The position numbers were made by a program, and so were the translations under genes. The notes under the pieces are model-generated. The model was not told where the DNA came from. It was given only the letters and a program-made list of their open reading frames with translations, and searched no databases. From a phage: DNA of 64,000 bases. Each line of letters begins with the position of its first letter. Positions within the stretch are counted from its first letter, which is position 1. The stretch lies in the NCBI GenBank assembly GCA_014435945.1, contig GCA_014435945.1_4088.1; one strand, written 5' to 3'. This document shows, piece after piece, positions 1 to 64,000 of the stretch.

Positions 1-1002
1 AATGGTAACATTAGAACCAACACCCAATGAACCAGCATAACTACTCGCATTTAAACCTGTTGCATATACACCAGAACTCGTAACTAGTATACTAGATTGT
101 GCTGGGTATCCAGTATGAATTGAATACAAAGTACCGGGTGGTAAGGTTGTACTATTATTTCCTAATACTGCTCGTGCTGTACTAGACGTAGTGTTATTAC
201 CCCATGCCCCATTATTGGCGTTCCCACCCACTAGGAACTGACGTGCTCCTGTACTTGGATTCTCCACTAAAGCACTGACTGCACCAATTGTACATACAAC
301 ATATTGTAATGTTTTTGTATATGTTGTACTTGGCTGATATAAAGTATATTGATTGTATGGAGTCCATGTATCAGTAGTACTTATACCTGATGTACTACCA
401 CCAATATATAAATTATTTTGTGTATCATAAAACATTACACAGCTATTTGTTGACTGTATTCGTGCAATATCAACATTAGGCGTGACAGCTTTTACAAATG
501 ATCCATCTGTTATTTGTTGAGTACTACCAGTACCATCAGCGAATTGTCTAGCCCCACTCCAACCAGTACTCCATATTGTATTATTATCCATTAAGAAAGT
601 AAACCAAGTAGTACCTGCATACATCTGTTTAATTGAAGTACCTGAACTTTGTGTGTACAAATTTTCAATATATTGGTTATAACTTAAAAATGATGTAGTA
701 CTAGTTTCTAAACCAATATGACCACCATATCCACAATAAAAATAATTTAAGTCCTTATCTTGAACTAACAAAGTTCCTTGTGTCATCCAGCAATCTTTGA
801 CATTTTCTCTAATTAATGTCCACGACCTTACTGCATTATTATTTCCGCGACCGAACTTCCCATAACTATTATTTCCTCGTGCGTATAGTTGACCGTCAGT
901 ATAAAGTACAACCACATCAGTATCAGTTGGTATTATTTTCTTAATTAGAAGAGGTTCAGGTGTGATATTCCCATAATCAAACAATCTAACAAAAGGTAAC
1001 AT
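1..1002 (-). CDS. RCC1-like beta-propeller repeat protein, array member (C-terminal part outside window)
   Basis: ATG at 1000-1002 with conserved SD/TATAAT cassette upstream; N-term MLPFVRLFDYGN; GQLG-type repeats. Confidence 0.7.
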   Translation of the reverse strand, partial: MLPFVRLFDYGNITPEPLLIKKIIPTDTDVVVLYTDGQLYARGNNSYGKFGRGNNNAVRSWTLIRENVKDCWMTQGTLLVQDKDLNYFYCGYGGHIGLETSTTSFLSYNQYIENLYTQSSGTSIKQMYAGTTWFTFLMDNNTIWSTGWSGARQFADGTGSTQQITDGSFVKAVTPNVDIARIQSTNSCVMFYDTQNNLYIGGSTSGISTTDTWTPYNQYTLYQPSTTYTKTLQYVVCTIGAVSALVENPSTGARQFLVGGNANNGAWGNNTTSSTARAVLGNNSTTLPPGTLYSIHTGYPAQSSILVTSSGVYATGLNASSYAGSLGVGSNVTI

Positions 1003-1073
1003 ATTTTCCTCCTTTATTCATTATACTATATTTAACCAAAAAGAAAAGCCAGTGCTCAAGTACTGGAGTAATG
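1003..1073 (-). promoter_or_regulatory. Intergenic cassette: terminator-like hairpin (CCAGT..ACTGG) + TATAAT box + AGGAGG SD
   Basis: Same cassette repeated between array genes. Confidence 0.5.
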
Positions 1074-2216
1074 TCAATAAGTATCCCAAGGTAATGGTGT
1101 CTTCCTAAATCCATACCTGGTTGTGCTCGCACCATCACCAGCAATGTATCTACCTATACCACATTGGTATAACTCTGTACTACTACATATAGCACCACCT
1201 ATAGTACCACTACTCCACTGAATTATATTAGAATATGTTATTGGTAAATCACTACATTTAGTATATATCCCAACGGTAGCACCACCACTAATACCACCAA
1301 ACATACTTCGGTTAGCACCAGTGTAATATATACCATCTGGACTCATAAATGCAGAGGTGTAAGTTGTACTGCAATCCACTGGACTTCTTATTGTATTAAG
1401 ATCGCCTGGGTATGTCCTGACACCAAAGGTGTATACATTACCATCAGTTGTAATACCATTACCTAACTGTCCACTGTTTTGTCCACCACATGTAAGCAAC
1501 AATGCAGAACCAGAAACAATTGCAGTAGCATTATACGAAGTACCCATTGCAATAGAAGCACCAGACAATAGTTTTGGAGTAACAATAGCTGTTGTATTAC
1601 CCTGGCCTAATTCACCATTGATATTTCGTCCCCATGCGTATATAGAAGTCGTATCCAATCGACATAGTACTGAACCATAACTAAACGTATATCGCATGTC
1701 ATTTACAGCAGAAGGCAAATTAACCTTAGTTGCAACACTAATAACACCACCAGTAACACCACTGTTTGCGTACATGTTACGACCATATGCATATAAAGAA
1801 CCATCTGAAGTTTTAATATGCATCATACCATCTGTACAATATAATGCATCTATACTCTCCACCGCAACCGGACCCATACTGGTAGTTATATCGGTCCACC
1901 CAAGCGTGGTAGTACTAGAAATTAAGTTATTTCCGGCGTATAGTATTCTATTATTATTAGTAACTACAACTGTATATCTGGCAGTAACACCAATTAATCG
2001 AACATCAGTATATATCTTAGACCACGCACCTAATGAATTGGTGTTTGCATCCAAAAAGCCCAACTGCCCATCTGTATTGTATCCAATACCCCATACATCA
2101 CCTGCACTGTCCAATAACACTTCATGTGAAAATCCAATCTTAAAATCTTTTATTGTAGGAACTACCGGAACTGGTGCAATATTCCCGTACTTAACCATTC
2201 TTGCAAAAGGTAACAT
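1074..2216 (-). CDS. RCC1-like beta-propeller repeat protein, array member
   Basis: 380 aa ORF; N-term MLPFARMVKYGN; repeated G-x-N-x-x-GQLG motifs; SD AGGGAGG. Confidence 0.75.
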   Translation of the reverse strand: MLPFARMVKYGNIAPVPVVPTIKDFKIGFSHEVLLDSAGDVWGIGYNTDGQLGFLDANTNSLGAWSKIYTDVRLIGVTARYTVVVTNNNRILYAGNNLISSTTTLGWTDITTSMGPVAVESIDALYCTDGMMHIKTSDGSLYAYGRNMYANSGVTGGVISVATKVNLPSAVNDMRYTFSYGSVLCRLDTTSIYAWGRNINGELGQGNTTAIVTPKLLSGASIAMGTSYNATAIVSGSALLLTCGGQNSGQLGNGITTDGNVYTFGVRTYPGDLNTIRSPVDCSTTYTSAFMSPDGIYYTGANRSMFGGISGGATVGIYTKCSDLPITYSNIIQWSSGTIGGAICSSTELYQCGIGRYIAGDGASTTRYGFRKTPLPWDTY

Positions 2217-2269
2217 AATTCCCTCCTTTATTCATTATACTATATTTAATACAAATAAGAATGCCAGTA
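2217..2269 (-). promoter_or_regulatory. Intergenic cassette: TATAAT box + SD; 9-bp-stem hairpin (2261-2283) overlaps stop codon of upstream gene, followed by T-run
   Basis: ATGCCAGTA-cttga-TACTGGCAT then tcttatttgtatt on minus strand. Confidence 0.55.
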
Positions 2270-3466
2270 TCAAGTACTGGCATTAATTGTTGGGAGTGGG
2301 AATTCTTTCATGACAGATGAACTACTTGCTGAAATATTATCAGGAGATTTCCCCGCGTAGTATAATTTATTATTAATGTACATATACAACGTTGCATCGT
2401 TCCCTGCTACAAGGGATTCACTTTTCTTAAAGTTAACACCAGCAGGTAAAATTGCTTCAACAAATGATCCTGAATCGCGTGTGGTATTATTTGCTAACTG
2501 ACCATTGTTATTATAACCAGTACTATAAATTTTACCTGAACTATAATATACAAGACCACGTGTACTAGTGTTTTCTATTCGAATGAATTCACTATCATCT
2601 GGGACTGTAGTTGATAGTACTGCGTTTAACCTATAAGCAGTTGATACATTATTATTGCCCAGTTGTCCATAACCTTGAAAACCTAGTGCATACATAGGAC
2701 ATGATTCTGGTGATGTTGGTGTTCCTTTTGTTATAATACCAATATAATTCGCACTACAAAAAATATCTACTGCTTCTACAACAGGTGTACCCTTATATTG
2801 AACCCAAGGGAATACATACGATTGTTGTCTGCCATCTGCCAAAGTACCAGAAGATGTTGTTCCTGTACGCCACATTGTATCATCAAGTTTAATAATCCAG
2901 TTAGCTGATGTAATTGATGAACAGAATTTTTTAACATTATCTACTACAAATGTAAATCTATTATAATATGATGCCGTGTTTATACCAAACTTAGCACCAG
3001 TATTATCACCTAACACATATAAACTATTATCAGTTCCTAAAATCACAGCATAATTATAACCTACGTATATCTCTTTAATTCTTGAAATTCCAAATTGTGT
3101 AAAATAGCTTGTACATTCAGTGAATGTTGTTACATTATTGGTGGTATTATTACCCAGCCAAGTATCCAAACCACTATAAAAGAATCTATCATCATTAGTG
3201 CGTATTAGACAAAAAGCGTTCATAGTACTGCACCAAAAATCTTTAACATTGCTATATATTTTTGTCCATTCAGTTACTTGATTAGTATGACCTAAACCAA
3301 AAATTCCACCATTCTGAAGACCCATAGCCCATACTGAACCATTTACATCAAGTAGCATTGTACATGTATATGAATAACCACCCGATGGGGTGACTAATTT
3401 AGTAAAATTTGGTACATATGGAATGACTACATTCCCGTACTTAACCATTCTTGCAAAAGGTAACAT
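2270..3466 (-). CDS. RCC1-like beta-propeller repeat protein, array member
   Basis: 398 aa; N-term MLPFARMVKYGN; Gly/Asn/Thr-rich repeats. Confidence 0.75.
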   Translation of the reverse strand: MLPFARMVKYGNVVIPYVPNFTKLVTPSGGYSYTCTMLLDVNGSVWAMGLQNGGIFGLGHTNQVTEWTKIYSNVKDFWCSTMNAFCLIRTNDDRFFYSGLDTWLGNNTTNNVTTFTECTSYFTQFGISRIKEIYVGYNYAVILGTDNSLYVLGDNTGAKFGINTASYYNRFTFVVDNVKKFCSSITSANWIIKLDDTMWRTGTTSSGTLADGRQQSYVFPWVQYKGTPVVEAVDIFCSANYIGIITKGTPTSPESCPMYALGFQGYGQLGNNNVSTAYRLNAVLSTTVPDDSEFIRIENTSTRGLVYYSSGKIYSTGYNNNGQLANNTTRDSGSFVEAILPAGVNFKKSESLVAGNDATLYMYINNKLYYAGKSPDNISASSSSVMKEFPLPTINAST

Positions 3467-3537
3467 ATTTCCCTCCTTTATTCATTATACTATATTTAAT
3501 TCAAAAAGAAAAGCCAGTATCAAGTACTGGCATTATG
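3467..3537 (-). promoter_or_regulatory. Intergenic cassette: terminator hairpin + TATAAT + SD
   Basis: gccagtatcaagtactggc hairpin; conserved tatagtataatgaataaaggaggg. Confidence 0.5.
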
Positions 3538-4647
3538 TTATTTTGGTAAATCAATTTTAGTAAAGACTGCAACATCCTCGCTTGCCCCTGGGATGGCGTA
3601 ATAAGAACCAGTACTATATACATCTCCGTCTTTTGTTAATATTGATGTCAAACCATCACTAAAAAGAACATCCCTAATTGCACTAACTTCAACGGGTAAT
3701 TGTAAATTTGTAGCACTATATATAGCACCAGTTTGAGAATTGTTTAATCCCAAACCACGGTTCGCCCCAACACCCTTCTGATATGTACTAGTAATTACCA
3801 TTTGTGTCGCAGTATTTAAGGCAGGTGAATTCGTCATAAACAACGGAGAACTATTCGGCAAAGTACTTACAGGAACTGCACGGAATGTAGTTGTATCTGA
3901 ACTAAGAAAGTTTGGCGTTTGACCACATACGAAATATGATGTACCATTATAGTAATTAAATGCATTACCACCTATAGCTGCATCTATTACTCCAGTACTA
4001 CGTAATCCCCACGTGTTAATTTGTGTTCGGTTCCCCGTGCCATGCTGACCCCTGTCATTCCACCCAGAACTATATAACTTATTATCTAATGTAATATACA
4101 TACTGTCATTTGCATTCGTCATTACTTTACGCACATTAGTAGCACATTGAGTTAATGTGTAAATTGATGATGAACCAATACCTAAAGCACCACGATATCC
4201 ATTAGCCCCTGCACCATAGAGTACTGAACTAGTGCTAAGTACAAATATTAAACCATACGAACATACTATATCAGCAATTTCATTTACCGATAGTACACTC
4301 GTAAACCACGCAGTCCTATCAACTAATACAGTACTGTAAGAAGTCCCAGTAGAAGACGAAAACCAATAAGTCTCACCAGCAGTCCATATAGTATTGTCAC
4401 TCTTAATAACAACAACTGTACGATCACCAGCAAAAAAATTAGTAACTCCTGTACTCACTAATCTCCATGAAGATACAGTGTTGGTATTACCATTACCAGA
4501 TTCACCACCTTGATTTCTTCCTATGTAATATAAATCATGTGAATCAGTCAATAAGAATTGACCCTGTGTGGAAGCACCAACTTTAATTATATTTTTAGGA
4601 CCAGGTGCAACATTCCCATACTCCAACATCCTTACAAAAGGTAACAT
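3538..4647 (-). CDS. RCC1-like beta-propeller repeat protein, array member
   Basis: 369 aa; N-term MLPFVRMLEYGN; 10-nt gap to upstream gene, so co-transcribed. Confidence 0.75.
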   Translation of the reverse strand: MLPFVRMLEYGNVAPGPKNIIKVGASTQGQFLLTDSHDLYYIGRNQGGESGNGNTNTVSSWRLVSTGVTNFFAGDRTVVVIKSDNTIWTAGETYWFSSSTGTSYSTVLVDRTAWFTSVLSVNEIADIVCSYGLIFVLSTSSVLYGAGANGYRGALGIGSSSIYTLTQCATNVRKVMTNANDSMYITLDNKLYSSGWNDRGQHGTGNRTQINTWGLRSTGVIDAAIGGNAFNYYNGTSYFVCGQTPNFLSSDTTTFRAVPVSTLPNSSPLFMTNSPALNTATQMVITSTYQKGVGANRGLGLNNSQTGAIYSATNLQLPVEVSAIRDVLFSDGLTSILTKDGDVYSTGSYYAIPGASEDVAVFTKIDLPK

Positions 4648-4657
4648 ATTTCTCTCC

Positions 4658-5788
4658 TTAATTTAATAATGCCCCTGGCAAATCCACTTTGACGAATTGT
4701 GCATATGCTGAGGAATTTTGATCAAAGTTTGGTCCCAATCCATAAAATGAGCTAATGCCGTCTTCATTTGTGTATATGATATAAACGTTCTTTACATCAT
4801 TTCCGCATATAAATCGAATGTCTTTCGTTTGTGTTCCCGCTGGAACATTACGAAGGTTCACAACGCCATTACTTGCATTGTTATCAGCCGCCGCAATTGG
4901 TAATTGATTTTGACCATATTGACCACGCATATTTTTTGCATCTAAACCAAACACAGTATCTGATACCGCACCAACTTTCAAAAATGAACCAAAACTATTA
5001 TTGAATGACTTTGGAAATGTACCACTATAAACACTTCTCCCATCTGATAATACCGCTGAACTGAATTTCCCGCTATTCGATATGGCAAATTCATTGTAAG
5101 GAAGTGTACCCATTTTGGTATATACAGAATATGAATTAGTGGAAGTATTATCAATAATCTTATTACCATTATATCCAATACCATACTGGTATCCGTCTGC
5201 ATCTTGAACTATACACAAAGGACCACTTGGGGTTTGTGTCAACGAAACAACACGTTCAACTTGTATATCACCAAATGTATTTCTTCGCCATGTTCTATCT
5301 ATTATAGTACTAGTATTACCCAAAGATAATGCCACACTATATAATAGATTGTTTTCAGTAAAAATGGCAACATAATATGCGTGGTTAATAACTTGCTTCA
5401 TCCCAGCATCAATAACTTCCTGTGGAATATGATCAGTAACATCCAACCAATCAAGGTTAGATGATGCAATATCTGGAGTACTGAATTTGTCAAATCTAGT
5501 TGAGCCACAAACTAGCACTCTATCATCATTTGTCAAAGCCACTGTGCTAGTCTGCATATTAGAACTGAATGATTTAACATTACTAATGTTAGACTTGTAC
5601 CAACCCTTATCAGCAGCACCCACCGTGAATCCGGTTCCCATTGATCCACTTGTACTTGTACCATAAGCCCACATCTCACCACTATATGTTAGTGCCATAC
5701 AGTGGCTTCCATTTGCTTGGAAATCCTTTATACCAGTGGGAGCAACCACTGTATTCCCATAATCAAACATTCTAACAAAAGGTAACAT
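4658..5788 (-). CDS. RCC1-like beta-propeller repeat protein, array member
   Basis: Start moved to conserved ATG (MLPFVRMFDYGN) at 5788; track start 5803 adds 5 aa. Confidence 0.72.
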   Translation of the reverse strand: MLPFVRMFDYGNTVVAPTGIKDFQANGSHCMALTYSGEMWAYGTSTSGSMGTGFTVGAADKGWYKSNISNVKSFSSNMQTSTVALTNDDRVLVCGSTRFDKFSTPDIASSNLDWLDVTDHIPQEVIDAGMKQVINHAYYVAIFTENNLLYSVALSLGNTSTIIDRTWRRNTFGDIQVERVVSLTQTPSGPLCIVQDADGYQYGIGYNGNKIIDNTSTNSYSVYTKMGTLPYNEFAISNSGKFSSAVLSDGRSVYSGTFPKSFNNSFGSFLKVGAVSDTVFGLDAKNMRGQYGQNQLPIAAADNNASNGVVNLRNVPAGTQTKDIRFICGNDVKNVYIIYTNEDGISSFYGLGPNFDQNSSAYAQFVKVDLPGALLN

Positions 5789-5863
5789 AACTAAAATCTC
5801 CATATAATAATTATAATGTATTTACAAAAAAATACCAGTACGTATTTCAGTACTGGTATAATG
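5789..5863 (-). promoter_or_regulatory. Intergenic cassette with 8-bp-stem hairpin ACCAGTAC..GTACTGGT
   Basis: Hairpin about 5833-5856 plus AT-rich tataat-like tract. Confidence 0.45.
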
Positions 5864-7045
5864 TTATGGTAAAATAATAGCTTGTAACGAACTCATACCC
5901 AATGTTGGGACACTCGCCTGTGGTGCTGGTGAATTCAATTTTGGTGATGAAACCGCATATGACATTCCTGAACCCAAATCTGGATCAAAAACTACAGCAC
6001 AATAATTCCCACTATATATAAGTCCATTCTTGTATCCTTGTGCACTTTGAATGCATTTCGTGAACGTACCAATATCTGTAGTGGCATTTATTAAGTTCCT
6101 CCCACGATAACCGCAGGTGTATATGAAATTATCATCGCCTATGTACATACTAGAATCCCCAGAAGAACTACATAGATACGACATATAAGCACGCATGTTT
6201 TTAGGAGCAACTGACAATGTACCTGCATAGAATTTATTATTCGAACCCGTAATATCACCATCACCCAATGCACCAAAACTTCCCCAGCCAGTACCGTAAT
6301 ATCTCTTATCACTCAAAAATATAATACAGTTGTTATTACACATCTTGATTTGATATATCAATGAAGGATCAACCCCAGGGAATGATTCAGTGAATGTTAG
6401 AACAGCCGGATCAGTACTAGCATTACATTGATGATATGTATTAGTACCAGCGGACAAGATTGTTCCATTAGCTAACAGAATTCTCGCAGTACCAGTACCA
6501 GCAGTACAAGCAACTGCACTTCCTGCACTTCCGGTGTATATTTGTCTGAAAGTAAAGAAACCAACAGTTTTACTTCCCTGCCCACTCCAACCAGTATTAT
6601 CAACTCCACACGCCCATACTGAACCATCTTGCATGATCATCATTACACCAAAGCGTTCTATTGAAATATAAACAATCTTCGTTGTATCAACTGCACTAAA
6701 TCTAGAAGTTATATCAGTCCATACCTTAACACTTACCGCCGTCGCACTGGAAGTAGGATCTTCACCAGCTATCATTATCCTCCCATTGTTAGTAAGATAC
6801 ATTGTCTGACTATAACCAGTACTACAAAACTTAACACTATTAGTCTCTGGAACTTTTAACCACTCGTTGTAACGTGTTACGTTAGTGTTATTACCTAACT
6901 GATAATAGTTATTCATCCCAGATACATATAACACACCATCCTTTATTAAACTATAAGTCGCACTATAGTCACTACAGGTATAACGTGTACCCACAGGTCG
7001 CTCAACGACGTTCCCATAATCAAACATTCTAACAAAAGGTAACAT
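5864..7045 (-). CDS. RCC1-like beta-propeller repeat protein, array member
   Basis: 393 aa; N-term MLPFVRMFDYGN. Confidence 0.75.
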   Translation of the reverse strand: MLPFVRMFDYGNVVERPVGTRYTCSDYSATYSLIKDGVLYVSGMNNYYQLGNNTNVTRYNEWLKVPETNSVKFCSTGYSQTMYLTNNGRIMIAGEDPTSSATAVSVKVWTDITSRFSAVDTTKIVYISIERFGVMMIMQDGSVWACGVDNTGWSGQGSKTVGFFTFRQIYTGSAGSAVACTAGTGTARILLANGTILSAGTNTYHQCNASTDPAVLTFTESFPGVDPSLIYQIKMCNNNCIIFLSDKRYYGTGWGSFGALGDGDITGSNNKFYAGTLSVAPKNMRAYMSYLCSSSGDSSMYIGDDNFIYTCGYRGRNLINATTDIGTFTKCIQSAQGYKNGLIYSGNYCAVVFDPDLGSGMSYAVSSPKLNSPAPQASVPTLGMSSLQAIILP

Positions 7046-7118
7046 AATAAAATCTCCGTAATTAAATTATATAGTATTTACAAAAAATACCAGTACATAT
7101 TTCAGTACTGACCTATTA
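7046..7118 (-). promoter_or_regulatory. Intergenic cassette with hairpin
   Basis: ccagtacatatttcagtactg hairpin; AT-rich promoter-like tract. Confidence 0.45.
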
Positions 7119-8240
7119 TTAAAAGGGCAACGGTAACTCAGTAAAAGTACTTACGTCCGGTAAACCATACATTGAATTAGCATCACCACAGTAATACCAC
7201 TTCGTAGAATCATGTACCACCGATAAACGCTGTGCACATAACACTTCCTGTATGTCATTAAACACCATCGGGACTAACTCATATGTATCCGCAAATGAAG
7301 ATACACCACCACTCGCATGAAAAGTATTCGTCCCAGCATAAAATAACTGATTAGTGTTCTTACCCACAGCAAATGTCATCAATATCCCATCATTCGCCCA
7401 TAAAGAAGAAAACTTATCAACACTACCAGAAAGCTCTGTGTAAGTACTCGTAATGGCACTCGCAGCCGCCGCATTACCCATCTGTTTATTCAAGTTCTGT
7501 CCAGCAATAAAATATCTCGTGCGTGCACTAGAATCAGTATATAATAACCCAGTGTTCGTAGTCATCATTCCAATGTCCTTAATCGTCATACCAGTCTGTG
7601 AATAACTTAGATACGAAGTTAAATTAACATTATTACCCAACGAACCGTTATCACTCATACCACAACGATGTAATATACCACTTGTATCAACGTAGATTGT
7701 ACTAACTAAACTCGTATACAACTCTTGTACATTATTCGCAATAAACACAGCAGTCGCCTTATTACTAACCCCACCAAATGATAGGTTATTATCAAATCCC
7801 TTAGCGTATAATTGATTATTAGTAGTCAATAATCCAATCGTGAAATAAGACATTTTCATATCCCTTACTGTACTCAAATCTACTGCCCCAAATTGGTGCG
7901 TAACATCTGTCCATGTGAAAATCTGTGCACTACCAACACCACCCGTTTCAAACCATTTGTCACCACAGTACAATATGCGATTACCCTTAGTAAAGATAAC
8001 TGTTACCAATCCACTACCACACGCAAACTTTACATCACTTCTAACCTTCGTCCAATTAAGTACATAGGTAGTGGTGTTATTACCTATACCTAACTTGCCA
8101 TAACGGTTATAACCACGCACCCACAAATCACCACTCTTAGTAATTAATAGTAATGCGTCTCCTGTACTTATTATTCGAAATCCCGAACTAGGATCAGGTG
8201 TAATATTTCCATAATCAAACAATCTAACAAAAGGTAACAT
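7119..8240 (-). CDS. RCC1-like beta-propeller repeat protein, array member
   Basis: 373 aa; N-term MLPFVRLFDYGN; 9-nt gap to upstream gene. Confidence 0.75.
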   Translation of the reverse strand: MLPFVRLFDYGNITPDPSSGFRIISTGDALLLITKSGDLWVRGYNRYGKLGIGNNTTTYVLNWTKVRSDVKFACGSGLVTVIFTKGNRILYCGDKWFETGGVGSAQIFTWTDVTHQFGAVDLSTVRDMKMSYFTIGLLTTNNQLYAKGFDNNLSFGGVSNKATAVFIANNVQELYTSLVSTIYVDTSGILHRCGMSDNGSLGNNVNLTSYLSYSQTGMTIKDIGMMTTNTGLLYTDSSARTRYFIAGQNLNKQMGNAAAASAITSTYTELSGSVDKFSSLWANDGILMTFAVGKNTNQLFYAGTNTFHASGGVSSFADTYELVPMVFNDIQEVLCAQRLSVVHDSTKWYYCGDANSMYGLPDVSTFTELPLPF

Positions 8241-8249
8241 GATTTTCTC

Positions 8250-9443
8250 CTATGATTGCCATAACTGCGTTGGCATTAATGTTAATGTTTTAATTACGGA
8301 AGTACCATCCGGTAAGTTACCACCTGAACCGTTAAAGCCCCCACATGCATATAATTTATAATCTTTAGTTATAATTATTGTTCTGGACCAGTCTTTGGAT
8401 GCCATAAGAACATTGTCATATCCACCCTGTATCGCACTTAAAGAAAACGCCCCCCACGAAGTAATTACTGTTGTATTTCCCGTCCCTTCTTGACCATATG
8501 TATTGATGCCTGCACTCCTGACATATGATGGGTATTGAGCCATAGGTGCACCAATTGTTGAGTTACCCATATTACTAGGACACAGGAAACCATCACTAAT
8601 ATTCACTATAACCTGTGAATTCTGAACTGTAGTTAATTGGTTTGTAGTTGAAGTAGTACCATTCCCAGCTTGTCCAGAATTGTTTCTACCACTCCAGTAC
8701 ACCCTACCGGCAGTGAACCACCAGGTAACATCATAAGTAGCACTTATATAATCGACGTTGGATCGTATTAATTTATTAGTAAAAACGTATGAGCTAGTCC
8801 CACCACCACTTTCACCAAAGTTATCCTTACCACAAAACCATGCTTCTTTATTTGTTTTGAGATAGTGCGTACCCTGTAATGAACACGCCAATTGAGAAAC
8901 TTCACCCATACCAGTAACAACTGTTAGTACTGGAATGGAATTTTGGTTACCTGTTCCACATTCGGCATTTGCATTTTTACCACAAACAACTACTCTTCCA
9001 TCGTGTAGTAATATTCTAGTACTTTCACCTATATGTACACTCTTGATTAAATTAGCGTGTACATTTATTTTGTTAAATGCGGCAGTAACATCAGTCCATG
9101 TTCTAAAATAACCATTAACTGGAGTTGCATCTCCATAATCGGGGAATGCTACAGTATTCCCTGTGAAATATATTCTATTATCCAAGTCAATCATCAATGA
9201 GCCATGAACGCCTAACCAAAAGGCTGCACAGTGCGTTGCCAGTACTGTAAAAGTAGAAACTGTCGATTGATTCCCTAGACCTAATTGGCTCAAGTTATTA
9301 CCACCATAACCGTATAGTGTATTCGTGGGCTTATGTAGATACATAGCATTAGTATAATGTTGCTGTAAAACATCAGTGAACTCAACTGGATCAGGAATAG
9401 GCAGTTTATTCCCGTATTTAACCATTCTTGCAAAAGGTAACAT
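8250..9443 (-). CDS. RCC1-like beta-propeller repeat protein, array member
   Basis: 397 aa; N-term MLPFARMVKYGN. Confidence 0.75.
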   Translation of the reverse strand: MLPFARMVKYGNKLPIPDPVEFTDVLQQHYTNAMYLHKPTNTLYGYGGNNLSQLGLGNQSTVSTFTVLATHCAAFWLGVHGSLMIDLDNRIYFTGNTVAFPDYGDATPVNGYFRTWTDVTAAFNKINVHANLIKSVHIGESTRILLHDGRVVVCGKNANAECGTGNQNSIPVLTVVTGMGEVSQLACSLQGTHYLKTNKEAWFCGKDNFGESGGGTSSYVFTNKLIRSNVDYISATYDVTWWFTAGRVYWSGRNNSGQAGNGTTSTTNQLTTVQNSQVIVNISDGFLCPSNMGNSTIGAPMAQYPSYVRSAGINTYGQEGTGNTTVITSWGAFSLSAIQGGYDNVLMASKDWSRTIIITKDYKLYACGGFNGSGGNLPDGTSVIKTLTLMPTQLWQS

Positions 9444-9513
9444 ATTTCCCTCCTTTATTCATTATACTATATTTAATCAAAAATAAATGCCAGTACACAG
9501 TACTGGCATAATA
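9444..9513 (-). promoter_or_regulatory. Intergenic cassette: hairpin + TATAAT + SD
   Basis: gccagtacacagtactggc; tatagtataatgaataaaggaggg. Confidence 0.5.
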
Positions 9514-10692
9514 TTATCGGTTAAATTTAAAATCTGTTATGTGTGTCCATGTATGATTTAATGGTGTACTCATTGGTGTAAAGCCAGCAGGGTCTGACAA
9601 AGCTGTACCACGTGCGTACATAAATTGATTGCCAGTACAATCCATTATAGCATAAGAACGTTTTGCTGTGCCACATTTGAACCCAACTGCACTACTTGGG
9701 GTCGGTAATACTTCAAATGTAGGTGCATTTGAACTACCACCCCCATCTTTTGTTCCAGCTATGTACAGAACTCCATTAGTATCAATGATTAAGTTAGTCC
9801 AATATACTTGTTCTCGTCCAGCAAAAAAATATGTTAAATCACCTGGTACAAATGGTAACGTTCCTTTATATATTGTGGTATTAACATCCACTGGTGCACC
9901 AGCTACACCCCATGAACTCATATAGTTTCTCCCACTTGCGTAGAATGTAGTTCCTTTACCGTAAAGTATTAATGTTGCTAGACTTGTTCGCATTGCATTA
10001 TATTCAAACTCAGGATCATCAGTAGCGTCCTTAAAAATCTGTGTCCATGTTGTTATATTGCCAGTAGTTGTAACACCCATTTGATAATAATAATTATCAC
10101 CAGTAGCATAGAATTCTTTAGGGCCAGTTTGTACAATTGCATTCCTATTAGTTAACCAAAAATCTAATGTATTAGTCTTGATCTTGGTTGGTGTGTAATT
10201 CGCCACGGTATTTCCTTTTCCGAAATAACCATTAGCGTTATTTCCATGACCCCATAAATCACCATTAGTTGTGCGTAGGAATAATGTACCAATATTGAAT
10301 CCAACTTTTTCTATAGTACTTATGTCAATACCAACAGTCGTGTACTTCGTTGTAAAATCTTGAAAAGTACTCCAATAATTAGATGAACCATTAAACATGG
10401 TTTGTTTACCAGTGTACTTCACTTTATTATCTTTAGTGATAAGTAATGTCCCCCACACTGACGCGAACATCAACTTAACATTTTCCATAACAAAGTATGG
10501 CTTACCGTATGCTGACGCGGTAGAGTTCAAACCTAATAGTTGTCCATTATTACTACAACCCCATACTTCGCCGTTATCCAAAAGCATCAACATAGTAGGT
10601 TTGCCAGATGATACATCCAAAAAGAAATCTTTTGGTGTTGGTACACCAGGTGTAATATTTCCATAATCAAACATTCTAACAAAAGGTAACAT
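9514..10692 (-). CDS. RCC1-like beta-propeller repeat protein, array member
   Basis: 392 aa; N-term MLPFVRMFDYGN. Confidence 0.75.
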   Translation of the reverse strand: MLPFVRMFDYGNITPGVPTPKDFFLDVSSGKPTMLMLLDNGEVWGCSNNGQLLGLNSTASAYGKPYFVMENVKLMFASVWGTLLITKDNKVKYTGKQTMFNGSSNYWSTFQDFTTKYTTVGIDISTIEKVGFNIGTLFLRTTNGDLWGHGNNANGYFGKGNTVANYTPTKIKTNTLDFWLTNRNAIVQTGPKEFYATGDNYYYQMGVTTTGNITTWTQIFKDATDDPEFEYNAMRTSLATLILYGKGTTFYASGRNYMSSWGVAGAPVDVNTTIYKGTLPFVPGDLTYFFAGREQVYWTNLIIDTNGVLYIAGTKDGGGSSNAPTFEVLPTPSSAVGFKCGTAKRSYAIMDCTGNQFMYARGTALSDPAGFTPMSTPLNHTWTHITDFKFNR

Positions 10693-10764
10693 ATTTCCCT
10701 CCTTTATTCATTATACTATATTTAATCAAAAATAAAAGCCAGTACTCTGTACTGGCATATTAAT
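10693..10764 (-). promoter_or_regulatory. Intergenic cassette: hairpin + TATAAT + SD
   Basis: gccagtactctgtactggc; conserved cassette. Confidence 0.5.
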
Positions 10765-11913
10765 TCATTGTATAAATGACATATCTACTTCTGTATAATT
10801 AAGAACGTTCTGTCCAGAAATACCACCCATTACTACTATTGCAATGCCACAATAATATAATTTTCCAGTATCCGTAAGTATAAGTGAACCAGATGGACTG
10901 CGTACCAAATTACACGAAGTATTAAACGAAGTATATGAAGGAGTATAGGAGTACTGATTATTATTATTACCAACACCTAATTGCCCAAACCCATTCGATC
11001 CAGAAGCATATAGAACTTCATCTGCTTTGACAATATGTGATGCCATGTTACCAACACAAGTATATAGAGTATAAACTCCTGAACTCAATAATGTCGGAGT
11101 TTTATATTGTATATCTGTAGATGTAGAAGTACCACCTGTACCAAATTCGTTCCCATATTGTGCACCGAACTGTTTACCACAAGCGTACAAATTATTATCC
11201 GATTTGATAAAAAATGTACTCTGATAACTTACATTAAAATCTATAACATCCGAAGAAATCATCGTCACCCCAGTAATAGAAGTTTGATTACCCGTGCCCA
11301 ACTGGTAGTAATAGTTAAAACCACAACCCCATAAAGTATTATCTTCTCGCAAATAAATGTTACCAACTGCCTTTTTAACCGAAGTTATAGTATCTACTCT
11401 TTTGAATGTGTTAAAAGAATTAATGTTTGTGCCATCACCAAATGATGATATGTTCGATATATTGTTAGCTCCACAACAATACAATGTACCATCGTTTGTT
11501 ATCAAATTCACCTTCATATCATAAAAACTACTCATGTATTTTATATCAGAAACATTAATACCACTTGATGTTATCCACGTAGTACAGTCCGTCCACAAAG
11601 TTTTTCTATCAGTTACACCAGTGAATGCCTTCGTGTTACCAGTGATAAAAACTTTTCCAGTACCTTTCTCTTCATACAATTGACAATCACTACTGTTATC
11701 TTCCAATAGAACTCGTTTAACATTCTCCGCACAAAGAATAAATTTACTCGATGCTACACCTGTACCAGTACCCCAATTCGTCGCAGAAGATGCATACAAC
11801 TTATCAGTATAAGTATCATGAAGATACATAGAATCACTGGAATATATTTTAAAACGCCCTTCTTTCTCAGGTATAATATTCCCATAATCAAACATTCTAA
11901 CAAAAGGTAACAT
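10765..11913 (-). CDS. RCC1-like beta-propeller repeat protein, first array member
   Basis: Start moved to conserved ATG at 11913 (MLPFVRMFDYGN); SD AGGAGG. Confidence 0.72.
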   Translation of the reverse strand: MLPFVRMFDYGNIIPEKEGRFKIYSSDSMYLHDTYTDKLYASSATNWGTGTGVASSKFILCAENVKRVLLEDNSSDCQLYEEKGTGKVFITGNTKAFTGVTDRKTLWTDCTTWITSSGINVSDIKYMSSFYDMKVNLITNDGTLYCCGANNISNISSFGDGTNINSFNTFKRVDTITSVKKAVGNIYLREDNTLWGCGFNYYYQLGTGNQTSITGVTMISSDVIDFNVSYQSTFFIKSDNNLYACGKQFGAQYGNEFGTGGTSTSTDIQYKTPTLLSSGVYTLYTCVGNMASHIVKADEVLYASGSNGFGQLGVGNNNNQYSYTPSYTSFNTSCNLVRSPSGSLILTDTGKLYYCGIAIVVMGGISGQNVLNYTEVDMSFIQ

Positions 11914-11961
11914 ATTTCCTCCTTTATTCATTATATCATATTTACCCCATAAACAAAACCC

Positions 11962-11990
11962 TTGACATCCTTTCAGTACTGGTGTACTAT
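11962..11990 (+). promoter_or_regulatory. sigma70-like promoter for family A operon (TTGACA-N17-TACTAT)
   Basis: TTGACA 11962-11967, TACTAT 11985-11990, then SD AAGGAG and ATG 12016; divergent from RCC1 array. Confidence 0.55.
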
Positions 11991-12015
11991 AGAAGGAATA
12001 TAAGGAGAACTGTAC

Positions 12016-12243
12016 ATGACAACTACACTTAAGTACTACCTCAATACTCTAAATGAACTAGAGTACGCGAAGTTTCTCGCGGATAGTTCGTGGCTAATTG
12101 AGCTAAAAACACATAACAGTACTGGATGTAACCTTATGCTGAACAATGCACTTGATACCCTTGTAGTGAGTATTTTACACAGCAACATCTGCGGGGATAG
12201 CAATAAACAATTATCAAAAATCTTAGTACTGGTAGCTCTATGA
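12016..12243 (+). CDS. small protein, paralog family A
   Basis: 75 aa; SD AAGGAG; family-like N-term KYYLNTL. Confidence 0.6.
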   Translation: MTTTLKYYLNTLNELEYAKFLADSSWLIELKTHNSTGCNLMLNNALDTLVVSILHSNICGDSNKQLSKILVLVAL

Positions 12244-12452
12244 ACACTATGAACATTGAACAGTACTACATTGATGCACTACCAACAAAAGGTCTACGAG
12301 AAAGCCTACTGTATACACAAAATAATTATATAAACCTCAAACATTGTCCTAAACTCTTGAACTCGTACAGGAATAATAAAATAAGAAATGCTGTACAAGG
12401 GGTAGAAAGTATGCAATACTATTACATCCTAACCCTTTTAATCGAACACTAA
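12240..12452 (+). CDS. small protein, paralog family A
   Basis: 70 aa; overlaps upstream stop; QYYIDALP. Confidence 0.6.
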   Translation: MNTMNIEQYYIDALPTKGLRESLLYTQNNYINLKHCPKLLNSYRNNKIRNAVQGVESMQYYYILTLLIEH

Positions 12453-12453
12453 T

Positions 12454-12639
12454 ATGTATAAAGAATTCTACTGTAGTAAGCTGCACAAACAATACAGAGA
12501 TTCATTTCCCAATGAACCTATGGATATGAATAGTCCCTTTTATAAATTTGACTTCAGACTGGAGACACGTTATGCAATAGAACATCAATTTCCTGAAACT
12601 AAGTACTTATCTATCATGAACCTCATCTTTAAGTTCTAA
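12454..12639 (+). CDS. small protein, paralog family A
   Basis: 61 aa; MYKEFY N-term. Confidence 0.6.
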   Translation: MYKEFYCSKLHKQYRDSFPNEPMDMNSPFYKFDFRLETRYAIEHQFPETKYLSIMNLIFKF

Positions 12640-12650
12640 AAGAGTACTAT

Positions 12651-12863
12651 ATGAAAACTATGAACATACACCAGTACTACTTAGATATTCTCCCTAAAGA
12701 TGTACAGTTCATCCTTAAACAAGAATACAGTACTTTAAAAAACCTTAAAAGAACCGCACCGAATGTATTAATCCTGCACCAAGAAAATGTAGTTGATAAT
12801 ATTCTACAAGGTGTACCAGGGACCGAGTACTTTAACATAATAAGGCTAATTACATTACCATGA
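12651..12863 (+). CDS. small protein, paralog family A
   Basis: 70 aa; QYYLDILP; close paralog of 12240. Confidence 0.6.
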   Translation: MKTMNIHQYYLDILPKDVQFILKQEYSTLKNLKRTAPNVLILHQENVVDNILQGVPGTEYFNIIRLITLP

Positions 12864-13045
12864 ATCATATATTATACTATTACCAAAATCTATCCGACAG
12901 GGACAAGTACACCCACAACTCCAATGTATGGTACTACAAACGCGGTAGTATAAGAGACAAACAACATTACTTCTGTATTGCTATAAAAGAAGCACTAACA
13001 ACTAAGTACACGTACAGAGCAGTACTGAAACTTATTGATATGTAA
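12860..13045 (+). CDS. small protein, paralog family A
   Basis: 61 aa; C-term YRAVLKLIDM. Confidence 0.6.
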   Translation: MNHILYYYQNLSDRDKYTHNSNVWYYKRGSIRDKQHYFCIAIKEALTTKYTYRAVLKLIDM

Positions 13046-13055
13046 AGAGAATACT

Positions 13056-13238
13056 ATGAGCATTGAATTGTACTTAAGTAAATTACAGCCTGGCGATAGA
13101 TTCATCTACAATAAGTTCGAATTCAACTACAAGAACGGGAGCAACAAATATCGTCGAGGATACCTATATACAAGCACAAGAGATGCACAAAACGAAAAGT
13201 ACACATACAGAGAAGTACTTAAACTAATCTCTATTTGA
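13056..13238 (+). CDS. small protein, paralog family A
   Basis: Start moved to ATG 13056 (track start is TTG); C-term YREVLKLISI. Confidence 0.58.
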   Translation: MSIELYLSKLQPGDRFIYNKFEFNYKNGSNKYRRGYLYTSTRDAQNEKYTYREVLKLISI

Positions 13239-13246
13239 GGTAATAT

Positions 13247-13432
13247 ATGAACACATTTGAGTACTATACAAATAAACTATCTATGCCTGAAAGATCTCAT
13301 CTCTATGTGTGGAGAAATGCGTATAAAAGCGGCAATAAACTTATACAAAGAAATTCCCTTACAGTGTGTACAAATTTAATTAAAGCAGAGTACCGCACAT
13401 ATATTGAAGTACTCAAACTGATAGCAATATAA
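13247..13432 (+). CDS. small protein, paralog family A
   Basis: 61 aa; MNTFEYYTNKL. Confidence 0.6.
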   Translation: MNTFEYYTNKLSMPERSHLYVWRNAYKSGNKLIQRNSLTVCTNLIKAEYRTYIEVLKLIAI

Positions 13433-13440
13433 GGTACTCT

Positions 13441-13620
13441 ATGCAAGAATTCTATATCTATAACCTCCAGCACAAAGATAGATACAACTATAATAAATTC
13501 CAAAGGTACTACACAGTCGGGAACAAAAGAGATAAAAAACGTTATCTACTCTCGTGTACAGTAGAAGCACAAAACGAAAAGTACAGGTACAGAGAAGTAC
13601 TTAAACTAATCTCAATCTAA
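13441..13620 (+). CDS. small protein, paralog family A (59 aa, below track cutoff)
   Basis: Hand-translated MQEFYIYNL...YREVLKLISI; fills gap in array. Confidence 0.55.
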   Translation: MQEFYIYNLQHKDRYNYNKFQRYYTVGNKRDKKRYLLSCTVEAQNEKYRYREVLKLISI

Positions 13621-13627
13621 GGTAGAC

Positions 13628-13816
13628 ATGAACACTTTTGAGTACTACTTCAATAAACTAAACCACATAGAACAAAGTATGCACAACTCATTTATTCAGC
13701 ACCATCAATCATCTGCATCTGGAATTAAAAATATATCGATTGAGATTATAACTACCCGTGTACTGTCATCTGAACGTTATATGTATATTGATGTACTGAA
13801 ACTCATCTCTATGTAA
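13628..13816 (+). CDS. small protein, paralog family A
   Basis: 62 aa; MNTFEYYFNKL. Confidence 0.6.
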   Translation: MNTFEYYFNKLNHIEQSMHNSFIQHHQSSASGIKNISIEIITTRVLSSERYMYIDVLKLISM

Positions 13817-13824
13817 GGAATAAT

Positions 13825-14004
13825 ATGCAAGAATACTATATAGAACACATAAACATTAAAGACCGTTTCATGTACGACACCTTCGTGAAGTACTACAACC
13901 TGGCAACTAACAGTACTAAAAATATTAATCTCAATAGCTGCATTCATCACGCACTAACAAAAGATAATCCCTTCAGGGAAATCCTCGCTCTCGCATCTGT
14001 ATAA
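13825..14004 (+). CDS. small protein, paralog family A (59 aa, below track cutoff)
   Basis: Hand-translated MQEYYIEHI...; fills gap. Confidence 0.55.
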   Translation: MQEYYIEHINIKDRFMYDTFVKYYNLATNSTKNINLNSCIHHALTKDNPFREILALASV

Positions 14005-14014
14005 AGGAAACCAA

Positions 14015-14674
14015 ATGAAACTTAATGCACACAGCAAACAATACCTTAAGCACTTTAAGTACCTCAACAGTATTCAAGCAGAATCTTTTACATCTGCATA
14101 TACGTATCACCCAAATGTACTAAAGAAACGAAATAAAAAGAAAAAATCCAGAAATGTTCTCGTATCTAAGAACCTCAAATCGTACTTGAAGAAAAATAAT
14201 ATAGCTCTTGCTTTTATTAATATCTATAATACTGATTTAAAAGTATTGAGTACTAATACCAGCACAAAAGCACTAAAGAATGCATCTATCTATATACACA
14301 TGGATAATATCCCGTGTACTATAATTCTATCTTTCGGGAATGTATACTTCTTCGGGAATTGTAATAGCACCCATGATATCAGTACTGCACAATTCCAAAT
14401 CGGAGATATGTACTGCATGGGTTCAGAAAAAATACACGATAACATGCACTTCTTCCAAAAGCAACGTACTAACGAAACTGATACAGTACTGCAATTCCTC
14501 AAAGAACTACAAAACAAAGAATTAACACCAGAAGAAGAATTCATGTACAGTACTGTAATCGATAATCCAGAACTCTATAAAAACGCGTACAAACTAACAA
14601 AACATGTACAGGAACTTATCAGTACTGATAAGAAATTTCATAACCTCATTACGTATATTACAAACTATGTATAA
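14015..14674 (+). CDS. hypothetical protein (219 aa) inserted in family A array
   Basis: ORF with lysine-rich stretch KKRNKKKKSRN; no family A signature. Confidence 0.55.
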   Translation: MKLNAHSKQYLKHFKYLNSIQAESFTSAYTYHPNVLKKRNKKKKSRNVLVSKNLKSYLKKNNIALAFINIYNTDLKVLSTNTSTKALKNASIYIHMDNIPCTIILSFGNVYFFGNCNSTHDISTAQFQIGDMYCMGSEKIHDNMHFFQKQRTNETDTVLQFLKELQNKELTPEEEFMYSTVIDNPELYKNAYKLTKHVQELISTDKKFHNLITYITNYV

Positions 14675-14849
14675 AGAATACTACAAAGATAAAATCCCAA
14701 TGCATCTACAACACCATATACCAAACGTTGCATTGGGTATCAAAGATCACACAAAGATAATGTTCCAACAATGTACTAAGTACACGCTCATATACGATGA
14801 TAATCCATATATGCTGTACTACGTAGTAATGCTAACATTCAGGTACTAA
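14667..14849 (+). CDS. small protein, paralog family A
   Basis: Start moved to ATG 14667 (MYKEYYKDKIP), overlapping upstream stop. Confidence 0.58.
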   Translation: MYKEYYKDKIPMHLQHHIPNVALGIKDHTKIMFQQCTKYTLIYDDNPYMLYYVVMLTFRY

Positions 14850-14850
14850 T

Positions 14851-15030
14851 ATGCACAAATATAAAGAATTCTACCTCTCGTACCTTAATTCCGATATAGT
14901 AACATCCAATACATTCAGTACTAAAATTATCTATAATGAAGTAATGAAAGAATGTATTAAAGGTGCTATTAACCCTAAAGATACGTATGACTTGTACTAT
15001 GCAGTACTAACCCTTGTTTTCACGAAATAA
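14851..15030 (+). CDS. small protein, paralog family A (59 aa)
   Basis: Hand-translated MHKYKEFYLSYL... Confidence 0.55.
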   Translation: MHKYKEFYLSYLNSDIVTSNTFSTKIIYNEVMKECIKGAINPKDTYDLYYAVLTLVFTK

Positions 15031-15038
15031 CACATAAT

Positions 15039-15230
15039 ATGAATAACCACAAAGAATACTACATAGAGAAACTCCCAATGTATCTACAACACCTTGTACC
15101 AACAGAACCATTGCGTATAGAAAAAGACTACGAAAAAGACTATTTCATTAAGTGCACTAAATCCTCGATAGATATTGAGGACTATAATAGAGTACTGTAT
15201 CACATCCTTTTACTAATATATAAGTACTAA
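15039..15230 (+). CDS. small protein, paralog family A
   Basis: 63 aa; MNNHKEYYIEKLP. Confidence 0.6.
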   Translation: MNNHKEYYIEKLPMYLQHLVPTEPLRIEKDYEKDYFIKCTKSSIDIEDYNRVLYHILLLIYKY

Positions 15231-15240
15231 AGAGAACAAT

Positions 15241-15429
15241 ATGAATAACCACAAAGAATACTACACACAATTTCTCCCCAGCATTTTTGAACACTACGCC
15301 AGATATAAAGTCCCCCTGGATAACGATTTGGCAGTACTGGGATTCAATAATTGCATAGAACGCAGTATAGAAAATAGTAGTAGCTATGACCAATTATATA
15401 ACACTATCCTACTTATATTCAGGTACTAA
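15241..15429 (+). CDS. small protein, paralog family A
   Basis: 62 aa; MNNHKEYYTQFLP. Confidence 0.6.
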   Translation: MNNHKEYYTQFLPSIFEHYARYKVPLDNDLAVLGFNNCIERSIENSSSYDQLYNTILLIFRY

Positions 15430-15430
15430 T

Positions 15431-15619
15431 ATGCATAAAGAATACTACACAAAATATTTCCCAATGTACCTCAGTACTAATCTATTAGATAAACCTCGCG
15501 GTATCAATGCACAAAACGATAAAGTGTACTTTACTATGTGCACTAAAGCATGTATACTAGATTTTGATAGCTATCATCGAGTACTATACCACACTCTGTA
15601 CCTCGCGTTCGTGTACTAA
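15431..15619 (+). CDS. small protein, paralog family A
   Basis: Start moved to ATG 15431 (MHKEYYTKYFP). Confidence 0.58.
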   Translation: MHKEYYTKYFPMYLSTNLLDKPRGINAQNDKVYFTMCTKACILDFDSYHRVLYHTLYLAFVY

Positions 15620-15629
15620 AGAGGCCAAT

Positions 15630-15836
15630 ATGAACGAACAGAAAGAATTTTACACCAAATACCTCAGCAACGAAGAACAATTGTTTCTAAGGAGTGTATC
15701 ACCTTTAAGTTTAGATACACCACACGCCAGACATTGCTTTAATAATTGTATACGTAGTACTCTAGAAGCTTTAGAAAACAATAACAAAAAGATTCAGTAC
15801 TCAGGTGTAATAGGACTAATATTCTTCTATGAATAA
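15630..15836 (+). CDS. small protein, paralog family A
   Basis: Start moved to ATG 15630 (MNEQKEFYTKYL). Confidence 0.58.
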   Translation: MNEQKEFYTKYLSNEEQLFLRSVSPLSLDTPHARHCFNNCIRSTLEALENNNKKIQYSGVIGLIFFYE

Positions 15837-16008
15837 CTATAAAGAATTCTACATAAGCCATCTGGATATAAACTCCCAAATGCTTATACCACTAAAACCA
15901 ATAGATTTCAAGGATAAGAAAAATACCCAACAATTTATTGACCATACTGACTGTGCGGTGAACCAAAATTATATGTACTACATTCTCGCCCTAATATACA
16001 GGTACTAA
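15829..16008 (+). CDS. small protein, paralog family A (59 aa)
   Basis: Hand-translated MNNYKEFYISHL...LIYRY. Confidence 0.55.
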   Translation: MNNYKEFYISHLDINSQMLIPLKPIDFKDKKNTQQFIDHTDCAVNQNYMYYILALIYRY

Positions 16009-16009
16009 T

Positions 16010-16195
16010 ATGCATAGAGAATACTACACACAATTTGTTAAAGGGAACTACAAACACGCCGTCCCCGTAAACCCCTTAAATTCTAATGACCCAAGTACTA
16101 TATTCTTGTTCCATGACGCAATACGTACAGTACTCAATACTAAAGATGAACAGGTGCAGTACGTATTCTTACTTTTACTTATATACAGACACTAA
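16010..16195 (+). CDS. small protein, paralog family A
   Basis: 61 aa; MHREYYTQF. Confidence 0.6.
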   Translation: MHREYYTQFVKGNYKHAVPVNPLNSNDPSTIFLFHDAIRTVLNTKDEQVQYVFLLLLIYRH

Positions 16196-16200
16196 CTAAT

Positions 16201-16410
16201 ATGAATAATGAACATAAAGAATTCTATTCCAAACACCTCAGCCAATCAGAACAAATGTTTCTAAGGACTACACCACCTTTAAGTACTAATACATATTTCG
16301 GCAGAGTATGCTACAATAATTGTATTCAAATGACTTTAAACGCAAACGCCAATGGTAACAGTACTAACCTGTACTCAGGCATCATAGGTATACTATTTCT
16401 ATATGAATAA
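16201..16410 (+). CDS. small protein, paralog family A
   Basis: 69 aa; close paralog of 15630. Confidence 0.6.
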   Translation: MNNEHKEFYSKHLSQSEQMFLRTTPPLSTNTYFGRVCYNNCIQMTLNANANGNSTNLYSGIIGILFLYE

Positions 16411-16585
16411 AGAACATAAAGACTTCTATATAAGAAAACTAACATTCGTCCCCGTAAGAATATACAAAGAATGCGACCCAAGATTATACCTATGGCACTT
16501 CAATGAGTGCATAAAAGATTCTATATACCCTAAGAACTATAAAGAACAATTGATCTCAGTACTAACACTAGTACTATCATATTAA
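16403..16585 (+). CDS. small protein, paralog family A
   Basis: 60 aa; MNKEHKDFYIRKL. Confidence 0.6.
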   Translation: MNKEHKDFYIRKLTFVPVRIYKECDPRLYLWHFNECIKDSIYPKNYKEQLISVLTLVLSY

Positions 16586-16598
16586 TAGAGATAATACT

Positions 16599-16781
16599 AT
16601 GTATAAAGACTTCTATATAAGTAAACTAAAAGAAAACGAACAAGCATGGGTTAACAATTTAATCCCCTTGGCAATGACTCAATACGAATTTAATATGTGT
16701 ACAAAGATTGTTTTAACTACTAATGATATCTCTAATACGTACTACTTCCTAGTAAGAGTACTATATGGTACTTTGAAATAA
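16599..16781 (+). CDS. small protein, paralog family A
   Basis: 60 aa; MYKDFYISKL. Confidence 0.6.
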   Translation: MYKDFYISKLKENEQAWVNNLIPLAMTQYEFNMCTKIVLTTNDISNTYYFLVRVLYGTLK

Positions 16782-16792
16782 TAAGGTATACT

Positions 16793-16999
16793 ATGCAGAA
16801 CATAAAAAATTATAAAGAGTACTATATAAGTAAACTACCACCGACTGACCAAGCATGGATTAGATCTATAATAGTACTTGCATTTAATAGATATGCATTT
16901 AACAGATGTACCGAGATTGCTATAGACCCTTATAATATTAAAGAGAATGTACAGCATAATCAGTACTACTATATGTTAATGCTTATATATAGGAAGTAA
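16793..16999 (+). CDS. small protein, paralog family A (last member)
   Basis: 68 aa; KEYYISKLPPTDQAW. Confidence 0.6.
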   Translation: MQNIKNYKEYYISKLPPTDQAWIRSIIVLAFNRYAFNRCTEIAIDPYNIKENVQHNQYYYMLMLIYRK

Positions 17000-17122
17000 T
17001 TCAACATATAGACAGGGGAAGCTCCGCAGGGAAAGCATTGGACAGGCTTTAACATATGTTATATATGTTAAAATTCAGCCTGGACAAATGCGATCACTAG
17101 GATTCTCCCCAGGCTAAACCCC

Positions 17123-17410
17123 GTAATCATATGTAGTCATAAGTAATCATATATAAACATTTAAGTAATCATTTATAATCACAGTAGTGATCAGTAGTGA
17201 GTACTAGAGTGTAATAGAGTGTAATAGAGTACAGGAATGTGCACGTTTAATCAAGAACGTAGCAGTACTGCCCCAAAAGTATTCAGTACTGAAGGTGTCG
17301 ATATGCCACTAAGTAGGCAGAGGAAGTCTGCCGTACTTTGTAGTTTCCAAGCTCCTTTTCCATTTTGCAAATTACATCAAATGTAATCAAAAGTAATCAC
17401 GCAATGATTA
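17123..17410. repeat. Cluster of short direct repeats (GTAATCA units; AGTGTAATAGAG x2; AGTAGTGA x2)
   Basis: Read directly; non-coding. Confidence 0.5.
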
Positions 17411-17676
17411 GTACTGAATTATTACTTTCACCTTAATTACAATTACCCTTTTACCCTTCGGGGTAAAATTCCATTACCCCTTGAGGCTCCAGCAAAAAGT
17501 TGGTTAGTACTCCATCCTAAATCTCGATCCTAAAAATTTTGGAGTACCTATGAAATAAAAGTTGGATCTTCGAAAGTTGAAATTTACGTTGGGACGTTTA
17601 TGATTTGTGGGATATAATGATGTTTGTAGTCGGGTAGTTCTCAAGAATATCAGTACTGAATGGTGAAAGAAAGTTA

Positions 17677-17704
17677 TTGACATTATGATTCAGTACTGTA
17701 TAAT
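17677..17704 (+). promoter_or_regulatory. Orphan sigma70-like promoter (TTGACA-N16-TATAAT) with no downstream ORF
   Basis: Downstream about 100 nt contains two CCUCCU tracts; candidate small RNA. Confidence 0.4.
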
Positions 17705-18105
17705 GTTCTACATAGAGAGATGAGTTGCTGCGAACAATTCATTTACTCTACCTCCTGTCGTGAGACAGTACAGAAAAGATAGTTCCTCCTATTGGTGGTG
17801 CATCTTTTTGAACCTCATATGAAAATCGTAATAACAGTACTGATATTAACAGAATGGTATTAGTACTGATTTTAATCTAAAGCATTATGCCACCAGCTTG
17901 TGCTGGTGGATTCCCTCTAACAGTATTCAGTACTACATGATGGTCTTCATCCTCCTAGGGTAACATAGTGAGGGCTATGATGGCAGTACTGAATACTCCT
18001 TTCACAAGATAGATCTATGGTATAGTACTGACGGATTTTGGGCGTAGTTACCCTGGGTGGATTTTGGACGTAGATATGTCTAGCCCTCCAGAAGTCTGGA
18101 AGTAA

Positions 18106-18222
18106 AGATGGCTATCCATCTAGACGGCTAAACGGCTAGATTTCTAGATGGCTGTATGGCTAGACGTTTGGACGGCTAAACGGCTAGATGGTTACACGTC
18201 TGGATGTATAGACGGCTAAATC
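18106..18222. repeat. Iteron-like direct repeats (ACGGCTAAACGGCTAGA / GGCTAGA units) followed by AT-rich tract
   Basis: gacggctaaacggctagat occurs twice, plus related tagatggct/tagacg units; candidate origin or packaging site. Confidence 0.5.
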
Positions 18223-19005
18223 AAAATTTTTATTTTGTTTTTTCCAATAGTTCCCCTACCGCGTGGGGATAGTTTCCCCGCAGTATCTGGAGTTAGATTT
18301 TTCTGAATCTGGAATCATTATCCCCGTTTTAGCCTGGTATGTCAACCGCCTGGATGAATATTTTTAAAAAATAATCTAGTACTGAATTTTGGGCGTAACT
18401 ATGCACCCGGTGGGCTTGAGTCTTTCTCGACTTGATGGAACTATTATACAGTACTGGAAAAATAAAGCAATACCCTGGAAGCAAAAAAGTTTTAATTAAT
18501 TTGCTTGCTATCCTGGGCCGGACTATGGTACTATATTTCAGTACTGAGAAAGTGCGTTTACCTGCTAGGGTGCGGGAGTGTATCCTTTTTAAATTTACTG
18601 AATTTTGGGCGTAATTCCGCACCCCCAGGGGTATCCGCTTTCTCGCGTCTATGTAGTAATTATACGCTTTTTCGGTGCTGAGTCAATAGCTAAAAACAAA
18701 ATAATTGAAAATAATTTAACGCGTTTAAACGGCCCGTAAAGCCCTGGTTAGCTGGTGGCGGTGCAAATGTATAGCTTAGGTGTATTAATGCGTTAGAATG
18801 CGATTGAGGACGTTTTACGGGGTATAGTACTGATTCAGTACTGAAAGATTGTTCTCCCTGGATTGTTCCAGTACTCCTATATAGAAAGAAAACTATTTTA
18901 AAAGTATTTGTAGAAAGTACTTGCAAAGTATTGGGAAAGGTGTAGAATGTTTTACATCGAGACGGGGGATACGCTCCCGACTCACTTTTAAAAGAGATTA
19001 AAACG

Positions 19006-19368
19006 ATGGCGACTCAAATCAATACTATCATGCTTAACCTGGTTTCTTTCCGTGAAGAGATGAAAGATCTTCCCGCTGAGACTGTACGGATTCACATTGC
19101 AGCTTATCGGGAATTGATTGCAATGCTGCCGCTTAAGCGTGAACAGTACGCCGCTACTGCAATGCTGGACGCAATGATACATAAGATGATCCAGACTGAT
19201 TTAACGATGGCTTATCAGTACATGGGCGAAATGTTTGCAGTGTATAGCAAGCCAGTACCAGGAATGGAAAGTACAGAAGTATTACACGGCTTAAACTTAA
19301 AACAAGATGCATGGGATAATATGCCTCGTTTCCTGGTATGGGCTGATAGTGGAAAGATTTACGAATAA
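19006..19368 (+). CDS. hypothetical protein
   Basis: 120 aa; upstream TTGCAA..TAGAAT promoter and leader hairpin. Confidence 0.6.
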   Translation: MATQINTIMLNLVSFREEMKDLPAETVRIHIAAYRELIAMLPLKREQYAATAMLDAMIHKMIQTDLTMAYQYMGEMFAVYSKPVPGMESTEVLHGLNLKQDAWDNMPRFLVWADSGKIYE

Positions 19369-19382
19369 GTTTTTAAAAGTAC

Positions 19383-19410
19383 TTGCAAAGTAAGTTTAAA
19401 GGCGTATAAT
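19383..19410 (+). promoter_or_regulatory. sigma70-like promoter (TTGCAA-N16-TATAAT), class I
   Basis: Consensus repeated before many early genes. Confidence 0.6.
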
Positions 19411-19422
19411 ACTTTACATCAG

Positions 19423-19441
19423 GTGGGGAATAGTTCCCCAC
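19423..19441 (+). promoter_or_regulatory. Conserved 5' leader hairpin GTGGGGAA-tag-TTCCCCAC
   Basis: About 12 nt after -10 box; same motif downstream of about 30 promoters. Confidence 0.55.
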
Positions 19442-19461
19442 TATATAAGAGGATTAAAAAA

Positions 19462-19701
19462 ATGGCTAAATCAAAAATGTTCTTAGGTCACAAAAACAAA
19501 ACTCAATGGAATGTAAGCCTTTGGATTAATAACGACGAATCATTATACCGGTTGGCCCAGGACTTTATTGCCGCTAACACTAATCGTAATGATGCGGCCC
19601 GTCATATGATGCTATTTTTAGAACAGACTGGACAAGATAAAACGCCGGACGGCTTTAAGTATAGCACTACTGCGATCCGTGCGGCGATGGTTGGAATGTA
19701 A
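19462..19701 (+). CDS. hypothetical protein; paralog of 21854-22093
   Basis: Start moved to ATG 19462 (MAKSKMF); shared C-term TPDGFKYSTTAIRAAMVGM. Confidence 0.6.
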   Translation: MAKSKMFLGHKNKTQWNVSLWINNDESLYRLAQDFIAANTNRNDAARHMMLFLEQTGQDKTPDGFKYSTTAIRAAMVGM

Positions 19702-19784
19702 TAGAATATATTAAAAGTACTATTGCACGGTGATAGTACTTTATAATAGTGTTTTATTCATACACCAACGATAAGGGTAACAGC

Positions 19785-20051
19785 ATGAATATTATATATT
19801 TTGCGACGCGTGAACAAGCTCGGATCGCCGCACGCCAGGACGGGGCGACGTTTAAAGATATGGGCGTACAATCGGAACGTGGTAAACGTTGGGCCATTGT
19901 AAAGCGTAGTACCGCCAGATCATTACAGTACTGGTTAGCGGCCTTAAAAAGACCCGATAGTGTATCGCGACGAGTGGTAGAAATAAAGCTCGACCGAAAG
20001 GGCAACCGCGTGACCGTGTACCGTACTAAAAAGATTGCAGTACTTGAATAA
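19785..20051 (+). CDS. hypothetical protein; paralog of 32976-33380
   Basis: Start moved to ATG 19785 (track start is GTG); shared FATREQARI and DRKGNRVTVY. Confidence 0.58.
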   Translation: MNIIYFATREQARIAARQDGATFKDMGVQSERGKRWAIVKRSTARSLQYWLAALKRPDSVSRRVVEIKLDRKGNRVTVYRTKKIAVLE

Positions 20052-20058
20052 AAAGTAC

Positions 20059-20086
20059 TTGCAAACTAAGTTTAAAAGCGTATAAT
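20059..20086 (+). promoter_or_regulatory. sigma70-like promoter, class I
   Basis: TTGCAA 20059-20064, TATAAT 20081-20086. Confidence 0.6.
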
Positions 20087-20100
20087 GTTTTACATCGAGA

Positions 20101-20117
20101 GCGGGAATAGTTCCCGC
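20101..20117 (+). promoter_or_regulatory. Conserved 5' leader hairpin GCGGGAA-tag-TTCCCGC
   Basis: Inverted repeat read directly. Confidence 0.55.
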
Positions 20118-20138
20118 CTATAACCTGGAGTAATAAAA

Positions 20139-20369
20139 ATGACTAATATGTATATGACTGAAGTTAAAACCGTAAAAGATACTACCACTAATAAAACTAC
20201 TTACTTACAGCGGATCTGTGGTGTATGGCAACGTATCAGAAAATCAAAGTACTTTAAATTAACATCATATGCAAACCGTTCGGATTCATTCAGTACTGAA
20301 ATAAAAGGTAATAAAGTACACCAATACGGCACTTATTATTATTATAGCCTGGACGCGATTGCAGTATAA
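20139..20369 (+). CDS. hypothetical protein
   Basis: 76 aa ORF after promoter and hairpin. Confidence 0.55.
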   Translation: MTNMYMTEVKTVKDTTTNKTTYLQRICGVWQRIRKSKYFKLTSYANRSDSFSTEIKGNKVHQYGTYYYYSLDAIAV

Positions 20370-20654
20370 GCAGTTTACAAATCTTTACAATTGCCAGTAT
20401 TGACTTATTTTGTCAGTACTGGCATAATGTATTCATTGGCAGATAAGCCGTAGCCCATAGGGTGCGGAAGTGTATCTATAGAAAAAGTAGTTTAGTACAG
20501 TTACAATTGTGCACCCGGTGGGTTAGCTGTTGTCATGGGGTATATTATACCAGTACTGGATAGTGCTGTCAATACTTTTTTTACTATTCAGTACTGAAAA
20601 ACTATTTGATAAAAAGTACTTGCAAACTATGTTTAAAGGCGTATAATGTTTTAC

Positions 20655-20730
20655 ATCAGGACGGGGAACGAAATAAGTAACTTCCCGTTAAGTAGCCCAG
20701 GAGTAAGGCACACGAAAAACTCCCCTGATA
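20655..20730 (+). ncRNA. Conserved ~75-nt structured leader element, copy 1 of 3
   Basis: ggacggggaacg...aagtag...cgaaaaactcccctgat recurs at 24012-24090 and 31788-31870. Confidence 0.35.
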
Positions 20731-20797
20731 AAATAGTTTGACAATTGTTTTTAAAAGCGTATAATACTTACATAAACTACTGAATGAGGGTTACAAA

Positions 20798-21409
20798 ATG
20801 AAAACTATCACTACTACTACTTATGTTATGGATTTTTCTGAATTGAACGCAGAACAAAAAACGTCAGCTATCGAACTAGTTCGGGAACGTGAAAAAAACT
20901 CAAACGACGATTATTTTTCTGAAAGTGAAATTGAACACTATAAAGAAACAGTATTGCCGGAATATGGCATTAATGACGCTGAAATACAATTCAGTGGTTT
21001 TTGGTCCCAGGGTGACGGTGCATCAATCAGTACTGACCACGTTGACGCAGTGAAGTTTTTACGCAAGGTAAGAGCATTAACTAAGTATCGCTCAATCCGT
21101 CACCTGCTGAATGAAGATGATTTGGCGATGAGTGTAAAGCGTTCGCACTCCCACTACTCGCATGAGAATACTGTAAGCGGGTACATTGAATCGGCTTACA
21201 CTGATTTAACCGCAAAACAAGAAACGTTAGTTAATGAGCTTGAGGAACTACTCACTGACACTATTCGTGAATTATCCCGCAAGTTGTACCGTGATTTAGA
21301 GAATGCATATGAGGATCAATTCACTACTGAAAACATTACGGCACTGATTGAGGGTAACGAATATCAATTCAATGTTATTGATGGCGTAGTAGAATCAATC
21401 GAATATTAA
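20798..21409 (+). CDS. hypothetical protein (203 aa, acidic)
   Basis: ORF with own TATAAT promoter (20740-20790). Confidence 0.6.
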   Translation: MKTITTTTYVMDFSELNAEQKTSAIELVREREKNSNDDYFSESEIEHYKETVLPEYGINDAEIQFSGFWSQGDGASISTDHVDAVKFLRKVRALTKYRSIRHLLNEDDLAMSVKRSHSHYSHENTVSGYIESAYTDLTAKQETLVNELEELLTDTIRELSRKLYRDLENAYEDQFTTENITALIEGNEYQFNVIDGVVESIEY

Positions 21410-21421
21410 TTTAAAAAGTAC

Positions 21422-21449
21422 TTGCAAACTAAGTTTAAAGGCGTATAAT
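21422..21449 (+). promoter_or_regulatory. sigma70-like promoter, class I
   Basis: TTGCAA-N16-TATAAT. Confidence 0.6.
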
Positions 21450-21462
21450 ACTTTATATCGAG

Positions 21463-21481
21463 GCGGGGAGTGGTTCCCCGC
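21463..21481 (+). promoter_or_regulatory. Conserved 5' leader hairpin GCGGGGA-gtggt-TCCCCGC
   Basis: Inverted repeat. Confidence 0.55.
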
Positions 21482-21502
21482 TCATACTAAAAGGGTAACA
21501 AA

Positions 21503-21769
21503 ATGAAAACTTTAAATATCACAACTGCACATCAATTGGTTCGGGATGCGATGGATCATGTGCAAGATTTCTTCCCTGATGTAAGTGTAGTGACTTATGA
21601 AAAAGGTACTTGGACTTATTCAACAATTAACGGTTATGAGCCTGATTTTGATGATCTGGAAGAAATGGAATTTAATTTTGATCTGCTGAATGATGCCGCC
21701 CGTGAAGTGGGAAACGATGTTCAATACATTGATGGAGTAGTCGCACCTGATGCCGTAAAAGGATTATAA
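21503..21769 (+). CDS. hypothetical protein
   Basis: 88 aa; SD AAAGGG. Confidence 0.6.
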   Translation: MKTLNITTAHQLVRDAMDHVQDFFPDVSVVTYEKGTWTYSTINGYEPDFDDLEEMEFNFDLLNDAAREVGNDVQYIDGVVAPDAVKGL

Positions 21770-21775
21770 AAGTAC

Positions 21776-21803
21776 TTGCAAACTAAGTTTAAAGGCGTAT
21801 AAT
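21776..21803 (+). promoter_or_regulatory. sigma70-like promoter, class I
   Basis: TTGCAA-N16-TATAAT. Confidence 0.6.
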
Positions 21804-21816
21804 ACTTTATATCGAG

Positions 21817-21835
21817 GCGGGGAGTGGTTCCCCGC
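21817..21835 (+). promoter_or_regulatory. Conserved 5' leader hairpin
   Basis: GCGGGGA-gtggt-TCCCCGC, identical to 21463 copy. Confidence 0.55.
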
Positions 21836-21853
21836 TCAAACGAGGATTAAAAA

Positions 21854-22093
21854 ATGGCTAGTACTAAAACTTACAACGGGCACAAAAACAAAACTCATTG
21901 GAATGTTTCCTTATGGATTAATAACGGTGAGTCATTGTATCGGCTTGCTCAAAGTTGCATCGCACAAAGTAGAACTAAAGATATTGCTGCGGAATGTATG
22001 TACCGCAGATTAAAAGCCAACGGTACTACTACAACGCCGGACGGATTCAAGTATAGCACTACGGCGATCCGTGCTGCAATGGTTGGAATGTAA
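21854..22093 (+). CDS. hypothetical protein; paralog of 19462-19701
   Basis: 79 aa; HKNKTHWNVSLWINNGESLYRLAQ shared. Confidence 0.6.
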   Translation: MASTKTYNGHKNKTHWNVSLWINNGESLYRLAQSCIAQSRTKDIAAECMYRRLKANGTTTTPDGFKYSTTAIRAAMVGM

Positions 22094-22151
22094 TATTCAG
22101 TACTGTAACAATGGCGGGGAATGGTTCCCGCCTTTATTGAGGGTTTATCTA

Positions 22152-22412
22152 ATGAGTAAAGTAATTAACTATACAGTACTAAGCAAGTCATTATCTATTA
22201 GCCAGTGCACCGATGGTTATTGGTTTTATGATGAAACGCGTGGAATGAATTTAGCTATGCGTGCAAAAACTGCTGAGGCGGCGTATCTTGAGGCACTGGA
22301 ATACTACCAGGAACGTTTAACGGAAGTAGAAGAAGATTATAAAAGCCTCAAAGCGAAAGTAGATCATTTCGTCGGTCAATTCATCGAGGAAGACGCCGAC
22401 AAACAATATTGA
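22152..22412 (+). CDS. hypothetical protein
   Basis: Start moved to ATG 22152 (MSKVINY) after leader hairpin. Confidence 0.55.
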   Translation: MSKVINYTVLSKSLSISQCTDGYWFYDETRGMNLAMRAKTAEAAYLEALEYYQERLTEVEEDYKSLKAKVDHFVGQFIEEDADKQY

Positions 22413-22498
22413 AAAAGTACTTGCAATTAGTTTTCAGTACTGTATAATGGTTTACATCAAAGGGAGAAATGGTTCTCCCTGGTAATGAGGAAAATAAA

Positions 22499-22720
22499 AT
22501 GGCTAATATCACTACTCTTTCCCAACTGGAAGCACTGGTTAAATCTATGCGGGAACATGCCGACAAAATCGGCGTACAAGATCCAGCCGTTTGCTTCTGC
22601 GACGAATTGAATGATGATACCCTGGTAATAGCAGAAGTCCAGGACGTTTCTAACTATTCCTCGCGTTACACTGGCGGCGTAGCAAATAAAGGTGACTTCT
22701 GTTTATACCTTACAAAATAA
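22499..22720 (+). CDS. hypothetical protein
   Basis: Start moved to ATG 22499 (MANITTL). Confidence 0.58.
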   Translation: MANITTLSQLEALVKSMREHADKIGVQDPAVCFCDELNDDTLVIAEVQDVSNYSSRYTGGVANKGDFCLYLTK

Positions 22721-22963
22721 CAACGCGGGGAGATAATAACTCCCCGTTACTTTTTCAGTACTGAATCATTTAATAGACGGATCTCGGCACCCGGTGGGTT
22801 AGTGACTGTTTCGTCTTGATGTAGTAATTATGCCAGTACTGGATGCACTTGTCAACAATTATTTTCCAAATACTTTTTATTAAAATACTTGCTATTAGTT
22901 TTTAAACGCGTATAATGTTTTGCATAGGGGGAGCGGTTCCCCTGGTAACTAAGGAATAAGAAA

Positions 22964-23200
22964 ATGGTCGAACAAATCAAATCAACGTCTTCGAATGTAA
23001 CGGGAACGGTAGCACACTTTACTAGTGATGAATCGCGGGGCGTTCCCTATTGTGCTGTACATGTAAACACTGAGGGTAACTACTGGTTTACGGTTTACGG
23101 ATCATATTCATTTGGACGGCCAGGGCATCAAAAAATTCTGGATAAAGTACAACCAACGGGTAAAAATATCACTGCCGAAATGTTTTATAAAAAATCATAA
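22964..23200 (+). CDS. hypothetical protein
   Basis: 78 aa; promoter and hairpin upstream. Confidence 0.58.
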   Translation: MVEQIKSTSSNVTGTVAHFTSDESRGVPYCAVHVNTEGNYWFTVYGSYSFGRPGHQKILDKVQPTGKNITAEMFYKKS

Positions 23201-23284
23201 AGTACTTGCAATTAGTTTTTAGTACTGTATAATATTTTACATCGCAAGGGGAAACGGTTTCCCCTGGTAACTAAGGATAATCAA

Positions 23285-23584
23285 ATGAAAGTAGCAATCA
23301 TCGCCCTGGCTTTATCTGTTTCCTCTTTCGCTGTTAATGCGTCGTTAGATGTACCTGGTGATAAATTCATTCAGTGCACCGTAGCAATGACAGATGAAAG
23401 TACTGGCGAGATTGTATTAAAGGATTTAGAGATCCAGCCGGAAGCATTTAAAAACGGCCCGTTCCATGAAGAAGACGAAAACGGTAGCACAACAATTTAT
23501 TATGATGCCAGTACTAAACGTGGTTCTGTCACTGTAATGGATACGGAGAAAGTAACTCACACCGGAGTAATTAACTGTTTATAA
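23285..23584 (+). CDS. hypothetical secreted protein
   Basis: N-term MKVAIIALALSVSSFAVNAS looks like a signal peptide. Confidence 0.6.
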   Translation: MKVAIIALALSVSSFAVNASLDVPGDKFIQCTVAMTDESTGEIVLKDLEIQPEAFKNGPFHEEDENGSTTIYYDASTKRGSVTVMDTEKVTHTGVINCL

Positions 23585-23666
23585 TAGTTTGACTATGTAT
23601 TACAGTACTGTATAATAGATACATAAGGGGCGAATAGTTTGCCCCTGGCATAAAGGGGAAAACATT

Positions 23667-23897
23667 ATGACAGCACGAATTGTTTTACTTAACGCTGGAA
23701 GTACTACACAACTCCTTAACGCCGTGCATTATGATATTGAAACGAGCGTTAATCTTATCAGTACTGTAGTACTATTGGACACTGGAAAGGTCGCCAATGA
23801 TAAAGCGATTGCAGGTATACTAACTGATCTCAAGCCTGGTAGCAGTACGCCAATAACGTTAAATGGCAAAGTGTTTAATATTTTACTTACTGATTAA
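23667..23897 (+). CDS. hypothetical protein
   Basis: 76 aa; SD AAGGGGA. Confidence 0.55.
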   Translation: MTARIVLLNAGSTTQLLNAVHYDIETSVNLISTVVLLDTGKVANDKAIAGILTDLKPGSSTPITLNGKVFNILLTD

Positions 23898-23903
23898 GTA
23901 CAT

Positions 23904-23930
23904 AGCCCACCTGGTGGGCTTTTTTGTTTT
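23904..23930 (+). terminator. Intrinsic terminator
   Basis: GCCCACC-tg-GTGGGC followed by TTTTTTGTTTTT. Confidence 0.65.
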
Positions 23931-24011
23931 TGTAGTATCGTAGTACTGAGATACTTTAAAAATAGTTTTAAAAAAGTAGTTGACATTACCACAAAAAGGC
24001 GTAGAATGTAT

Positions 24012-24090
24012 TACATCAAGACGGGGAGCACTAAGTAGACCGCCAGTAAGTCGAACGAAAAACTGGACACGTCGAGAAAACTTTGATACA
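24012..24090 (+). ncRNA. Conserved structured leader element, copy 2
   Basis: caagacggggagcactaagtag...cgaaaaact; between promoter and gene 24131. Confidence 0.35.
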
Positions 24091-24130
24091 CTAATAAACG
24101 TAAACTAAACTTTAATTGAGGATTTATAAA

Positions 24131-24613
24131 ATGGCTAATGTAAAATCATTCATCAAAGCACTGGTAGCAAATGAAACTAACGTCGCGGCAGAGATCCTGG
24201 CTGAACTGGATAACGATACCATGAAAGCGGTACGCAATAATTTTAACATCGCGTACAGTACTGCGAAAGAACTACAAGCAAATAAAGCGGCAGAAATTGA
24301 AGCGGCAAAGGCGGCCCGTGAAGCAGAACTACAAGCAACAATCGAAAGTATTCAGGCGGCAGTAGTTGGATTGGATCTGGAAGTAGTTACAGAGATGGCA
24401 CAAAAAGCCCTGGCGGTTAAGTATGGGGAAGACAAGCCAGAAGTAAAAGCCAAAAAATGGATTCAGGAACGCGTAGCGGTAGTACTGGACAACGGGGAAG
24501 AATATCTGATTCCGGTGCGTGGTAACTGCATTGCGGTAGTACTGGATGCGATTAACTCCAGTGGTATGACTCGCGAGGAATGGATCGAAGCTCATCGCAA
24601 AGTTGAAGCATAA
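24131..24613 (+). CDS. hypothetical protein (Ala/Glu-rich, predicted helical)
   Basis: Start moved to ATG 24131 (track start is TTG); SD GAGGA. Confidence 0.58.
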   Translation: MANVKSFIKALVANETNVAAEILAELDNDTMKAVRNNFNIAYSTAKELQANKAAEIEAAKAAREAELQATIESIQAAVVGLDLEVVTEMAQKALAVKYGEDKPEVKAKKWIQERVAVVLDNGEEYLIPVRGNCIAVVLDAINSSGMTREEWIEAHRKVEA

Positions 24614-24634
24614 CAATTAAAGTACTGAATCACT

Positions 24635-24662
24635 AGCCCACCTTAAACGGTGGGCTTTTTTG
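24635..24662 (+). terminator. Intrinsic terminator
   Basis: AGCCCACC-ttaaac-GGTGGGCT followed by TTTTTTG. Confidence 0.65.
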
Positions 24663-24898
24663 TGTTTATCGTTTACCAGCTCCACATCACCGCCTAGAAA
24701 CGATTCTAACGCATTAAACTGATTATCTGATGCATTGCCCTAGCTGGTGGCGTTAAGGTCGTTGTAATGCGATTGAGAGCGTTTAAAGTATTTTGCAAAA
24801 AGTAATAAAAAGTACTTGCACGATTAAGAGATTAGCGTATAATGTTTTACATCGAGAGGGGGAAACGGTTCTCCTTCCAAATCAAAGGAATAAAAACA

Positions 24899-25126
24899 AT
24901 GGCTATTATCATTACTCGCGTATCTGGTACTACTGGCAACGAACAAGTAGTTGCAGTCATTACCAACAAGGAAGGTGCGGAATTGCAAAATGCAATGAAT
25001 ACCTGGGCCGTTAATGAGTTCGGTCAGTGGGCAAGTGTAGCATACATTGAAACCTATCAAGTGCCGTCGATTAGTTTAACTGATTTGGGCGTTGAGCGTA
25101 TCCTTTGCCTGGATGAATTAAATTAA
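24899..25126 (+). CDS. hypothetical protein
   Basis: Start moved to ATG 24899 (MAIIITRVSG). Confidence 0.58.
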   Translation: MAIIITRVSGTTGNEQVVAVITNKEGAELQNAMNTWAVNEFGQWASVAYIETYQVPSISLTDLGVERILCLDELN

Positions 25127-25212
25127 AAAAAGTACTTGCAAAGTAAATCGAATAAAGTATAATACATTACATCAAGGGGAGAAATGGTTCTCCCCACTAC
25201 AAGGAAACTAAA

Positions 25213-25356
25213 ATGAAAACTTGTCAATGTGGTCAGAAATCTATTACGGGTTTAAAGCGGGGCGTTGCTCTTTGCCAGTACCATTATAATTTACAAGTAT
25301 GGGGTAAAGAATGGGCCGACCAGGTGGAAGCAGCAAAGAAAGCAAAAAGTAAGTAA
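25213..25356 (+). CDS. small Cys-containing protein (47 aa)
   Basis: Hand-translated MKTCQCGQKSITGLKRGVALCQYHY...; promoter, hairpin and SD upstream. Confidence 0.45.
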   Translation: MKTCQCGQKSITGLKRGVALCQYHYNLQVWGKEWADQVEAAKKAKSK

Positions 25357-25420
25357 AAATATTATCACAGTACTATTGACATAGTTTGATAGTACTGGCA
25401 TAATAGATTTTATCAAGACA
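25349..25420 (+). repeat. 72-bp promoter cassette, copy 1 (exact duplicate of 25641-25712)
   Basis: gtaagtaaaaatattatcacagtactattgacatagtttgatagtactggcataatagattttatcaagaca. Confidence 0.6.
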
Positions 25421-25435
25421 ACTGAGGAAAATAAA

Positions 25436-25648
25436 ATGGCTATCATCACTAAAATCAAAGTTAACAAATCACTGGTTAAGCTGGAAGAAGTGAAAGAAGG
25501 TTATAAAGTATCTTGGTGCGGCATGTATCGGATATTCACTGATATTGATGACGCAATCAATTATTACAGCGACACGGTTAAAAACTTTGTTCGTGCTGAT
25601 GTGGTTATGGCAGTGGCAACGCACAAAGCAGCGAAAGAAAGTAAGTAA
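25436..25648 (+). CDS. hypothetical protein
   Basis: 70 aa; MAIITKIKV. Confidence 0.58.
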   Translation: MAIITKIKVNKSLVKLEEVKEGYKVSWCGMYRIFTDIDDAINYYSDTVKNFVRADVVMAVATHKAAKESK

Positions 25649-25712
25649 AAATATTATCACAGTACTATTGACATAGTTTGATAGTACTGGCATAATAGAT
25701 TTTATCAAGACA
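25641..25712 (+). repeat. 72-bp promoter cassette, copy 2
   Basis: Identical to 25349-25420; includes last codons (KSK/ESK-stop) of upstream gene. Confidence 0.6.
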
Positions 25713-25737
25713 ACATATTAATTTAAGGAATACAAAA

Positions 25738-26061
25738 ATGGCTAAAACTATCATTAACACCGTTTCCCTGGCTGCAATCCGTGCAATCAATGTTGACGGT
25801 AAACGTTGGACTGATTCATATGGCAATACTTATCATTCTTGTCATGTAAGCGTTGAACTGGATAACGGTTTGAATGATCTGGCGGTTGAATCATTTACTT
25901 ATGGCTATGAAGATGCATATCAACAAACGGCGTTATCTCTCTTAAAGGAATCAGTAGACGGGCTTAATACTGATGAAACCTCCCTTACTCGTGTGTGCAA
26001 TGATCTTAATATCCCGTTGCATTGTACTGTACAGAATGTTAAACGCAAAAAAGATCTTTAA
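25738..26061 (+). CDS. hypothetical protein; paralog of 32566-32889
   Basis: Shared RWTDS[YH]GNTYHSC, FTYGY and C-term VKRKKD. Confidence 0.6.
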   Translation: MAKTIINTVSLAAIRAINVDGKRWTDSYGNTYHSCHVSVELDNGLNDLAVESFTYGYEDAYQQTALSLLKESVDGLNTDETSLTRVCNDLNIPLHCTVQNVKRKKDL

Positions 26062-26141
26062 TTAGCTTTACTTTATGCAGATACTTTGATATAGTGTCTG
26101 CATAGGGGAAAGAAATTAAATTAACTTAAGAGGATCGTATA

Positions 26142-26411
26142 ATGAAAAATATCAGTACTTTAATCGATGCAGGTACTCATGTTCGTCGGTCTATGGTTGC
26201 AACCAGTACTACAAAACAAGTAGCGAGCGGTTATCTTGTATTTGTGCACGATGGTAAACTCCTGGAACGTTCAATCAATTTTGATGTTAAAAACAATTGC
26301 CGTTTTATTATCTTTAAGCGTGAGCAATATAAAATTGATTTACCAGCAAAGCCCATTAGTGGGGCGTACAACGTGCAATCATTGTTTGAACGTCAACCAT
26401 ACACCTATTAA
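26142..26411 (+). CDS. hypothetical protein
   Basis: 89 aa; SD AAGAGGA. Confidence 0.55.
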   Translation: MKNISTLIDAGTHVRRSMVATSTTKQVASGYLVFVHDGKLLERSINFDVKNNCRFIIFKREQYKIDLPAKPISGAYNVQSLFERQPYTY

Positions 26412-26462
26412 TCAAAACATCGTTAGCGGTCGATTCAGGCCGCTTATATTGGGGATTATACC

Positions 26463-26735
26463 ATGAACGTTAATCAAGTACTGAATGAGATCGAAAGCAT
26501 CATTAAACCGATGAAGCGTACTGATGCTATGTTAACACCGGAAGAATGCCGCCTTTATGAGCGTTACAGCGTCGAACAAGTCCAGGCAATGGCTATGGCT
26601 ACCCCAGCCGTTAAACCGCCTGAGAATGCGTTACAGGACGTTACAGGGGATTATATCATCAATCCAGTACTAGGGAAGATGGCTGCAATCACCGAAGATC
26701 AACAAGACTACTTAAGCCAGTACTTAAAAGGTTAA
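26463..26735 (+). CDS. hypothetical protein
   Basis: 90 aa. Confidence 0.55.
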   Translation: MNVNQVLNEIESIIKPMKRTDAMLTPEECRLYERYSVEQVQAMAMATPAVKPPENALQDVTGDYIINPVLGKMAAITEDQQDYLSQYLKG

Positions 26736-26740
26736 TTAAT

Positions 26741-26950
26741 ATGCTTACTGTACAGGATAAGATCGACATCTTAAAGGTTAATATGTATGTGATTGATGCC
26801 GTACCTGGTAAAGTATTTGCATACGATGACACTACTGTAAGCGATTTCTACTATAGCCAGGCCGTGGGGGATCTTTCTGTACAGTCGGTTATTGAAAACG
26901 TAGTTAATGCAGCGTATGAGCATTTACTTTCAAATAGTACTTGCAATTAG
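26741..26950 (+). CDS. hypothetical protein
   Basis: 69 aa; close-coupled to upstream gene. Confidence 0.5.
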   Translation: MLTVQDKIDILKVNMYVIDAVPGKVFAYDDTTVSDFYYSQAVGDLSVQSVIENVVNAAYEHLLSNSTCN

Positions 26951-27019
26951 TTTTTAAACGCGTATAATGTTTTACATGAAGGGGAGAAATGATTCTCCCC
27001 ACTAATTAAGGAATATGAA

Positions 27020-27166
27020 ATGAAAGCATCAAAAAAGAGTACTAACAAGAAAGCACGTTCAACCTTAGATGGGGTATTCCCTTTACGTTTTGTTGATGAA
27101 GTAGTTTCCTACCCGCCGGGCCTTACTCCTGAGATGGTAGAAAGTTTGCGTAAATCTAAAAAATAG
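27020..27166 (+). CDS. small basic protein (48 aa)
   Basis: Hand-translated MKASKKSTNKKARS...; promoter and hairpin upstream. Confidence 0.45.
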   Translation: MKASKKSTNKKARSTLDGVFPLRFVDEVVSYPPGLTPEMVESLRKSKK

Positions 27167-27248
27167 TACTTGCAATTAGTTTTTAGTACTGTATAATAGT
27201 TTACATGAAGGGGAAAACGTTCCCCTTACACCTAACGAGGAAAGTATA

Positions 27249-27500
27249 ATGGAAACAATTTTAATCAAAGACACTGCTACTACTGTAACTTATGATAATG
27301 ATTGCATTATCCCAGGGACTGAGTACGGCGAACGTGTACCCGTTCAAGTAGAGATTGATACCACATACATCGACAAGGCTGACCAGTGTATCACTATTGT
27401 AATTGGTGAATATCGTTTTCTACCAGAAGAGATCCAAAAATGGCAGAATATGATTGACCGTGCGAAATTAGTCGCACAAAGTTTAAAATACAAAGTTTAA
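27249..27500 (+). CDS. hypothetical protein
   Basis: 83 aa; SD AACGAGGAAAG. Confidence 0.58.
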   Translation: METILIKDTATTVTYDNDCIIPGTEYGERVPVQVEIDTTYIDKADQCITIVIGEYRFLPEEIQKWQNMIDRAKLVAQSLKYKV

Positions 27501-27586
27501 AATAATACTTGCAATTAGTTTTTAAACGCGTATAATGTTTTACATGAAGGGGAGAAATGATTCTCCCCAATAACAGGAGAAACAAA

Positions 27587-27739
27587 ATGAAACAATACAA
27601 CGCTCGGTTTGATGTTACTATCGGTAACGGCAAAGGTCAATTCTCTTTCAGTACTCGCAAAAGTTATACAGAAAACTTCCTGCGTAATTGTGCACTGACC
27701 GCCGCACAAATTAAACATTACTTTCAGGCTAAAAAATGA
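27587..27739 (+). CDS. hypothetical protein
   Basis: Start moved to ATG 27587 (MKQYNARF). Confidence 0.55.
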   Translation: MKQYNARFDVTIGNGKGQFSFSTRKSYTENFLRNCALTAAQIKHYFQAKK

Positions 27740-27825
27740 AATCATTAGCTTATTACAGTTCGGCCCTGGTCGGTGCATTGATCGCGGCATTGTTAGTAAC
27801 CTATCTATTCTTTATGGTGATTTAA
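27736..27825 (+). CDS. small hydrophobic peptide (29 aa, single predicted TM helix)
   Basis: ATGA overlap with upstream stop; MKSLAYYSSALVGALIAALLVTYLFFMVI. Confidence 0.4.
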   Translation: MKSLAYYSSALVGALIAALLVTYLFFMVI

Positions 27826-27969
27826 ATGAATCCAACAGGCTTAAATTATAAAAGTTGTTCGGCGTTTACGAAAGCAAATAAAGCGAATGCACGTAAAGCG
27901 AAAGTACAGGAATACATCAAGCAAGGCATGACGCGAAAGGCGGCGATTCTAAAAGCTAAAAATAAATGA
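27826..27969 (+). CDS. small basic protein (47 aa)
   Basis: Starts directly after upstream stop; Lys/Ala-rich. Confidence 0.4.
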   Translation: MNPTGLNYKSCSAFTKANKANARKAKVQEYIKQGMTRKAAILKAKNK

Positions 27970-28000
27970 AAAAAGTGGTTGACTCCGGTCAGCCATTTTG
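27970..28000 (+). terminator. Terminator-like hairpin (A-run, GTGGTTGAC..GTCAGCCAT, T-run) at start of repeat module
   Basis: Same module at 31633, 34899 and 37657. Confidence 0.45.
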
Positions 28001-28179
28001 CTATTATATATTCATTGAGAGATAGCTCACTAGCCCACAGGGTGCATAAGTGTATCTATTATATAAGTATTGAGTACTGAAAACTATTTTTAAAAAGTAC
28101 TTGCAAACTATCTCAATAAGCGTATAATGTTTTACATCGCAAGGGGAAATGGTTTCCCCTGGTAATAAGGAAACGAATC

Positions 28180-37682: not shown

Positions 37683-37886
37683 GCTATTATATACGCATAG
37701 ACAAAAACTAGCCCACAGGGTGCATAAGTGTATCCAAAATATATAGTTAATAACGGTGAGTAACTATCTGCTGGTGGAGTGAAAACTATTAATAAAAAAA
37801 AGTATTGACAAAGTATATCAGTACTGCAATAATGTATCTCGTAGGGCGGCAATGGTGCGACGGCCCACAAAGTTAGGAGATTCAAA

Positions 37887-38219
37887 ATGACTACTTCAAT
37901 CGCTATCGTTAAAGCTTTCATCCGTACTAATGTTTCCTCTGTATTCATCGACGGCCTCGACCGTAACGTAGAATACTCAATCATTATCGCACAAACGGCA
38001 AACGGTTCTCGGTACATCCTGAATGATAGTGAAGCAAATCACTACTACTTCACTAAAGCCACTGGCTTTAAACGCATCGATGCTGATGTAGTATACGCTA
38101 AGATGAATAAGCTGGTAGACAAGATTAACGCGAAAGGTACTATCGATTTACAGTACTGGACCGAAACCGATCCAGAATATGGATCTCACCGCTACCTGAA
38201 TCCAGGTATTAAAATGTAA
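37887..38219 (+). CDS. hypothetical protein
   Basis: 110 aa; SD TTAGGAGA. Confidence 0.6.
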   Translation: MTTSIAIVKAFIRTNVSSVFIDGLDRNVEYSIIIAQTANGSRYILNDSEANHYYFTKATGFKRIDADVVYAKMNKLVDKINAKGTIDLQYWTETDPEYGSHRYLNPGIKM

Positions 38220-38308
38220 AAAGTACTTGCATAGTACTTAGATTCATGTATAATGTTTTACATAGAGAGGGGGAAATGGTTCTCCCTCCTAAATTAAGGA
38301 GTTTTATC

Positions 38309-38710
38309 ATGACCTTCTCAATCACTTCCTTCGCTGACGTTTTAGTACTGGCTCGGACTTTTGGTAAAGATGCACTGGAGTACGCTGTAAGTAATGGCAC
38401 TATCCAACCGGAACAGTGCCGCATCATTGGAAACTGCAAACGTTGGGCGGTATCCAATACTATTGCACTGGAAAACTTCAACGATGGCAACAATGAATAT
38501 TCTGTTGATGTAGTATTCGAAGCCGTAGACCTGGGCGGTATCTATAACACTAACCTGAATGATGTGCGTATCGTTCGCACTGGCTTCGGTGCTTATGATG
38601 TATCTATCCGTGAAGCTATGGACAAGGGATACATTAGCAAGGACTTACTTGCTCACATCATGCAGCTATGGACGGAACGTAACGAAGCACGTACTATCTT
38701 AGGGCTGTAA
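38309..38710 (+). CDS. hypothetical protein
   Basis: Start moved to ATG 38309 (MTFSITSFADV). Confidence 0.58.
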   Translation: MTFSITSFADVLVLARTFGKDALEYAVSNGTIQPEQCRIIGNCKRWAVSNTIALENFNDGNNEYSVDVVFEAVDLGGIYNTNLNDVRIVRTGFGAYDVSIREAMDKGYISKDLLAHIMQLWTERNEARTILGL

Positions 38711-38734
38711 GCAATACACATCACCAAACATCAT

Positions 38735-38754
38735 AGGCCGCTCTCTAGCGGCCT
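38735..38754 (+). terminator. Hairpin AGGCCGC-tctcta-GCGGCCT (terminator-like, no T-run)
   Basis: Perfect 7-bp inverted repeat after stop. Confidence 0.35.
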
Positions 38755-38778
38755 TAACTATATCAGGAGTACATACAC

Positions 38779-38988
38779 ATGATCTATACAGTATACAACG
38801 TTCTAGGCACTATTGCAGGCGTACATGATAACGTCGATAGTGCTATGCGTACAGTACTGCAACAGGTTCCACTAAAGCCTAAGACCATTAAGCAGATGAC
38901 AGCACGACTAACCAGGGCGACGGCTGGCGTGGAAGTATGGCAGGACTATGGGGATACACAGATAATCGTAAGCGTAACGAAGGATTAA
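38779..38988 (+). CDS. hypothetical protein
   Basis: 69 aa; SD CAGGAG. Confidence 0.55.
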   Translation: MIYTVYNVLGTIAGVHDNVDSAMRTVLQQVPLKPKTIKQMTARLTRATAGVEVWQDYGDTQIIVSVTKD

Positions 38989-39019
38989 TGCGTAAAGGGA
39001 TCTAGTACTGATTCAGAAA

Positions 39020-39083
39020 AAAGTCAAGGCGTTTTTAAAATTATGCGTTAAAAAAATGCATAGGTAATCCCTTGACTTTTTTG
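39020..39083 (+). terminator. Long inverted repeat AAAAAAGTCAAGG ... CCTTGACTTTTTT (13-bp arms, ~38-nt spacer)
   Basis: Perfect complementarity; sits between early region and family B operon. Confidence 0.4.
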
Positions 39084-39179
39084 AAATAAAAGGGATTGGA
39101 CTATGGCAAAATGCGTAGGGGGCTAAAGGGCGGGTAACCTTAGCGACTTCGATAAAGGGGTATTACTTATAAAATGTTA

Positions 39180-39207
39180 TTGACTTTTTATATGAATCGT
39201 ATATTAT
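39180..39207 (+). promoter_or_regulatory. sigma70-like promoter for family B operon (TTGACT..TATATTAT)
   Basis: Immediately upstream of first family B gene; AT-rich. Confidence 0.45.
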
Positions 39208-39237
39208 TGGATTGATATTATTTTTAATGGAGTCCCT

Positions 39238-39435
39238 ATGCGTATTTTAACTCAAGAAGAGCACAACCACACACTCATATCCAACATGGCATATATCCTA
39301 CATATGTCACATATCCGTGGTATTGCATATAAGCGTGAATTGGTTATGAAACTTTTCATAGGAACTAACTATCAAGAAAAGTATATCGAACTATACTTAC
39401 AAGAATTACGAAGGGACATAAAAGGTAGACTATGA
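39238..39435 (+). CDS. small protein, paralog family B ([LF]GTNYQE motif)
   Basis: 65 aa; FIGTNYQEKYIELYLQELRRDIKGRL. Confidence 0.65.
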   Translation: MRILTQEEHNHTLISNMAYILHMSHIRGIAYKRELVMKLFIGTNYQEKYIELYLQELRRDIKGRL

Positions 39436-39632
39436 AAATGCGTATTTTAAATAAAGAAGATTATCAAGAACTGTTACGTAAAAACATGGTAAAGATTTAT
39501 AACACAGACACAAACTTAGAACGAATTGAGTTATACCTTTTGATTACATTGGGAACAAGCTATCAGGGAAGATGGGTGATTCAATATATGGATGCATTGA
39601 AAAATGAAATATTATCCACGAGGAAACAATGA
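39432..39632 (+). CDS. small protein, paralog family B
   Basis: ATGA overlap; LGTSYQGRWVIQYMDAL. Confidence 0.65.
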   Translation: MKMRILNKEDYQELLRKNMVKIYNTDTNLERIELYLLITLGTSYQGRWVIQYMDALKNEILSTRKQ

Positions 39633-39838
39633 AAACTATAACACGAACCCAATCATACGGTCTTATCTTGAGATACATGGACTTAATGTTGGATATCAGA
39701 AAAGACCTTCCTAAAACTGCAATTGAAGTTGCAAGAGCAGAGATCCGCATGTTGGCTGTACTGAACACAAACCATCAGGAAGAGTATGTTGACGATTGGA
39801 TTCGATTTTTAATAGAAGATATTAAGAGGAAACTATGA
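39629..39838 (+). CDS. small protein, paralog family B
   Basis: Overlap; VLNTNHQEEYVDDWIRFL. Confidence 0.65.
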   Translation: MKTITRTQSYGLILRYMDLMLDIRKDLPKTAIEVARAEIRMLAVLNTNHQEEYVDDWIRFLIEDIKRKL

Positions 39839-40047
39839 TTTTTTTAACACCAGAAGAATATAAGATACGTTTTGTTTCTGTCCAGAATAAAATCTTAATT
39901 ATATACAATTCAAATGCAGACCTTAACTTATCAAGGGTATTAGAAAAAGATTTACTTATGGGTGCATTTTTGGATACAGACTTTCAGGTGTATTATGTAG
40001 GGGAATACTTAATTGCACTCCAGAATTACATTAAGAGTAAACTATGA
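39835..40047 (+). CDS. small protein, paralog family B
   Basis: Overlap; FLDTDFQVYYVGEYLIAL. Confidence 0.65.
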   Translation: MIFLTPEEYKIRFVSVQNKILIIYNSNADLNLSRVLEKDLLMGAFLDTDFQVYYVGEYLIALQNYIKSKL

Positions 40048-40256
40048 ATAGCATTAACTCAAATCTATATACCGAACGCGTCGCTGCCAGACAACTTGAA
40101 ATTCTCATAGTATATGAAGAGACTGATGATTTAAACTTAGCATTAGTATTGGAAAATGATATACTATTGGGTGCATTCCTCGGCACAGACTATCAGGAGC
40201 ACTTCTTGAATGAGTATATAATTGCACTCCAGAAATACATTAAGAGCAAACTATGA
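40044..40256 (+). CDS. small protein, paralog family B
   Basis: Close paralog of 39835 (shared C-term ALQ.YIKSKL). Confidence 0.65.
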   Translation: MNSINSNLYTERVAARQLEILIVYEETDDLNLALVLENDILLGAFLGTDYQEHFLNEYIIALQKYIKSKL

Positions 40257-40471
40257 AACATTTAAGTAATTACGAGAAGAATAAAATTATCGTTGCTGCA
40301 ATAAACAAATATTTTACACTTCCTCACACAGAAGGTTTATGTGTAAGGGAACACAGGATAAACACCACCGATATACGCATGATGGCTGTACTGGGGACGA
40401 ACTTTCAGGAAGAGTATGTTGTTGCACACATAGTTGCCCTCACTGATTTAATAAGGGACAAATGCAAATGA
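40253..40471 (+). CDS. small protein, paralog family B
   Basis: VLGTNFQEEYVVAHIVAL. Confidence 0.65.
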   Translation: MKHLSNYEKNKIIVAAINKYFTLPHTEGLCVREHRINTTDIRMMAVLGTNFQEEYVVAHIVALTDLIRDKCK

Positions 40472-40686
40472 AAGACATAAACACTCAAGAATATCTTAAA
40501 CGATTAGAACAAGGGAAGAACTTTAGACTTCAAGTTTACGATGATGAATCACTAACATCCAATGAAAAGTATGTTATACTAACAGACTCAACATTAATAC
40601 CATTTGTAGGAACAAACTATCAGGAGGTTATGGTAGACAACCACATCACGGCCTTAAAATGTCATGTCAGGGATTTAGGTAAATGA
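40462..40686 (+). CDS. small protein, paralog family B
   Basis: FVGTNYQEVMVDNHITAL. Confidence 0.65.
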   Translation: MQMKDINTQEYLKRLEQGKNFRLQVYDDESLTSNEKYVILTDSTLIPFVGTNYQEVMVDNHITALKCHVRDLGK

Positions 40687-40940
40687 AACACTTAACTGAT
40701 GATGAATTTGAAACTATAATTCGTAAACTAACCCCCATCACAAGGATAGTCTACGGTGACCCCAGCCTTACATGGAACCAAATGCGAGCTAAAGTTAATG
40801 AGCTATGGTTGCTGTACTTTATGGGGACTCAATATCAAGATAAGTTTTGCACAGAATATATCGAACAATTAACGAATGTTATACAGGATAAACTAGATGA
40901 TTATTTGCTCACAAAACATGAAGACTTTATCAGGAGTTGA
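40683..40940 (+). CDS. small protein, paralog family B
   Basis: FMGTQYQDKFCTEYIEQL. Confidence 0.65.
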   Translation: MKHLTDDEFETIIRKLTPITRIVYGDPSLTWNQMRAKVNELWLLYFMGTQYQDKFCTEYIEQLTNVIQDKLDDYLLTKHEDFIRS

Positions 40941-41169
40941 GTATCAAACTGCCCTATTCTCTTTAATCCATACCCTTAGAAAAAACAATGCCTTACATGG
41001 TGCACCTGAAGTGGATGTTATCAACGGTGAACTTTATCTTATGAAATTCATTGGAACAAACTATCAAGATCTGTTCATTCAACGATACTTATCAGCATTA
41101 AGAAACCAAATCCAATATAAAACCATCAAGGCCAAAAAAGAATGGAATAAACAATGCGACACAGACTAA
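40918..41169 (+). CDS. small protein, paralog family B
   Basis: Start moved to ATG 40918; FIGTNYQDLFIQRYLSAL. Confidence 0.6.
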   Translation: MKTLSGVEYQTALFSLIHTLRKNNALHGAPEVDVINGELYLMKFIGTNYQDLFIQRYLSALRNQIQYKTIKAKKEWNKQCDTD

Positions 41170-41405
41170 ATCACAAAATGTATTGTAAACTATTACAGAC
41201 ACTGGCACAGAAACACTATGACACGGTATCTGAAATATTACCCTATGATATCATGCGTTTACTTCACTGTGAGGCCGAGATGCTTGTACTGATGACAGGC
41301 ACAGATAAAAAAGCAATTGCCAAATCAATAGATATGTTCATCGAAGCACAATGTCAACACATTAGAACCGAGATATGGAGGCGAGAGAATGATAACCCTA
41401 AATGA
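41154..41405 (+). CDS. small protein, paralog family B (divergent)
   Basis: LMTGTDKKAIAKSIDMFIE. Confidence 0.55.
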   Translation: MRHRLNHKMYCKLLQTLAQKHYDTVSEILPYDIMRLLHCEAEMLVLMTGTDKKAIAKSIDMFIEAQCQHIRTEIWRRENDNPK

Positions 41406-41604
41406 GTATCAGTATCATTGGAGGTTACAAGCTATAAGAAGGAAAGTTGTTAGTATTTCTTTAGACAAGTCTATTGCACAAGAGGACAAATGTGTTATAA
41501 TAGCTGAAATGAAGTTGGGTGCTTTCGTAGGAACAAACTATCAAAACATCTACACTGACGTATTGTTAAGTGCCTTACGTAACAAGGTGATATCAAAAGA
41601 ATGA
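41389..41604 (+). CDS. small protein, paralog family B
   Basis: FVGTNYQNIYTDVLLSAL. Confidence 0.65.
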   Translation: MITLNEYQYHWRLQAIRRKVVSISLDKSIAQEDKCVIIAEMKLGAFVGTNYQNIYTDVLLSALRNKVISKE

Positions 41605-41819
41605 GAAAATTACAAGGCTTTGAATACATCAGACTCCTGAAAACATGTGCCAACAGAAGAGTAAAGATTCAATCTGATAAGAGCATCCCTGCCAACCTAA
41701 AACATGCAATGATAGCTGAACTCTATGCAGGGGCACTCATAGGGACAAACTATCAACAAATGTATATAGACATGTGGGTTGATGCATTAGTCAAGGAGAT
41801 CCAAAGTAAATGCAAATGA
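41601..41819 (+). CDS. small protein, paralog family B
   Basis: LIGTNYQQMYIDMWVDAL. Confidence 0.65.
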   Translation: MRKLQGFEYIRLLKTCANRRVKIQSDKSIPANLKHAMIAELYAGALIGTNYQQMYIDMWVDALVKEIQSKCK

Positions 41820-42028
41820 TTAATTTAAGTAAAGATGAATATTATGATCGTCTTGCAAAAACTTATCCAGCACGTAACGCCGTTTATAATAGTAACATTA
41901 TTGAACGCTCAAAGAAGTTGATTGTAGTGAATGAGATTAAGATGCTTTCAGTCTTAGGAACAAACTATCAAGAGAATGCTGTACTGTTGTTAATTGATGC
42001 CCTCCAGAGAGAGATACAAAGTAAATGA
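41810..42028 (+). CDS. small protein, paralog family B
   Basis: VLGTNYQENAVLLLIDAL. Confidence 0.65.
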   Translation: MQMINLSKDEYYDRLAKTYPARNAVYNSNIIERSKKLIVVNEIKMLSVLGTNYQENAVLLLIDALQREIQSK

Positions 42029-42261
42029 TTAATTTATCTTTCCATGAATATCAAAAACGTTTAAATGCATCAAGGGATATAAGGATTCAAATCTTCAATA
42101 ACAAAAAATTGAAACCTGACACCAGAAGAATCAAAATAATAGAAGCAGAGTTATGCAACTTCCTGGGGACGAACCATCAGGAAGGTAAGATAAAAAACTA
42201 TCTTAGAGAACTAATGAATTGTATCGAAAATAAATGCGATGCTTTGGAGAATAAAAAATGA
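42025..42261 (+). CDS. small protein, paralog family B
   Basis: FLGTNHQEGKIKNYLREL. Confidence 0.65.
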   Translation: MINLSFHEYQKRLNASRDIRIQIFNNKKLKPDTRRIKIIEAELCNFLGTNHQEGKIKNYLRELMNCIENKCDALENKK

Positions 42262-42515
42262 TCAATTTAAGTAAAGATGAATATACCGAGCGTATGACAA
42301 AAATCTCACCTAAACGTAATGCAATCTATTACAGCCAAGAAATTCCACACAGTAAGAAGATGATTATGTATCGTGAGTTAAAGATGGGTATGTTCTTAGG
42401 AACAAACTATCAAGAACCAGAAGTAAATCGCTTAATAAATGAATTACTCATGGAAATCAGAGGTAAGCTGTACTTTCATCAAATGACCCAGCCACTGAGG
42501 TGTACTAAGAAATGA
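42258..42515 (+). CDS. small protein, paralog family B
   Basis: FLGTNYQEPEVNRLINEL. Confidence 0.65.
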   Translation: MINLSKDEYTERMTKISPKRNAIYYSQEIPHSKKMIMYRELKMGMFLGTNYQEPEVNRLINELLMEIRGKLYFHQMTQPLRCTKK

Positions 42516-42727
42516 TCAACATCACATTGCAAGAAAGATTCATCCGAATCAACTATGCAATTACCAAATTAGATGCTACTATAGACAACCAAAGTTTACC
42601 GTTCAAAACAAGAATGATATTAGAGTGCGAAGCCAAGTTAGGTGTACTGTTAGGGACGCAACACCAACAACGATATGTGGAAATCTGGATTGATCTTTTA
42701 ACCCAAAATGCACATGAGAGAATGTAA
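42512..42727 (+). CDS. small protein, paralog family B
   Basis: LLGTQHQQRYVEIWIDLL. Confidence 0.65.
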   Translation: MINITLQERFIRINYAITKLDATIDNQSLPFKTRMILECEAKLGVLLGTQHQQRYVEIWIDLLTQNAHERM

Positions 42728-42958
42728 ATGCAAAAGGAAATGATATACTTAACACATGATGAATTTCAAGAGAAGATGTTAAAAGCCAATAACATTACTC
42801 TTAAGTTCGTTCCAAATCAATCAATATATGAAATGTCTGCGAATGTATTGTTTCAGAAGCTACCATACGTTCTTGGAACTGATAAACAAGAATTTATGGT
42901 TCAAAATATGATTGAGCATCTTGCAATGAGTATTATGGAAAAAGTAAATGCAAAATGA
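42728..42958 (+). CDS. small protein, paralog family B
   Basis: VLGTDKQEFMVQNMIEHL. Confidence 0.65.
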   Translation: MQKEMIYLTHDEFQEKMLKANNITLKFVPNQSIYEMSANVLFQKLPYVLGTDKQEFMVQNMIEHLAMSIMEKVNAK

Positions 42959-43190
42959 AATGAAATACTTAACATATAATGAATACGTCGAGAGATTAGT
43001 TAGTGCCAAGAGATATGCCAATCAACTTCCTAATGATCCAAACCAAACCCCAGAGGAAAAGAATGCGGAAGCTCTATTCCAAGCACTACCATACCTTCTT
43101 GGAACTGATAGGCAGGAGTATCACGTTGAACGTATAATTAAATCTCTTAAAATCACTATTAAGGAAAAAGTAAATGCAAAAGCAAAATGA
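42948..43190 (+). CDS. small protein, paralog family B
   Basis: LLGTDRQEYHVERIIKSL. Confidence 0.65.
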   Translation: MQNEMKYLTYNEYVERLVSAKRYANQLPNDPNQTPEEKNAEALFQALPYLLGTDRQEYHVERIIKSLKITIKEKVNAKAK

Positions 43191-43437
43191 AATGAAATAC
43201 TTAACAGACGATGAGTTAAAAGAACGATTAATTAAATCCAGAAAACTTACAAATCAACTTCCAATCGACACAAACAAGTCACATGCCGAAAGGAGTGCAG
43301 AAGTTTTATACATTCAACTCCTGTACTTTCTTGGAACTGACAGACAAGAGTATTACATTGAAAGTATGCTTCGATATCTTAAATTCTCTATAAAGGAAAA
43401 GGTACATGCTCAAGAATTTAAAAATCCTAACAGTTAA
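43174..43437 (+). CDS. small protein, paralog family B
   Basis: FLGTDRQEYYIESMLRYL; start may be 43192. Confidence 0.6.
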   Translation: MQKQNEMKYLTDDELKERLIKSRKLTNQLPIDTNKSHAERSAEVLYIQLLYFLGTDRQEYYIESMLRYLKFSIKEKVHAQEFKNPNS

Positions 43438-43648
43438 TGAATATCATAAGATTGTAATGAAAACTAATAGTGAAATTTCTAAAAAATCAAACCCAAAGTA
43501 CATACTGGAACACACATTCGAAGAACGTCAATTAGCTCTAGTTGAAGCAAAACTTCTTGCACTCCTAGGAACAAACTATCAGGAAGAATACATCAGAAAA
43601 CTAATATACCTTTTAACTAAACACATCAGGAAAAGAAAAAAAGCATGA
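43406..43648 (+). CDS. small protein, paralog family B
   Basis: LLGTNYQEEYIRKLIYLL. Confidence 0.62.
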   Translation: MLKNLKILTVNEYHKIVMKTNSEISKKSNPKYILEHTFEERQLALVEAKLLALLGTNYQEEYIRKLIYLLTKHIRKRKKA

Positions 43649-43875
43649 AACACTTGACAGATGATGAACATGGGCTTATAGTAATGGATGTAATCAACAT
43701 CGAATACAAAAAGTTGATACGCTACCGTTGTTATGAAGATAAGCAACTCGTTCTAGCAGAACAGAAGTTGTTTCGACTCTTAAACACAAACTTCCAAGCA
43801 CAATACGAAGAATCGTATTTGTACCTACTGTCGAGGAAAGCAAAAAGAGATTATGAAAATTTTAAACCACAGTGA
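43645..43875 (+). CDS. small protein, paralog family B
   Basis: LLNTNFQAQYEESYLYLL. Confidence 0.62.
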   Translation: MKHLTDDEHGLIVMDVINIEYKKLIRYRCYEDKQLVLAEQKLFRLLNTNFQAQYEESYLYLLSRKAKRDYENFKPQ

Positions 43876-44068
43876 ACAAACAGAATTGTTAATCTTTAAT
43901 ACAAGTAAATTCTTAAACATAACATTGTCTGATATAGATGAGGATGAAAAAGAGTTACTTAGAGCAGATTTAAGAGTTCTTTTATATGTTGGAACTAACT
44001 TCCAAGAGCAATTCGTTGAGGACTACATCGATGAACTTAAAGAATCTGTACTGAGAACATGCAAATGA
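43853..44068 (+). CDS. small protein, paralog family B
   Basis: YVGTNFQEQFVEDYIDEL. Confidence 0.65.
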   Translation: MKILNHSEQTELLIFNTSKFLNITLSDIDEDEKELLRADLRVLLYVGTNFQEQFVEDYIDELKESVLRTCK

Positions 44069-44292
44069 AAATCCTTTCACCAAGTGAATACCACGAACTA
44101 TTAAGTAGTTTAATTCTAAAATTGTATATAGCAAAGACCACAGATTTACCTGATGAAGAAAAAAATATTCTAATGAGTGAAATCTATGTTAATTCTACCC
44201 TAGGGACTAACTATCAAGAATGTAATATTAATGATTACATCAATGAACTAAAAAGGTTTATCCAATGCAAATGCGAATCATTACCGAAGTAG
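44059..44292 (+). CDS. small protein, paralog family B
   Basis: TLGTNYQECNINDYINEL. Confidence 0.65.
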   Translation: MQMKILSPSEYHELLSSLILKLYIAKTTDLPDEEKNILMSEIYVNSTLGTNYQECNINDYINELKRFIQCKCESLPK

Positions 44293-44507
44293 AATACCTA
44301 ACAATCATAAATGGACTGTTTTCGAAGTTATTTGCCATTAACACATCAAAACTTCCAGATACTGATAAAATTATTAAGTTAAATGAAATCTACGTTCAAG
44401 CTACTCTAGGAACAAACTATCAAGAAGCCAATGTGTATAATTACATTAATACACTCAAAAGGGTAATACAATTAAAATGCACAGACAGCACACACACAAA
44501 CCCCTAG
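44265..44507 (+). CDS. small protein, paralog family B
   Basis: TLGTNYQEANVYNYINTL. Confidence 0.65.
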   Translation: MQMRIITEVEYLTIINGLFSKLFAINTSKLPDTDKIIKLNEIYVQATLGTNYQEANVYNYINTLKRVIQLKCTDSTHTNP

Positions 44508-44707
44508 GAACAGCAGAATACATTGAACTAATGGCTGCAAACTTCTCATCCTTTAAGAAACTGATGCAAGAATCAAATAATGATTTAGAATATCATATCA
44601 AAAGTTCAGATTTAAGATTACTACTCACTCTAGGAACAGACAGTCAGTACAAATTCGTACAGGAGCATATTAGAGCACTTTTAAATGGCATCAGGGATAA
44701 ACTATGA
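44477..44707 (+). CDS. small protein, paralog family B
   Basis: TLGTDSQYKFVQEHIRAL. Confidence 0.62.
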   Translation: MHRQHTHKPLGTAEYIELMAANFSSFKKLMQESNNDLEYHIKSSDLRLLLTLGTDSQYKFVQEHIRALLNGIRDKL

Positions 44708-44919
44708 AGGAAATATCAAATCAAGAGTACTTGGCACTGTTCAGAAAAAATAGTCAAGAATTTCTGAATATTGATACAAGGACTGATATAAGTGAACTTC
44801 AGAAAAATCTTTTGCGTTCAGAGATGATAGTACTGACACTCTTAGGAACACAGCATCAAGAGAGAACTGTTAATTCACACATAGGTATTCTTATACAGAT
44901 TGTACAGGAAAAGATATGA
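44704..44919 (+). CDS. small protein, paralog family B
   Basis: LLGTQHQERTVNSHIGIL. Confidence 0.65.
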   Translation: MKEISNQEYLALFRKNSQEFLNIDTRTDISELQKNLLRSEMIVLTLLGTQHQERTVNSHIGILIQIVQEKI

Positions 44920-45137
44920 GAATCATAACACAACAAGATATTCTTAAGTTCACAAGGGTTCATGCATCTGAATTTGATGCTATATTATCAAAAAGTTACA
45001 ATGACCCTTATACAGAAGATGTACTCTACAATGAATTATGGGTGTATATACTTTTAGGTACAGATCATCAAGAGCAAGCCGTACAGAAGTATTTGACAGC
45101 TTTACGTGATGCTACAGCTAATGGAGTACATGTTTAA
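44916..45137 (+). CDS. small protein, paralog family B
   Basis: LLGTDHQEQAVQKYLTAL. Confidence 0.65.
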   Translation: MRIITQQDILKFTRVHASEFDAILSKSYNDPYTEDVLYNELWVYILLGTDHQEQAVQKYLTALRDATANGVHV

Positions 45138-45138
45138 T

Positions 45139-45390
45139 ATGAAAGTACTGACAGAATTAGAAATGTATCATAGATTTAACAAGTACTATCATTTACTTAA
45201 ACCTATACAGAGGATTAAGTGTCCCTTTGTAGTGAAACAGGTATTAATTTATGAGCATAAGTTATTTGTATCATTAGGTACGAATGAACAAGAGTATTAT
45301 TTGAAGTTGTACTTAATTACATTAATAGATTTAATTCACTATAAAACCACACAATCCAAACAAGCTAATAAAGAGAAATATGAAAACTAA
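45139..45390 (+). CDS. small protein, paralog family B
   Basis: Start moved to ATG 45139; SLGTNEQEYYLKLYLITL. Confidence 0.6.
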   Translation: MKVLTELEMYHRFNKYYHLLKPIQRIKCPFVVKQVLIYEHKLFVSLGTNEQEYYLKLYLITLIDLIHYKTTQSKQANKEKYEN

Positions 45391-45718
45391 TATACAACTC
45401 AAGGTTTATAAATCATTTGCAAGTACATACATCAAATGCTATACATGTAACTATGTAATGGACTACAAAGGTAAGCCATTTACACTTACTTACGATAATA
45501 CAAGAGGTTTTTATATATCTTTTGCTGATTACAAATATAACATATACGAACACATTGACATTGAAGATTTAAGTACTTTATCACCAGAGGAATACTTTCA
45601 GGAATCGTTAGTATGGGATTTGGAGTTTCCTATGCCATTAGTACATAAAATGGTAGTCCAAATGAAAGAAGCTAAACCGGAGTTTAACGGTTATGAAGAA
45701 TACACAATTGAGTATTAA
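45380..45718 (+). CDS. paralog family C protein (EExFQxSL motif)
   Basis: 112 aa; LSPEEYFQESLVWDLEFPMP; embedded between family B genes. Confidence 0.62.
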   Translation: MKTNIQLKVYKSFASTYIKCYTCNYVMDYKGKPFTLTYDNTRGFYISFADYKYNIYEHIDIEDLSTLSPEEYFQESLVWDLEFPMPLVHKMVVQMKEAKPEFNGYEEYTIEY

Positions 45719-45934
45719 ATGAAAAGATTATCATACGAAGATTACACCAATCTTATCAGGACTTTACAACCAGAAATTAAAAGAATTAATTCTCTTCCTA
45801 TATCTAATGAAGAATGTTCAGTACTGAAAGATGAGTTAATCTTAAAACACACAGTAGGAACAAACTATCAAGCAGATAGTGTTCGATATTTAATTTGGGG
45901 GTTGATGTGTCAAATAAAGTCCAGACAAGCTTGA
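45719..45934 (+). CDS. small protein, paralog family B
   Basis: TVGTNYQADSVRYLIWGL. Confidence 0.62.
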   Translation: MKRLSYEDYTNLIRTLQPEIKRINSLPISNEECSVLKDELILKHTVGTNYQADSVRYLIWGLMCQIKSRQA

Positions 45935-45959
45935 CAGTACTCTTCATTACTGCTATAGT
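45931..45959 (+). promoter_or_regulatory. sigma70-like promoter (TTGACA-N17-TATAGT)
   Basis: Upstream of 45990 ORF. Confidence 0.5.
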
Positions 45960-45989
45960 ACACTAACGTTAATCATTAGGGTAAAAATT

Positions 45990-46235
45990 ATGTTAAATTT
46001 TTTAAATTTCCTTATCGTCTTGTGTATTGTTCTTGGGATTGCACCATTTGTATTGTATTTCATGGATTCAGATGAAATGCAGAAGATGAATTGCACAAGG
46101 ACAGGACAGAGTAGAGAAGAGACGATTCTTATGCCTGTTACGGTTATTGTTAACAACATGCCCATTACAAACATGGTCCCTACCCTAACGACAACGTACC
46201 AGTACTCTTGTACAGACGGAGAGAGGTGGAGATAA
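45990..46235 (+). CDS. hypothetical membrane protein
   Basis: 81 aa; hydrophobic N-term FLNFLIVLCIVLGIAPFVLYF. Confidence 0.5.
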   Translation: MLNFLNFLIVLCIVLGIAPFVLYFMDSDEMQKMNCTRTGQSREETILMPVTVIVNNMPITNMVPTLTTTYQYSCTDGERWR

Positions 46236-46558
46236 TGTGTAAGTTCAATTGTATTGTACGTAAGAATTCATGTTACATTGTAGTAGCTGATTTTAATACA
46301 GGTTCTGGGTTGAAGATATTTGAGTACAGAAAATGCAATAATTCTTTTCATTGGAAATTGGGTGCAAGAAAAACAAAAACAATTTCAGTACCGAATTTAT
46401 GTTCTATCTCTGAAGAAGAAGAGTTTCAGTACTTGTTAGTACATGATGATTCTTTAGGATTTACATTCGAAGACATGAAGGAAGTACAAAAGCAGATGAT
46501 TGCACATTGTCATCTTCCAAAGAATTTTGTTCAACGCGTATGTGAATTCTACATATAA
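46235..46558 (+). CDS. paralog family C protein
   Basis: Start moved to ATG 46235 (SD GAGGTGGAG); SEEEEFQYLLVHDD. Confidence 0.58.
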   Translation: MCKFNCIVRKNSCYIVVADFNTGSGLKIFEYRKCNNSFHWKLGARKTKTISVPNLCSISEEEEFQYLLVHDDSLGFTFEDMKEVQKQMIAHCHLPKNFVQRVCEFYI

Positions 46559-46567
46559 GAGAAGAAT

Positions 46568-46879
46568 ATGAAATTTAATATAGCAAAAACATCGAGTATA
46601 TGTATTTTTGGTTATGCAGAAGAGTTAGGTGATATTGACATTCTTTTGTACAAAAAGGATGGTGTTATGCATTTCAAGTACCAGGATGAAGAGGCAGACA
46701 ATTATCTTTTACCTAATTTAGTACAAATGCAGGAAGAGGAATTATTCCAGTACAGCTTAATATACGACATTGATATTTGCACGATGCCAGTATTAATTAG
46801 TATTCAAAAAGTGATGCTCGATATGTATGATAAGCTAATACAAGGTATGTCAGGGAGGATCATTGAAATTGACATATAA
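46568..46879 (+). CDS. paralog family C protein
   Basis: QEEELFQYSLIYDID. Confidence 0.62.
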   Translation: MKFNIAKTSSICIFGYAEELGDIDILLYKKDGVMHFKYQDEEADNYLLPNLVQMQEEELFQYSLIYDIDICTMPVLISIQKVMLDMYDKLIQGMSGRIIEIDI

Positions 46880-46907
46880 GAATATACCTAAAGGAGATGC
46901 AATATAA

Positions 46908-47159
46908 ATGTACAAAAAAATAAACCGTTATTTGTATGCATCAAAGTACAGGGATTTTTGTTTACGAGGGGGAGAGGAAGATTTTGCTCTGAGGTTATCG
47001 GAATTTAATATGTTATTTTATCTTGGGTCAAAAGAACAAGAAGATACAGTACAGAAATTTCTCAATCATCTTGTACAAAAAATTAATATGCAAATTTTGA
47101 TGCTTAAGTTACAGGATGAGATAAATGAATATGAATCCAGAAATAGTTCAGGATCTTAA
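46908..47159 (+). CDS. small protein, family B-like (embedded in family C region)
   Basis: FYLGSKEQEDTVQKFLNHL. Confidence 0.55.
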   Translation: MYKKINRYLYASKYRDFCLRGGEEDFALRLSEFNMLFYLGSKEQEDTVQKFLNHLVQKINMQILMLKLQDEINEYESRNSSGS

Positions 47160-47514
47160 AAAAGTAATATTTCTTTTGAATACAAGAAGCTCTTTATATA
47201 AGGAATTCAAAGATAATGATGGTTCTTTTAAACCATTATGTATAGAATTCAATGATTTAATTACAGATGCATTGTTTGAATTTTCAGAGAAATATCAAGA
47301 TACCGTGTTTGGTGTTAAGAATGTTATTAGTCCAAGTTCAAGGAAGATAACGTTATCTCATTTTACATTTGACAATAAAGATTTATTCAGTTATAATCCT
47401 AGTACATCTTTATATTTTATTCCTAAAGGAGAAAAGAATAGTCCTATTCATTACGGATGGATTATATCTTATACAATAAATGGAACGGAGTATCCTATCA
47501 AATGGCACGATTAG
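47125..47514 (+). CDS. hypothetical protein
   Basis: 129 aa; no clear family motif. Confidence 0.5.
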   Translation: MNMNPEIVQDLKKVIFLLNTRSSLYKEFKDNDGSFKPLCIEFNDLITDALFEFSEKYQDTVFGVKNVISPSSRKITLSHFTFDNKDLFSYNPSTSLYFIPKGEKNSPIHYGWIISYTINGTEYPIKWHD

Positions 47515-47654
47515 GGAGTGGAGATTATAATATGAATATATTATTAAGAAATATTAATGCAGATTATTGTGTATGGGTTAAGAATCGAGATATGATGTAT
47601 TATGATTTTTATTTAGATTGTGCCATTAAGCGTTTTTTAAGAGAAGAACATTAA
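47457..47654 (+). CDS. hypothetical protein
   Basis: 65 aa; overlaps upstream ORF in another frame; uncertain. Confidence 0.35.
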   Translation: MDYILYNKWNGVSYQMARLGSGDYNMNILLRNINADYCVWVKNRDMMYYDFYLDCAIKRFLREEH

Positions 47655-47836
47655 TGAAAGACGTTAATACAAAAGCAATAAATGATTTAAATGATTCTTT
47701 ATTAGTAAGTATCAAGATGTATTACAATATACATTTAAAGGGTGGTATTGATGATTACAATTATTATCTTTCATTAGTTACAATAGAACATTTAAATTAT
47801 ATAGATCATTTATTACATCCAAATCCACCAATTTAA
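47654..47836 (+). CDS. hypothetical protein
   Basis: 60 aa. Confidence 0.4.
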   Translation: MKDVNTKAINDLNDSLLVSIKMYYNIHLKGGIDDYNYYLSLVTIEHLNYIDHLLHPNPPI

Positions 47837-47847
47837 GGAATACCAAT

Positions 47848-48177
47848 ATGAATAAAATTATTTTAGCTCTAACATTTATTTTATCAATGTTCTCTAATAC
47901 AGTACAGGCCGCTGATTATGAAGTATATCAATTTGATTGCAGATTACAAAACAATGATAAAATTGATATATTTTTACATAGCACAGAAATTCCGTATTTG
48001 CAAATTGAGTCCACAAAGTACATTTATTTTGGTGAGAATTCAGTACAGGAATTTTTATTCAAGCACACATCAGAAGATGTAATTGTATCATTACAATACG
48101 TTGATGCATCATTATCGTTAATGCATTTCAAGAACGCAAAAGGTTTAGTTACAGTGCTTAAATGCACAAGGGTATAA
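47848..48177 (+). CDS. hypothetical secreted protein
   Basis: N-term MNKIILALTFILSMFSNTVQAAD looks like a signal peptide; SD AAGGAA. Confidence 0.55.
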   Translation: MNKIILALTFILSMFSNTVQAADYEVYQFDCRLQNNDKIDIFLHSTEIPYLQIESTKYIYFGENSVQEFLFKHTSEDVIVSLQYVDASLSLMHFKNAKGLVTVLKCTRV

Positions 48178-48178
48178 T

Positions 48179-48739
48179 ATGAATGATATTGAGTTATTGG
48201 TACATAAGATTTGCACAATATCGTTAGTGCTGAACAATGCGAATACAGTACAGAGTTCCCTTTTAAGAATTAATAAAGTTGGGAGTAGTTTATATTTGGA
48301 AGTAAAAGCTGGTTTTGCAGGTCAGTACAATGATAAAATCAAAGAAGAAGTTAAGGGAAGTGAAGATGCTTTCATTGAGGTTTGTGCAACAGTTGGTTCA
48401 AATCCAATTTCAGTATCACCGTTAATGCGAAATGAAAATTCAGAATTTAATTCCATTTTTGAAGGTTATTTGTGGTATAATGCTGGAGATGATTATTTTA
48501 TATATCAGAATTCCAAAACGGATTACAGTGAAGAAGGTATAAAATTCATTGATCCTTACAATGAAGCAGAAGTATTTCAGACATCCCTAATATACAATGC
48601 AAATCAAATGAAGTATCTTATGTTGTTTAGTACAATGCATTTGAATCCATTGAAAGATAATTTAAAATTTTTCATTCGTTTAGAATTAGTTGATATTGCT
48701 TATGATCTTTTAATGCAAGGATACAGTTATGAAGTATAA
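48179..48739 (+). CDS. paralog family C protein (subfamily ending LLMQGYSYEV)
   Basis: NEAEVFQTSLIYNANQMKYL. Confidence 0.62.
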   Translation: MNDIELLVHKICTISLVLNNANTVQSSLLRINKVGSSLYLEVKAGFAGQYNDKIKEEVKGSEDAFIEVCATVGSNPISVSPLMRNENSEFNSIFEGYLWYNAGDDYFIYQNSKTDYSEEGIKFIDPYNEAEVFQTSLIYNANQMKYLMLFSTMHLNPLKDNLKFFIRLELVDIAYDLLMQGYSYEV

Positions 48740-48815
48740 AATGCTTTATACAAAAGATATGATTTATGTTGAATTAGAAGGCAATGACGATGTATCCATC
48801 AATAGGTAATAATAT

Positions 48816-49322
48816 ATGAATGAGATAGAATTATTAGCACACAAGATTAGTACAGTAATGCTTATGCTCAAGAATAATCATTCTATGCATAAGTACATTT
48901 TTATAGGTGATTTACGCATAGAAGATAGATATGATAAATTATCGTTTATGTTTAAAGATGAAAGTAATGCAAAAGTTTGTTTTGCAGCATTTGCCCAAGG
49001 CAATCCAGAACAAGCATCTCCTGTTATATACGAAAATAGTGAAGGGTATTTGTGGGTCAACACAAACGATTATTTCTTTTATGTTTTGAAACAAGATGAT
49101 GAAGTAGAAGCACGAATTGATTTAATTGATATTAGTACAGATTGTAGTGCTGAATTATTTCAGAAATCGTTATTATACAGTCCTCGTCAAATACATTATC
49201 TAAAGTTATTCAGTTCATTGTACGCGAATCCTTTAATTAAGGGTTTTAAATTTTATATCAAAATTCCGCACCTTTCAAACGTTTATGATTTATTAATGCA
49301 AGGATATAGTTATGAAGTATAA
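48816..49322 (+). CDS. paralog family C protein (subfamily ending LLMQGYSYEV)
   Basis: Close paralog of 48179; SAELFQKSLLYSP. Confidence 0.62.
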   Translation: MNEIELLAHKISTVMLMLKNNHSMHKYIFIGDLRIEDRYDKLSFMFKDESNAKVCFAAFAQGNPEQASPVIYENSEGYLWVNTNDYFFYVLKQDDEVEARIDLIDISTDCSAELFQKSLLYSPRQIHYLKLFSSLYANPLIKGFKFYIKIPHLSNVYDLLMQGYSYEV

Positions 49323-49623
49323 AATGCTTTATACATTAACATTAATATATGTAGAATTAGAATCCGATTCAGATGCATGGAATTTGGTTAAAGAGGTCGA
49401 TACCAATCAATGGTACATGGCAAATTTAGACGCACAGGTTGTTACGGATTATTTTATAGATTTTAATACATTATCTGAAGAAGAATTTTTCCAAATGCAA
49501 TTGGTGGTTGACATGTACGGGCATGACATGGTAACATTACGAAATATACAGAAAGCCGTTAATGAAATCCAAAGCAAGAAAGATTATGAGGTAGGAGAGT
49601 ATTATGAGATCGACGTACAGTGA
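49312..49623 (+). CDS. paralog family C protein
   Basis: SEEEFFQMQLVVDMYG. Confidence 0.6.
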   Translation: MKYKMLYTLTLIYVELESDSDAWNLVKEVDTNQWYMANLDAQVVTDYFIDFNTLSEEEFFQMQLVVDMYGHDMVTLRNIQKAVNEIQSKKDYEVGEYYEIDVQ

Positions 49624-49628
49624 AAGCA

Positions 49629-49961
49629 ATGAGTACAATAGTTATGATATATAAAATGCTTTATACAGTATCGGGGATATATGTAGAATTAGAACCCGAT
49701 TATCCAGATGGATGGAATTTTATTAAACGCTCCGATAGAAATACATGGCAAATGGAACATTTGGATAATGACGTAATATTAGACAATTTTGTGGATTTTA
49801 ATACATTATCAGAAGAAGAATTCTTCCAAATGCAATGTGTGCTTGACACAAAAGGATTTGATGTGCTATTATTAAAGAATATACAGAAAGCTGTTAACGA
49901 ATTAATATCCAATGACGAGTTAGGCAAAGTGAGGCTGTTCCATGATCTCGAAGTACAATGA
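49629..49961 (+). CDS. paralog family C protein
   Basis: Start moved to ATG 49629 (track start is GTG); SEEEFFQMQCVLD. Confidence 0.58.
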   Translation: MSTIVMIYKMLYTVSGIYVELEPDYPDGWNFIKRSDRNTWQMEHLDNDVILDNFVDFNTLSEEEFFQMQCVLDTKGFDVLLLKNIQKAVNELISNDELGKVRLFHDLEVQ

Positions 49962-50517
49962 AAGCAATGAGTACAATGAAATTCAGTACACCTACGCTAA
50001 TGCAATCCTTATGGGACAAAAGTTAGCTTGTATTGTTGCAGCCTTATATAATGCACAGAAAGATTACAAGCGTCACATCCACAAATGTATTGGTATTATT
50101 CCATCGAAGTACAATACATATATTGCGTGCACGAGTCATTTTGATAAACGATTCAATACACCTGATACCCCAAATGCCCATAGTGTTATTGGTCTTTTGG
50201 ATTTTGCCCCTGGTGCTGTTATTGGAAAGAATGATTTAGAGTACGCATGGTATAATAAAAATGCCCCGTTAGTAATGGTAAAATATGATACAGAAACGAA
50301 CAAAGCAATAGAGTACAATACATATAAATCAGAGGAAGAATTTTTCCAAGGTTCATTGCTTGTACCAGTGCGATTGTTATTTTATAATGTCATAATGAGT
50401 ACAGTACACGATAGTCCATTACACAAGAATCACAAAATTAATTTCAATTTTTGTGCTTATGCGATTGATGGTGTTTATGAGTGCTTAATGGAGGTATTGA
50501 GTTATGAAGCTGAATAA
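49942..50517 (+). CDS. paralog family C protein
   Basis: SEEEFFQGSLLVPV. Confidence 0.6.
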   Translation: MISKYNESNEYNEIQYTYANAILMGQKLACIVAALYNAQKDYKRHIHKCIGIIPSKYNTYIACTSHFDKRFNTPDTPNAHSVIGLLDFAPGAVIGKNDLEYAWYNKNAPLVMVKYDTETNKAIEYNTYKSEEEFFQGSLLVPVRLLFYNVIMSTVHDSPLHKNHKINFNFCAYAIDGVYECLMEVLSYEAE

Positions 50518-50845
50518 TACATTTGATATTAAGAAGTTAAGAGAATGGTTTTATAGTATTGAAATTGAAGCCATTCCTTATCATAGATATGAACAAAGTG
50601 ATTTACAAAGTATTGATATCAGAGAGTTGTACAAATATTATCAGAGTGCATTAGAGATGCATAAGTTATTTTTGAGTACAAATTTCATCCTAAATTACAA
50701 TTTTGAGGAATTTAATAATTATAATTTAGTACAGAAATATGTAGTAGCAAAGTACATGTACAATCAAGGTATCAAAGGTTGCCTCGAATTCAATACCGTT
50801 CTTATTTTAGTTGAGGTAATTTTATGCACCGCATGTCTGATTTAG
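50504..50845 (+). CDS. hypothetical protein
   Basis: 113 aa; no clear FQ motif. Confidence 0.45.
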   Translation: MKLNNTFDIKKLREWFYSIEIEAIPYHRYEQSDLQSIDIRELYKYYQSALEMHKLFLSTNFILNYNFEEFNNYNLVQKYVVAKYMYNQGIKGCLEFNTVLILVEVILCTACLI

Positions 50846-51321
50846 AGTTCAGTTTAGATGCAGCCTTTAAATTTGTTCACAAAATAGAAACAATATATCG
50901 TACATTATGTGCAATAACATCAGTATCAAAAGAGTTTGATGTTGGTGAAAGGTATCAGGTGTGGAATAATTCATTTTATAATAAAGAACATTCTGCGACG
51001 GCATTTTATATTTTAGCATTTAATCCCAGCAATTGTTACCCAGAGAAGCATGAACGTTATCCAAATGACGACATGTGGTTTGAGTACAAAGAAGATGCTG
51101 ATATGTCGTCAATTGTAGTTCCTGATGATTTTAATGCACAAGATTTAACAGAAGAGTGGTGGTTCCAGCAGAATTTAGTACATGATGATATTGATTTATT
51201 TTTCTATATAGTGTTTAAAATGCTTTATCACAACAATATAGTTAAAGAAAGTTTATCGTTTTCATGTCTATATATTGATGATTTGTACAATGAAATTCAA
51301 ATAAACATGCCTGTATCGTAA
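50824..51321 (+). CDS. paralog family C protein
   Basis: TEEWWFQQNLVHDD. Confidence 0.6.
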   Translation: MHRMSDLEFSLDAAFKFVHKIETIYRTLCAITSVSKEFDVGERYQVWNNSFYNKEHSATAFYILAFNPSNCYPEKHERYPNDDMWFEYKEDADMSSIVVPDDFNAQDLTEEWWFQQNLVHDDIDLFFYIVFKMLYHNNIVKESLSFSCLYIDDLYNEIQINMPVS

Positions 51322-51339
51322 GATATGGGCTTTTTTTGT

Positions 51340-51368
51340 TTGACACGAGTACAAATGCATGGTACAAT
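51340..51368 (+). promoter_or_regulatory. sigma70-like promoter (TTGACA-N17-TACAAT)
   Basis: Preceded by T-run; upstream of 51395. Confidence 0.5.
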
Positions 51369-51394
51369 GTGTAATCATTTTTAAGGAGATACCT

Positions 51395-51943
51395 ATGGAA
51401 AATTTTAAAATACCAGATGATTTCAATTCAGTACAAGAGATGGTACACAAGGTTCATTACATTTTTAATGAATTAATTATTGCCAATTCATCCAGTATGC
51501 AAATTGAGTTAAAGGATATTGATAGAGAAGAAGTTTTTTTGGGTTCCCCAAATTCAATCATTCCTTTTTATGGTCAGGACCGTTTATGGTTCATGAGAGA
51601 TACCCCAATTGACAAATACAAAATACAAAACAAATCAGAGAATGATTTTTCTTATTATTATCTTAAAATTTCATTACAAGTACAAGATATTAGTGCAATG
51701 GGTGAAATAAGTGCAGAGGATTATTTTCAGTACAGTACATTGCATAGTCCAGAAGAAATCTTTGTTGCTATGCTCGTTGCAAAATTGAGCACAGTTGATT
51801 TTGGGACATACCCACATAAATCATTCAAGATTATTATTCCTGCATTCGTCGATCTTTATGATTTCATTGTGCACAAGAAAGAAAGTACAGTGTACGATAT
51901 GTATCGTTCAAATTTCAGTATGATTACAGGGGCATTAAAATGA
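51395..51943 (+). CDS. paralog family C protein
   Basis: Start moved to ATG 51395 (SD AAGGAGA); SAEDYFQYSTLHSP. Confidence 0.6.
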   Translation: MENFKIPDDFNSVQEMVHKVHYIFNELIIANSSSMQIELKDIDREEVFLGSPNSIIPFYGQDRLWFMRDTPIDKYKIQNKSENDFSYYYLKISLQVQDISAMGEISAEDYFQYSTLHSPEEIFVAMLVAKLSTVDFGTYPHKSFKIIIPAFVDLYDFIVHKKESTVYDMYRSNFSMITGALK

Positions 51944-52548
51944 ACATAGATCAATTAATGAAGTACAGTACAAATGCAATTCCAGTGCTAAGTAAAGCAT
52001 TAGATGCATTCAATGCTAAGTACCCTGAAGGTTCAGAGTTAAATATTCCTTTTACCACAGAGGGGATTGTTGATACGTACATTGTAAACATCAGTAGTAC
52101 AGGTATTGTTTTGAAGCAGAAGTACGGCGAAGGTGAATATTATGGATTGAAGCTGGATAATATTTCAGGAGAGAAAACACCTTATGAGTTTTGGGTTCCG
52201 AATAACATTGAGTCATGGAAAACAAATATTAATAAGAGAGACGAAAGAAATTTACCTCTTGTACAAAATAATGAAAAAAGAATTGACGTATTTTATTATT
52301 ACAGTACAGACCAGTTTCCAGAAGAGATTTATTTAAATTCAGAGGTGCATGAAGATATTGAATCATTTTTCTTTCAGTTATCATTGGTACAGGATATCAT
52401 GCCTGTGCAAATGTTCAGGGATGAAATAAATTTAGCGAAAGAGATTTCGGATATGTTACCTGAATTTAGTGTTCTTTATGGTAGTAGAGCTTTACCTGAA
52501 AATGTATACAAAGAATTTATTTCCATTGTTAAAGGGTTGAATATATAA
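51940..52548 (+). CDS. paralog family C protein (divergent)
   Basis: DIESFFFQLSLVQD. Confidence 0.55.
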   Translation: MNIDQLMKYSTNAIPVLSKALDAFNAKYPEGSELNIPFTTEGIVDTYIVNISSTGIVLKQKYGEGEYYGLKLDNISGEKTPYEFWVPNNIESWKTNINKRDERNLPLVQNNEKRIDVFYYYSTDQFPEEIYLNSEVHEDIESFFFQLSLVQDIMPVQMFRDEINLAKEISDMLPEFSVLYGSRALPENVYKEFISIVKGLNI

Positions 52549-52549
52549 T

Positions 52550-52744
52550 ATGACCGCCTATGATATCAAACAAAGGCATACGAAGTTTGATTTGTTCACA
52601 TACCAATTCCACAATGATATAGTGAATTTTAACATCAATGCGTCATTGCATCCTACATCACAAGATGATTTTGACAACAGAGTGCTTAACATAGTGGTGC
52701 TTTTGTGTTATAATCATTTCAGTGAATATTTTAACACAAGATAA
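52550..52744 (+). CDS. hypothetical protein
   Basis: 64 aa. Confidence 0.4.
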   Translation: MTAYDIKQRHTKFDLFTYQFHNDIVNFNINASLHPTSQDDFDNRVLNIVVLLCYNHFSEYFNTR

Positions 52745-52757
52745 GGTTGAGGCACAC

Positions 52758-53276
52758 ATGTATCAGGCCAAGTACAATACATCATATGTATTTGCACACA
52801 ACATTTTGAAGATCATCAAAGCGTTAGAGGGTGGATTGCTTAGTCATAAGTACACCAAAGTAGGTGACAATTGGTTCAGAAATGATGATGAGTTCAGAAG
52901 TCATAAGATTGTTTACAGCAATAATTACAGTGCCAATTACCTTCAGGATGTTGCTATGTGCTTCGAATACGTGTTACAGTTCAGGGGTTCCATCAGTCCA
53001 GAGCTAAGAGAACACATGTACATTCGATACCTACCAATGCTTAAGGATGAGAAATCAATATTCAATTCAGTACACCACAGAGTACGAGAGAGAACATTCA
53101 GGGATATTTTAGAAGATGAAGCTGCCTATTTTCAGCAATCATTGATTGATGCTCCTGATGTGTTACAGATGCAGAATTTGTATAATGTATTAGATGCGAA
53201 CATCGATACGGATATCTTTTTTTCCTTAAGTGATTATGAAACATTTTTGGAAGATTTAAAGGAAATAGGATTATGA
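52758..53276 (+). CDS. paralog family C protein
   Basis: Start moved to ATG 52758 (track start is GTG); DEAAYFQQSLIDAP. Confidence 0.58.
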   Translation: MYQAKYNTSYVFAHNILKIIKALEGGLLSHKYTKVGDNWFRNDDEFRSHKIVYSNNYSANYLQDVAMCFEYVLQFRGSISPELREHMYIRYLPMLKDEKSIFNSVHHRVRERTFRDILEDEAAYFQQSLIDAPDVLQMQNLYNVLDANIDTDIFFSLSDYETFLEDLKEIGL

Positions 53277-53617
53277 GTAGATTTTCAGTGTATATAGTGA
53301 ACGTCAGTAAAGATGGTAGTTTAATTGAATTTGATGTAGTTGATAACAATGATAATTCATATGGTATTAAGGTACAGGACAATGATGTACAGTTCAGTAC
53401 AAGGACAAATTTTGAGAATCCAGTCCAAGTTCCGAATTTCATAGAAGATGAAGCTGCACGATTCCAATACGAAACGGCCTTTGATAATGTAGCGATGCAT
53501 ATTATTATGCAACAAAGTTTAGTTCAATTGCTTCAGGTATTCAGACAAAATATATATATACATGAAGTGTCGATTAATGGCATTCAAAGTTCCGTTTTGT
53601 TCGGTACAAATATGTAA
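53273..53617 (+). CDS. paralog family C protein (divergent)
   Basis: DEAARFQYETAFDN. Confidence 0.55.
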   Translation: MSRFSVYIVNVSKDGSLIEFDVVDNNDNSYGIKVQDNDVQFSTRTNFENPVQVPNFIEDEAARFQYETAFDNVAMHIIMQQSLVQLLQVFRQNIYIHEVSINGIQSSVLFGTNM

Positions 53618-53627
53618 GGAAAGTACA

Positions 53628-54182
53628 ATGAGTTCAATGAGTTTATTAGATACATTAGAAAAAGACAGAAGTGCCATTAAGAGATTAAAAAATCTTGTCC
53701 AGAGCATTGCGAACAACGCTGAGAAGTTCAGTGACAATCTTAGTATAGGTGATATAACCAGTACAGGAATAAAATCCCTGAAGTCAGATTTATTAATTCA
53801 TAAGGAAGATAAATTATTATTTGTATTGAGTTCAGATTTAATGGTTGCAAGTAATGGTTTCAATTCGATATCAACACAAGATGGTAGCACAGGATTATAT
53901 CTATCACAGGGTGTCCAGACGAACGAACAAAAGTGTTTTAGTTCAGGAGTACAGAATCCCTTTAAGTTCAGTACAGAACAAGCTACAGAGCTTTTAGATG
54001 CATCAGAAGAGATGTTATTTCAGTACAAAACGGTTCATACAGATTTTGAATTACGATGCATGTACGCTGTTAAGCATTATGTTCAGGAGTTCGAGGATTT
54101 AAGTTATCTTTTAGTTCGAACGAATACAAAGAACATTGGTGCATTAGAAGATTACATTTCAAAAGTTGTTAAAGGGTGCTAA
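53628..54182 (+). CDS. paralog family C protein
   Basis: Start moved to ATG 53628; SEEMLFQYKTVHTD. Confidence 0.58.
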   Translation: MSSMSLLDTLEKDRSAIKRLKNLVQSIANNAEKFSDNLSIGDITSTGIKSLKSDLLIHKEDKLLFVLSSDLMVASNGFNSISTQDGSTGLYLSQGVQTNEQKCFSSGVQNPFKFSTEQATELLDASEEMLFQYKTVHTDFELRCMYAVKHYVQEFEDLSYLLVRTNTKNIGALEDYISKVVKGC

Positions 54183-54345
54183 AGGGTGCTGATGAAAGAG
54201 TTATTTGAAGAACAGTTCGATACATATGTGGATAATATTCTTTATTCTAGCCGTGCTAGTCAACGAGGAAATCGTGCTTACAACATAGATTACCTATTAA
54301 CGGTGCTGAGTTCACAGTACACCTACGCTGTACAGAGGACATATT

Positions 54346-54549
54346 ATGAATAATTTTAGAGATGTTGCAAAGGAGAAGTTCAAGTGCAGTTTAGATTACG
54401 GTTTAAATGATTTTCTTACATGCACAATGTACAGGAATGATGATTATGAGCAATCCGTAATTTCGTTGCACAGATATTTCGAAATAATTTATGCAAGATA
54501 TCTTAGAAGGTTAGATGGGATAGGGGATTGGAATTATGATTACGTTTGA
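54346..54549 (+). CDS. hypothetical protein
   Basis: 67 aa. Confidence 0.4.
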   Translation: MNNFRDVAKEKFKCSLDYGLNDFLTCTMYRNDDYEQSVISLHRYFEIIYARYLRRLDGIGDWNYDYV

Positions 54550-54760
54550 AGAGCCGGAAGTGGTATATTGCTTTAGTGTGAAAGGTTTTGAATACATGAT
54601 GGATTCGATTTTGAAGGATACATATTTGGTTCAGATTGAAGTTACAGATAATACAGATAATGCATTACAACGAGTATTGAATATATACGAGAGGACGAGT
54701 CGAAGGCTTTGTGCAATGAAAAGGATTGAAGAAATCAAGCTTTCTAGGCTGAATAAATAG
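54536..54760 (+). CDS. hypothetical protein
   Basis: 74 aa. Confidence 0.4.
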   Translation: MITFEEPEVVYCFSVKGFEYMMDSILKDTYLVQIEVTDNTDNALQRVLNIYERTSRRLCAMKRIEEIKLSRLNK

Positions 54761-54957
54761 AGACGTTTCGTTTTCACAGGCCGCAGGAGGGGGGTCAAAA
54801 AAATTTTCGCTGAAAAACATGTTAAGGTATATGTTTAATATAAAGTTTTAAAATGTGTTCACAGAGTACAGTTCATGTTTCCTGAAACAAAAAATACCCC
54901 GCCGCGAACGTTCTCCTTATATTGGAGTTTACCTTATTAATTACAGTTGAGATTAAG

Positions 54958-55335
54958 ATGGAAATAAAATATAAAGAATTTTGTATAGGGACATGGATGT
55001 ACACGGGTGAGTTGATTACGTGTTGTAATTTGTACAAAGGTGATTTAAACTACACAAGGGGCAAGGTTATAAAGTTCTGGAATTCACAATTTTATTTAAT
55101 GGATCTTGGTACTGGATTTAGTTGTAAAGCAACCGATATGCTGGACTATACCTTAATGGATGATGCTGCACTATTTCAGGAGTCATTAGTATTTGACAAG
55201 AAGTACATCTGTACATTAGAAGAGATTGTTGAAATCCAGCGTAGAATTAAATGTATTCACAGGGAATGTATAGATAAATGGTGTAAAACTGGTGAAACTA
55301 ATTTTAGTAATCATTTCAATCTAGGGGAAGAGTGA
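54958..55335 (+). CDS. paralog family C protein (subfamily LFQESLVFDKKY)
   Basis: Start moved to ATG 54958 (track start is TTG); DDAALFQESLVFDKKYICTLEE. Confidence 0.6.
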   Translation: MEIKYKEFCIGTWMYTGELITCCNLYKGDLNYTRGKVIKFWNSQFYLMDLGTGFSCKATDMLDYTLMDDAALFQESLVFDKKYICTLEEIVEIQRRIKCIHRECIDKWCKTGETNFSNHFNLGEE

Positions 55336-55691
55336 TGGAATTTGATTTTGTAATATCAGTACATTCTTTTAAGAACAGTTTTCAGTACTTTTGTAATTTA
55401 AACAAAGGTGATTTAATGCACAGTGCAAATGAGTATATTCATTACACTCAGGGTAAATTTACATTCATTGATTACAGTTCATTACAGTATCCGCATCAGG
55501 ATATGCCGGATTATACAGTACTTGATGAGGCTGAACTATTTCAGGAGTCATTAGTATTTGATAAGAAGTACTTGTGTACATTTGAAGAAGTAATTGCAAT
55601 ACAAAATGAAATGAAAGAGTATGACTCTTTGAATAAAGGCAATGTCAGTATTAATCAAGAATACAAATTCAATATAGGAATTCCAGAATGA
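55335..55691 (+). CDS. paralog family C protein (subfamily LFQESLVFDKKY)
   Basis: Start moved to ATG 55335 (TGATG overlap); DEAELFQESLVFDKKYLCTFEE. Confidence 0.6.
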   Translation: MEFDFVISVHSFKNSFQYFCNLNKGDLMHSANEYIHYTQGKFTFIDYSSLQYPHQDMPDYTVLDEAELFQESLVFDKKYLCTFEEVIAIQNEMKEYDSLNKGNVSINQEYKFNIGIPE

Positions 55692-56032
55692 CATTTGATT
55701 TTTCTATGTTTATACCTAAGATTAGTACTTCACTGGAAGTGTATTGCAATCTTAACAAAGGTGATTATGAACACAAAATGGATCAGTACATTAAATTTAA
55801 TGGTTCTTACTTTAGCTTCATTGATTATCAGACCAAAGGAACAGTTGTAGAAAATATGAAAGACTATACAACAGTACAGGGTGAGGCTGAAATATTTCAA
55901 GAGTCATTAATATTTGACAAGAAGTACTTGTGTACACTAGAGGAAGTAATTGAACTCCAACAGAAGATGAAAGAATATAGAAGAATCTGTATAGAGACTG
56001 ATTCCAAAGATAGGTATTGTTTTAAGCTATGA
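55688..56032 (+). CDS. paralog family C protein (subfamily LFQESLVFDKKY)
   Basis: GEAEIFQESLIFDKKYLCTLEE. Confidence 0.62.
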   Translation: MTFDFSMFIPKISTSLEVYCNLNKGDYEHKMDQYIKFNGSYFSFIDYQTKGTVVENMKDYTTVQGEAEIFQESLIFDKKYLCTLEEVIELQQKMKEYRRICIETDSKDRYCFKL

Positions 56033-56214
56033 ATAAAAAAGAACAAATGGAATCATTCATGAATACAATGCTTCGACGATTCGTAATTGATATTAGACAT
56101 AACAACAGCATTAGGAATGACATGTACTTCGGTACATATGATATTAGTGAATTGTATATAGCTAATATTCACATGGTGTACCGAGATTATATCAAGACAC
56201 AACACAGGAGTTGA
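56029..56214 (+). CDS. hypothetical protein
   Basis: 61 aa. Confidence 0.4.
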   Translation: MNKKEQMESFMNTMLRRFVIDIRHNNSIRNDMYFGTYDISELYIANIHMVYRDYIKTQHRS

Positions 56215-56215
56215 T

Positions 56216-64000: not shown

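Follow-up and report, generated by a model that had tools for sequence, protein, structure and literature searches.

What purpose is served by a run of phage genes that all begin with the same dozen residues and then diverge? The question is raised by a stretch of 64,000 nucleotides (the window) from an Asteriusvirus-type jumbo coliphage (host E. coli), whose nearest relative is phage Turkey3. Ten consecutive genes on its minus strand, each starting at an MLPF ATG at the higher of the two coordinates given, encode a short N-terminal peptide (the tag) ahead of an RCC1-like propeller:

10765..11913, minus strand: gene 1, tag MLPFVRMFDYGN, linker and RCC1-like propeller, 382 aa; ortholog phAPEC6 gp549, detected in virions
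9514..10692, minus strand: gene 2, tag MLPFVRMFDYGN and RCC1-like propeller, 392 aa
8250..9443, minus strand: gene 3, tag MLPFARMVKYGN and RCC1-like propeller, 397 aa
7119..8240, minus strand: gene 4, tag MLPFVRLFDYGN and RCC1-like propeller, 373 aa; the protein that was modelled
5864..7045, minus strand: gene 5, tag MLPFVRMFDYGN and RCC1-like propeller, 393 aa
4658..5788, minus strand: gene 6, tag MLPFVRMFDYGN and RCC1-like propeller, 376 aa; true start at 5788, not at the upstream ATG at 5803
3538..4647, minus strand: gene 7, tag MLPFVRMLEYGN and RCC1-like propeller, 369 aa
2270..3466, minus strand: gene 8, tag MLPFARMVKYGN and RCC1-like propeller, 398 aa
1074..2216, minus strand: gene 9, tag MLPFARMVKYGN and RCC1-like propeller, 380 aa; ortholog phAPEC6 gp005, detected in virions
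1..1002, minus strand: gene 10, tag MLPFVRLFDYGN and RCC1-like propeller, 334 aa visible; 3' end beyond the window start

An earlier note on this DNA had counted ten genes of 369-398 aa; ten do stand in a row, but only nine are complete, the tenth being cut by the start of the window. Two open reading frames had been listed with extended N-termini (MEILVMLPF and MNKGGNMLPF) and, because the upstream ATG falls within a conserved promoter/RBS box, ATGAATAAAGGAGG, the MLPF ATG is the real start of both. The array continues past the window edge, and in Turkey3 17 tagged genes stand in a row. Its size is less unusual than the note had claimed, given that eleven to thirteen RCC1-like genes are already on record for phAPEC6 and 121Q (PMC7247149, PMC5259590). 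Copy number does vary among relatives, from 17 in Turkey3 to one in GAP32 and none in CBB, and the window and Turkey3 differ by a one-gene indel.

All ten window proteins match PHROG 4219 and the RCC1-like domain PF25390, the latter with E values of 1e-8 to 1e-23, under its 150-bit gathering score. Nine of them also match RCC1 (PF00415) and/or RCC1_2 (PF13540) above the gathering score, the gene 4 protein being matched by PF25390 only, and a profile search of the PDB gave E values down to 5e-28. In an AlphaFold2 model of the gene 4 protein (pLDDT 87.9, pTM 0.87) residues 20-373 form a seven-bladed propeller, for which the best Foldseek matches are UVR8, RCC1, HERC2 and RPGR (E 1e-20 to 1e-16, TM ~0.75). 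The RCC1 blade signature and seven-bladed fold that had been read from the sequence are therefore borne out by Pfam, AlphaFold2 and Foldseek, and the check on which that reading might have failed, structure prediction, found the propeller. Eukaryotic RCC1-like domains (RCC1, UVR8, HERC2 RLD, RPGR) have the seven-bladed fold and the repeat signature in common with the phage proteins. Nevertheless, they are only 14-17% identical to them, there is no Ran or chromatin context in the phage, and the tag has no counterpart in these domains, which align from profile position 16 onward only. RCC1 proper, as a Ran exchange factor acting on chromatin, is a poor model, since the N-terminus of the window proteins is a hydrophobic tag and not a basic tail and their pI is 5.1-8.2. 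Ran is not known from bacteria.

Database annotation of such proteins as RCC1-like "DNA condensation" factors implies that they organise the packaged 350-kb genome, and the RCC1 repeat homology, the presence of the proteins in virions and a published suggestion of a role in ordered DNA or inner-body structure (PMC7247149) are in keeping with this. This scenario is very unlikely for several reasons: the name derives solely from a eukaryotic fold homolog, RCC1 being a Ran exchange factor; the window proteins are not basic (K+R 6-7.6%, in addition to the near-neutral pI); Kelch and lectin modules bear the identical tag; and paralogs that are ~19% identical and are gained and lost among close relatives, with one copy in GAP32 and none in CBB, are hard to square with a conserved packaging role. 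The label "DNA condensation" or "chromosome condensation" is unsupported for the phage proteins. The near-neutral composition, rich in G/N/S/T (36-41%), and the occurrence of RCC1-like propellers within the tail-fibre proteins of phages Littlefix and PollyC, in PollyC with a T7 tail-fibre N-terminal domain, instead support a binding or surface role.

The tag had been described as an invariant 12-residue N-terminus. It is conserved rather than invariant, with 8 of the 12 positions fixed in the window (consensus MLPF[VA]R[ML][FVL][DKE]YGN) and two main subtypes, VRMFDYGN and ARMVKYGN. Within the tag, pairs of proteins are on average 83% identical (minimum 67%); over the remainder of their length the figure is 19% (13-28%). 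In a scan no other window of 12 columns comes near the level of the tag, and of the 11 columns that are invariant when 15 sequences are aligned, seven fall within residues 1-12. The conservation of the tag is far above chance. It is also confined in place: outside the array the tag was found neither in ~315 kb of phAPEC6 nor in the 64-kb window, and in a library of 1.84 billion proteins, where it is carried by 77 of the 150 best representative clusters, it begins at residue 1 of the protein as called in 74 clusters and no later than residue 12 in the remaining three; tagged proteins that are complete are 361-399 aa long.

Comparison of 81 unique tagged proteins from nine phages indicates that the residues are kept while the codons change: P3 is present in all 81 (three codons), R6 in 71 (three codons), Y10 in 75 (TAT 31, TAC 44) and G11 in 75 (four codons), and P3, F4, R6, Y10, G11 and N12 are each kept by 2-4 codons. 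At least six phage groups retain the tag despite synonymous changes, and its pattern extends to phages of Cronobacter, Erwinia, Salmonella, Yersinia and Xanthomonas, the Yersinia and Xanthomonas versions preserving the residues and not the nucleotides. Judged from these sequence comparisons, the tag is shown to be under selection at the protein level. A shared regulatory peptide, which had been put forward as an alternative, is less credible, given that the amino acids persist through synonymous changes and across genera. The tag DNA is on average 88% identical within the genus, it adjoins a conserved intergenic cassette, and recombination junctions fall there, which raises the possibility that the 36 nt act as nucleic acid only, the peptide having no function itself, and belong to the repeated promoter/RBS cassette in the role of a translation-initiation region or of homology for recombination. 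Given the codon variation and the Yersinia and Xanthomonas versions, however, this is highly improbable, and furthermore genes without a cassette (window genes 4 and 7 and many Munch genes) retain the tag.

Propellers often close their ring by an N-terminal strand, and a weakly conserved C-terminal motif, F-x-x-[LIV]-x-L-P, is present in these proteins; the N-terminus could consequently be a structural strand that makes a "velcro" closure with the C-terminal one and is conserved for folding. This is extremely unlikely. In the otherwise confident AlphaFold2 monomer prediction residues 1-19, the tag and a Pro-rich linker, have pLDDT below 50, no secondary structure and a position outside the fold; the peptide also stands ahead of Kelch propellers and of a lectin jelly-roll, and on the jelly-roll too it is predicted to be disordered; and the eukaryotic domains begin to align only after it. 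The tag heads four body families, PHROG 4219 (RCC1), 12615 (Kelch, Pfam E down to 6.5e-30), 6011 and 4474, and the body of the GAP32 gp2-type protein is predicted to be a ConA-like lectin jelly-roll. Each body is one globular domain, a propeller or a lectin fold, and is predicted to be monomeric. A constant N-terminal module on variable bodies, as the earlier note had proposed, is thus upheld in a broader form, as a separate, portable element that is predicted to be disordered and stands on four unrelated bodies. The array and its virion association are already published; the tag as a modular, portable element appears to be undescribed in the literature.

The regions between the genes are themselves repetitive:

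11914..11990, minus strand: region upstream of gene 1, variant promoter/RBS box GTAAATATGATATAATGAATAAAGGAGG
11914..11990, plus strand: divergent TTGACA..CAGTACTG promoter serving a small-gene array
10693..10764, minus strand: cassette, terminator hairpin GCCAGTAC..GTACTGGC, U-run, then box TTAAATATAGTATAATGAATAAAGGAGG
9444..9513, minus strand: cassette, hairpin, U-run and promoter/RBS box
8241..8249, minus strand: spacer of 9 nt that holds just an RBS, the cassette being absent; gene 4 is tagged nonetheless
7046..7118, minus strand: cassette of subtype B, hairpin, U-run and GTAAATACTATATAAT
5789..5863, minus strand: cassette of subtype B, hairpin, U-run and GTAAATACATTATAAT
4648..4657, minus strand: spacer of 10 nt that holds just an RBS, the cassette being absent; gene 7 is tagged nonetheless
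3467..3537, minus strand: cassette, hairpin, U-run and promoter/RBS box
2217..2284, minus strand: cassette, hairpin and promoter/RBS box; the hairpin reaches into the final codons of gene 8
1003..1073, minus strand: cassette, weaker hairpin, U-run and promoter/RBS box

The combination of hairpin, U-run and conserved box recurs in seven intergenic regions, and a 26-mer is seen six times where none is expected. The box contains TAAATA, which is like the ATAAATA upstream of phAPEC6 late genes, together with TATAAT, and it lacks the TTGACA-N8-9-CAGTACTG-TATAAT form typical of the phage's early-looking promoters. Most genes would form a transcription unit of their own, eight of them preceded by a cassette or promoter/RBS box, in which a putative late-type TAAATA/TATAAT motif stands with a Shine-Dalgarno site, and followed by a predicted terminator hairpin. 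Genes 4 and 7, which follow the preceding gene after 9-10 nt, have no cassette of their own. The array would be expressed late.

Alignments of the window with Turkey3 overlap by 112 bp around the one-gene indel, and this 112-bp repeat is the cassette at 10693..10764 plus the tag after it. Homology to Turkey3 also stops 45 nt into gene 7, right after the tag, and in an ortholog that is 95% identical six of the 17 differences lie within residues 5-18. Indels and tag swaps between phages have their junctions exactly at the tag and the terminator-promoter cassette. The conserved cassette and the 36 tag-coding nucleotides would provide homology for recombination, by which modules could be inserted, deleted and swapped between phages. 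The PeSL (promoter-early stem-loop) cassettes of T4-type phages (PMC2839356, PMC4122927) are likewise ~70 bp terminator hairpins with a promoter, repeated between genes, and likewise bound the indels of close relatives. They differ in that the promoter part in the window resembles the late-type box (TAAATA) of this phage with TATAAT, not its early promoter type, and in that the block of homology in the window reaches into the coding tag.

Published proteomes place tagged proteins in virions, an outcome that could have gone against the earlier note. Mass spectrometry of phAPEC6 virions lists gp003, 005, 006, 007, 009, 010, 549 and 551, all eight of which bear the tag, at low peptide counts per paralog (1-5). 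The tagged GAP32 gp1 was found in the same manner, GAP32 gp2 carries the annotation virion structural protein, and the tagged JP4_581 and JP4_577 are present in the JP4 virion dataset. These data concern orthologs and paralogs of relatives in purified particles, and mass spectrometry is blind to whether a protein lies inside or outside.

This leaves two destinations for the tagged proteins. In the first, which takes up the packaging or ejection tag that the earlier note had named as an alternative, the tag is a capsid-targeting sequence (CTS) like that of the T4 internal proteins, and the proteins enter the prohead core, perhaps the inner body, and are ejected with the DNA, for example as anti-defence factors. 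Among the gene products of this phage group are a T4-type major capsid protein, a core protease of the prohead and a gp55-like late sigma factor, the head-assembly machinery being related to that of T4. Particles of 121Q and phAPEC6 hold an inner body, for which the phAPEC6 authors proposed the RCC1-like proteins as candidates (PMC7247149). The T4 internal proteins (IPI, IPII, IPIII, Alt) also resemble the window proteins in having a constant N-terminus of ~10 residues, diverse bodies, a hyperplastic locus and virion presence; the window locus is also hyperplastic, its indel junctions carry terminator-promoter cassettes that are PeSL-like, and it lies away from the tail module.

Nevertheless, an internal destination is rather doubtful. 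The tag is dissimilar to the T4 CTS, MKTYQEFIAE, and its Pro3 and Gly11 are not helix-like; no protease site follows it. The likely prohead-protease site of the capsid protein is L-T-E43, which would give 37.2 kDa (published processing is from 42.2 to 37 kDa), yet [LI]-x-E is absent from the first 50 residues in nine of ten tagged proteins. The T4 internal proteins are small and charged, whereas the window bodies are large beta-rich binding folds, and stable 40-kDa propellers and jelly-rolls are typical of extracellular binding proteins and could traverse the tail tube only after unfolding. Finally, RCC1-like propellers occur in the tail fibres of other phages, and the family is present in virions of the 140-kb Vequintavirinae, which are not known to have an inner body.

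In the second, the tag is a lineage-specific docking or virion-incorporation peptide that mounts interchangeable binding modules on the particle, to which we give about an even chance of being correct. Each gene would encode a 12-residue hydrophobic peptide of the broad pattern M-[LIF]-P-[FI]-x-[R/I]-[MLI]-x-x-[YF]-G-N, a short Pro-rich linker and one self-contained beta-rich binding module, which is always a seven-bladed RCC1-like propeller in the window and in relatives can also be a Kelch propeller, a ConA-like lectin jelly-roll or a member of a fourth family. The tag, predicted to be unstructured alone, would bind one common acceptor site on the particle, probably as an added strand, and with an acceptor common to all, any cassette bearing the tag would therefore be mounted on the virion. 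The paralogs would compete for identical sites, so that each particle would display an assortment of lectin-like adhesion modules that may bind glycans or the host surface. Their location is most likely outside, for example at the hair-like fibres or the capsomer centres that are visible on particles of 121Q and phAPEC6.

Such a device has precedent, as 7-11-residue docking peptides on otherwise unrelated secondary receptor-binding proteins are documented (PMC6872550, PMC13352976). In K1E/K1-5/SP6 (hepta- and undecapeptides), KP32/KP34/K11, Menlow and PhiK64-1/RaK2 the N-terminal peptide is, as in the window, short, mostly hydrophobic and group-specific, several specificities can be carried per particle and recombination exchanges the modules; two of these phages, PhiK64-1 and RaK2, fall within the broad jumbo-phage group that also includes the window phage. 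The differences are that these systems consist of trimeric beta-helix depolymerases in 2-11 copies, and the tagged bodies are predicted to be monomeric ~40-kDa propellers or lectin domains in 10-18 copies. Moreover, the tagged array is far from the tail-fibre cluster and from the tail and baseplate module; like the monomeric bodies and the low peptide counts in phAPEC6, this counts against docking. The earlier suggestion of multiple receptor-binding proteins is partly supported, as regards the fold, the portable N-terminal module, the virion presence and the docking-peptide precedent. No T4gp10-like branching domain was found by Pfam in nine large phAPEC6 structural proteins, where a sequence search may miss one. 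A bolder form of the docking proposal, in which the tag is a universal plug and up to ~18 monomeric lectin-like modules (RCC1 and Kelch propellers, ConA-like jelly-rolls) compete for one multi-copy socket, on the hair-like fibres or capsomer centres, to give a mixed adhesin coat reshuffled by recombination at the tag and cassette, is offered tentatively and is less likely than not; if true, it would be a phage-encoded, library-style system of surface recognition, distinct from classical trimeric tail fibres.

A parallel is found in the RCC1-like virion proteins W70_237-239 of the Vequintavirinae (PMC11370258), which are likewise ~40-kDa tandem paralogs of PHROG 4219 with a short common N-terminus and were detected in virions. 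They number three only, and their common tag, MLEM[LM]NLG, is unlike MLPFxRMxxYGN, a difference to be expected if tag and lineage-specific acceptor evolve together.

The RCC1-like array fills positions 1-11913 of the window on the minus strand as ten head-to-tail genes, every product of which begins MLPF. The genes are numbered from 11913 downwards, and those referred to individually, together with a reading frame that overlaps one of them, are:

10765-11913, minus strand: gene 1
7119-8240, minus strand: gene 4
3538-4647, minus strand: gene 7
1074-2216, minus strand: gene 9
1696-2286, plus strand: 196-aa reading frame antisense to gene 9, probably spurious and a by-product of RCC1-like gene composition

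The earlier note had described ten minus-strand genes of 369-398 aa with an invariant 12-residue N-terminus. The ten MLPF genes stand, but only nine are complete and of that length, the tenth (ATG at 1002) running off the start of the window, and the N-terminus, with the consensus MLPF[VA]R[ML][FVL][DKE]YGN, is strongly conserved rather than invariant, since eight of its 12 positions are fixed in the window. Mean identity among the ten paralogs is 83% across this tag against 19% (13-28%) across the remainder, and no other 12-column stretch comes near it. Two reading frames called with upstream-extended starts (MEILVM... and MNKGGN...) really begin at the ATG of MLPF; what precedes it in both is the promoter/RBS box ATGAATAAAGGAGG in translation. 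DNA and protein similarity place the window in an Asteriusvirus-type jumbo coliphage of ~350 kb; the closest relative, Turkey3 (99-100% across shared genes), has 17 consecutive tagged genes, and the array runs on past the window edge.

The RCC1 propeller fold that had been proposed for these proteins is borne out by domain matches and by a structural model. PF25390 (RCC1-like domain) matches all ten, in each case below the gathering score, RCC1 repeat models score above it in nine (gene 4 has the PF25390 match only), and PHROG 4219 is matched by all ten. For gene 4, a 15-sequence alignment gave a confident AlphaFold2 model (pLDDT 87.9, pTM 0.87), an all-beta propeller whose best fold matches in the PDB are UVR8, RCC1, the HERC2 RLDs and RPGR (E 1e-20 to 1e-16, TM ~0.75); sequence and fold searches of the PDB returned no solved phage structure of the tagged family. 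In the model the tag and the Pro-rich linker behind it (residues 1-19) stay below pLDDT 50 and form no secondary structure, and eukaryotic RCC1-like domains align with the phage family profile from position 16 onward only; the tag is therefore predicted to be an appendage peculiar to the phage proteins and not a blade strand.

In related phages the same tag heads other bodies: Kelch-repeat propellers of 287-315 aa (PHROG 12615; Pfam E down to 6.5e-30), a 245-aa family (PHROG 4474) and proteins of 210-233 aa in PHROG 6011, annotated "virion structural protein", which include gp2 of GAP32 and members in Erwinia phage Hallingskeid and Salmonella phage Munch. The modelled body of GAP32 gp2 (pLDDT 84.4) is a ConA-like lectin jelly-roll, with structural matches that include the lectin-like domain of botulinum-toxin receptor-binding regions, the carbohydrate-binding domain of the arabinanase AbnA, trans-sialidase lectin domains and CBM40, and the tag is disordered here too. 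The idea of a constant N-terminal module separate from the variable bodies is therefore upheld, the tag occurring on other body families and being predicted disordered. A reading of the tag as a velcro strand, the N-terminal strand that closes a propeller ring, is contradicted by the two AlphaFold2 models with a disordered tag and by its presence on non-propeller folds. Among 1.84 billion representative proteins, 77 of the top 150 clusters returned by a 40-residue profile are tagged; in 74 of these the called protein opens with the tag, and in the remaining three the tag begins no later than residue 12. Every complete tagged protein in this set is 361-399 aa long. The tagged family is therefore large and very diverse. 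The profile recovered RCC1-type tagged proteins only, and no additional body types, because the first blade dominates it.

The codon comparison took in 81 unique tagged proteins, drawn from nine phages whose hosts belong to Escherichia, Cronobacter, Erwinia, Salmonella, Yersinia and Xanthomonas.

Table. Conservation of tag residues and number of codons used
Residue; proteins with residue; codons
M1; 81/81; 1
P3; 81/81; 3
F4; 78/81; 2
R6; 71/81; 3
Y10; 75/81; 2 (TAT 31, TAC 44)
G11; 75/81; 4
N12; 74/81; 2

Judged from these sequences, selection acts on the tag peptide; the codon data contradict the view that the conserved 36 nt matter as nucleic acid alone. Synonymous sites vary freely among the Munch paralogs while MIPF[TA]RIL.YGN is retained, and many tagged genes of this phage adjoin without an intergenic cassette and still retain the tag. 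The tags of the Yersinia (MLPFPIIS...) and Xanthomonas (MFPIPIIS.YGN) phages likewise keep the residue pattern and not the nucleotides.

The tag is absent elsewhere in the 64-kb window and from ~315 kb of phAPEC6 (its 305-343 kb segment being represented by the homologous region in the window), three loose MxP[FYI] matches being internal and at chance level, and across these sequences it is exclusive to the array. In IMG/VR the tag DNA pattern matched only 121Q itself, plus one unrelated contig by chance. Comparison with related genomes, suggested earlier as a check for copy-number variation, revealed wide variation: two tagged genes in GAP32, three in XaC1, five in fHe-Yen9-04, ten in Hallingskeid, ~13 in phAPEC6, 16 in Munch and 17 in Turkey3. 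The deposited circular phAPEC6 record repeats the same two array genes at both ends (record pieces L008, 3-2360, and L009, 7179-9536), so gene counts from that record are two too high. In 121Q (L006, 15225-20046) some array members are split or truncated (gp240/239, gp237, gp235/234), which would fit either a fast turnover of genes or frameshifts from sequencing. Phage collection searches located RCC1-like tagged genes in jumbo phages of Escherichia, Salmonella, Erwinia, Yersinia, Serratia, Cronobacter and Xanthomonas and in one Klebsiella aerogenes jumbo phage. Neither RaK2 nor K64-1 yielded any; in their place these phages have about ten depolymerase receptor-binding proteins (PMC6872550), and the distribution of the two kinds of gene may be complementary.

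Cassettes of 53-75 nt fill seven of the nine intergenic spaces of the array, in the order hairpin (stem on CCAGTAC..GTACTGG), U-run and box, the box reading (T/G)TAAATA-N3-4-TATAAT-...-AAGGAGG and ending 5-6 nt before the ATG; the box 26-mer was observed six times with 0 expected. Genes 4 and 7 lie 9-10 nt behind their neighbours, with the tag still present. Late expression of the array is plausible, given that structural genes of phAPEC6 (capsid, sheath, baseplate and others) have a T4-late-like ATAAATA 26-45 nt upstream of the ATG and that this phage encodes a gp55-like late sigma factor. Two alignments between the window and Turkey3 (4603-10758 and 10647-14500) overlap by 112 bp, exactly one cassette plus tag, indicating that Turkey3 has one extra gene between two copies of this repeat, and on the left the Turkey3 homology stops inside gene 7, 45 nt from its start and just beyond the tag. 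An ortholog of gene 4, 95% identical, has six of its 17 differences within residues 5-18 (p ~1e-4), which is a swapped tag subtype. In these comparisons, recombination junctions fall at the tag. The same junction behaviour has been described for the promoter-early stem-loop (PeSL) terminator-promoter cassettes of T4-type phages (PMC2839356, PMC4122927); the array resembles them in having its junctions at a terminator-promoter cassette repeat and differs in that its homology block reaches into the coding tag. The clean junctions at the tag extend the idea of PeSL-type module shuffling beyond classical T4-like phages.

Virion mass spectrometry, which the earlier note had put forward as a check, exists in published form, and the phAPEC6, GAP32 and JP4 data list tagged array proteins in virions. 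The phAPEC6 structural proteome contains gp003, 005, 006, 007, 009, 010, 549 and 551 with 1-5 unique peptides each (PMC7247149, Table 1), and all eight sequences begin with the tag; gp005 is the ortholog of gene 9 and gp549 that of gene 1. GAP32 gp1 was identified by mass spectrometry (PMC5259590), and the JP4 virion dataset includes JP4_581 and JP4_577. Both the array and its virion association are thus already published, multi-copy arrays having been noted as 121Q_234-248 and as eleven copies in phAPEC6 (PMC7247149, PMC5259590), and the array itself is not new. The Vequintavirinae phage W70 has three tandem PHROG 4219 virion proteins with spectrum counts of 141-233 (PMC11370258); their counterparts in Escherichia phage A5-4 (L016, 3791-7289; Vequintavirinae), three tandem RCC1-like genes, start MLEM[LM]NLG. 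A short N-terminus that is shared inside each lineage but differs from one lineage to the next is the pattern to be expected if the peptide has to match a partner specific to its lineage.

One conclusion is firm: the 12-mer is a modular signal, carried by interchangeable beta-rich modules that become part of virions. Incorporation or docking is the most economical role for it. Surface display of the tagged modules is favoured, at even chances, for five reasons: first, every body, whether one of the two propeller types or the lectin jelly-roll, has a classic binding fold. Second, they are Gly/Asn/Ser/Thr-rich and near-neutral, not basic. Third, in other phages RCC1-like propellers are built into tail fibres, one of which has a T7 tail-fibre N-terminal anchor. 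Fourth, short N-terminal docking peptides are an established device for hanging extra receptor-binding proteins on particles, with experimentally validated cases and with the related PhiK64-1/RaK2 group among the phages that have them (PMC6872550, PMC13352976). Fifth, 121Q and phAPEC6 have unassigned hair-like fibres on capsid and tail and a decoration at each hexamer centre, which, speculatively, offer candidate sockets for the tag. No T4gp10-like acceptor emerged from a Pfam search of nine large structural proteins of phAPEC6.

The main rival, which is considered unlikely, is that the tag is a T4-like capsid-targeting sequence (CTS) on proteins that are internal or ejected. Such a role agrees with how the locus is built, with the T4-type head machinery and with the inner body that 121Q and phAPEC6 possess. 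Several points speak against it. The phAPEC6 major capsid protein (record piece L012, 25122-26297) has L-T-E at residue 43, cleavage after which would give 37.2 kDa; this matches the published 42.2 -> 37 kDa processing and implies T4-like prohead-protease specificity in the phage group. [LI]xE is absent from the first 50 residues of nine of the ten tagged proteins, the tag is unlike the T4 CTS, and large stable propellers are poor candidates for tail-tube passage. Dozens of jumbo-phage genomes label such genes "DNA condensation" or "regulator of chromosome condensation", a label that rests only on the eukaryotic fold name, and taken literally it has no support beyond that name.

What appears to be new is the portable tag, its predicted disorder, the four body families, the restriction to the array, the Vequintavirinae tag and the junctions at the tag, which together make a variant of docking-peptide or targeting-sequence systems. 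No mention of the shared N-terminus was found in the papers on the array and virions (including PMC7247149 and PMC5259590), a full-text literature search returned no paper for MLPFAR, MLPFVR or MLPFGR and unrelated matches for MIPFAR, and no literature on Asteriusvirus together with a propeller was found. A portable, lineage-specific tag recasts the array as exchangeable virion-borne binding modules and gives a concrete handle on the acceptor and its location (hairy appendages versus inner body). Should the tag prove to be a docking plug, it could serve to present foreign domains on jumbo phages, and the tagged array is a candidate explanation for the host and adhesion breadth of therapeutic Asteriusvirus phages.

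Other features of the window are:

12016-16999, plus strand: ~24 tandem small genes (59-75 aa), divergent from the RCC1-like array
~17000-19000: ORF-poor stretch of ~2 kb with a GC skew sign change
17677-17704, plus strand: perfect sigma70 consensus promoter
18686-18659, minus strand: perfect sigma70 consensus promoter
around 18120-18200: short direct repeats such as ACGGCTAAACGGCTAGAT
17691-17698, 22435-22442, 23603-23610 and 35348-35355: examples of the palindromic octamer CAGTACTG

The small genes have a family-like pattern, M..KE(F/Y)Y at the N-terminus and (V/I)L.LI at the C-terminus. Neither the Rfam nor the tRNA scan gave a match in the window. The octamer occurs 61 times in the window (0.83 expected; maximum of four among 100 shuffles), spread over its whole length and densest at 12-38 kb, and often fills the spacer of a sigma70-like promoter directly against the -10 box (TTGACA-N8-9-CAGTACTG-TATAAT), which suggests a phage-specific early-promoter or regulator-binding element; the terminator hairpin stems of the RCC1-like array are built from the same motif. 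The ORF-poor stretch, which holds many copies of the octamer, may serve in control, as an origin or in a packaging-related role.

Follow-up and report, generated by a model that had tools for sequence, protein, structure and literature searches.

The ten paralogous genes on the minus strand of the window (the whole 64,000-nt stretch of contig GCA_014435945.1_4088.1 analysed here, from an Asteriusvirus (PBECO4/121Q-like) jumbo phage of E. coli) share their first 12 codons and have very different bodies, and we find it probable that the conserved block of ~100 nt at their starts is a composite expression-and-tag module, in which a coding tag is maintained by selection and the block also serves as a recombination substrate.

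The gene starts (ATG TTA CCT TTT...) lie at positions 11913, 10692, 9443, 8240, 7045, 5788, 4647, 3466, 2216 and 1002, and we refer to the genes in this order as G1 to G10. Behind the common start, the variable bodies occupy 10765-11877 in G1 (an RCC1-like propeller, orthologue group 0), 9514-10656 in G2 (group 9), 8250-9407 in G3 (group 4), 7119-8204 in G4 (group 2), 5864-7009 in G5 (group 3), 4658-5752 in G6 (group 6), 3538-4611 in G7 (group 1), 2270-3430 in G8 (group 10), 1074-2180 in G9 (group 8) and 1-966 in G10 (group 5), all on the minus strand; G10 runs off the window at its start, so the array extends past it. Across the ten paralogues, amino-acid and nucleotide identities are 83% and 88% in the first 12 codons vs. 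19% and 38% in the bodies, bearing out an earlier sequence-only reading that had called the bodies highly diverged, and identity falls from ~0.9 to a background of ~0.33 within 45 nt. At sites encoding the same amino acid, codon identity is 83% in the first 12 codons vs. 45% in the bodies, so that the 5′ ends are more conserved at synonymous sites as well.

All ten window bodies are RCC1-like. In a domain search, 8 of 9 window proteins scored above the curated cut-offs of PF00415 and/or PF13540, and the product of G4 (7119-8240) had PF25390 as its sole match, below the cut-off of that family; the RCC1-like proteins match PHROG 4219. The AlphaFold2 model of G9 (pLDDT 90.6) is a seven-bladed propeller beginning at about residue 21, with Foldseek matches to UVR8, RPGR and RCC1 at TM 0.65-0.79; pLDDT is above 90 in the propeller and 49-66 at residues 1-20, placing the tag outside the predicted fold. 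The tag also heads Kelch, Laminin_G_3 (ConA-like) and Gly_rich_2 (glycine-rich) proteins, these other heads having been seen in relatives only. Because the tag is conserved across genera and stands on non-RCC1 folds, the tag plus cassette, not RCC1, defines the array.

Upstream of the coding tag, 8 of the 10 paralogues carry a common promoter-like motif and a Shine-Dalgarno (SD) site, and 7 of those 8 also a terminator hairpin. The 26-mer AAATATAGTATAATGAATAAAGGAGG occurs in five exact copies and one with 2 mismatches, and the 36-nt gene start in six copies within 3 mismatches, each against 0 expected. All seven minus-strand hairpins precede a T-run. Stable folding (-10.5 to -17.4 kcal/mol, z -3.6 to -5.9) is seen in five of them, and the hairpins before G5 (z -1.6) and G10 (z -0.2) are weak; among 28 copies from three genera, 3 of the 7 stem pairs show compensatory changes. 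Two cassette types can be distinguished: type A precedes the genes that start at 10692, 9443, 3466, 2216 and 1002, and type B those that start at 7045 and 5788. What they have in common is limited to the hairpin core, the TAAATA-N3-TATAAT motif and the tag codons; positions -30 to -16 of type A are 100% identical. The sequence-only reading had proposed one near-identical cassette per gene, which is accurate within each type and, as regards the coding tag, for the ten genes as a whole, but not between types nor for G1, which has no hairpin. The UE-S1 record marks two ~104-bp "repeat_region" features over the cassette, and the cassette goes unmentioned in the UE-S1, BF17 and fEgEco12 papers, which do refer to the array genes.

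The type-A modules, all on the minus strand, span 10657-10756 before G2 (hairpin 10738-10756 followed by the T-run, promoter-like motif TAAATATAGTATAAT 10710-10724, GGAG 10699-10702, tag codons 1-12 at 10657-10692), 9408-9509 before G3 (hairpin 9487-9509, -17.4 kcal/mol; motif 9461-9475, GGAG 9450-9453, tag 9408-9443), 3431-3531 before G8 (hairpin 3513-3531, motif 3484-3498, GGAG 3473-3476, tag 3431-3466), 2181-2284 before G9 (hairpin 2260-2284, motif 2234-2248, GGAG 2223-2226, tag 2181-2216) and 967-1066 before G10 (degenerate hairpin 1049-1066 with z -0.2, motif 1020-1034, GGAG 1009-1012, tag 967-1002). The loop of the G9 module hairpin contains the TGA stop of G8 (gene end 2270), as had been noticed from the letters for 2261-2283. 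Type-B modules span 7010-7112 before G5 (hairpin 7089-7112, motif TAAATACTATATAAT 7066-7080, GGAG 7054-7057, tag 7010-7045) and 5753-5859 before G6 (hairpin 5832-5859, -13.7 kcal/mol; motif TAAATACATTATAAT 5810-5824, GGAG 5798-5801, tag 5753-5788), the true start of G6 being 5788 rather than 5803, where another ATG lies upstream.

The first array gene, G1, has a partial, hairpin-free module at 11878-11944 (motif TAAATATGATATAAT 11930-11944, GGAG 11919-11922, tag 11878-11913 with the true start at 11913), and farther upstream an early promoter diverges on the plus strand, its -35 being TTGACA at 11962. Two gene pairs are separated by spacers of only 9 and 10 nt and lack the cassette, as the sequence-only reading had stated: at the G3/G4 junction (8205-8252) a TAG stop overlaps the SD site (TAGGAG), followed by a 9-nt spacer and the tag at 8205-8240, and at the G6/G7 junction (4612-4660) a TAA stop precedes GGAG, a 10-nt spacer and the tag at 4612-4647, the latter with synonymous variants (GTA AGG ... 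TTG GAG). From this arrangement we read the G3/G4 pair as probably co-transcribed and translationally coupled.

The promoter-like element, TAAATA-N3-TATAAT, combines a pair of A/T hexamers and lacks a good -35; in a search of about 385 kb all 70 matches to TAAATA-N3-TAYAWT lay directly before tag starts. The best -35 candidate of the cassettes, flagged in two copies as weak sigma-70, is CTGGCA (4/6) in the arrangement CTGGCA-16/17-TATAGT, and the early genes of the window have near-consensus TTGACA/CTTGCA-17-TATAAT. Because a good -35 is absent, unlike in these same-window early promoters, the cassette TATAAT is unlikely to be a standard sigma-70 -10. The cassette TAAATA is at the same time the core of a T4-type late motif that precedes structural genes of a relative: (T)ATAAATA or GTAAATA lies upstream of phAPEC6 structural genes, and the region upstream of its baseplate-wedge gene is similar to cassette A. 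A late motif ATAAATA together with a gp55-like sigma factor has been reported in related phages (PMC5259590). Judging by these motifs, most array genes are probably separate transcription units of a late class. We also considered by eye whether the hairpin 3′ arm could be read as a MotA box or sigma-70 -35, and rejected both for poor spacing and matches.

The tag itself has the consensus M-[LI]-P-F-x-R-[MIL]-x-x-Y-G-N and a proline-rich linker joins it to a variable globular head; M1, P3, F4, R6, Y10, G11 and N12 are seven of the ten invariant columns among 18 diverse sequences. The pattern is confined to arrays, with none found in the other 52 kb of the window or in a 50-kb structural region. 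We took its distribution from tblastn against phages and IMG/VR, as a word-indexed protein search returned 15 relatives only. M[IL]PFxR..YGN is kept in arrays of Klebsiella fENko-Kae01, Erwinia Hallingskeid and IMG/VR with many synonymous differences (CCA/CCG/CCT, TTT/TTC and AGA/AGG/CGT are all used), and tag codon identity drops from 0.83 to ~0.60 in these distant arrays. Since the peptide persists across genera despite such synonymous drift, protein-level selection on the tag is the main reason for conservation of the coding part. There is no consistent L/I-x-E after the tag as in a T4-type protease site, residues 13-18 being variable (ITPEPL, IAPVPV, VVERPV, KLPIPD), and F-V-R-M within the tag may resemble an N-terminal ClpX-type degron.

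Comparison with relatives also gave strong support to the earlier suggestion that the conserved segment acts as a homology arm for recombination or gene conversion. Against four relatives, all 21 internal ends of homology blocks of ≥ 200 nt and ≥ 80% identity fall between -83 and +45 of a gene start, i.e., from the hairpin to codon 15, and are spread across the hairpin, the vicinity of the ATG and +35 to +45, positions to be read in light of the fact that BLAST extends through any shared segment by construction and that whole-gene gain or loss by other means likewise puts block ends at gene boundaries. The G1/G2 junction of the window is a hybrid that combines the left flank of the Turkey3 g0/g23 cassette with the right part of g23/g9, switching inside the hairpin with no bases gained or lost. 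In six genomes, the 77 array genes comprise 40 body types in an order that is shuffled between genomes, and in G17 the 3′ end of the G3 body type is joined to a different body. Two junction types are free of any hairpin. The tags and cassette types found with orthologous bodies (mean 92% amino-acid identity) differ from genome to genome; tag variants track the genome, not the orthologue. Within-genome tag identity is 0.861 vs. 0.843 ± 0.003 with genome labels permuted, an excess of 0.018 (6 SD) that could also reflect co-evolution with a docking partner instead of conversion. Tag variants and cassette types are more alike within a genome than chance allows. CMSTMSU was excluded from these statistics on account of the many ORFs in its array that are split by frameshifts.

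Could each part of the block simply be kept for its own function, with array differences arising by illegitimate gain and loss of whole genes and the block having no role in exchange? Such purifying selection alone would fit the clear protein-level selection on the peptide across genera, the compensatory changes in the hairpin and break points at gene boundaries, which any viable indel would produce, but we consider it unlikely given the seamless switch inside the hairpin of the hybrid junction, the presence of tags and cassette types of other genomes on orthologous bodies, and the identity of spacer bases without an obvious role (the 26-mer in five copies and the type-A stretch from -30 to -16). 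Synonymous codons in the tag are moreover fixed against genome bias: proline is CCT in 75 of 77 tags vs. 31% in the bodies, and glycine is GGG or GGA in 74 of 74 and never the preferred GGT. One synonymous site is linked to neighbouring residues, as tyrosine is TAT with FD in 25/28 and TAC with VK in 18/21. The near invariance of codons 2-4 (TTA CCT TTT), seen even in the two cassette-less genes, might instead suggest that the leader and first 36 nt are kept at the nucleotide level for translation initiation or an RNA signal, as the sequence-only reading had offered as an alternative, and by RNA folding the leader plus first 45 nt do not exceed shuffled sequence in structure (z +0.2 to +2.3), one gene falling below it, as an open initiation region would. 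Conserved RNA structure is nevertheless absent, an Rfam scan of positions 1-13000 at E ≤ 1 returned just two chance-level eukaryotic matches, leaders A and B differ before the same coding tag, amino-acid changes in tag variants are genome-specific, and the arrays of Kae01, Hallingskeid and metagenomes keep the peptide while its codons drift; selection on the mRNA leader is hence quite improbable. A 5-bp SD/CCUUU pairing seen by eye occurred in type A only and was dropped.

A dedicated enzyme acting on the AGTAC/GTACT hairpins, in the manner of integron attC or shufflon sfx sites, would account for each exchangeable body ending in an imperfect palindrome with an invariant core, and the ~90-fold over-representation of CAGTACTG in the window hints at a protein that reads this sequence. 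We regard programmed site-specific exchange as very improbable, however, as junctions extend across the whole homology block and two types are hairpin-free, each gene comes with a promoter-like element and a start codon, whereas integron cassettes lack promoters, T-runs stand behind the hairpins as in ordinary intrinsic terminators (and the G17 annotators called them terminators), and existing annotation of relatives places no recombinase beside their arrays. Recent tandem duplication, in which the 5′ ends would be alike because the copies are young, is suggested by the tandem arrangement and was invoked by earlier authors (PMC7247149), yet the sharp identity step refutes it, as does the sharing of the tag between non-homologous folds, and the bodies retain just 19% protein and 38% DNA identity.

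We therefore favor the composite module as the probable explanation. In the direction of transcription it would begin with the upstream gene's intrinsic terminator (a hairpin on AGTAC/GTACT and a T-run), and continue with the promoter-like TAAATA-N3-TATAAT without a good -35, the SD site, and twelve codons of N-terminal peptide leading into the proline-rich linker and variable head. Because these ~100 nt are kept alike for functional reasons, they would provide a substrate for homologous recombination and short-patch gene conversion between copies, both within one genome and between co-infecting phages, by which heads would be deleted, inserted, replaced and reordered in frame. The same exchange would homogenise tag and cassette, so that the system may sustain itself.

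The closest analogues appear to be the promoter-early stem-loop (PeSL) cassettes of T4-type phages (Arbiol et al. 2010, PMC2839356; Comeau et al. 2014, PMC4122927) and the internal-protein loci of T-even phages with their capsid targeting sequence (PMC3012670; PMC12373910). Like PeSLs, the array has repeated intergenic units of ~100 bp that combine a terminator, a promoter-like element and an SD site, with stable stem-loops (five of seven hairpins at z ≤ -3.6) in a hyperplastic region, where indel and replacement junctions between close relatives sit in the units and shuffled genes keep their own expression signals. PeSLs, however, have consensus sigma-70 early promoters with -35 and -10, a class to which the array element, with its similarity to the late motif and no good -35, probably does not belong, and they flank unrelated ORFans and end at the start codon, whereas the array homology reaches 36-45 nt into the ORF, encodes a conserved peptide and belongs to a single gene set defined by the tag. 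Elsewhere in the window (19-39 kb), true PeSL-like units do occur. As in the T-even internal proteins, whose leader directs them into the virion and whose locus is a diversity hotspot between related phages, a short N-terminal leader heads otherwise unrelated proteins (here RCC1, Kelch, Laminin_G_3 and Gly_rich_2), but the leader sequences are probably different, and T4 internal proteins are small, injected and anti-restriction, compared with lectin-like heads of 25-45 kDa in the array. The T4 targeting sequence has been grafted onto a reporter. Interlocus gene conversion in tandem families similarly makes a segment more alike between paralogues in a genome than between orthologues across genomes, with haplotype blocks common to non-orthologous copies, although the array tract is very short (tens of bases) and lies at the 5′ edge of unalignable bodies. 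Phages with multiple tailspikes or fibres carry constant N-terminal anchor modules with swapped receptor-binding heads, exchanged at the boundary; known anchors are folded and ~100+ residues long, whereas the constant part of the array proteins is a 12-residue linear motif plus linker.

Several array products are associated with virions. The phAPEC6 virion proteome includes 8 RCC1-like proteins at low peptide counts (PMC7247149), all 8 of which bear the tag; GAP32 gp001 was detected in virions (PMC5259590); and the record of ENKO_525c, alone among the array proteins of Kae01, carries an LC-MS/MS note. The tag may thus act as a portable signal for docking or incorporation, through which many different ligand-binding heads would enter the virion. 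A more specific reading, which we advance tentatively as one possibility, is that the tag plugs exchangeable lectin-like heads onto a common virion site of Rak2-like jumbo phages. Co-evolution of the tag with this site would then account for tag variants being specific to a genome, and the tag DNA, together with the terminator-promoter cassette, would be where crossovers reshuffle the library of heads.

In jumbo phages of the Rak2/121Q group, ten to seventeen such genes are present per phage and are still annotated as "chromosome condensation" proteins, although several products are found in virions. A portable tag on unrelated binding folds, coupled with a recombination-prone cassette, makes what was a vaguely defined set of paralogues testable as a system, and extends PeSL-kind shuffling beyond the early ORFans of T4-type phages to virion-associated genes, with a homology arm that reaches into coding sequence. 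The array can be read as a fast-evolving host-interaction determinant, which is relevant to the host range of therapeutic coliphages, and, if the docking reading is true, it would be a self-maintaining system that diversifies host-surface recognition or injected counter-defence.

The window comes from the genome of an E. coli jumbo myovirus that belongs to the PBECO4/121Q group (Asteriusvirus). By megablast, 37 phage records of this group match positions 1-12000, each as a mosaic, and the best match, Turkey3, reaches 99.3% identity with only 54% of the query covered. On its minus strand this stretch carries a tandem array of ten genes (1-11944; products of 369-398 aa), here G1 to G10 in transcription order, whose real starts lie at 11913, 10692, 9443, 8240, 7045, 5788, 4647, 3466, 2216 and 1002, the last gene leaving the window. 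Two starts are called too early by the ORF finder, at ATGs within 5789-5803 (MEILV-) and 11914-11931 (MNKGGN-); a conserved N-terminal tag and the Shine-Dalgarno (SD) spacing place the real ones at 5788 and 11913, and some database annotations of relatives may contain the same error. Eight of the nine complete products pass the Pfam cut-offs for RCC1 repeats, all array products tested match PHROG 4219, and the AlphaFold2 model of the 2216 gene (G9) is a confident seven-bladed propeller (pLDDT 90.6) whose closest structures are UVR8, RPGR and RCC1 (TM-scores 0.65-0.79).

The sequence-only reading had described a near-identical cassette of hairpin, promoter-like motif, SD and first 12 codons at these genes, and our searches bear this out: the 26-mer AAATATAGTATAATGAATAAAGGAGG occurs in five exact copies plus one with two mismatches (0 expected), the 36-nt gene start in six copies with at most three mismatches, and seven hairpins with a T-run lie ahead of genes, five of which fold at -10.5 to -17.4 kcal/mol (z -3.6 to -5.9) and the other two weakly. 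The description needs two amendments: the cassette has two sequence types (type A before G2, G3, G8, G9 and G10; type B before G5 and G6), and the first gene lacks the hairpin, since the sequence upstream of G1 contains the -35 of an early promoter that points the other way. Two cassette-less pairs are spaced by 9 and 10 nt, as claimed; since their SDs are overlapped or directly adjoined by the stop codon of the gene before, translation of G4 and of G7 would be coupled to that gene. Anchored on their ATGs, the ten genes share a mean pairwise identity of 0.93 at +1 to +15, 0.82 at +16 to +30, 0.64 at +31 to +45 and 0.33, equal to background, past +45, and the -30 to -16 region is 100% identical among the five type-A copies. 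Codons 1-12 are 83% identical in amino acids and 88% in nucleotides, vs. 19% and 38% in the bodies (the variable part after the tag). Where the residue matches, the same codon is used in 83% of cases in codons 1-12 vs. 45% in bodies, so the sequence-only reading, which named equal conservation of synonymous sites at the 5' ends and in the bodies as its refutation, withstands this comparison.

Comparison with relatives identifies the coding part of the block as a protein tag, common to unrelated heads, which is the central piece that the first reading had missed. Similar arrays occur in more distant jumbo phages (Klebsiella fENko-Kae01, Erwinia Hallingskeid and several 350-366-kb IMG/VR contigs), and all their members begin M-[LI]-P-F-x-R-[MIL]-x-x-Y-G-N. 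The codons of the tag vary freely in these distant arrays (CCA/CCG/CCT, TTT/TTC, AGA/AGG/CGT), with a same-residue codon identity of ~0.60 vs. 0.83 in the window, and tag residues make up seven of the ten invariant columns among 18 diverse sequences. Beyond the arrays, neither the window's remaining 52 kb nor a 50-kb structural region contains a match to the pattern. In the G9 model the propeller does not include residues 1-20, which are predicted with low confidence; a segment rich in proline comes next. Proteins of unrelated folds also begin with this tag in relatives: Kelch propellers (one bearing the annotation 'virion structural protein'), a Laminin_G_3 protein of ConA-like type, and Gly_rich_2 proteins (one with an LC-MS/MS note). 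The array is thus defined by tag and cassette rather than by RCC1.

Recent duplication would explain why the 5' ends are alike, but it is poorly supported, given how far the bodies have diverged in both protein and nucleotides, the fall in identity to background past +45, and the presence of one tag on unrelated folds. A structured mRNA leader is likewise a poorly supported account of the conservation, and selection on a shared leader, which the sequence-only reading had offered as an option, found no support.

The protein tag is also linked to the virion. Among the proteins reported from phAPEC6 virions are eight of the 'DNA condensation'/RCC1-like kind (PMC7247149), all eight of which begin MLPF[AG]RM[VIL]KYGN, and GAP32 gp001 was likewise detected in virions (PMC5259590). 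Tag-bearing ORFs of 244-398 aa are present in the phAPEC6 record MK817115.1 at about 2434, 3614, 6063 and 7325, in annotation gaps or beneath a mis-started CDS (gp002), so that eleven, the number of RCC1-like genes published for this phage, is too low. We infer that it works like a portable signal for incorporation or docking. The nearest protein-level analogue is the T-even internal-protein locus, a hypervariable locus whose proteins are unrelated except for an N-terminal capsid-targeting leader (PMC3012670, PMC12373910). In the literature on these jumbo phages we found neither the tag nor the cassette described, and no mention of concerted evolution of the two; one GenBank record flags two cassette copies, as 'repeat_region' only.

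Upstream of the tag, compensatory changes at three of seven hairpin pairs and an invariant inner core (AGTA/TACT) across 28 copies from three genera argue that the hairpin is kept as structure, and together with the T-run we take it to be an intrinsic terminator that serves the gene upstream; the G17 annotators also labelled it a terminator. The promoter-like element is TAAATA-N3-TATAAT (TATATT in the Erwinia form), and all 70 motif matches in ~385 kb of the window and relatives directly precede tag starts. No convincing -35 was found for this element, and a weak sigma-70 reading is present in two cassette copies; the window's small early genes (19-39 kb) have near-consensus TTGACA/CTTGCA-17-TATAAT. 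In phAPEC6, (T)ATAAATA or GTAAATA stands before structural genes, the sequence upstream of the baseplate-wedge gene (cttttctttttgaATAAATAtttctatatataatt) is closely similar to cassette A, and the genome has an annotated gp55-like sigma factor; a late motif ATAAATA and such a sigma factor have been reported in related phages (PMC5259590). On this evidence, most array genes would be transcription units of their own, probably of the late class.

The window contains further repeats. The palindrome AGTACT occurs 270 times in the whole window (21.5 expected) and CAGTACTG 61 times (0.7 expected); AGTACT is dense at 12000-40000 and 54000-64000 and absent at 40000-44000 and 48000-54000, adjoins the -35 (AGTACTTGCA) of early promoters, whose extended -10 (AGTACTGTATAAT) it also makes up, supplies the stems of the cassette hairpins, turns up frequently within coding sequence, and may be a site for a DNA-binding protein. 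On the plus strand, ~25 tandem paralogous genes of 59-77 aa (12016-17000), 8-11 nt apart or overlapping, share a conserved 3' end (gaaGTACTtaaacta) and are annotated in relatives as hypothetical proteins, and ~30 tandem genes of 66-93 aa with stop/start overlap (ATGA; 39238-45718, plus strand) form a further paralogue array sharing the internal motif GGAACAAACTATCAAGA (G-T-N-Y-Q-E). The tagged array of fENko-Kae01 begins ~330 bp (L007, 13669-14001) from an annotated ~20-kb direct terminal repeat, and the terminal repeat of fEgEco12 is 20,993 bp (PMC13070987). In the window, a repeat boundary may lie near 11950-12020, since an early promoter (TTGACA at 11962) there points away from G1.

The proposal that the conserved segment serves as a homology arm for recombination is supported by block ends, a hybrid junction, shuffled gene order and genome-wise tags. 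Comparing the window with Turkey3, EJP2, CMSTMSU and vB_Ec-M-J (blocks of at least 200 nt and at least 80% identity), we found that 21 of 21 internal block ends fall from -83 to +45 relative to the start of a gene, an interval that makes up ~11% of the gene period, with the caveats that BLAST necessarily runs on through any shared segment and that gene boundaries are expected sites of viable indels. Integron- or shufflon-like exchange would act site-specifically at the block, but is poorly supported because the ends spread over this entire interval. The G1/G2 intergenic region equals the left flank of the Turkey3 g0/g23 cassette up to the hairpin 5' arm and the g23/g9 cassette from the 3' arm onward, so one whole gene is present or absent via a clean exchange inside the hairpin. 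At 2260-2284, the gene that stops at 2270 contributes its final four codons (N-A-S-T) as the 5' arm of the next cassette's hairpin, with the TGA in the loop, as had been read at 2261-2283; this overlap looks like the scar of an exchange inside the hairpin. Clustering bodies at ≥70% aa identity across six genomes (77 genes) yielded 40 body types in partial synteny, with insertions, replacements and reordering (0 9 4 2 3 6 1 10 8 5 in the window; 6 1 14 0 2 3 4 30 11 31 32 33 9 34 in EJP2). The nearest described system is the PeSL cassettes of T4-type phages, ~100-bp terminator and early-promoter repeats at which recombination shuffles the flanked ORFans (PMC2839356, PMC4122927); the window cassettes share their architecture and junction behaviour, but have another promoter type, are tied to one tag-defined gene set and extend their homology into the ORF. 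Classic PeSL-like architecture is seen at 19000-39000, where ~55 small plus-strand ORFs each stand behind a conserved ~85-nt unit (A-rich tract, near-consensus sigma-70 promoter, GGGGA...TCCCC stem-loop, SD).

Across genomes, orthologous bodies (mean 92% aa) bear different tags and even different cassette types: nearly all EJP2 cassettes are of type B; UE-S1 and phAPEC6 have the tag G/A-R-M-V/I-K; and V-R-M-F-D and A-R-M-V-K are mixed in the window, Turkey3 and vB_Ec-M-J. Tag identity among non-orthologues within a genome is 0.861 vs. 0.843 ± 0.003, above all 2,000 genome-label permutations. Codon 3 is CCT in 75 of 77 genes vs. 31% in bodies, codon 11 is never the preferred GGT, and the choice of synonymous codon at Tyr-10 goes with the identity of residues 8-9 (FD with TAT in 25/28, VK with TAC in 18/21), a linkage that copied haplotype blocks would fit better than independent substitutions. 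The UE-S1 gene of body type 3 retains its type-B cassette and its own codon 12, yet its codons 5-10 carry the VK haplotype found locally, implying short conversion tracts. Some arrays are uniform in tag protein but not in codons (RIGVYGN in array L014, RISKYGN in array L016, RMIQYGN in Hallingskeid), suggesting that the tag differences between genomes could in part stem from co-evolution with a docking partner. We think that both forces act, recombination or conversion together with co-evolution with such a partner.

Follow-up and report, generated by a model that had tools for sequence, protein, structure and literature searches.

The region at 12016-16999 on the plus strand of the window, by which we mean the whole 64,000-nucleotide stretch of DNA that was analyzed, carries 22 back-to-back small genes and, in the middle of the array, one gene of 219 aa. 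The source phage is an Asteriusvirus (121Q/PBECO4/G17-like), a jumbo coliphage. The array genes are coding sequences under purifying selection, and the paralogs are kept as orthologs across the genus. We tentatively favor the reading that the array may be one conserved operon of early, non-structural host-interaction proteins.

All of the 23 plus-strand open reading frames of the original prediction were recovered at their coordinates. The sizes of the small proteins had been put at 59-90 aa; the lower limit holds, whereas the upper one came down to give a range of 59-75 aa when starts were refined to a family-consistent ATG, which shortened the three longest ORFs from 81, 77, and 90 aa to 60, 62, and 68 aa. 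The overlaps between neighboring genes were also found as described, but the spacing, claimed to be 0-12 nt, was measured at -8 to +13 nt (-4, 1, 11, -4, 10, 8, 8, 7, 8, and 10 nt from A01 to the 219-aa gene, and -8, 1, 8, 10, 1, 10, -8, 1, 5, -8, 13, and 11 nt from the 219-aa gene to A22). Shine-Dalgarno-like sequences were present upstream of 19 of the 23 starts.

That these are real protein-coding paralogs was borne out by dN/dS, by an excess of third-position changes (228/165/365 substitutions at codon positions 1/2/3, p=1e-18), and by intact ORFs in every genome examined. The pooled dN/dS was 0.28-0.39 and the per-gene values were 0.00-0.75, with none above 1: the lowest were those of A07 (0.00) and of A14 and A15 (0.04 each), A01 was at 0.50, and A06 and A22, at 0.7-0.75, were relaxed. 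Intact copies numbered 21 in SHEFM2K, 22 in BF17, 17 in G17, 20 in slurp01, 19 in SP27, and about 16 in JNE01, and no pseudogene copy was found in the seven genomes searched. Copy number thus ranges from 16 to 22, gene order also differs between phages, and some paralogs are absent or relocated in individual phages: A04 is missing in SHEFM2K and SP27, the A16 ortholog is third in the array of four other phages, and, among five phages compared, only BF17 has an A21 ortholog. The architecture of the array is nevertheless preserved in the divergent JNE01. Orthologs are 80-100% conserved although paralogs are only about 21% identical; A01 orthologs are 90-98% identical at the nucleotide level, and A17 orthologs only about 80%.

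BLASTP at E<1e-3 splits the 22 small genes into four groups of 13, 6, 2, and 1. The first, G1, comprises A03 (12454-12639, 61 aa), A11 (14667-14849, 60 aa, start refined, overlapping the 219-aa gene by 8 nt), A12 (14851-15030, 59 aa), A13 (15039-15230, 63 aa), A14 (15241-15429, 62 aa), A15 (15431-15619, 62 aa, start refined), A16 (15630-15836, 68 aa, start refined), A17 (15829-16008, 59 aa), A18 (16010-16195, 61 aa), A19 (16201-16410, 69 aa, with A16 as its nearest paralog at 54%), A20 (16403-16585, 60 aa), A21 (16599-16781, 60 aa), and the final array gene, A22 (16793-16999, 68 aa). G2 is formed by A05 (12860-13045, 61 aa), A06 (13056-13238, 60 aa, its start moved from TTG 13035 to ATG 13056), A07 (13247-13432, 61 aa), A08 (13441-13620, 59 aa), A09 (13628-13816, 62 aa), and A10 (13825-14004, 59 aa). 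G3 consists of A02 (12240-12452, 70 aa, or 67 aa from ATG 12249) and A04 (12651-12863, 70 aa, or 67 aa from ATG 12660), which are 38% identical to each other, and G4 of A01 (12016-12243, 75 aa). Enriched profile-profile comparison with hhalign linked G1 to G2 (E=1e-5, probability 82%), G1 to G3 (E=2.5e-4), and G2 to G3 (E=3e-3), and A07 was the best cross-match of the G1 profile (E=0.0014). A01 showed no such link to the other groups (E 0.02-0.3), and the single family of 22 originally proposed thus stands for G1, G2, and G3 but not for A01, which leaves 21 supported members and one doubtful one. A profile of the 22 genes, run over all six reading frames of the whole 64 kb, revealed no further member, the next-best match being at E=0.2.

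The shared motifs first noticed in the array are real across 133 distinct members. Y8 is invariant among them, and E6, [YF]7, L12, F36, C39, [TI]40, [LI]44, [YL]53, [IV]56, L57, L59, and I60 are conserved. The conserved columns are hydrophobic or aromatic with an i, i+3/4 helical spacing, and the remaining positions are highly variable; the termini are the best-conserved parts of the proteins, and the middle varies. Paralog identity has a median of 21% and a maximum of 54%, and Tandem Repeats Finder detected no DNA repeat with the period of the genes. The duplications are evidently ancient and do not reflect a recent amplification.

As originally stated, no named family matches these proteins, but the 13 G1 members correspond to PHROG 11711, a family without assigned function (E about 5e-12 to 3e-27). 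A03 (E=2e-15), A13 (E=3e-27), A16, A21 (E=8e-15), and A22 (E=3e-19) match it over profile positions ~1-62, and phrog 11711 is given to nine array genes in the SHEFM2K annotation. No PHROG was assigned to G2, G3, or A01, and A01, A02, A07, and A08 had no PHROG match at E<=0.01; the tie of G2 and G3 to G1 comes from hhalign only. Pfam and NCBIfam gave no match for the family, and PADLOC, which covers defence systems, gave isolated single-member matches only (E 0.002-0.03). The same genes are found among the "hypothetical proteins" of Asteriusvirus (121Q gp249-265, PBECO4 p282, phAPEC6 gp542c/gp545c), and orthologs are deposited in GenBank, but our literature search found no paper treating the array as a paralog family. 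Public Asteriusvirus records give from 4 to 23 features across the array, and the BF17 record annotates 12 of the 23 genes, so that standard annotation does miss many of them, as had been expected for several. Searches of 5.8 billion and 1.84 billion proteins returned 54 family matches and 32 family representatives, respectively; the protein-database matches were all of 41-84 aa and came from Escherichia/Salmonella Asteriusvirus only. Likewise, tblastn confined the family to Escherichia/Salmonella phages, and a single IMG/VR contig carries it. As far as sequence searches reach, the family is lineage-restricted and confined to Asteriusvirus.

Structure prediction of monomers, a check proposed along with the original prediction, was performed with AlphaFold2 (AF2) and gave confident all-helical, four-helix models (pLDDT 91-92). 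The helices are predicted at residues 4-10, 14-17, 30-45, and 49-60 of A13 (G1, pLDDT 90.6), and at residues 2-7, 11-26, 29-43, and 46-58 of A08 (G2, pLDDT 92.4). The two alignments were independent, that of A08 being built from G2 only. Neither the PDB nor viral structure libraries contained a match to the models. GRAVY lies between -0.07 and -1.16 for 21 of the 22 members. As modeled, the family is one of soluble, tyrosine-rich, four-helix mini-proteins of about 60 residues. A membrane or holin-like identity was considered and rejected: none of the 22 proteins has a hydrophobic segment of transmembrane length, the hydrophobic C-terminal stretch being about 12 residues long and modeled as helix 49-60 inside a compact monomer.

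The 219-aa gene (14015-14674, plus strand; phrog_29152, E=3e-113) is indeed unrelated, as the family profile does not match its product. It had been described as inserted, but an incidental insertion is not supported since the gene sits at this place in all of the arrays examined, that of the divergent JNE01 among them. Homologs of the protein (64-98% identity) were found in Asteriusvirus only, and it had no match in Pfam or the PDB. Four CAGTACTG sites lie within this gene.

Upstream of the array, a consensus scan detected a sigma70-type promoter-like site, TTGACA-17-TACTAT (11962-11990, plus strand, 10/12), with CAGTACTG in its spacer at 11974-11981. Both hexamers are conserved in seven Asteriusvirus genomes, with TACAAT in JNE01. 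A strong Shine-Dalgarno sequence read at 12001-12007 (TAAGGAG, plus strand), which serves A01, is conserved across phages. No convincing candidate for an internal promoter or terminator was found within the array, and it is plausible that this single upstream promoter drives all of it. Downstream, a spacer (17000-17312) separates the array from a region equivalent to the terminal repeat of G17. The ends of the G17 record are identical across 20,668 bp (a 20.7-kb terminal repeat), and blastn placed G17 position 370,817, equivalent to 20,668, at window position 17,312 and G17 position 1 at 39,140. The array thus stops about 310 bp short of the repeat, the boundary of which is placed by homology to G17. 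A weak terminator-like hairpin is present at 17316-17332, and the repeat-equivalent region is rich in small genes and consensus promoters. A second array, of an unrelated family (family B), was observed at the opposite repeat boundary.

These features could be explained if host sigma70 RNA polymerase transcribed the operon early from the conserved promoter-like site. Translation would be coupled from gene to gene, since stop and start codons overlap or are 1-13 nt apart and since the C-terminal codons of a gene often provide the Shine-Dalgarno sequence of the next. The products would be non-structural effectors binding host (or phage) macromolecules in host takeover or counter-defence, and surfaces that have diverged on a common scaffold could give them a range of specificities. 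As the last unit ahead of the terminal repeat, with small early-type genes beside it, the array is in a position that fits a role in host takeover. [quoted passage not shown] In the virion mass-spectrometry table of phAPEC6, the neighboring gp549 and gp551 are present, whereas no family member of the gp52x-gp548 range is. The family members gp542c and gp545c are absent from this table, which for proteins of only 7 kDa is weak evidence of a non-structural role.

The tight coupling of translation and the strict conservation of the termini would be equally compatible with a single intracellular assembly, hetero-oligomeric or polymeric, such as a scaffold, compartment, or coat, of which the paralogs would be subunits held together by the conserved motifs at their N and C termini. 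Since the genes form one operon and their stop and start codons overlap or adjoin, they would be translated in a coupled and approximately equimolar way, and the retention of the paralogs across the genus and the variable middle of the proteins are also consistent with such an assembly. However, the variation in copy number and paralog content is hard to reconcile with a complex of fixed stoichiometry, and AF2 gives confident models of compact monomers, in which the conserved residues are hydrophobic and helically spaced, so that we consider this explanation unlikely.

It is quite improbable that the family instead consists of packaged or DNA-associated proteins, acting in an inner body or in DNA condensation alongside the neighboring RCC1-like "DNA condensation" virion proteins. 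The G2 proteins are basic (pI 9.4-9.7, with A05 at 9.4; net charge +5 to +7), the products of the adjacent divergent RCC1-like genes gp549 and gp551 are found in phAPEC6 virions, and 121Q shows a phiKZ-like inner-body bubblegram (PMC5646251). On the other hand, the G1 members are mostly near neutral, and the family is absent among the 62 virion proteins of phAPEC6 despite the detection of a 4.7-kDa protein there. Moreover, the promoter upstream of the array is sigma70-like, unlike the late ATAAATA-type motif of CBB (PMC5259590).

The array might also be dispensable duplicated filler, that is, copies without specific function in a headful-packaging jumbo genome that tolerates or needs extra DNA. 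Hua et al. proposed that the 121Q genome expanded via tandem duplication (PMC5646251), and both the variable copy number and the relaxed constraint on A06 and A22 would be in agreement with this idea. Nevertheless, the lack of pseudogenes, the conservation of orthologs between phages in spite of the divergence of the paralogs, the strong constraint on A07, A14, and A15, and the architecture maintained in JNE01 make it hardly probable.

We give very little weight to a role as small DNA-binding regulators targeting the greatly over-represented AGTACT/CAGTACTG palindromes of this genome region. CAGTACTG occurs 61 times, compared with 0.83 expected; it is found in the spacers of promoters, and its density peaks in the array and in the region equivalent to the terminal repeat. 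The small four-helix proteins, at about 60 aa and in part basic, match Cro- or Xis-like binders in size. No HTH domain was matched, either by sequence or by structure.

The array also carries, superimposed on its coding sequences, the DNA motif AGTACT, which is independent of frame. That the ORFs are not genes, and owe their similarity to non-coding nucleotide repeats or to chance, is refuted by the selection and intact ORFs described above, by the lack of a DNA tandem repeat, by profile matches confined to the ORF frame rather than the frame-independent conservation raised in the original prediction, and by the confident AF2 models. The two conserved protein motifs coincide with AGTACT in 6/22 and 10/22 members, but they are retained at the amino-acid level in the other 16 and 12 members, which lack it.

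Taking the early host-interaction reading, there is a close likeness to the SPO1 module, in which about two dozen mostly small genes cluster at a genome terminus and have strong ribosome-binding sites and promoters of the host type (PMC6873191). That module differs in having several operons inside the repeat and several genes with demonstrated toxicity or known targets. On the side of the array, the likeness is at the sequence level only and lies in its 23 genes (59-219 aa), its conserved promoter of sigma70 type, and TAAGGAG; the array differs in consisting of a single family in a single operon, about 310 bp short of the G17-defined repeat. No sequence similarity was found between the array and the SPO1 module. 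To our knowledge, the genes of that module have not been described as paralogs of one another.

The pre-early (first-step-transfer) genes of T5 are small, lineage-specific, driven by early promoters, and clustered near the termini, and the hyperplastic early regions of T4-type phages contain small ORFans and differ from one close relative to the next. Such clusters mix unrelated ORFans, whereas the array is a 22-member paralog set with a putative early timing. Tandem paralogs beside terminal repeats are also known from the MGF110/360/505 families of ASFV and from the terminal host-range families of poxviruses ("genomic accordions"). The array resembles them, by analogy and not by homology, in its tandem paralogs beside a repeat and its varying copy number and content (16-22), but it differs in that its duplications are ancient and not recent amplifications, and a host-range or immune-evasion role could be extended to it only by analogy.

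Within the same genomes, tandem duplication is a mode of growth common to the array and the RCC1-like genes (PMC5646251; PMC7247149). The RCC1-like genes encode large repeat proteins of beta-propeller fold that are present in virions, whereas the small proteins have a different predicted fold, are encoded on the opposite strand, and are undetected in virions according to the phAPEC6 table. In its position, the array matches the pattern of the terminal host-takeover modules of SPO1 and T5 and of the inferred early region of CBB.

All open reading frames (ORFs) listed in the original prediction were found in the window, where 22 small plus-strand genes (A01 to A22, hereafter family A) form an array at positions 12016-16999. 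These ORFs are genes. Their products had been described as 59-90 aa long; the lower bound stands, whereas the upper one drops to 75 aa, because three long ORFs (81, 77, and 90 aa) begin at upstream in-frame codons within the preceding gene, and the ATG aligned with the rest of the family shortens them to 60, 62, and 68 aa. Intergenic spacing lies between -8 and +13 nt, and five neighbouring pairs overlap. An SD-like sequence precedes 19 of 23 starts, and a gene's C-terminal codons or its stop codon often provide the SD of the next gene (...AGG TAC TAA, ...TAA GG).

Orthologous arrays contain 21, 22, 17, 20, and 19 intact members in phages SHEFM2K, BF17, G17, slurp01, and SP27, respectively, and approximately 16 in the divergent phage JNE01. 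Pooled dN/dS values of the other phages against the window were 0.28-0.39, and values for single genes ranged from 0.04 (A14 and A15) to 0.75 (A06), with none above 1. Across first, second, and third codon positions, 228, 165, and 365 substitutions were counted, respectively (p = 1e-18). Since the arrays are intact, dN/dS is below 1, third positions carry an excess of substitutions, and SD-like sequences are present, frame-independent conservation of non-coding DNA, which had been named as the outcome that would overturn the prediction, is ruled out. Tandem Repeats Finder detected no DNA-level tandem repeat with the period of the genes, and neither an RNA family (Rfam) nor a tRNA (ARAGORN) was found in the window.

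Both proposed signatures, (K)E[YF]Y...L at the N terminus and Y..[IV]L.LI at the C terminus, are genuine: Y8 is invariant, and other columns are conserved, in 133 distinct members drawn from protein databases as well as from seven phages. Conserved columns 7, 12, 36, 39, 40, 44, 53, 56, 57, 59, and 60 are hydrophobic or aromatic and follow a helical spacing. The family profile gave no further match outside the array when compared with all frames of the 64-kb window.

The paralogs are very divergent (median identity 21%, maximum 54%), and BLASTP together with leave-group-out HMMs separated them into four groups: G1 (A03 and A11 to A22, 13 genes), G2 (A05 to A10, six genes), G3 (A02 and A04), and A01 alone. 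When alignments enriched with orthologs were compared with hhalign, G1 was linked to G2 (E = 1e-5, probability 82%) and to G3 (E = 2.5e-4, over nearly the full length, ~60 columns), and G2 to G3 (E = 3e-3), whereas A01 showed no link to the other groups (E = 0.02-0.3). JNE01 encodes a G2 member of intermediate appearance with an N-terminal "EHLEYY", and a mid-helix F..C[TI] motif is common to G1 and G2. Because of these hhalign links, the JNE01 intermediate, and the shared motif, the single family initially proposed for all 22 genes is accepted, at the level of sequence, as one superfamily for 21 of them, and the membership of A01 is doubtful.

AF2 models computed for A13 (G1) and A08 (G2), each from its own independent alignment, contained four helices with pLDDT values of 90.6 and 92.4, respectively; in the G1 model, a proline-containing loop comes after a short helix 2. 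Foldseek found no match in BFVD beyond family A members. The products are tyrosine-rich (up to 9 Tyr per ~60 residues) and soluble according to GRAVY, and G2 proteins are basic while those of G1 are near neutral. Searches of Pfam, NCBIfam, PADLOC, and PDB sequences with all members or with the family profile returned nothing significant, in agreement with the statement that the family matched nothing named. Part of the family is nevertheless catalogued: G1 corresponds to phrog_11711, a PHROG without assigned function, and the genes are already in the databases as hypothetical proteins; G2, G3, and A01 had no match in PHROGs.

Family A appears to be confined to one phage lineage. Positions 12000-17000 match jumbo coliphages of the genus Asteriusvirus, BF17 at 97.2%, and 34 Escherichia and Salmonella phage records gave matches overall. 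The family profile retrieved 54 clusters from 5.8 billion proteins and 32 representatives at 50% identity from 1.84 billion proteins, all of them 41-84 aa long and recognisably of the same family; tblastn with the most divergent of these matches returned only Escherichia and Salmonella Asteriusvirus records, and a search of IMG/VR with the G2 alignment found a single contig of 348,532 bp. The unrelated gene embedded between A10 and A11 (14015-14674) encodes a 219-aa protein that matched nothing in Pfam or the PDB. Homologs of this protein were confined to Asteriusvirus, a range as restricted as that of family A, and the gene has an identical position in every array examined.

Upstream of A01, a promoter-like TTGACA-17-TACTAT sequence (11962-11990) and the SD TAAGGAG are both kept in seven phages, and no convincing promoter or terminator was seen inside the array. 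Farther upstream lie ten tandem paralogs encoding RCC1-repeat proteins of 369-398 aa (1074-11931, minus strand; Pfam RCC1, RCC1_2, and RLD), transcribed divergently from the family A promoter region. In the Yersinia phage fHe-Yen9-04, which belongs to a related genus, an RCC1-like array extends to ~1.1 kb from where the linear record stops. Downstream of the array follows a long series of small plus-strand genes.

Both ends of the linear G17 record are identical over 20,668 bp, and a terminal redundancy of ~20 kb was judged from coverage by Korf et al. (PMC6563267). As the G17 repeat ends map by blastn to positions 17,312-39,140, the array, transcribed towards this repeat-equivalent region, stops ~313 bp short of it. 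Approximately 100 bp past the other boundary (~39,140, the homolog of G17 position 1) begins family B, ~30 tandem overlapping or adjacent plus-strand genes of 65-94 aa with a "...LGTNYQE..." motif (39238-45934 and 46908-47159); a relationship between families A and B was rejected (hhalign probability <2%). Because both positions are homologous to G17 repeat boundaries, the window probably spans the entire terminal-repeat unit, flanked by the two arrays.

The repeat-equivalent region is rich in small genes and consensus sigma70 promoters, and a comparable short-ORF region with RpoD-like promoters in the related phage CBB was read as an early host-takeover region (PMC5259590). The repeat-equivalent region encodes two DUF7249 paralogs of ~78 aa (19465-19698 and 21854-22090, plus strand; Pfam E = 1e-11 and 4e-13) and, among small early-type genes, an 85-aa protein with a DksA/TraR-type C4 zinc finger (29969-30226, plus strand; PF01258, E = 4e-9), possibly a modulator of host RNA polymerase. 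Intergenic segments of 95-230 bp (~20590-20783, 27957-28186, 31616-31804, and others), detected as secondary blastn matches against G17, recur across it at 79-95% identity and are probably repeated promoter/terminator cassettes. At the repeat boundary, a gene-poor stretch of ~2 kb (17000-19000) carries nine CAGTACTG sites, several hairpins, and a perfect sigma70 consensus promoter (TTGACA-16-TATAAT, 17677-17704), with no Rfam family; signals with a regulatory or terminus-related role could reside there.

The palindrome CAGTACTG, often extended to TTCAGTACTGAA, is the commonest 8-mer of the window (61 observed, 0.83 expected) and often lies within promoter spacers (TTGACA-N8/9-CAGTACTG-TATAAT). 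AGTACT occurs 270 times, at densities of 8.2/kb in the array, 9.5/kb in the 17.0-19.0 kb gap, 6.4/kb in the repeat-equivalent region, and 0.9/kb in family B; relative to base composition, this is a 20- to 27-fold excess in the array and the repeat-equivalent region and a ~3-fold excess in family B. G17, 121Q, and JNE01 also show the enrichment, which is weaker in fHe-Yen9-04; literature searches on either motif returned nothing. Within the array, AGTACT falls in all three reading frames and, in some members, overlaps one or the other of the two conserved protein motifs. Whether the DNA motif gives rise to these protein motifs as a side effect was tested, and this explanation was rejected.

These analyses demonstrate an operon that is ancient, maintained by selection, and restricted to one lineage; its products are small helical proteins with a conserved core and variable surfaces, and its copy content varies. 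We tentatively propose, at somewhat less than an even chance, that the operon is transcribed early by host RNA polymerase, that translation is coupled between its genes, and that the products are non-structural proteins interacting with the host in takeover or counter-defence, the diversity of the paralogs providing different specificities.

The products might instead be co-assembling subunits of one structure, but this is unlikely because copy content varies. A packaged or DNA-associated role is quite unlikely: the phAPEC6 virion proteins detected by mass spectrometry include the RCC1-like gp549 and gp551 ("DNA condensation protein"), homologs of the RCC1-repeat genes of the window, but no family A member, and the promoter type also argues against this role. 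It is similarly improbable that the genes are dispensable duplicated filler, as there are no pseudogenes and several members are strongly constrained. Regulators binding the AGTACT palindromes are very improbable, as there was no HTH signal. The coding evidence leaves a non-coding artefact a negligible chance.

Beyond the proposed early host-interaction role, we consider unlikely, as a whole, a more specific scenario in which the genes supply a germline-encoded set of mini-binders sharing one tyrosine-rich four-helix scaffold whose surfaces are hypervariable. Every paralog would have its own target to neutralise, either a host defence protein or a strain-specific factor, and array content would set host range. 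Together with family B, the repeat flanks would then be counter-defence "accordion" loci, and the high density of AGTACT in both array and repeat would be the sign of an early domain under common regulation.

No paper describing family A was found in the literature on Asteriusvirus, PBECO4, and 121Q. Approximately 83% of the predicted gene products of phAPEC6 are without known function, and most genes in the other Asteriusvirus records examined are labelled "hypothetical protein". Over positions 12000-17000, 4 features are annotated in Sharanji, 7 in CMSTMSU, 12 in BF17, 16 in G17, and 23 in SHEFM2K (PHANOTATE); because annotation of this locus varies from 4 to 23 genes between GenBank records, Asteriusvirus gene counts are unreliable and not comparable. 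Our results suggest that 22 hypothetical genes reduce to one ancient, selectively maintained family, A01 being doubtful, with a confidently predicted fold that has no match. As one maintained family at a terminal-repeat junction, behind a host-type promoter, the array gives host-takeover or anti-defence screens a compact and well-defined target, with 22 natural variants of one scaffold at ~180 bp each. It can also serve as a test case for the building of jumbo-phage genomes by tandem duplication.

The pre-early genes of phage T5 form a terminal host-takeover module and are a close functional analogue of the array. Functionally, the array is closest to terminal host-takeover modules of this kind, such as that of SPO1 (PMC6873191). 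The SPO1 and T5 modules sit within the terminal repeat, whereas the array lies outside the repeat-equivalent region, and assigning it to the SPO1/T5 type would be premature. In architecture, large eukaryotic DNA viruses provide its closest counterparts in their terminal multigene families.

Follow-up and report, generated by a model that had tools for sequence, protein, structure and literature searches.

The non-coding block at positions 17000–19005 probably represents both the edge and the leader of a direct terminal repeat (DTR) of 21.8 kb, and would act in cis in the handling of the DNA ends and not as an iteron-type origin of replication. The block was analyzed within a window, meaning the whole 64-kb stretch of DNA under investigation, which belongs to an Asteriusvirus jumbo coliphage of the 121Q/PBECO4/G17 group. 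We favor a region for DNA-end handling over a classical origin because the block hosts the chromosome end and because its “iterons” correspond to predicted operator boxes of MetJ, the methionine repressor of the host. For this phage group, the end of the chromosome is now placed in a block that has been annotated as empty, or with spurious ORFs and one “terminator”; in the accessible parts of the literature on asteriusvirus and Rak2-like phages (CBB, G17, fEgEco12) and on T5 (Davison preprint), its contents are not described. Correct termini and knowledge of the essential cis elements are relevant to the engineering and rebooting of therapeutic jumbo phages.

Comparison with related genomes placed the end of the packaged chromosome at one fixed nucleotide, 17311/17312. 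Window position 17312 is the start or end point of five independent linear records (G17, BF17, fEgEco12, vB_Ec-M-J, and WPEC5), all sharing the terminal sequence AGTAGGCAGAGGAAGTCTGCC, and the first 300 nt of fEgEco12 are 100% identical to the window. For G17 and BF17 both repeat ends were mapped, corresponding to 17312 and 39140. The DTR has a length of 20,668 bp in G17, 20,590 bp in BF17, 20,993 bp in fEgEco12, and 21,525 bp in vB_Ec-M-J, the latter record carrying an annotated repeat_region feature. Within the records of 370–384 kb the region occurs twice, in G17 and BF17 as a gene-for-gene duplication at the genome ends. According to the accessible parts of the respective publications, the ends of fEgEco12 were determined by PhageTerm and restriction digests, and read coverage indicated a terminal redundancy of ~20 kb for G17. 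The original prediction had offered a pac or terminus region as one of two options, and this option is borne out by the end of the virion DNA mapping to the block, in agreement with the published fEgEco12 termini. As the boundary lies at 17312, the 2-kb block is composed of 312 bp outside the DTR, the cut itself, and the initial 1.7 kb of DTR sequence (Table 1).

Table 1. Position and composition of features in and around the non-coding block; promoters, boxes, and hairpins are predictions.
Feature	Positions	Strand	Details
Long imperfect hairpin	17009–17116	+	Just past last upstream gene, ~200 bp outside DTR; −22.7 kcal/mol, z = −6.3
Left GTAATCA-type heptamer cluster	17123–17181	+	Three exact copies plus variants; 130–190 bp outside cut
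Variable stretch outside DTR	17182–17311	+	Tandem CAGTAGTGAT x2, GTAATAGAGT x3, two CAGTACTG palindromes
Direct terminal repeat	17312–39140	.	21.8 kb; single copy in collapsed window; ends mapped from G17 and BF17
First nucleotides of virion DNA	17312–17337	+	Cut between 17311 and 17312; hairpin from base 1, z = −4.4
Right GTAATCA cluster	17376–17399	+	65–88 bp inside cut
Cross-genus conserved island	17487–17555	+	AGTACTCC ... GGAGTACC inverted repeat
Perfect sigma-70 promoter	17677–17704	+	TTGACA-16-TATAAT, 12/12 consensus; CAGTACTG in spacer; reads into DTR; conserved 0.94–0.98
Back-to-back Chi pair	17890–17909	.	CCACCAGC-ttgt-GCTGGTGG; 578 bp from left end; hairpin z = −4.1
Two of four ATTTTGGRCGTA elements	18035–18072	+	Remaining two (18386, 18602) inside promoter/RNA units
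“Iteron” array	18090–18217	.	14 in-register consecutive 8-bp MetJ-type boxes (18106–18217) plus one box at 18090
A/T tract, then TTCCAATAGTTCCCCTACCGCG	18218–18262	+	A/T tract 18218–18245, about 27 bp; TTCCAATAGTTCCCCTACCGCG conserved across genera
Sigma-70 promoter	18317–18345	−	TTGACA-17-GATAAT, 11/12 consensus
Unit c1	18401–18470	−	Promoter TTGCTT-16-TATAAT (18470–18443) and two-hairpin transcribed element
Unit c2	18617–18686	−	Promoter TTGACT-16-TATAAT (18686–18659), 11/12 consensus, and two-hairpin transcribed element
Third Chi of block	18751–18758	+	In addition to the back-to-back pair
Promoter and leader hairpin of first DTR gene	18921–19005	+	TTGCAA-16-TAGAAT; ATG at 19006
Opposite DTR end (...GGGCGGGTAACCT)	39100–39140	+	Short intergenic gap with AATGCGT-type repeats

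The first 1.7 kb of the DTR is gene-free yet conserved above the first following gene: identity to seven Asteriusvirus relatives is mostly 0.90–1.00 across 17312–19005, compared with 0.70–0.78 in that gene. All ORFs of at least 39 aa in 17000–19005 are interrupted by stop codons or frameshifts in one or more of the seven relatives, supporting the initial claim that no convincing ORF is present; the one exception (44 aa, TTG start, 18605–18739) overlaps a conserved promoter/RNA unit. Outside the DTR, identity reaches 0.98–1.00 in 17080–17140 and 0.94–0.98 in the left GTAATCA cluster, and the variable stretch next to the cut, differing in length between phages, shows the lowest conservation within the block (0.44–0.80). 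The conserved island at 17487–17555 (0.97–1.00 within the genus) was found by blastn in Kaldavass, GAP32, and Munch with 84–93% and in a metagenomic relative with 78% identity. Searched in IMG/VR as an exact IUPAC pattern, the motif following the box array appeared in only four contigs, all of them known relatives (121Q, Serratia BF, Yersinia fHe-Yen9-04, and one metagenomic contig). In total, the block contains 18 direct-repeat families and 47 inverted pairs. The several hairpins noticed at the outset were recovered at 17009–17116, in the Chi pair, and in the 26 nt from 17312 (Table 1), while the GGGGA..TCCCC motif is present at 18264–18279 but folds weakly (z = −1.7). The block indeed separates two sets of genes, with small plus-strand genes and minus-strand RCC1-like paralogues on one side and an early-type block on the other; the directly flanking genes are small hypothetical early genes. 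Four features had escaped the original prediction, namely the genome end at 17312, the three Chi sites, the excess of AGTACT, and the minus-strand promoters.

GTAATCA-type direct repeats had been recognized in this region from the beginning, and exact copies are located at 17123, 17143, 17165, 17383, and 17393; five of the 24 copies in the window lie within 280 bp. In vB_Ec-M-J, the right cluster comprises three copies. The repeats occur at the 17312 cut site only; at 39140 they are absent, the fold test found no stable hairpin there, and comparison of both cut sites yielded no obvious common motif. The arrangement is reminiscent of the pac site of phage P1, where hexamer repeats flank the cleavage point: short direct repeats stand on both sides of the cut, here with three GTAATCA copies to the left and two or three to the right. 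In contrast to the headful packaging of P1 with its permuted ends, five records share the same fixed ends, and the repeats are spread over ~280 bp, their binding by terminase being putative. We propose that the terminase would recognize the junction with the heptamers flanking the cut, cleave at 17311/12, and package rightwards. As a consequence of this direction, the 39140 end would be last in and first out.

The “iterons” are 14 tandem 8-bp boxes which, judged by their sequence, pass the published thresholds for operators of host MetJ. An operator is defined by at least two adjacent 8-bp boxes, each with at least one quarter of the consensus score, and a site score no lower than that of the consensus (Augustus and Spicer 2011), and the published half-metbox matrix and thresholds were used for scoring. 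The boxes reached 3.2–10.7 bits each and 105 bits in total, compared with a site threshold of 12.58. Just 1.4% of 8-mers reach the per-box threshold, and the longest run of boxes in 300 shuffles was three. The array is the only passing run in the window as well as the only multi-box array in the 348.5-kb genome of 121Q. As in the operators of the methionine regulon (consensus AGACGTCT), boxes are directly adjacent with CTAG at their junctions. Against such an operator, the most frequent box, AGACGGCT, departs from the consensus at position 6. Regarding the earlier description of iterons abutting an AT-rich tract, the adjacency holds, the head-to-tail array at 18106–18217 directly adjoining 18218–18245, but the units are not of the Rep type and match MetJ operators instead.

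Two properties set the array apart from natural MetJ operators. These comprise ~2–5 boxes, compared with 14 here and up to 28 in phage AhSzq-1. Furthermore, MetJ operators are located on average ~75 bp from the start codon of the regulated gene, whereas the array overlaps no promoter and precedes no gene. It lies in phage non-coding DNA between convergent promoters, 794–905 bp inside the DTR boundary, ~400 nt downstream of the plus-strand promoter at 17677 and ~90–200 nt downstream of the minus-strand promoter at 18345, with no methionine gene downstream. MetJ homologues have been listed in Enterobacteriales, Aeromonadales, Vibrionales, Pasteurellales, and Alteromonadales, and the hosts of the array-bearing phages, as named in the phage records, presumably fall into these orders by established taxonomy. 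No paper linking metboxes to phage genomes was found in the literature searched. The reading as an iteron origin can hereby be replaced by a specific prediction, namely that the repeats should bind host MetJ. If they do, DNA entry or takeover by the phage would be linked to methionine/SAM metabolism: cooperatively bound by MetJ-SAM, the array could serve as a sponge derepressing methionine/SAM synthesis or as a protein roadblock between the convergent promoters.

A further characteristic of the DTR is its content of Chi sites, with 12 sites compared with 0.5 expected, all within the DTR and 11 of them on the plus strand. Eleven point toward the 39140 end, the remaining one toward 17312. The pattern is the same in G17 and BF17, and the DTR of 121Q harbors 10 of the 29 Chi sites of its genome. 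The back-to-back pair, whose site is annotated as a terminator in G17, also occurs in Salmonella phage Munch. The strong enrichment of the exact octamer and its orientation toward a free DNA end have parallels in the protection that Chi gives linear DNA against RecBCD (Dabert, Ehrlich and Gruss 1992) and in Chi-rich lambdoid phages (Genome Res 2025, PMC12315714). Different from these systems, the enrichment occurs in a virulent jumbo phage and is limited to its terminal repeat, and an inverted Chi pair stands 578 bp from the other end. After injection, Chi sites would stop RecBCD and then feed RecA-driven recombination between the two DTR copies. This suggests how a linear genome of 370 kb may survive RecBCD and circularize without a known end-protection protein.

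Comparable arrays of 9–28 boxes were detected in relatives (Eneladusvirus phages, GAP32, Kaldavass), in the T5-family phages AhSzq-1, PR1, and PSTCR5, and in the T7-family phage phiKT; Fur-like boxes also occur in relatives. In Providencia phage PR1 the array is located 770–840 bp inside the annotated repeat boundary, DnaA boxes are present at 9511 and 9524, and the orientation of the Chi sites is at odds with a protected leading end. Synteny and gene order suggest that the array gap of AhSzq-1 likewise lies at a repeat boundary. Phage phiKT carries nine boxes of matching consensus in a non-coding gap between late and early genes, which from gene order appears to be the genome junction. An IMG/VR scan for five consecutive loose boxes returned 36 loci. 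Most of these were perfect 8-bp microsatellites from giant or unrelated viruses, and the informative matches were this phage group and three T5-family genomes. Since the equivalent blocks of Munch (3.7 kb) and RaK2 (5.2 kb) contain no array, it is not essential to the group.

We tentatively raise the possibility, which may well not hold, that three unrelated families with long terminal repeats, i.e., Rak2-like jumbo myoviruses, T5-like siphoviruses, and one T7-like podovirus, carry super-arrays of host-regulator boxes in non-coding DNA beside the repeat boundary or junction as a new cis-acting class for host takeover. Their companion would be a repeat armoured with oriented Chi sites, through which the incoming linear DNA would pass to RecBCD-RecA for circularization. 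Such super-arrays might act as a transcription-factor sponge freeing the Met/SAM supply (in relatives, iron uptake or replication control) or as a docking platform during DNA entry. If MetJ binds, three phage families would use arrays of host-repressor sites beside their DNA ends. A further counterpart is offered by T7-like phages with their concatemer-junction processing and the SRL/SRR arrays beside their terminal repeat (Dunn and Studier 1983), which are likewise short tandem repeats just inside a fixed genome end, with host-polymerase promoters nearby, one of them reading toward the end. The phiKT array of this very consensus adds to the likeness. In contrast, the DTR of the jumbo phage is more than 100 times longer, and the T7 repeats have another sequence and period.

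By position and make-up, the closest counterpart of the block is the injection stop signal (iss) block of T5. In T5 it corresponds to Repeat Region 3 in the left terminal repeat, and was reportedly described by Heusterspreute in 1987 and Wang in 2005, and further by Davison in 2015 and 2020. In the accessible part of the T5 literature, iss spans 9140–10149, the repeat ends at 10219, the non-coding gap extends over 9157–10936, and Repeat Region 3 reaches 270 bp past the repeat end and is conserved above the ORFs of the repeat; paired DnaA boxes were proposed as the stop element (Davison 2020). In both phages, a long terminal repeat with early host-takeover genes has an untranslated block of 1–2 kb on its inner side, extending ~300 bp past the boundary (T5, 270 bp; this phage, 312 bp), rich in direct and inverted repeats, more conserved than the neighboring ORFs, and carrying predicted arrays of sites for a host DNA-binding protein. 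PR1, AhSzq-1, and PSTCR5 of the T5 family even hold comparable MetJ-type arrays in the iss-equivalent block. The differences concern the DnaA boxes, which are missing here, the repeat length of 21.8 kb compared with ~10 kb, and the occurrence in a T4-like jumbo myovirus. If MetJ binds, the array would provide a new handle on the 50-year-old question of the role of the T5 injection-stop region.

Considering these similarities, the block might be a true injection stop with a T5-like two-step transfer, in which the 39140 end enters first, the early genes of the DTR are expressed, and transfer pauses at the block until early proteins release it. Besides the shared architecture, with early genes reading toward the end and a conserved, repeat-rich block overrunning the DTR, and the arrays in the iss-equivalent gaps, the orientation of 11 of the 12 Chi sites is as expected if the 39140 end is exposed first. 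We nevertheless regard a genuine stop as doubtful: tblastn against 121Q revealed no homologues of T5 A1/A2/dmp or PR1 A1/A2 (best E = 0.13; distant analogues are possible), the block has no DnaA boxes, and since MetJ is soluble, there is no obvious means of holding the DNA at the membrane. In addition, the accessible parts of the literature searched contain no report of two-step transfer in this phage group.

Alternatively, a phage protein and not MetJ may bind the array, for instance one of the ribbon-helix-helix centromere type or the small-terminase type, which would make it a recognition site for packaging or partition. The distance from boundary to array is constant, ~0.8 kb here and in PR1, and short tandem repeats are typical of ribbon-helix-helix centromere sites and pac sites. 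Binding by a phage protein is still rather unlikely in view of the extreme match to the MetJ matrix and the identical 8-mer consensus in three phage families of different taxa, whose terminases are unrelated. Moreover, Munch and RaK2 must package their DNA but lack the array, and tblastn with a MetJ query sequence detected no MetJ homologue in the phage, a search that small ribbon-helix-helix proteins could escape.

The block carries predicted sigma-70 promoters in both directions, with conserved ones among those facing the genome end. The promoter at 18345–18317 fires to the left, across the GGGGA..TCCCC hairpin, the A/T tract, and finally the boxes of the array. Promoter and transcribed element of unit c2 are kept in Kaldavass, Munch, RaK2 (two copies), Serratia BF, and Yersinia fHe-Yen9-04. 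This could be taken as evidence that small-RNA genes, clustered together, account for most of the block, with the leftward promoter-hairpin units and the 17677 transcript yielding regulatory RNAs. Indeed, minus-strand promoters with correct −35/−10 spacing are maintained across five genera, one promoter matches the consensus in 12 of 12 positions, and four of the seven predicted pairs of the c2 element show compensatory changes, with no one-sided change. Such a cluster is improbable, however, as the hairpins are only 3–4 bp long, the minus strand is devoid of an intrinsic terminator, and a permissive E-value scan of 16500–19500 against Rfam gave one chance miRNA match only (E = 0.87). Because the early mRNAs of the phage also start with a 5′ hairpin, the units may instead be orphan promoter-leader modules. 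Small RNAs would also leave the terminus, the Chi sites, and the box array unexplained.

The second option of the original prediction, a replication origin composed of iterons and an unwinding element, envisages an initiator binding to the repeats and melting of the A/T tract, or an R-loop of the 18345–18317 transcript priming a T4-type replisome. T4 oriF/oriG and the promoter-plus-AT-rich origins of T7 are parallels for the transcription-primed version, the array adjoins the A/T tract into which a strong promoter fires, the phage encodes a T4-type replisome (gp43, gp41, primase, clamp loader), and the cumulative GC skew of 121Q has a local minimum at 135,676, the equivalent of the block. Iteron origins are characterized by helically phased units of ~17–22 bp and an adjacent initiator gene, whereas the units here have 8 bp, are arranged head-to-tail without helical phasing, and match a host repressor operator, with no annotated initiator gene next to either flank. 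DnaA boxes (TTWTNCACA) are absent from 16950–19050 and strict IHF consensus sites from the block. The suggested skew check on the whole 121Q genome revealed a mere local dip at the block: values range from +0.06 to +0.18 to either side, every 10-kb bin outside minus-strand gene blocks has a positive skew, and the skew tracks the gene strand with no V or replichore pattern. Similar arrays at the annotated boundary of PR1 and the presumed boundary and junction gaps of AhSzq-1 and phiKT, as well as the absence of the array from the Munch and RaK2 blocks, also speak against replication initiation. As DnaA boxes and a replichore-type GC skew are both missing, an origin is not supported and very improbable, although one activated by transcription from the 18345–18317 promoter into the A/T tract is conceivable.

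Among the remaining short elements, palindromic AGTACT is dense, with a 12.6-fold excess in the block, and TnCAGTACTGnA palindromes are dense. An assignment of AGTACT to SlmA sites was rejected, as its flanks favor C/T before and G after the motif, the reverse of the SlmA consensus, which we take to be GTGAGTACTCAC. The ATTTTGGRCGTA element, previously counted in three copies, is present in four (18035, 18061, 18386, and 18602), with no further copy elsewhere in the 64-kb window.

The 2.2 kb around the gene-free block (17000-19005) match 42 phage records at 90-94% identity, nearly all of them Asteriusvirus jumbo coliphages, including 121Q, PBECO4, G17, and phAPEC6. The region is single-copy in records of ~350 kb and present twice in those of 370-384 kb, with copies about 19-22 kb from the record end, pointing to a long direct terminal repeat (DTR). 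In G17, genes 1-53 are repeated at the right end; calculated from the offset, the repeat comprises 20,668 bp, and 20,590 bp in BF17. BF17, fEgEco12, and vB_Ec-M-J open with AGTAGGCAGAGGAAGTCTGCC, corresponding to window position 17312, while G17 and WPEC5 end in the reverse complement of this sequence, at the same position. The opposite repeat end maps to 39140 in both G17 and BF17. Terminal redundancy of G17 is visible in read coverage (PMC6563267), and read depth shows a repeat of 22.5 kb in the relative CBB (PMC5259590). On the evidence of these aligned record ends, a chromosome end lies inside the block, with the cut at 17311/17312. The block thus has three parts: 312 bp of unique sequence outside the repeat, the cut itself, and the opening 1,694 bp of the repeat. 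Early-type genes on the plus strand come next.

The second repeat boundary falls into a short gap (38987-39140). Besides a TTGACT...AAGGGATT inverted pair, the gap carries four repeats of the AATGCGT/ATGCATA type and, immediately 5' of the cut, a GGCTAAA motif. Since it contains neither GTAATCA repeats nor a hairpin, the cuts at 17312 and 39140 probably use separate signals.

Most of the block's content follows the original prediction: the GTAATCA-type direct repeats are present, an 8-bp tandem array ("iterons") adjoins an A/T tract, and several hairpins are more stable than their shuffled controls. A further element, predicted in three copies, is real and unique to the block within the window, with the count corrected to four ATTTTGGRCGTA copies. 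The claimed lack of a convincing ORF also held, as each ORF of at least 39 aa is disrupted in one or more of the seven relatives compared, the sole exception being a 44-aa ORF with a TTG start that overlaps a conserved promoter unit. Comparison with seven Asteriusvirus relatives showed mostly 0.90-1.00 identity across 17312-19005 versus 0.70-0.78 in the first gene, while 17170-17310, just outside the cut, is the most variable stretch (0.44-0.80), with changing repeat copy number. Judged by this comparison, the block is under constraint.

Coordinates of features in the block, the DTR, and related phages
Feature	Sequence	Position	Strand	Remarks
GTAATCA-type repeats	window	17123, 17143, 17165, 17383, 17393		
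Cross-genus island	window	17487-17555		kept in other genera
Cross-genus island	window			array plus TTCCAATAGTTCCCCTACCGCG; kept in other genera
Cross-genus island	window	18599-18665		unit kept in other genera
Promoter	window	17677	+	perfect TTGACA-16-TATAAT
Promoter	window	18686	-	
Promoter	window	18470	-	
Promoter	window	18345	-	
Chi sites	window	17902, 18751, 24743, 29358, 29868, 30819, 31718, 34064, 35968, 37547, 37770	+	
Chi site	window	17890	-	
MetJ-type array	window	18106-18217		14 boxes
MetJ-type array	all Asteriusvirus sequences checked			12-16 boxes
MetJ-type array	Serratia BF (Eneladusvirus)			13 boxes
MetJ-type array	Erwinia pEa_SNUABM_12 (Eneladusvirus)			14 boxes
MetJ-type array	Yersinia fHe-Yen9-04 (Eneladusvirus)			11 boxes
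MetJ-type array	Cronobacter GAP32 (Mimasvirus)			13 boxes
MetJ-type array	Erwinia Kaldavass (unclassified relative)			14 boxes
MetJ-type array	Aeromonas AhSzq-1 (T5 family)	3951-4250		28 consecutive boxes, 221 bits; longest found
MetJ-type array	Providencia PR1 (T5 family)	9620-9691		9 near-consensus boxes
MetJ-type array	Providencia PSTCR5 (T5 family)			9 boxes
MetJ-type array	E. coli phiKT (T7 family)			9 boxes
DnaA boxes	PR1	9511, 9524		
Chi inverted pair	PR1	9865, 10024	-, +	
Fur-like sites	RaK2 (L023)	2132-3508		
Fur-like sites	Munch (L012)	776-800, 2343		
Fur-like site	Serratia BF (L009)	1034		
Fur-like sites	T5 (L022)	9653-9712		injection-stop region

The layout had also been read as a candidate replication origin. 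DnaA boxes and strict IHF sites are absent from the block. In the assembled whole genome of 121Q, GC skew was +0.06 to +0.18 in all 10-kb bins except over minus-strand gene blocks, and cumulative skew climbed over the full length of the genome, interrupted only by a local minimum in the block equivalent, at 135,676, 218 bp into the repeat. Two neighbours produce this minimum, the RCC1-like genes upstream on the minus strand and an odd 4-kb run of negatively skewed plus-strand genes. Skew tracks gene strand and lends an origin no support; one activated by transcription is conceivable. The odd run (12900-16999; 131358-135194 in 121Q) holds ~17 tandem plus-strand genes of ~60 aa each, whose GC skew is negative (-0.12 to -0.20) and whose AT skew is strongly positive; just beyond the repeat boundary, the GC skew of plus-strand genes is positive. 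Upstream, at 1-12900 (117089-131255 in 121Q), the minus strand carries a row of at least 12 tandem RCC1-like "DNA condensation" paralogues, for each of which a separate terminator is predicted in G17. The row stops shortly before the small-gene run and the genome terminus. The same family flanks the equivalent block in GAP32 and Kaldavass.

By their scores, the "iterons" are MetJ-type boxes. The array units, in the register AGACGGCT, resemble the MetJ metbox AGACGTCT. Applying the half-box weight matrix and thresholds published by Augustus and Spicer unchanged (PMC3228920), we obtained a single passing run in the 64-kb window, consisting of adjacent boxes totaling 105 bits against a site threshold of 12.58. 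The per-box threshold is passed by 1.4% of 8-mers, and the longest run in 300 shuffles was three boxes. Across the whole 121Q genome, the array locus is the only multi-box array, the seven other matches all being minimal two-box runs at chance expectation. MetJ-bearing orders include Enterobacterales and Aeromonadales (PMC3228920). No MetJ homologue was detectable in the phage. By established taxonomy, the hosts of all the array-carrying phages listed fall into these two orders. The array is missing from the fetched portions of the equivalent blocks of Munch and RaK2, which marks it as an accessory element.

The array of AhSzq-1 sits in a gap flanked by genes in the same order as around the T5 injection stop signal (iss), and that of phiKT in non-coding DNA separating the late from the early genes; for both phages and Serratia BF, synteny and gene order served to infer the true sequence ends. 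Directly after the AhSzq-1 array come a GGGGTGGCCACCCC palindrome and AGTACT in three copies, a combination echoing the jumbo phages although AhSzq-1 belongs to the T5 family. In PR1, with an annotated repeat at 1-10,461, the array lies 770-840 bp inside the boundary versus 794-905 bp in the window. The iss-equivalent block of PR1 (9500-10050) also carries DnaA boxes and Chi in both orientations, so that DnaA boxes, MetJ boxes, and Chi sites are combined within 550 bp. Munch and RaK2 show clusters of Fur-box-like palindromes in the equivalent non-coding block. Such sites share 15-17 of 19 positions with GATAATGATAATCATTATC, at a chance expectation of ~0.6 per 64 kb per strand. Their distribution, extending to Serratia BF and T5, suggests host-regulator sites at repeat boundaries as a wider theme.

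All 12 Chi sites (GCTGGTGG) of the window, against 0.5 expected, are located inside the DTR, 11 of them on the plus strand. Three belong to the block itself, including the pair CCACCAGCttgtGCTGGTGG (17890-17909), annotated as a terminator in G17. In 121Q, the 20.2-kb repeat (5.8% of the genome) carries 10 of 29 Chi sites, and the distribution is the same in G17 and BF17. Under the established rule that Chi is recognised by RecBCD on the strand with the 3' end, the plus-strand sites act on enzyme entering at 39140 and the single minus-strand site on enzyme entering at 17312. The DTR appears to be shielded from RecBCD, chiefly against entry at 39140.

In T5, the left repeat spans 1-10,219, the iss is annotated at 9140-10149, and a gene-free gap extends over 9157-10936; the majority of pre-early genes, dmp, A1, and A2 among them, point toward the end, and a second block reads inward. 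Davison describes T5 Repeat Region 3 as 1.2 kb lying mostly in the repeat and overrunning it by 270 bp, packed with palindromes and repeats and more strongly conserved than the ORFs of the repeat, and proposes that its DnaA boxes stop injection; MetJ and Chi are both unmentioned there (10.1101/866236). Our block shares its position, size, overrun, and conservation pattern with this region, but has no DnaA boxes, and no A1/A2 homologues were detectable. Most likely, terminase would recognise the repeat-flanked junction and cut at 17311/12, with packaging running rightwards, so that the 39140 end would be packaged last and ejected first. Chi sites would halt RecBCD and favour RecA-mediated pairing between the two copies of the repeat, and the array may soak up or position MetJ-SAM.

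The palindrome AGTACT (extended consensus TnCAGTACTGnA) occurs 270 times in the window versus 21.5 expected, a 12.6-fold excess compared with 3.3-fold for the next palindromic hexamer. It is densest around the block (13000-24000), found within genes, in promoter spacers, and just 5' of -35 elements. In five other genera, the loci equivalent to the block, among them those of Serratia BF, Munch, and RaK2, are 19-27-fold enriched in it. The palindrome shares its core with the SlmA site, with different flanks. Two of the minus-strand promoters, at 18686 and 18470, head a two-hairpin element kept across genera, in which compensatory changes were found in four of seven pairs and one-sided changes in none of the seven.

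Follow-up and report, generated by a model that had tools for sequence, protein, structure and literature searches.

A conserved, probably pseudoknotted RNA motif in predicted early leaders of a jumbo coliphage and in the A1 leader of phage T7

Few phages have been studied as closely as T7, whose A1 promoter and leader serve as standard tools of transcription research. RNase III cuts the leader off the T7 0.3 mRNA at the site R0.3. Structured leaders are found in other phage transcripts as well. The put sites of the temperate lambdoid phage HK022 act without phage proteins; they consist of two stem-loops, with no pseudoknot, and suppress termination in cis through binding of the beta' subunit of RNA polymerase. 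In the leader of T4 gene 32 an H-type pseudoknot at the 5' end of the mRNA is tied to this one gene and its own protein, and lambda nut and rrn sites combine boxA with a boxB hairpin whose loop has 5 nt. Here we describe an element that invites comparison with all of these. It has a core of about 35 nt, occurs three times in the early region of a jumbo phage, and has a close counterpart between the promoters A1 and A2 of T7.

The window that we analysed is a single stretch of 64,000 nucleotides, the early region of an Asteriusvirus-type jumbo coliphage. Around the element it is 96-99% identical to the ~350-kb jumbo coliphages phAPEC6, G17, slurp01, SP27, PBECO4 and 121Q; Asteriusvirus is also the class of one relative bearing the same leader element. 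About 30 promoter cassettes lie on the plus strand between ~17.6 and 38.3 kb (17666-38288), with the promoter layout AAAAAGTACTTGCAA-N16-TATAATgtTTTACATC. An UP-like AAAAAGTAC stands before TTGCAA or TTGACA, a spacer of 16-17 nt and TATAAT. In most of them a small gene follows, preceded by a Shine-Dalgarno sequence and, at +1, by a short GC hairpin. In records with determined ends, the early region lies within a few kb of the end of the genome, in or beside the direct terminal repeat, and it is therefore expected to be transcribed by the host polymerase early in infection. The leader element is a rare variant, with its three copies, among these otherwise similar cassettes. Several cassettes begin with AUCGAGAGGGGGA, which is nearly the T7 A1 start AUCGAGAGGGA, and their upstream AAAAAGTAcTTG resembles AAAAAGAGTATTG of A1. 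This likeness of sequence suggests that whole promoter-leader modules are common to T7-like and jumbo phages.

The first-pass annotation had pointed to a structured leader element of ~75 nt in three copies, and all three are indeed there, on the plus strand, at 20655-20729, 24015-24087 and 31791-31863. The core pattern AGTAAGNCNNACGAAAAACT has three matches in the window at up to 3 mismatches, against 0.24 expected. A covariance-model search had also been called for. Our model of the 41-nt core (R1) gives the three copies, which sat in its training alignment, 48-53 bits (48.2, 50.6 and 52.6 for copies 1, 2 and 3), and the next best score in the 64 kb is 7 bits.

Copy 1 consists of a closing helix (20655-20660 with 20724-20729), a hairpin A (20661-20667 with 20682-20688), the sequence AAGUAG (20690-20695), a short helix S1 (20695-20697 with 20707-20709) and a stem B (20700-20703 with 20720-20723). 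Copy 3 has the same parts in the same order: closing helix 31791-31796 with 31858-31863, hairpin A 31797-31802 with 31817-31822, AAGUAG 31824-31829, S1 31829-31831 with 31841-31843 and stem B 31834-31837 with 31854-31857. Between these two copies there are 4 substitutions and a 2-nt indel. With copy 2 they have only the first ~13 nt and the ~40-nt core in common, and copy 2 lacks hairpin A. The closing helix of copy 2 (24015-24020 with 24082-24087) is extended by GACG at 24020-24023, which pairs with CGUC at 24070-24073; AAGUAG lies at 24033-24038, S1 is formed by 24038-24040 with 24050-24052, and stem B by 24043-24046 with 24063-24066.

A change in copy 3 (CTTCCCGTT against CCCCGTT) had been taken for a compensatory one. 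The pairing is kept, but the change is a 2-nt deletion and not a two-sided compensation: a 7-bp stem with one G-U pair becomes a 6-bp stem of Watson-Crick pairs only. A genuine two-sided change between copies 1 and 3 is found elsewhere, AAGUAG-C...UAAG-G in the former being AAGUAG-U...UAAG-A in the latter.

Every copy begins 8 nt past the -10 box of a sigma70-like promoter (P1), a spacing that matches the 7 nt between the -10 box and the A of AUCGAG in T7 A1; the +1 positions of the copies are predictions, placed by analogy with A1. P1 is TTGCAA-16-TATAAT for copy 1 (20620-20647, predicted +1 at A20655), TTGACA-16-TAGAAT for copy 2 (23980-24007, 11/12, with a terminator upstream at 23904-23920) and TTGCAT-16-TATAAT for copy 3 (31756-31783), all on the plus strand. 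A second promoter had been reported between the element and the gene for copies 1 and 3, and we can identify it in both cases as a 12/12 TTGACA-16-TATAAT on the same strand (P2), at 20738-20765, 14 nt past stem B, and at 31872-31899. For copy 2 we read by eye only a weak candidate, TTGATA-17-TAAACT at 24083-24111.

The three genes that follow on the plus strand all encode acidic proteins: 203 aa behind copy 1 (20798-21409, phrog_5162), 160 aa behind copy 2 (24131-24613, phrog_27871, followed by a terminator at 24635-24656) and 91 aa behind copy 3 (31932-32207, phrog_14947). Pfam, PHROGs, PADLOC and PDB sequence searches with these proteins returned unknown-function families only, phrog_5162 and phrog_14947 among them. 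Homologues of the copy-2 gene come after the same element in the phages Munch and Hallingskeid. In the podovirus records that we read, the early genes annotated shortly 3' of the motif include some with an anti-restriction role, namely T7-type protein 0.3, a DNA mimic Ocr and a SAM hydrolase; by analogy, the jumbo-phage genes behind the leader may be candidates for immediate-early counter-defence.

The window holds further repeated and promoter-like sequences, which we report as observations in their own right. A second repeat, (A/C)(G/A)CCCA(C/U)AGGGUGC-NN-AA-N-UGUAUC, has 9 matches against 1.1 expected, with sites at 18568, 20460, 28040, 29707, 31693, 34964 and 37718 on the plus strand and at 20500-20516 on the minus strand. 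It usually stands ~30-40 nt past a promoter of its own (TTGACT-17-TATTAT or CATAAT) and ~60-160 nt before the next cassette promoter, and where it is so placed, copies 1 and 3 included, the downstream gene has three tandem promoters. In phage Munch it lies on the opposite strand. This repeat may be another short leader or a small RNA. Upstream of copy 1 (20400-20572) there is a convergent promoter pair ~120 nt apart, TTGACT-17-CATAAT on the plus strand at 20400-20428 and a perfect TG-extended TTGACA-17-TATAAT on the minus strand at 20572-20544, which would yield overlapping complementary short RNAs. The terminator scan picked up 12-bp palindromic hairpins (AAAGGGATTGACTCCGGTCAGTCCCTTT) that contain the promoter -35 box, at 27972-27999, at 31630-31657 and near 34900 and 37650; they resemble promoter structures that are regulated or bidirectional. 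At 18108-18219, near the inferred left end of the genome, repeats with an 8-bp period (ACGGCTAA / ATGGCTAG / ATGGCTGT) follow one another and may form an array for protein binding. Finally, ten tandem paralogous units of ~1.2 kb occupy 955-11934 on the minus strand, with conserved gene starts and upstream regions.

The core of the element can be written (U)AAGUAG-N-C-N-[stem]-(A)UAAG-N'-C-NN-ACGAA-NNN-[stem'], and all three copies match AAGUAG-N-C ... G-(A)UAAG-N'-C-NN-ACGAA, a pattern derived jointly from T7-like and jumbo sequences. To gather instances we used a pattern that left the stem and two other positions free, which gave 30 distinct cores for alignment, and pairs were counted on a structure that we specified. 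Standard pairs fill 96.7% of the cells in these 30 cores, against 15-36% when the 3' partners are slid along the sequence. Stem B (columns 13-17 with 35-39) has 4-5 bp and closes a loop of 16-17 nt. Four of its five pairs change on both sides, as in GGAG/CUCC (copies 1 and 3), CCAG/CUGG (copy 2) and CCUG/CAGG (T7), and further in CUUG/CAAG and UCCUG/CAGGA. The second helix, S1, consists of 3 bp, G-N-C with G-N'-C (columns 9-11 with 22-24). Its middle pair joins the base after AAGUAG to the base after the loop UAAG and is AU in 22 cores, UA in 6 and CG in 2, with no exception; within the window it is C-G in copy 1, A-U in copy 2 and U-A in copy 3. Switches of this pair occur within Kayfunavirus, between LIMEzero and a metagenomic relative, among the three copies, and between copy 1 and its orthologue in 121Q, which has U-A where the window has C-G. 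The outer pairs of S1 are invariant, and a looser pattern that freed them gave no variants among the matches listed; they were fixed by the search patterns, which leaves S1 with a single covarying pair, one that has switched independently in several lineages. S1 was also recovered unaided by RNAalifold on eight full-length jumbo elements.

Since S1 interleaves with stem B, the covariation supports an H-type pseudoknot, with a first loop of 1-2 nt, a second loop (A)UAA and an A-rich third loop of 10 nt. Neither the covariance model nor ViennaRNA can score a pseudoknot as a whole, and none of the tools used weighs one energetically. G-U pairs are found in stem B ten times at pair 13-39 and twice at pair 16-36. 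On the other strand these would be A-C mismatches, and therefore the structure belongs to the strand of transcribed sense. About 20 positions outside the helices, unpaired or perhaps in tertiary contacts, are invariant. The surroundings of the core are structured too. In podoviruses hairpin A ends 1-3 nt before AAGUAG in every one of 25 distinct contexts, and its complementary stems come in at least 10 different sequences; a hairpin stands at the same place in copies 1 and 3, in Munch and in L116. The closing helix is present in 8/8 jumbo elements, where it runs from about +1 and pairs with the bases just past stem B. A lack of covariation once more copies were aligned would have spoken against the element; what the 30 cores hold instead is two-sided change in both helices, and together with the closing helix in all eight full-length jumbo copies this bears out the description as a structured leader. 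We are confident that the motif is a real, conserved, structured RNA, and in our opinion it probably acts at the RNA level.

A BLAST search with copy 2 returned jumbo relatives and T7-like Yersinia phages (91% over a 35-nt core), and also Salmonella phage Munch, Klebsiella phage fENko-Kae01 and Erwinia phage Hallingskeid. The phiA1122 segment in turn is matched by 588 phage records, with Teseptimavirus, Teetrevirus, Kayfunavirus, Elunavirus, Drulisvirus, Limelightvirus and Waewaevirus among the genera. The core stands after a host promoter in T7, phiA1122 and T3-like sequences as well as in those of Kayfunavirus, Drulisvirus, Limelightvirus, Waewaevirus, Elunavirus and Teetrevirus. In T7 (about nt 540-590) it reads ...ACCGGGGUCAACCGGAUAAGUAGACAGCCUGAUAAGUCGCACGAAAAACAGGUAUUGACA, where the A1 leader ends and the -35 box of A2 begins; this sequence is printed in Table 1 of PMC11863960. 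Between the podovirus loci and the jumbo phage the core is nearly invariant, while the flanks are not alignable. In the loci that we read the layout is a sigma70 promoter, a short leader and the core, followed in most by a second promoter, and the gap between element and next promoter is 2-42 nt. In LIMEzero-type phages our promoter scan found no second promoter, and a boxA lies 17-32 nt past the pseudoknot; this links the motif to the leader RNA. The core, hairpin and pseudoknot together, has its homologue in the final part of the T7 A1 leader, next to A2.

Some features of the T7-like leaders may be recorded here. An rrn-type boxA (CGCUCUUUAACAA, then UCUGG) is found in the early leaders of LIMEzero (L082, 608-700), of L099 (4111-4190) and of T7 (L077, ~815-830), and in LIMEzero the repeats GGUAAGUAG stand just 3' of the pseudoknot. 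In T7 (L077, ~600-625) and in the A3 region there are two-codon minigenes, AUG-AAG-UAA and AUG-CAG-UAA, within the A2 and A3 promoter spacers, which would be transcribed from A1.

We looked for the element among known RNAs and in hosts. Rfam 15 has no match in the whole window at gathering thresholds; at E<=5 it has none in the T7 leader, and in copy 1 a single match of chance level, Methylobacterium-1, at 14.6 bits against a threshold of 40. ARAGORN found no tRNA or tmRNA gene in the window. A first scan of viral contigs with the copy-derived pattern AGTAAGNCNNACGAAAAACT gave no matches. Among 185,579 species with one genome each, only a T7-like contaminant contig and chance matches without the stem were obtained, and 5,426 E. 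coli genomes and 72,556 plasmids contain no copy of the motif. An actinobacterial draft genome, Herbiconiux daphne, includes a T7-like A1-A2 leader on scaffold150 (L118, 1058 bp), and this contig is almost certainly phage contamination of the assembly. Mimicry of a type III antitoxin RNA was rejected, as no related tandem-repeat RNA was found in the same species, E. coli genome and plasmid sets. Matches to boxA (GCUCUUUAACAA) in the window are at chance level, with none on the plus strand of the early region. A nut or rrn-type antitermination site was discarded for this phage as well: boxA is absent beside the jumbo loci and present 3' in many podovirus loci. Mimicry of the rrn leader fails, since R1 has no match in the E. 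coli rrsH leader and the common part is the octamer ACGAAAAA only; GUCGCAAGACGAAAAA is presumably present in the rrn leader. A site for T7 gp5.7, which represses A1-A3, does not fit, for gp5.7 binds the -35 region and not the A1-leader segment, and a -10-like sigma70 pause element, an IHF or DnaA site and an alternative-sigma promoter fit poorly by eye. We did not find the motif described in the literature on its sequence, on T7 leader functions, in structured-RNA catalogues or in Asteriusvirus transcriptomes, in a search that covered older T7 papers thinly, so that an early mention is possible. In our opinion the pseudoknot is a candidate for a new RNA family within the structured early-leader RNAs of phages, with good covariation support.

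How does this locus compare with the systems named at the outset? The T7 A1-A2 leader is the nearest of them. It has the same core with its two helices, a hairpin directly upstream, a place ~20-55 nt past a strong host promoter and a second promoter just 3'. The differences are in number and setting: T7-like phages have one copy with a separate 5' hairpin, no closing helix and a 3' arm that adjoins the A2 -35 box, whereas the jumbo phage has three copies, each closed from +1, with P2 12-42 nt away. HK022 putL and putR are likewise structured early-leader RNAs of ~70 nt made by the host polymerase, but we know of no sequence similarity to them, the analogy is one of position only, and the terminator right after the copy-2 gene argues against a put-like role. 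With lambda nut and rrn boxA-boxB the motif shares an early-leader hairpin with an A-rich loop and, in LIMEzero-type phages, the boxA behind it; in contrast, the window has no boxA there and the loop of the motif is 16-17 nt long. The T4 gene 32 leader offers the same topology at the same end of the mRNA. Unlike it, our motif is found ahead of five or more unrelated genes and has to act at a time when no phage protein has yet been made. The ompA-type 5' stabiliser hairpins of the other ~30 cassettes take the same +1 position behind the same kind of promoter, but they are plain GC hairpins without conserved loops, while the motif has its invariant unpaired or tertiary positions. Finally, preQ1-I, SAM-II, guanidine-III and ToxI resemble it in size (~31-36 nt), in pseudoknot topology and in the A-rich third loop; yet the motif has no Rfam match, no expression platform, no tandem repeats and no bacterial copies.

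The explanation that we prefer, still tentatively, would be the following. The element would be the 5'-terminal domain of the RNA that host sigma70 RNA polymerase makes from the upstream promoter of a tandem pair. This domain would comprise the closing helix including +1, the optional hairpin A, a single-stranded UAAGUA and the compact H-type pseudoknot, and the pseudoknot RNA would be where a conserved component of enterobacterial cells docks. Since the domain is made before any phage protein and keeps ~20 constant positions outside its helices, the partner must be a host component or a ligand. The nascent pseudoknot might engage its own transcribing polymerase or the elongation factors of that polymerase, and P1 transcription would then be kept processive through the crowded promoter region and the untranslated leader, with less pausing, backtracking or loss to Rho or terminators, much as HK022 put and similar RNAs do in cis. 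Of the mechanisms considered, this action on the polymerase is in our opinion the likeliest, though taken by itself it is rather doubtful. The boxA close behind the pseudoknot in LIMEzero-type phages fits a co-transcriptional role (put-like, anti-pause, anti-Rho or antitermination). On the other hand, both copy 2 and its Munch orthologue have a strong terminator directly after a single gene, which speaks against processive antitermination; P2 transcripts (T7 A2, A3) express the same genes without the element, and the jumbo loci have no boxA, both of which speak against a role at the polymerase. Further, a generic hairpin would suffice against backtracking, while the invariant loop bases call for a specific partner.

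Several other explanations should be weighed against docking on the polymerase by a 5'-terminal RNA domain. A less probable one, which we nevertheless take seriously, is that the domain is released as a stable trans-acting RNA, a decoy, sponge or sRNA that titrates a host protein such as a nuclease, a chaperone or an immune sensor. Its release from the P1 transcript would be the work of RNase III in T7, at R0.3, and of RNase E in the jumbo phage, where the cut would fall in the AU-rich spacer. The burial of the 5' end in the closing helix of all jumbo copies would suit such an RNA, as would three copies each behind a strong promoter, an independent P2 that supplies the downstream gene's own mRNA, the lack of relation among the downstream genes, the confinement of the motif to virulent phages and the physical separation of the T7 leader from its mRNA. 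But a signal for the 3' end is lacking, and a discrete RNA could then arise only by processing; no partner is known; the searches of host genomes, plasmids and the rrn leader gave no host-encoded look-alike to mimic; and T7 has a single copy. The same burial of the 5' end, at the very place where ordinary cassettes have their simple 5' GC hairpins, could instead point to an elaborate version of those hairpins that stabilises the mRNA or modulates its translation in cis. We consider this improbable, given that stabilisation has no need of invariant unpaired bases and that P2 transcripts do without the element. Moreover, RNase III removes the leader in T7, which makes it unlikely that a function common with the jumbo phage is the stabilisation or translation of the downstream mRNA. 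The conservation of loop nucleotides, together with a topology and size like those of preQ1-I, SAM-II and guanidine-III, would be expected of a riboswitch-like aptamer, in which an H-type pseudoknot with an A-rich third loop binds a metabolite or ion that reports on the state of the host. To this we give a slim chance: no expression platform is found, neither a terminator nor sequestration of the Shine-Dalgarno sequence, the gene contexts are unrelated to metabolism, and even at E<=5 Rfam offers nothing apart from the chance-level match in copy 1.

It is slightly less probable still that the element works as DNA, as an UP element or protein-binding site for the downstream promoter. In T7, T3 and Drulisvirus-type phages the 3' arm does end 2 nt before the -35 box, and an A run at about -47 to -43 occupies the position of a proximal UP subsite. 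This reading is at odds with the 2-42 nt spread of distances to the next promoter and with the LIMEzero-type phages, where the scan found no second promoter; besides, a site in duplex DNA would not be expected to have G-U wobbles or to covary in Watson-Crick fashion at 5 pairs. The first-pass annotation had also considered an attenuator. A structured leader between two promoters might well be an intrinsic attenuator or terminator that makes a short transcript, but we found no terminator-like site (GC hairpin with a T run) within or just past any copy, and what follows stem B and the closing helix is AU-mixed sequence and not a U run, so that we regard this as very improbable. Least credible of all is that the element has no function of its own and is a mere paralogous remnant from the duplication of promoter cassettes. 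Duplicated cassettes abound in the region, but the core is conserved, with compensatory changes, across phage families whose flanks are dissimilar.

In T7, the 50 nt from A1 to A2 thus seem to contain a conserved pseudoknot for which Rfam has no entry. Jumbo myoviruses that are unrelated to T7 have the same motif with compensatory changes, and this suggests that both kinds of phage interact in the same way with the enterobacterial host within seconds of the start of infection. There is some possibility, perhaps a modest one, that we are dealing with a hitherto unrecognised class of small pseudoknot RNAs in the first host-made transcripts of virulent enterobacterial phages, T7 included, which would directly reprogram a host machine (RNA polymerase or its elongation factors, or an immune or RNA-decay factor) or sense a small ligand before any phage protein is present. 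The hypothesis could thereby reveal a new RNA-based step of takeover or anti-defence, and it would be relevant to the T7-like and jumbo phages that are engineered for therapy and synthetic biology.
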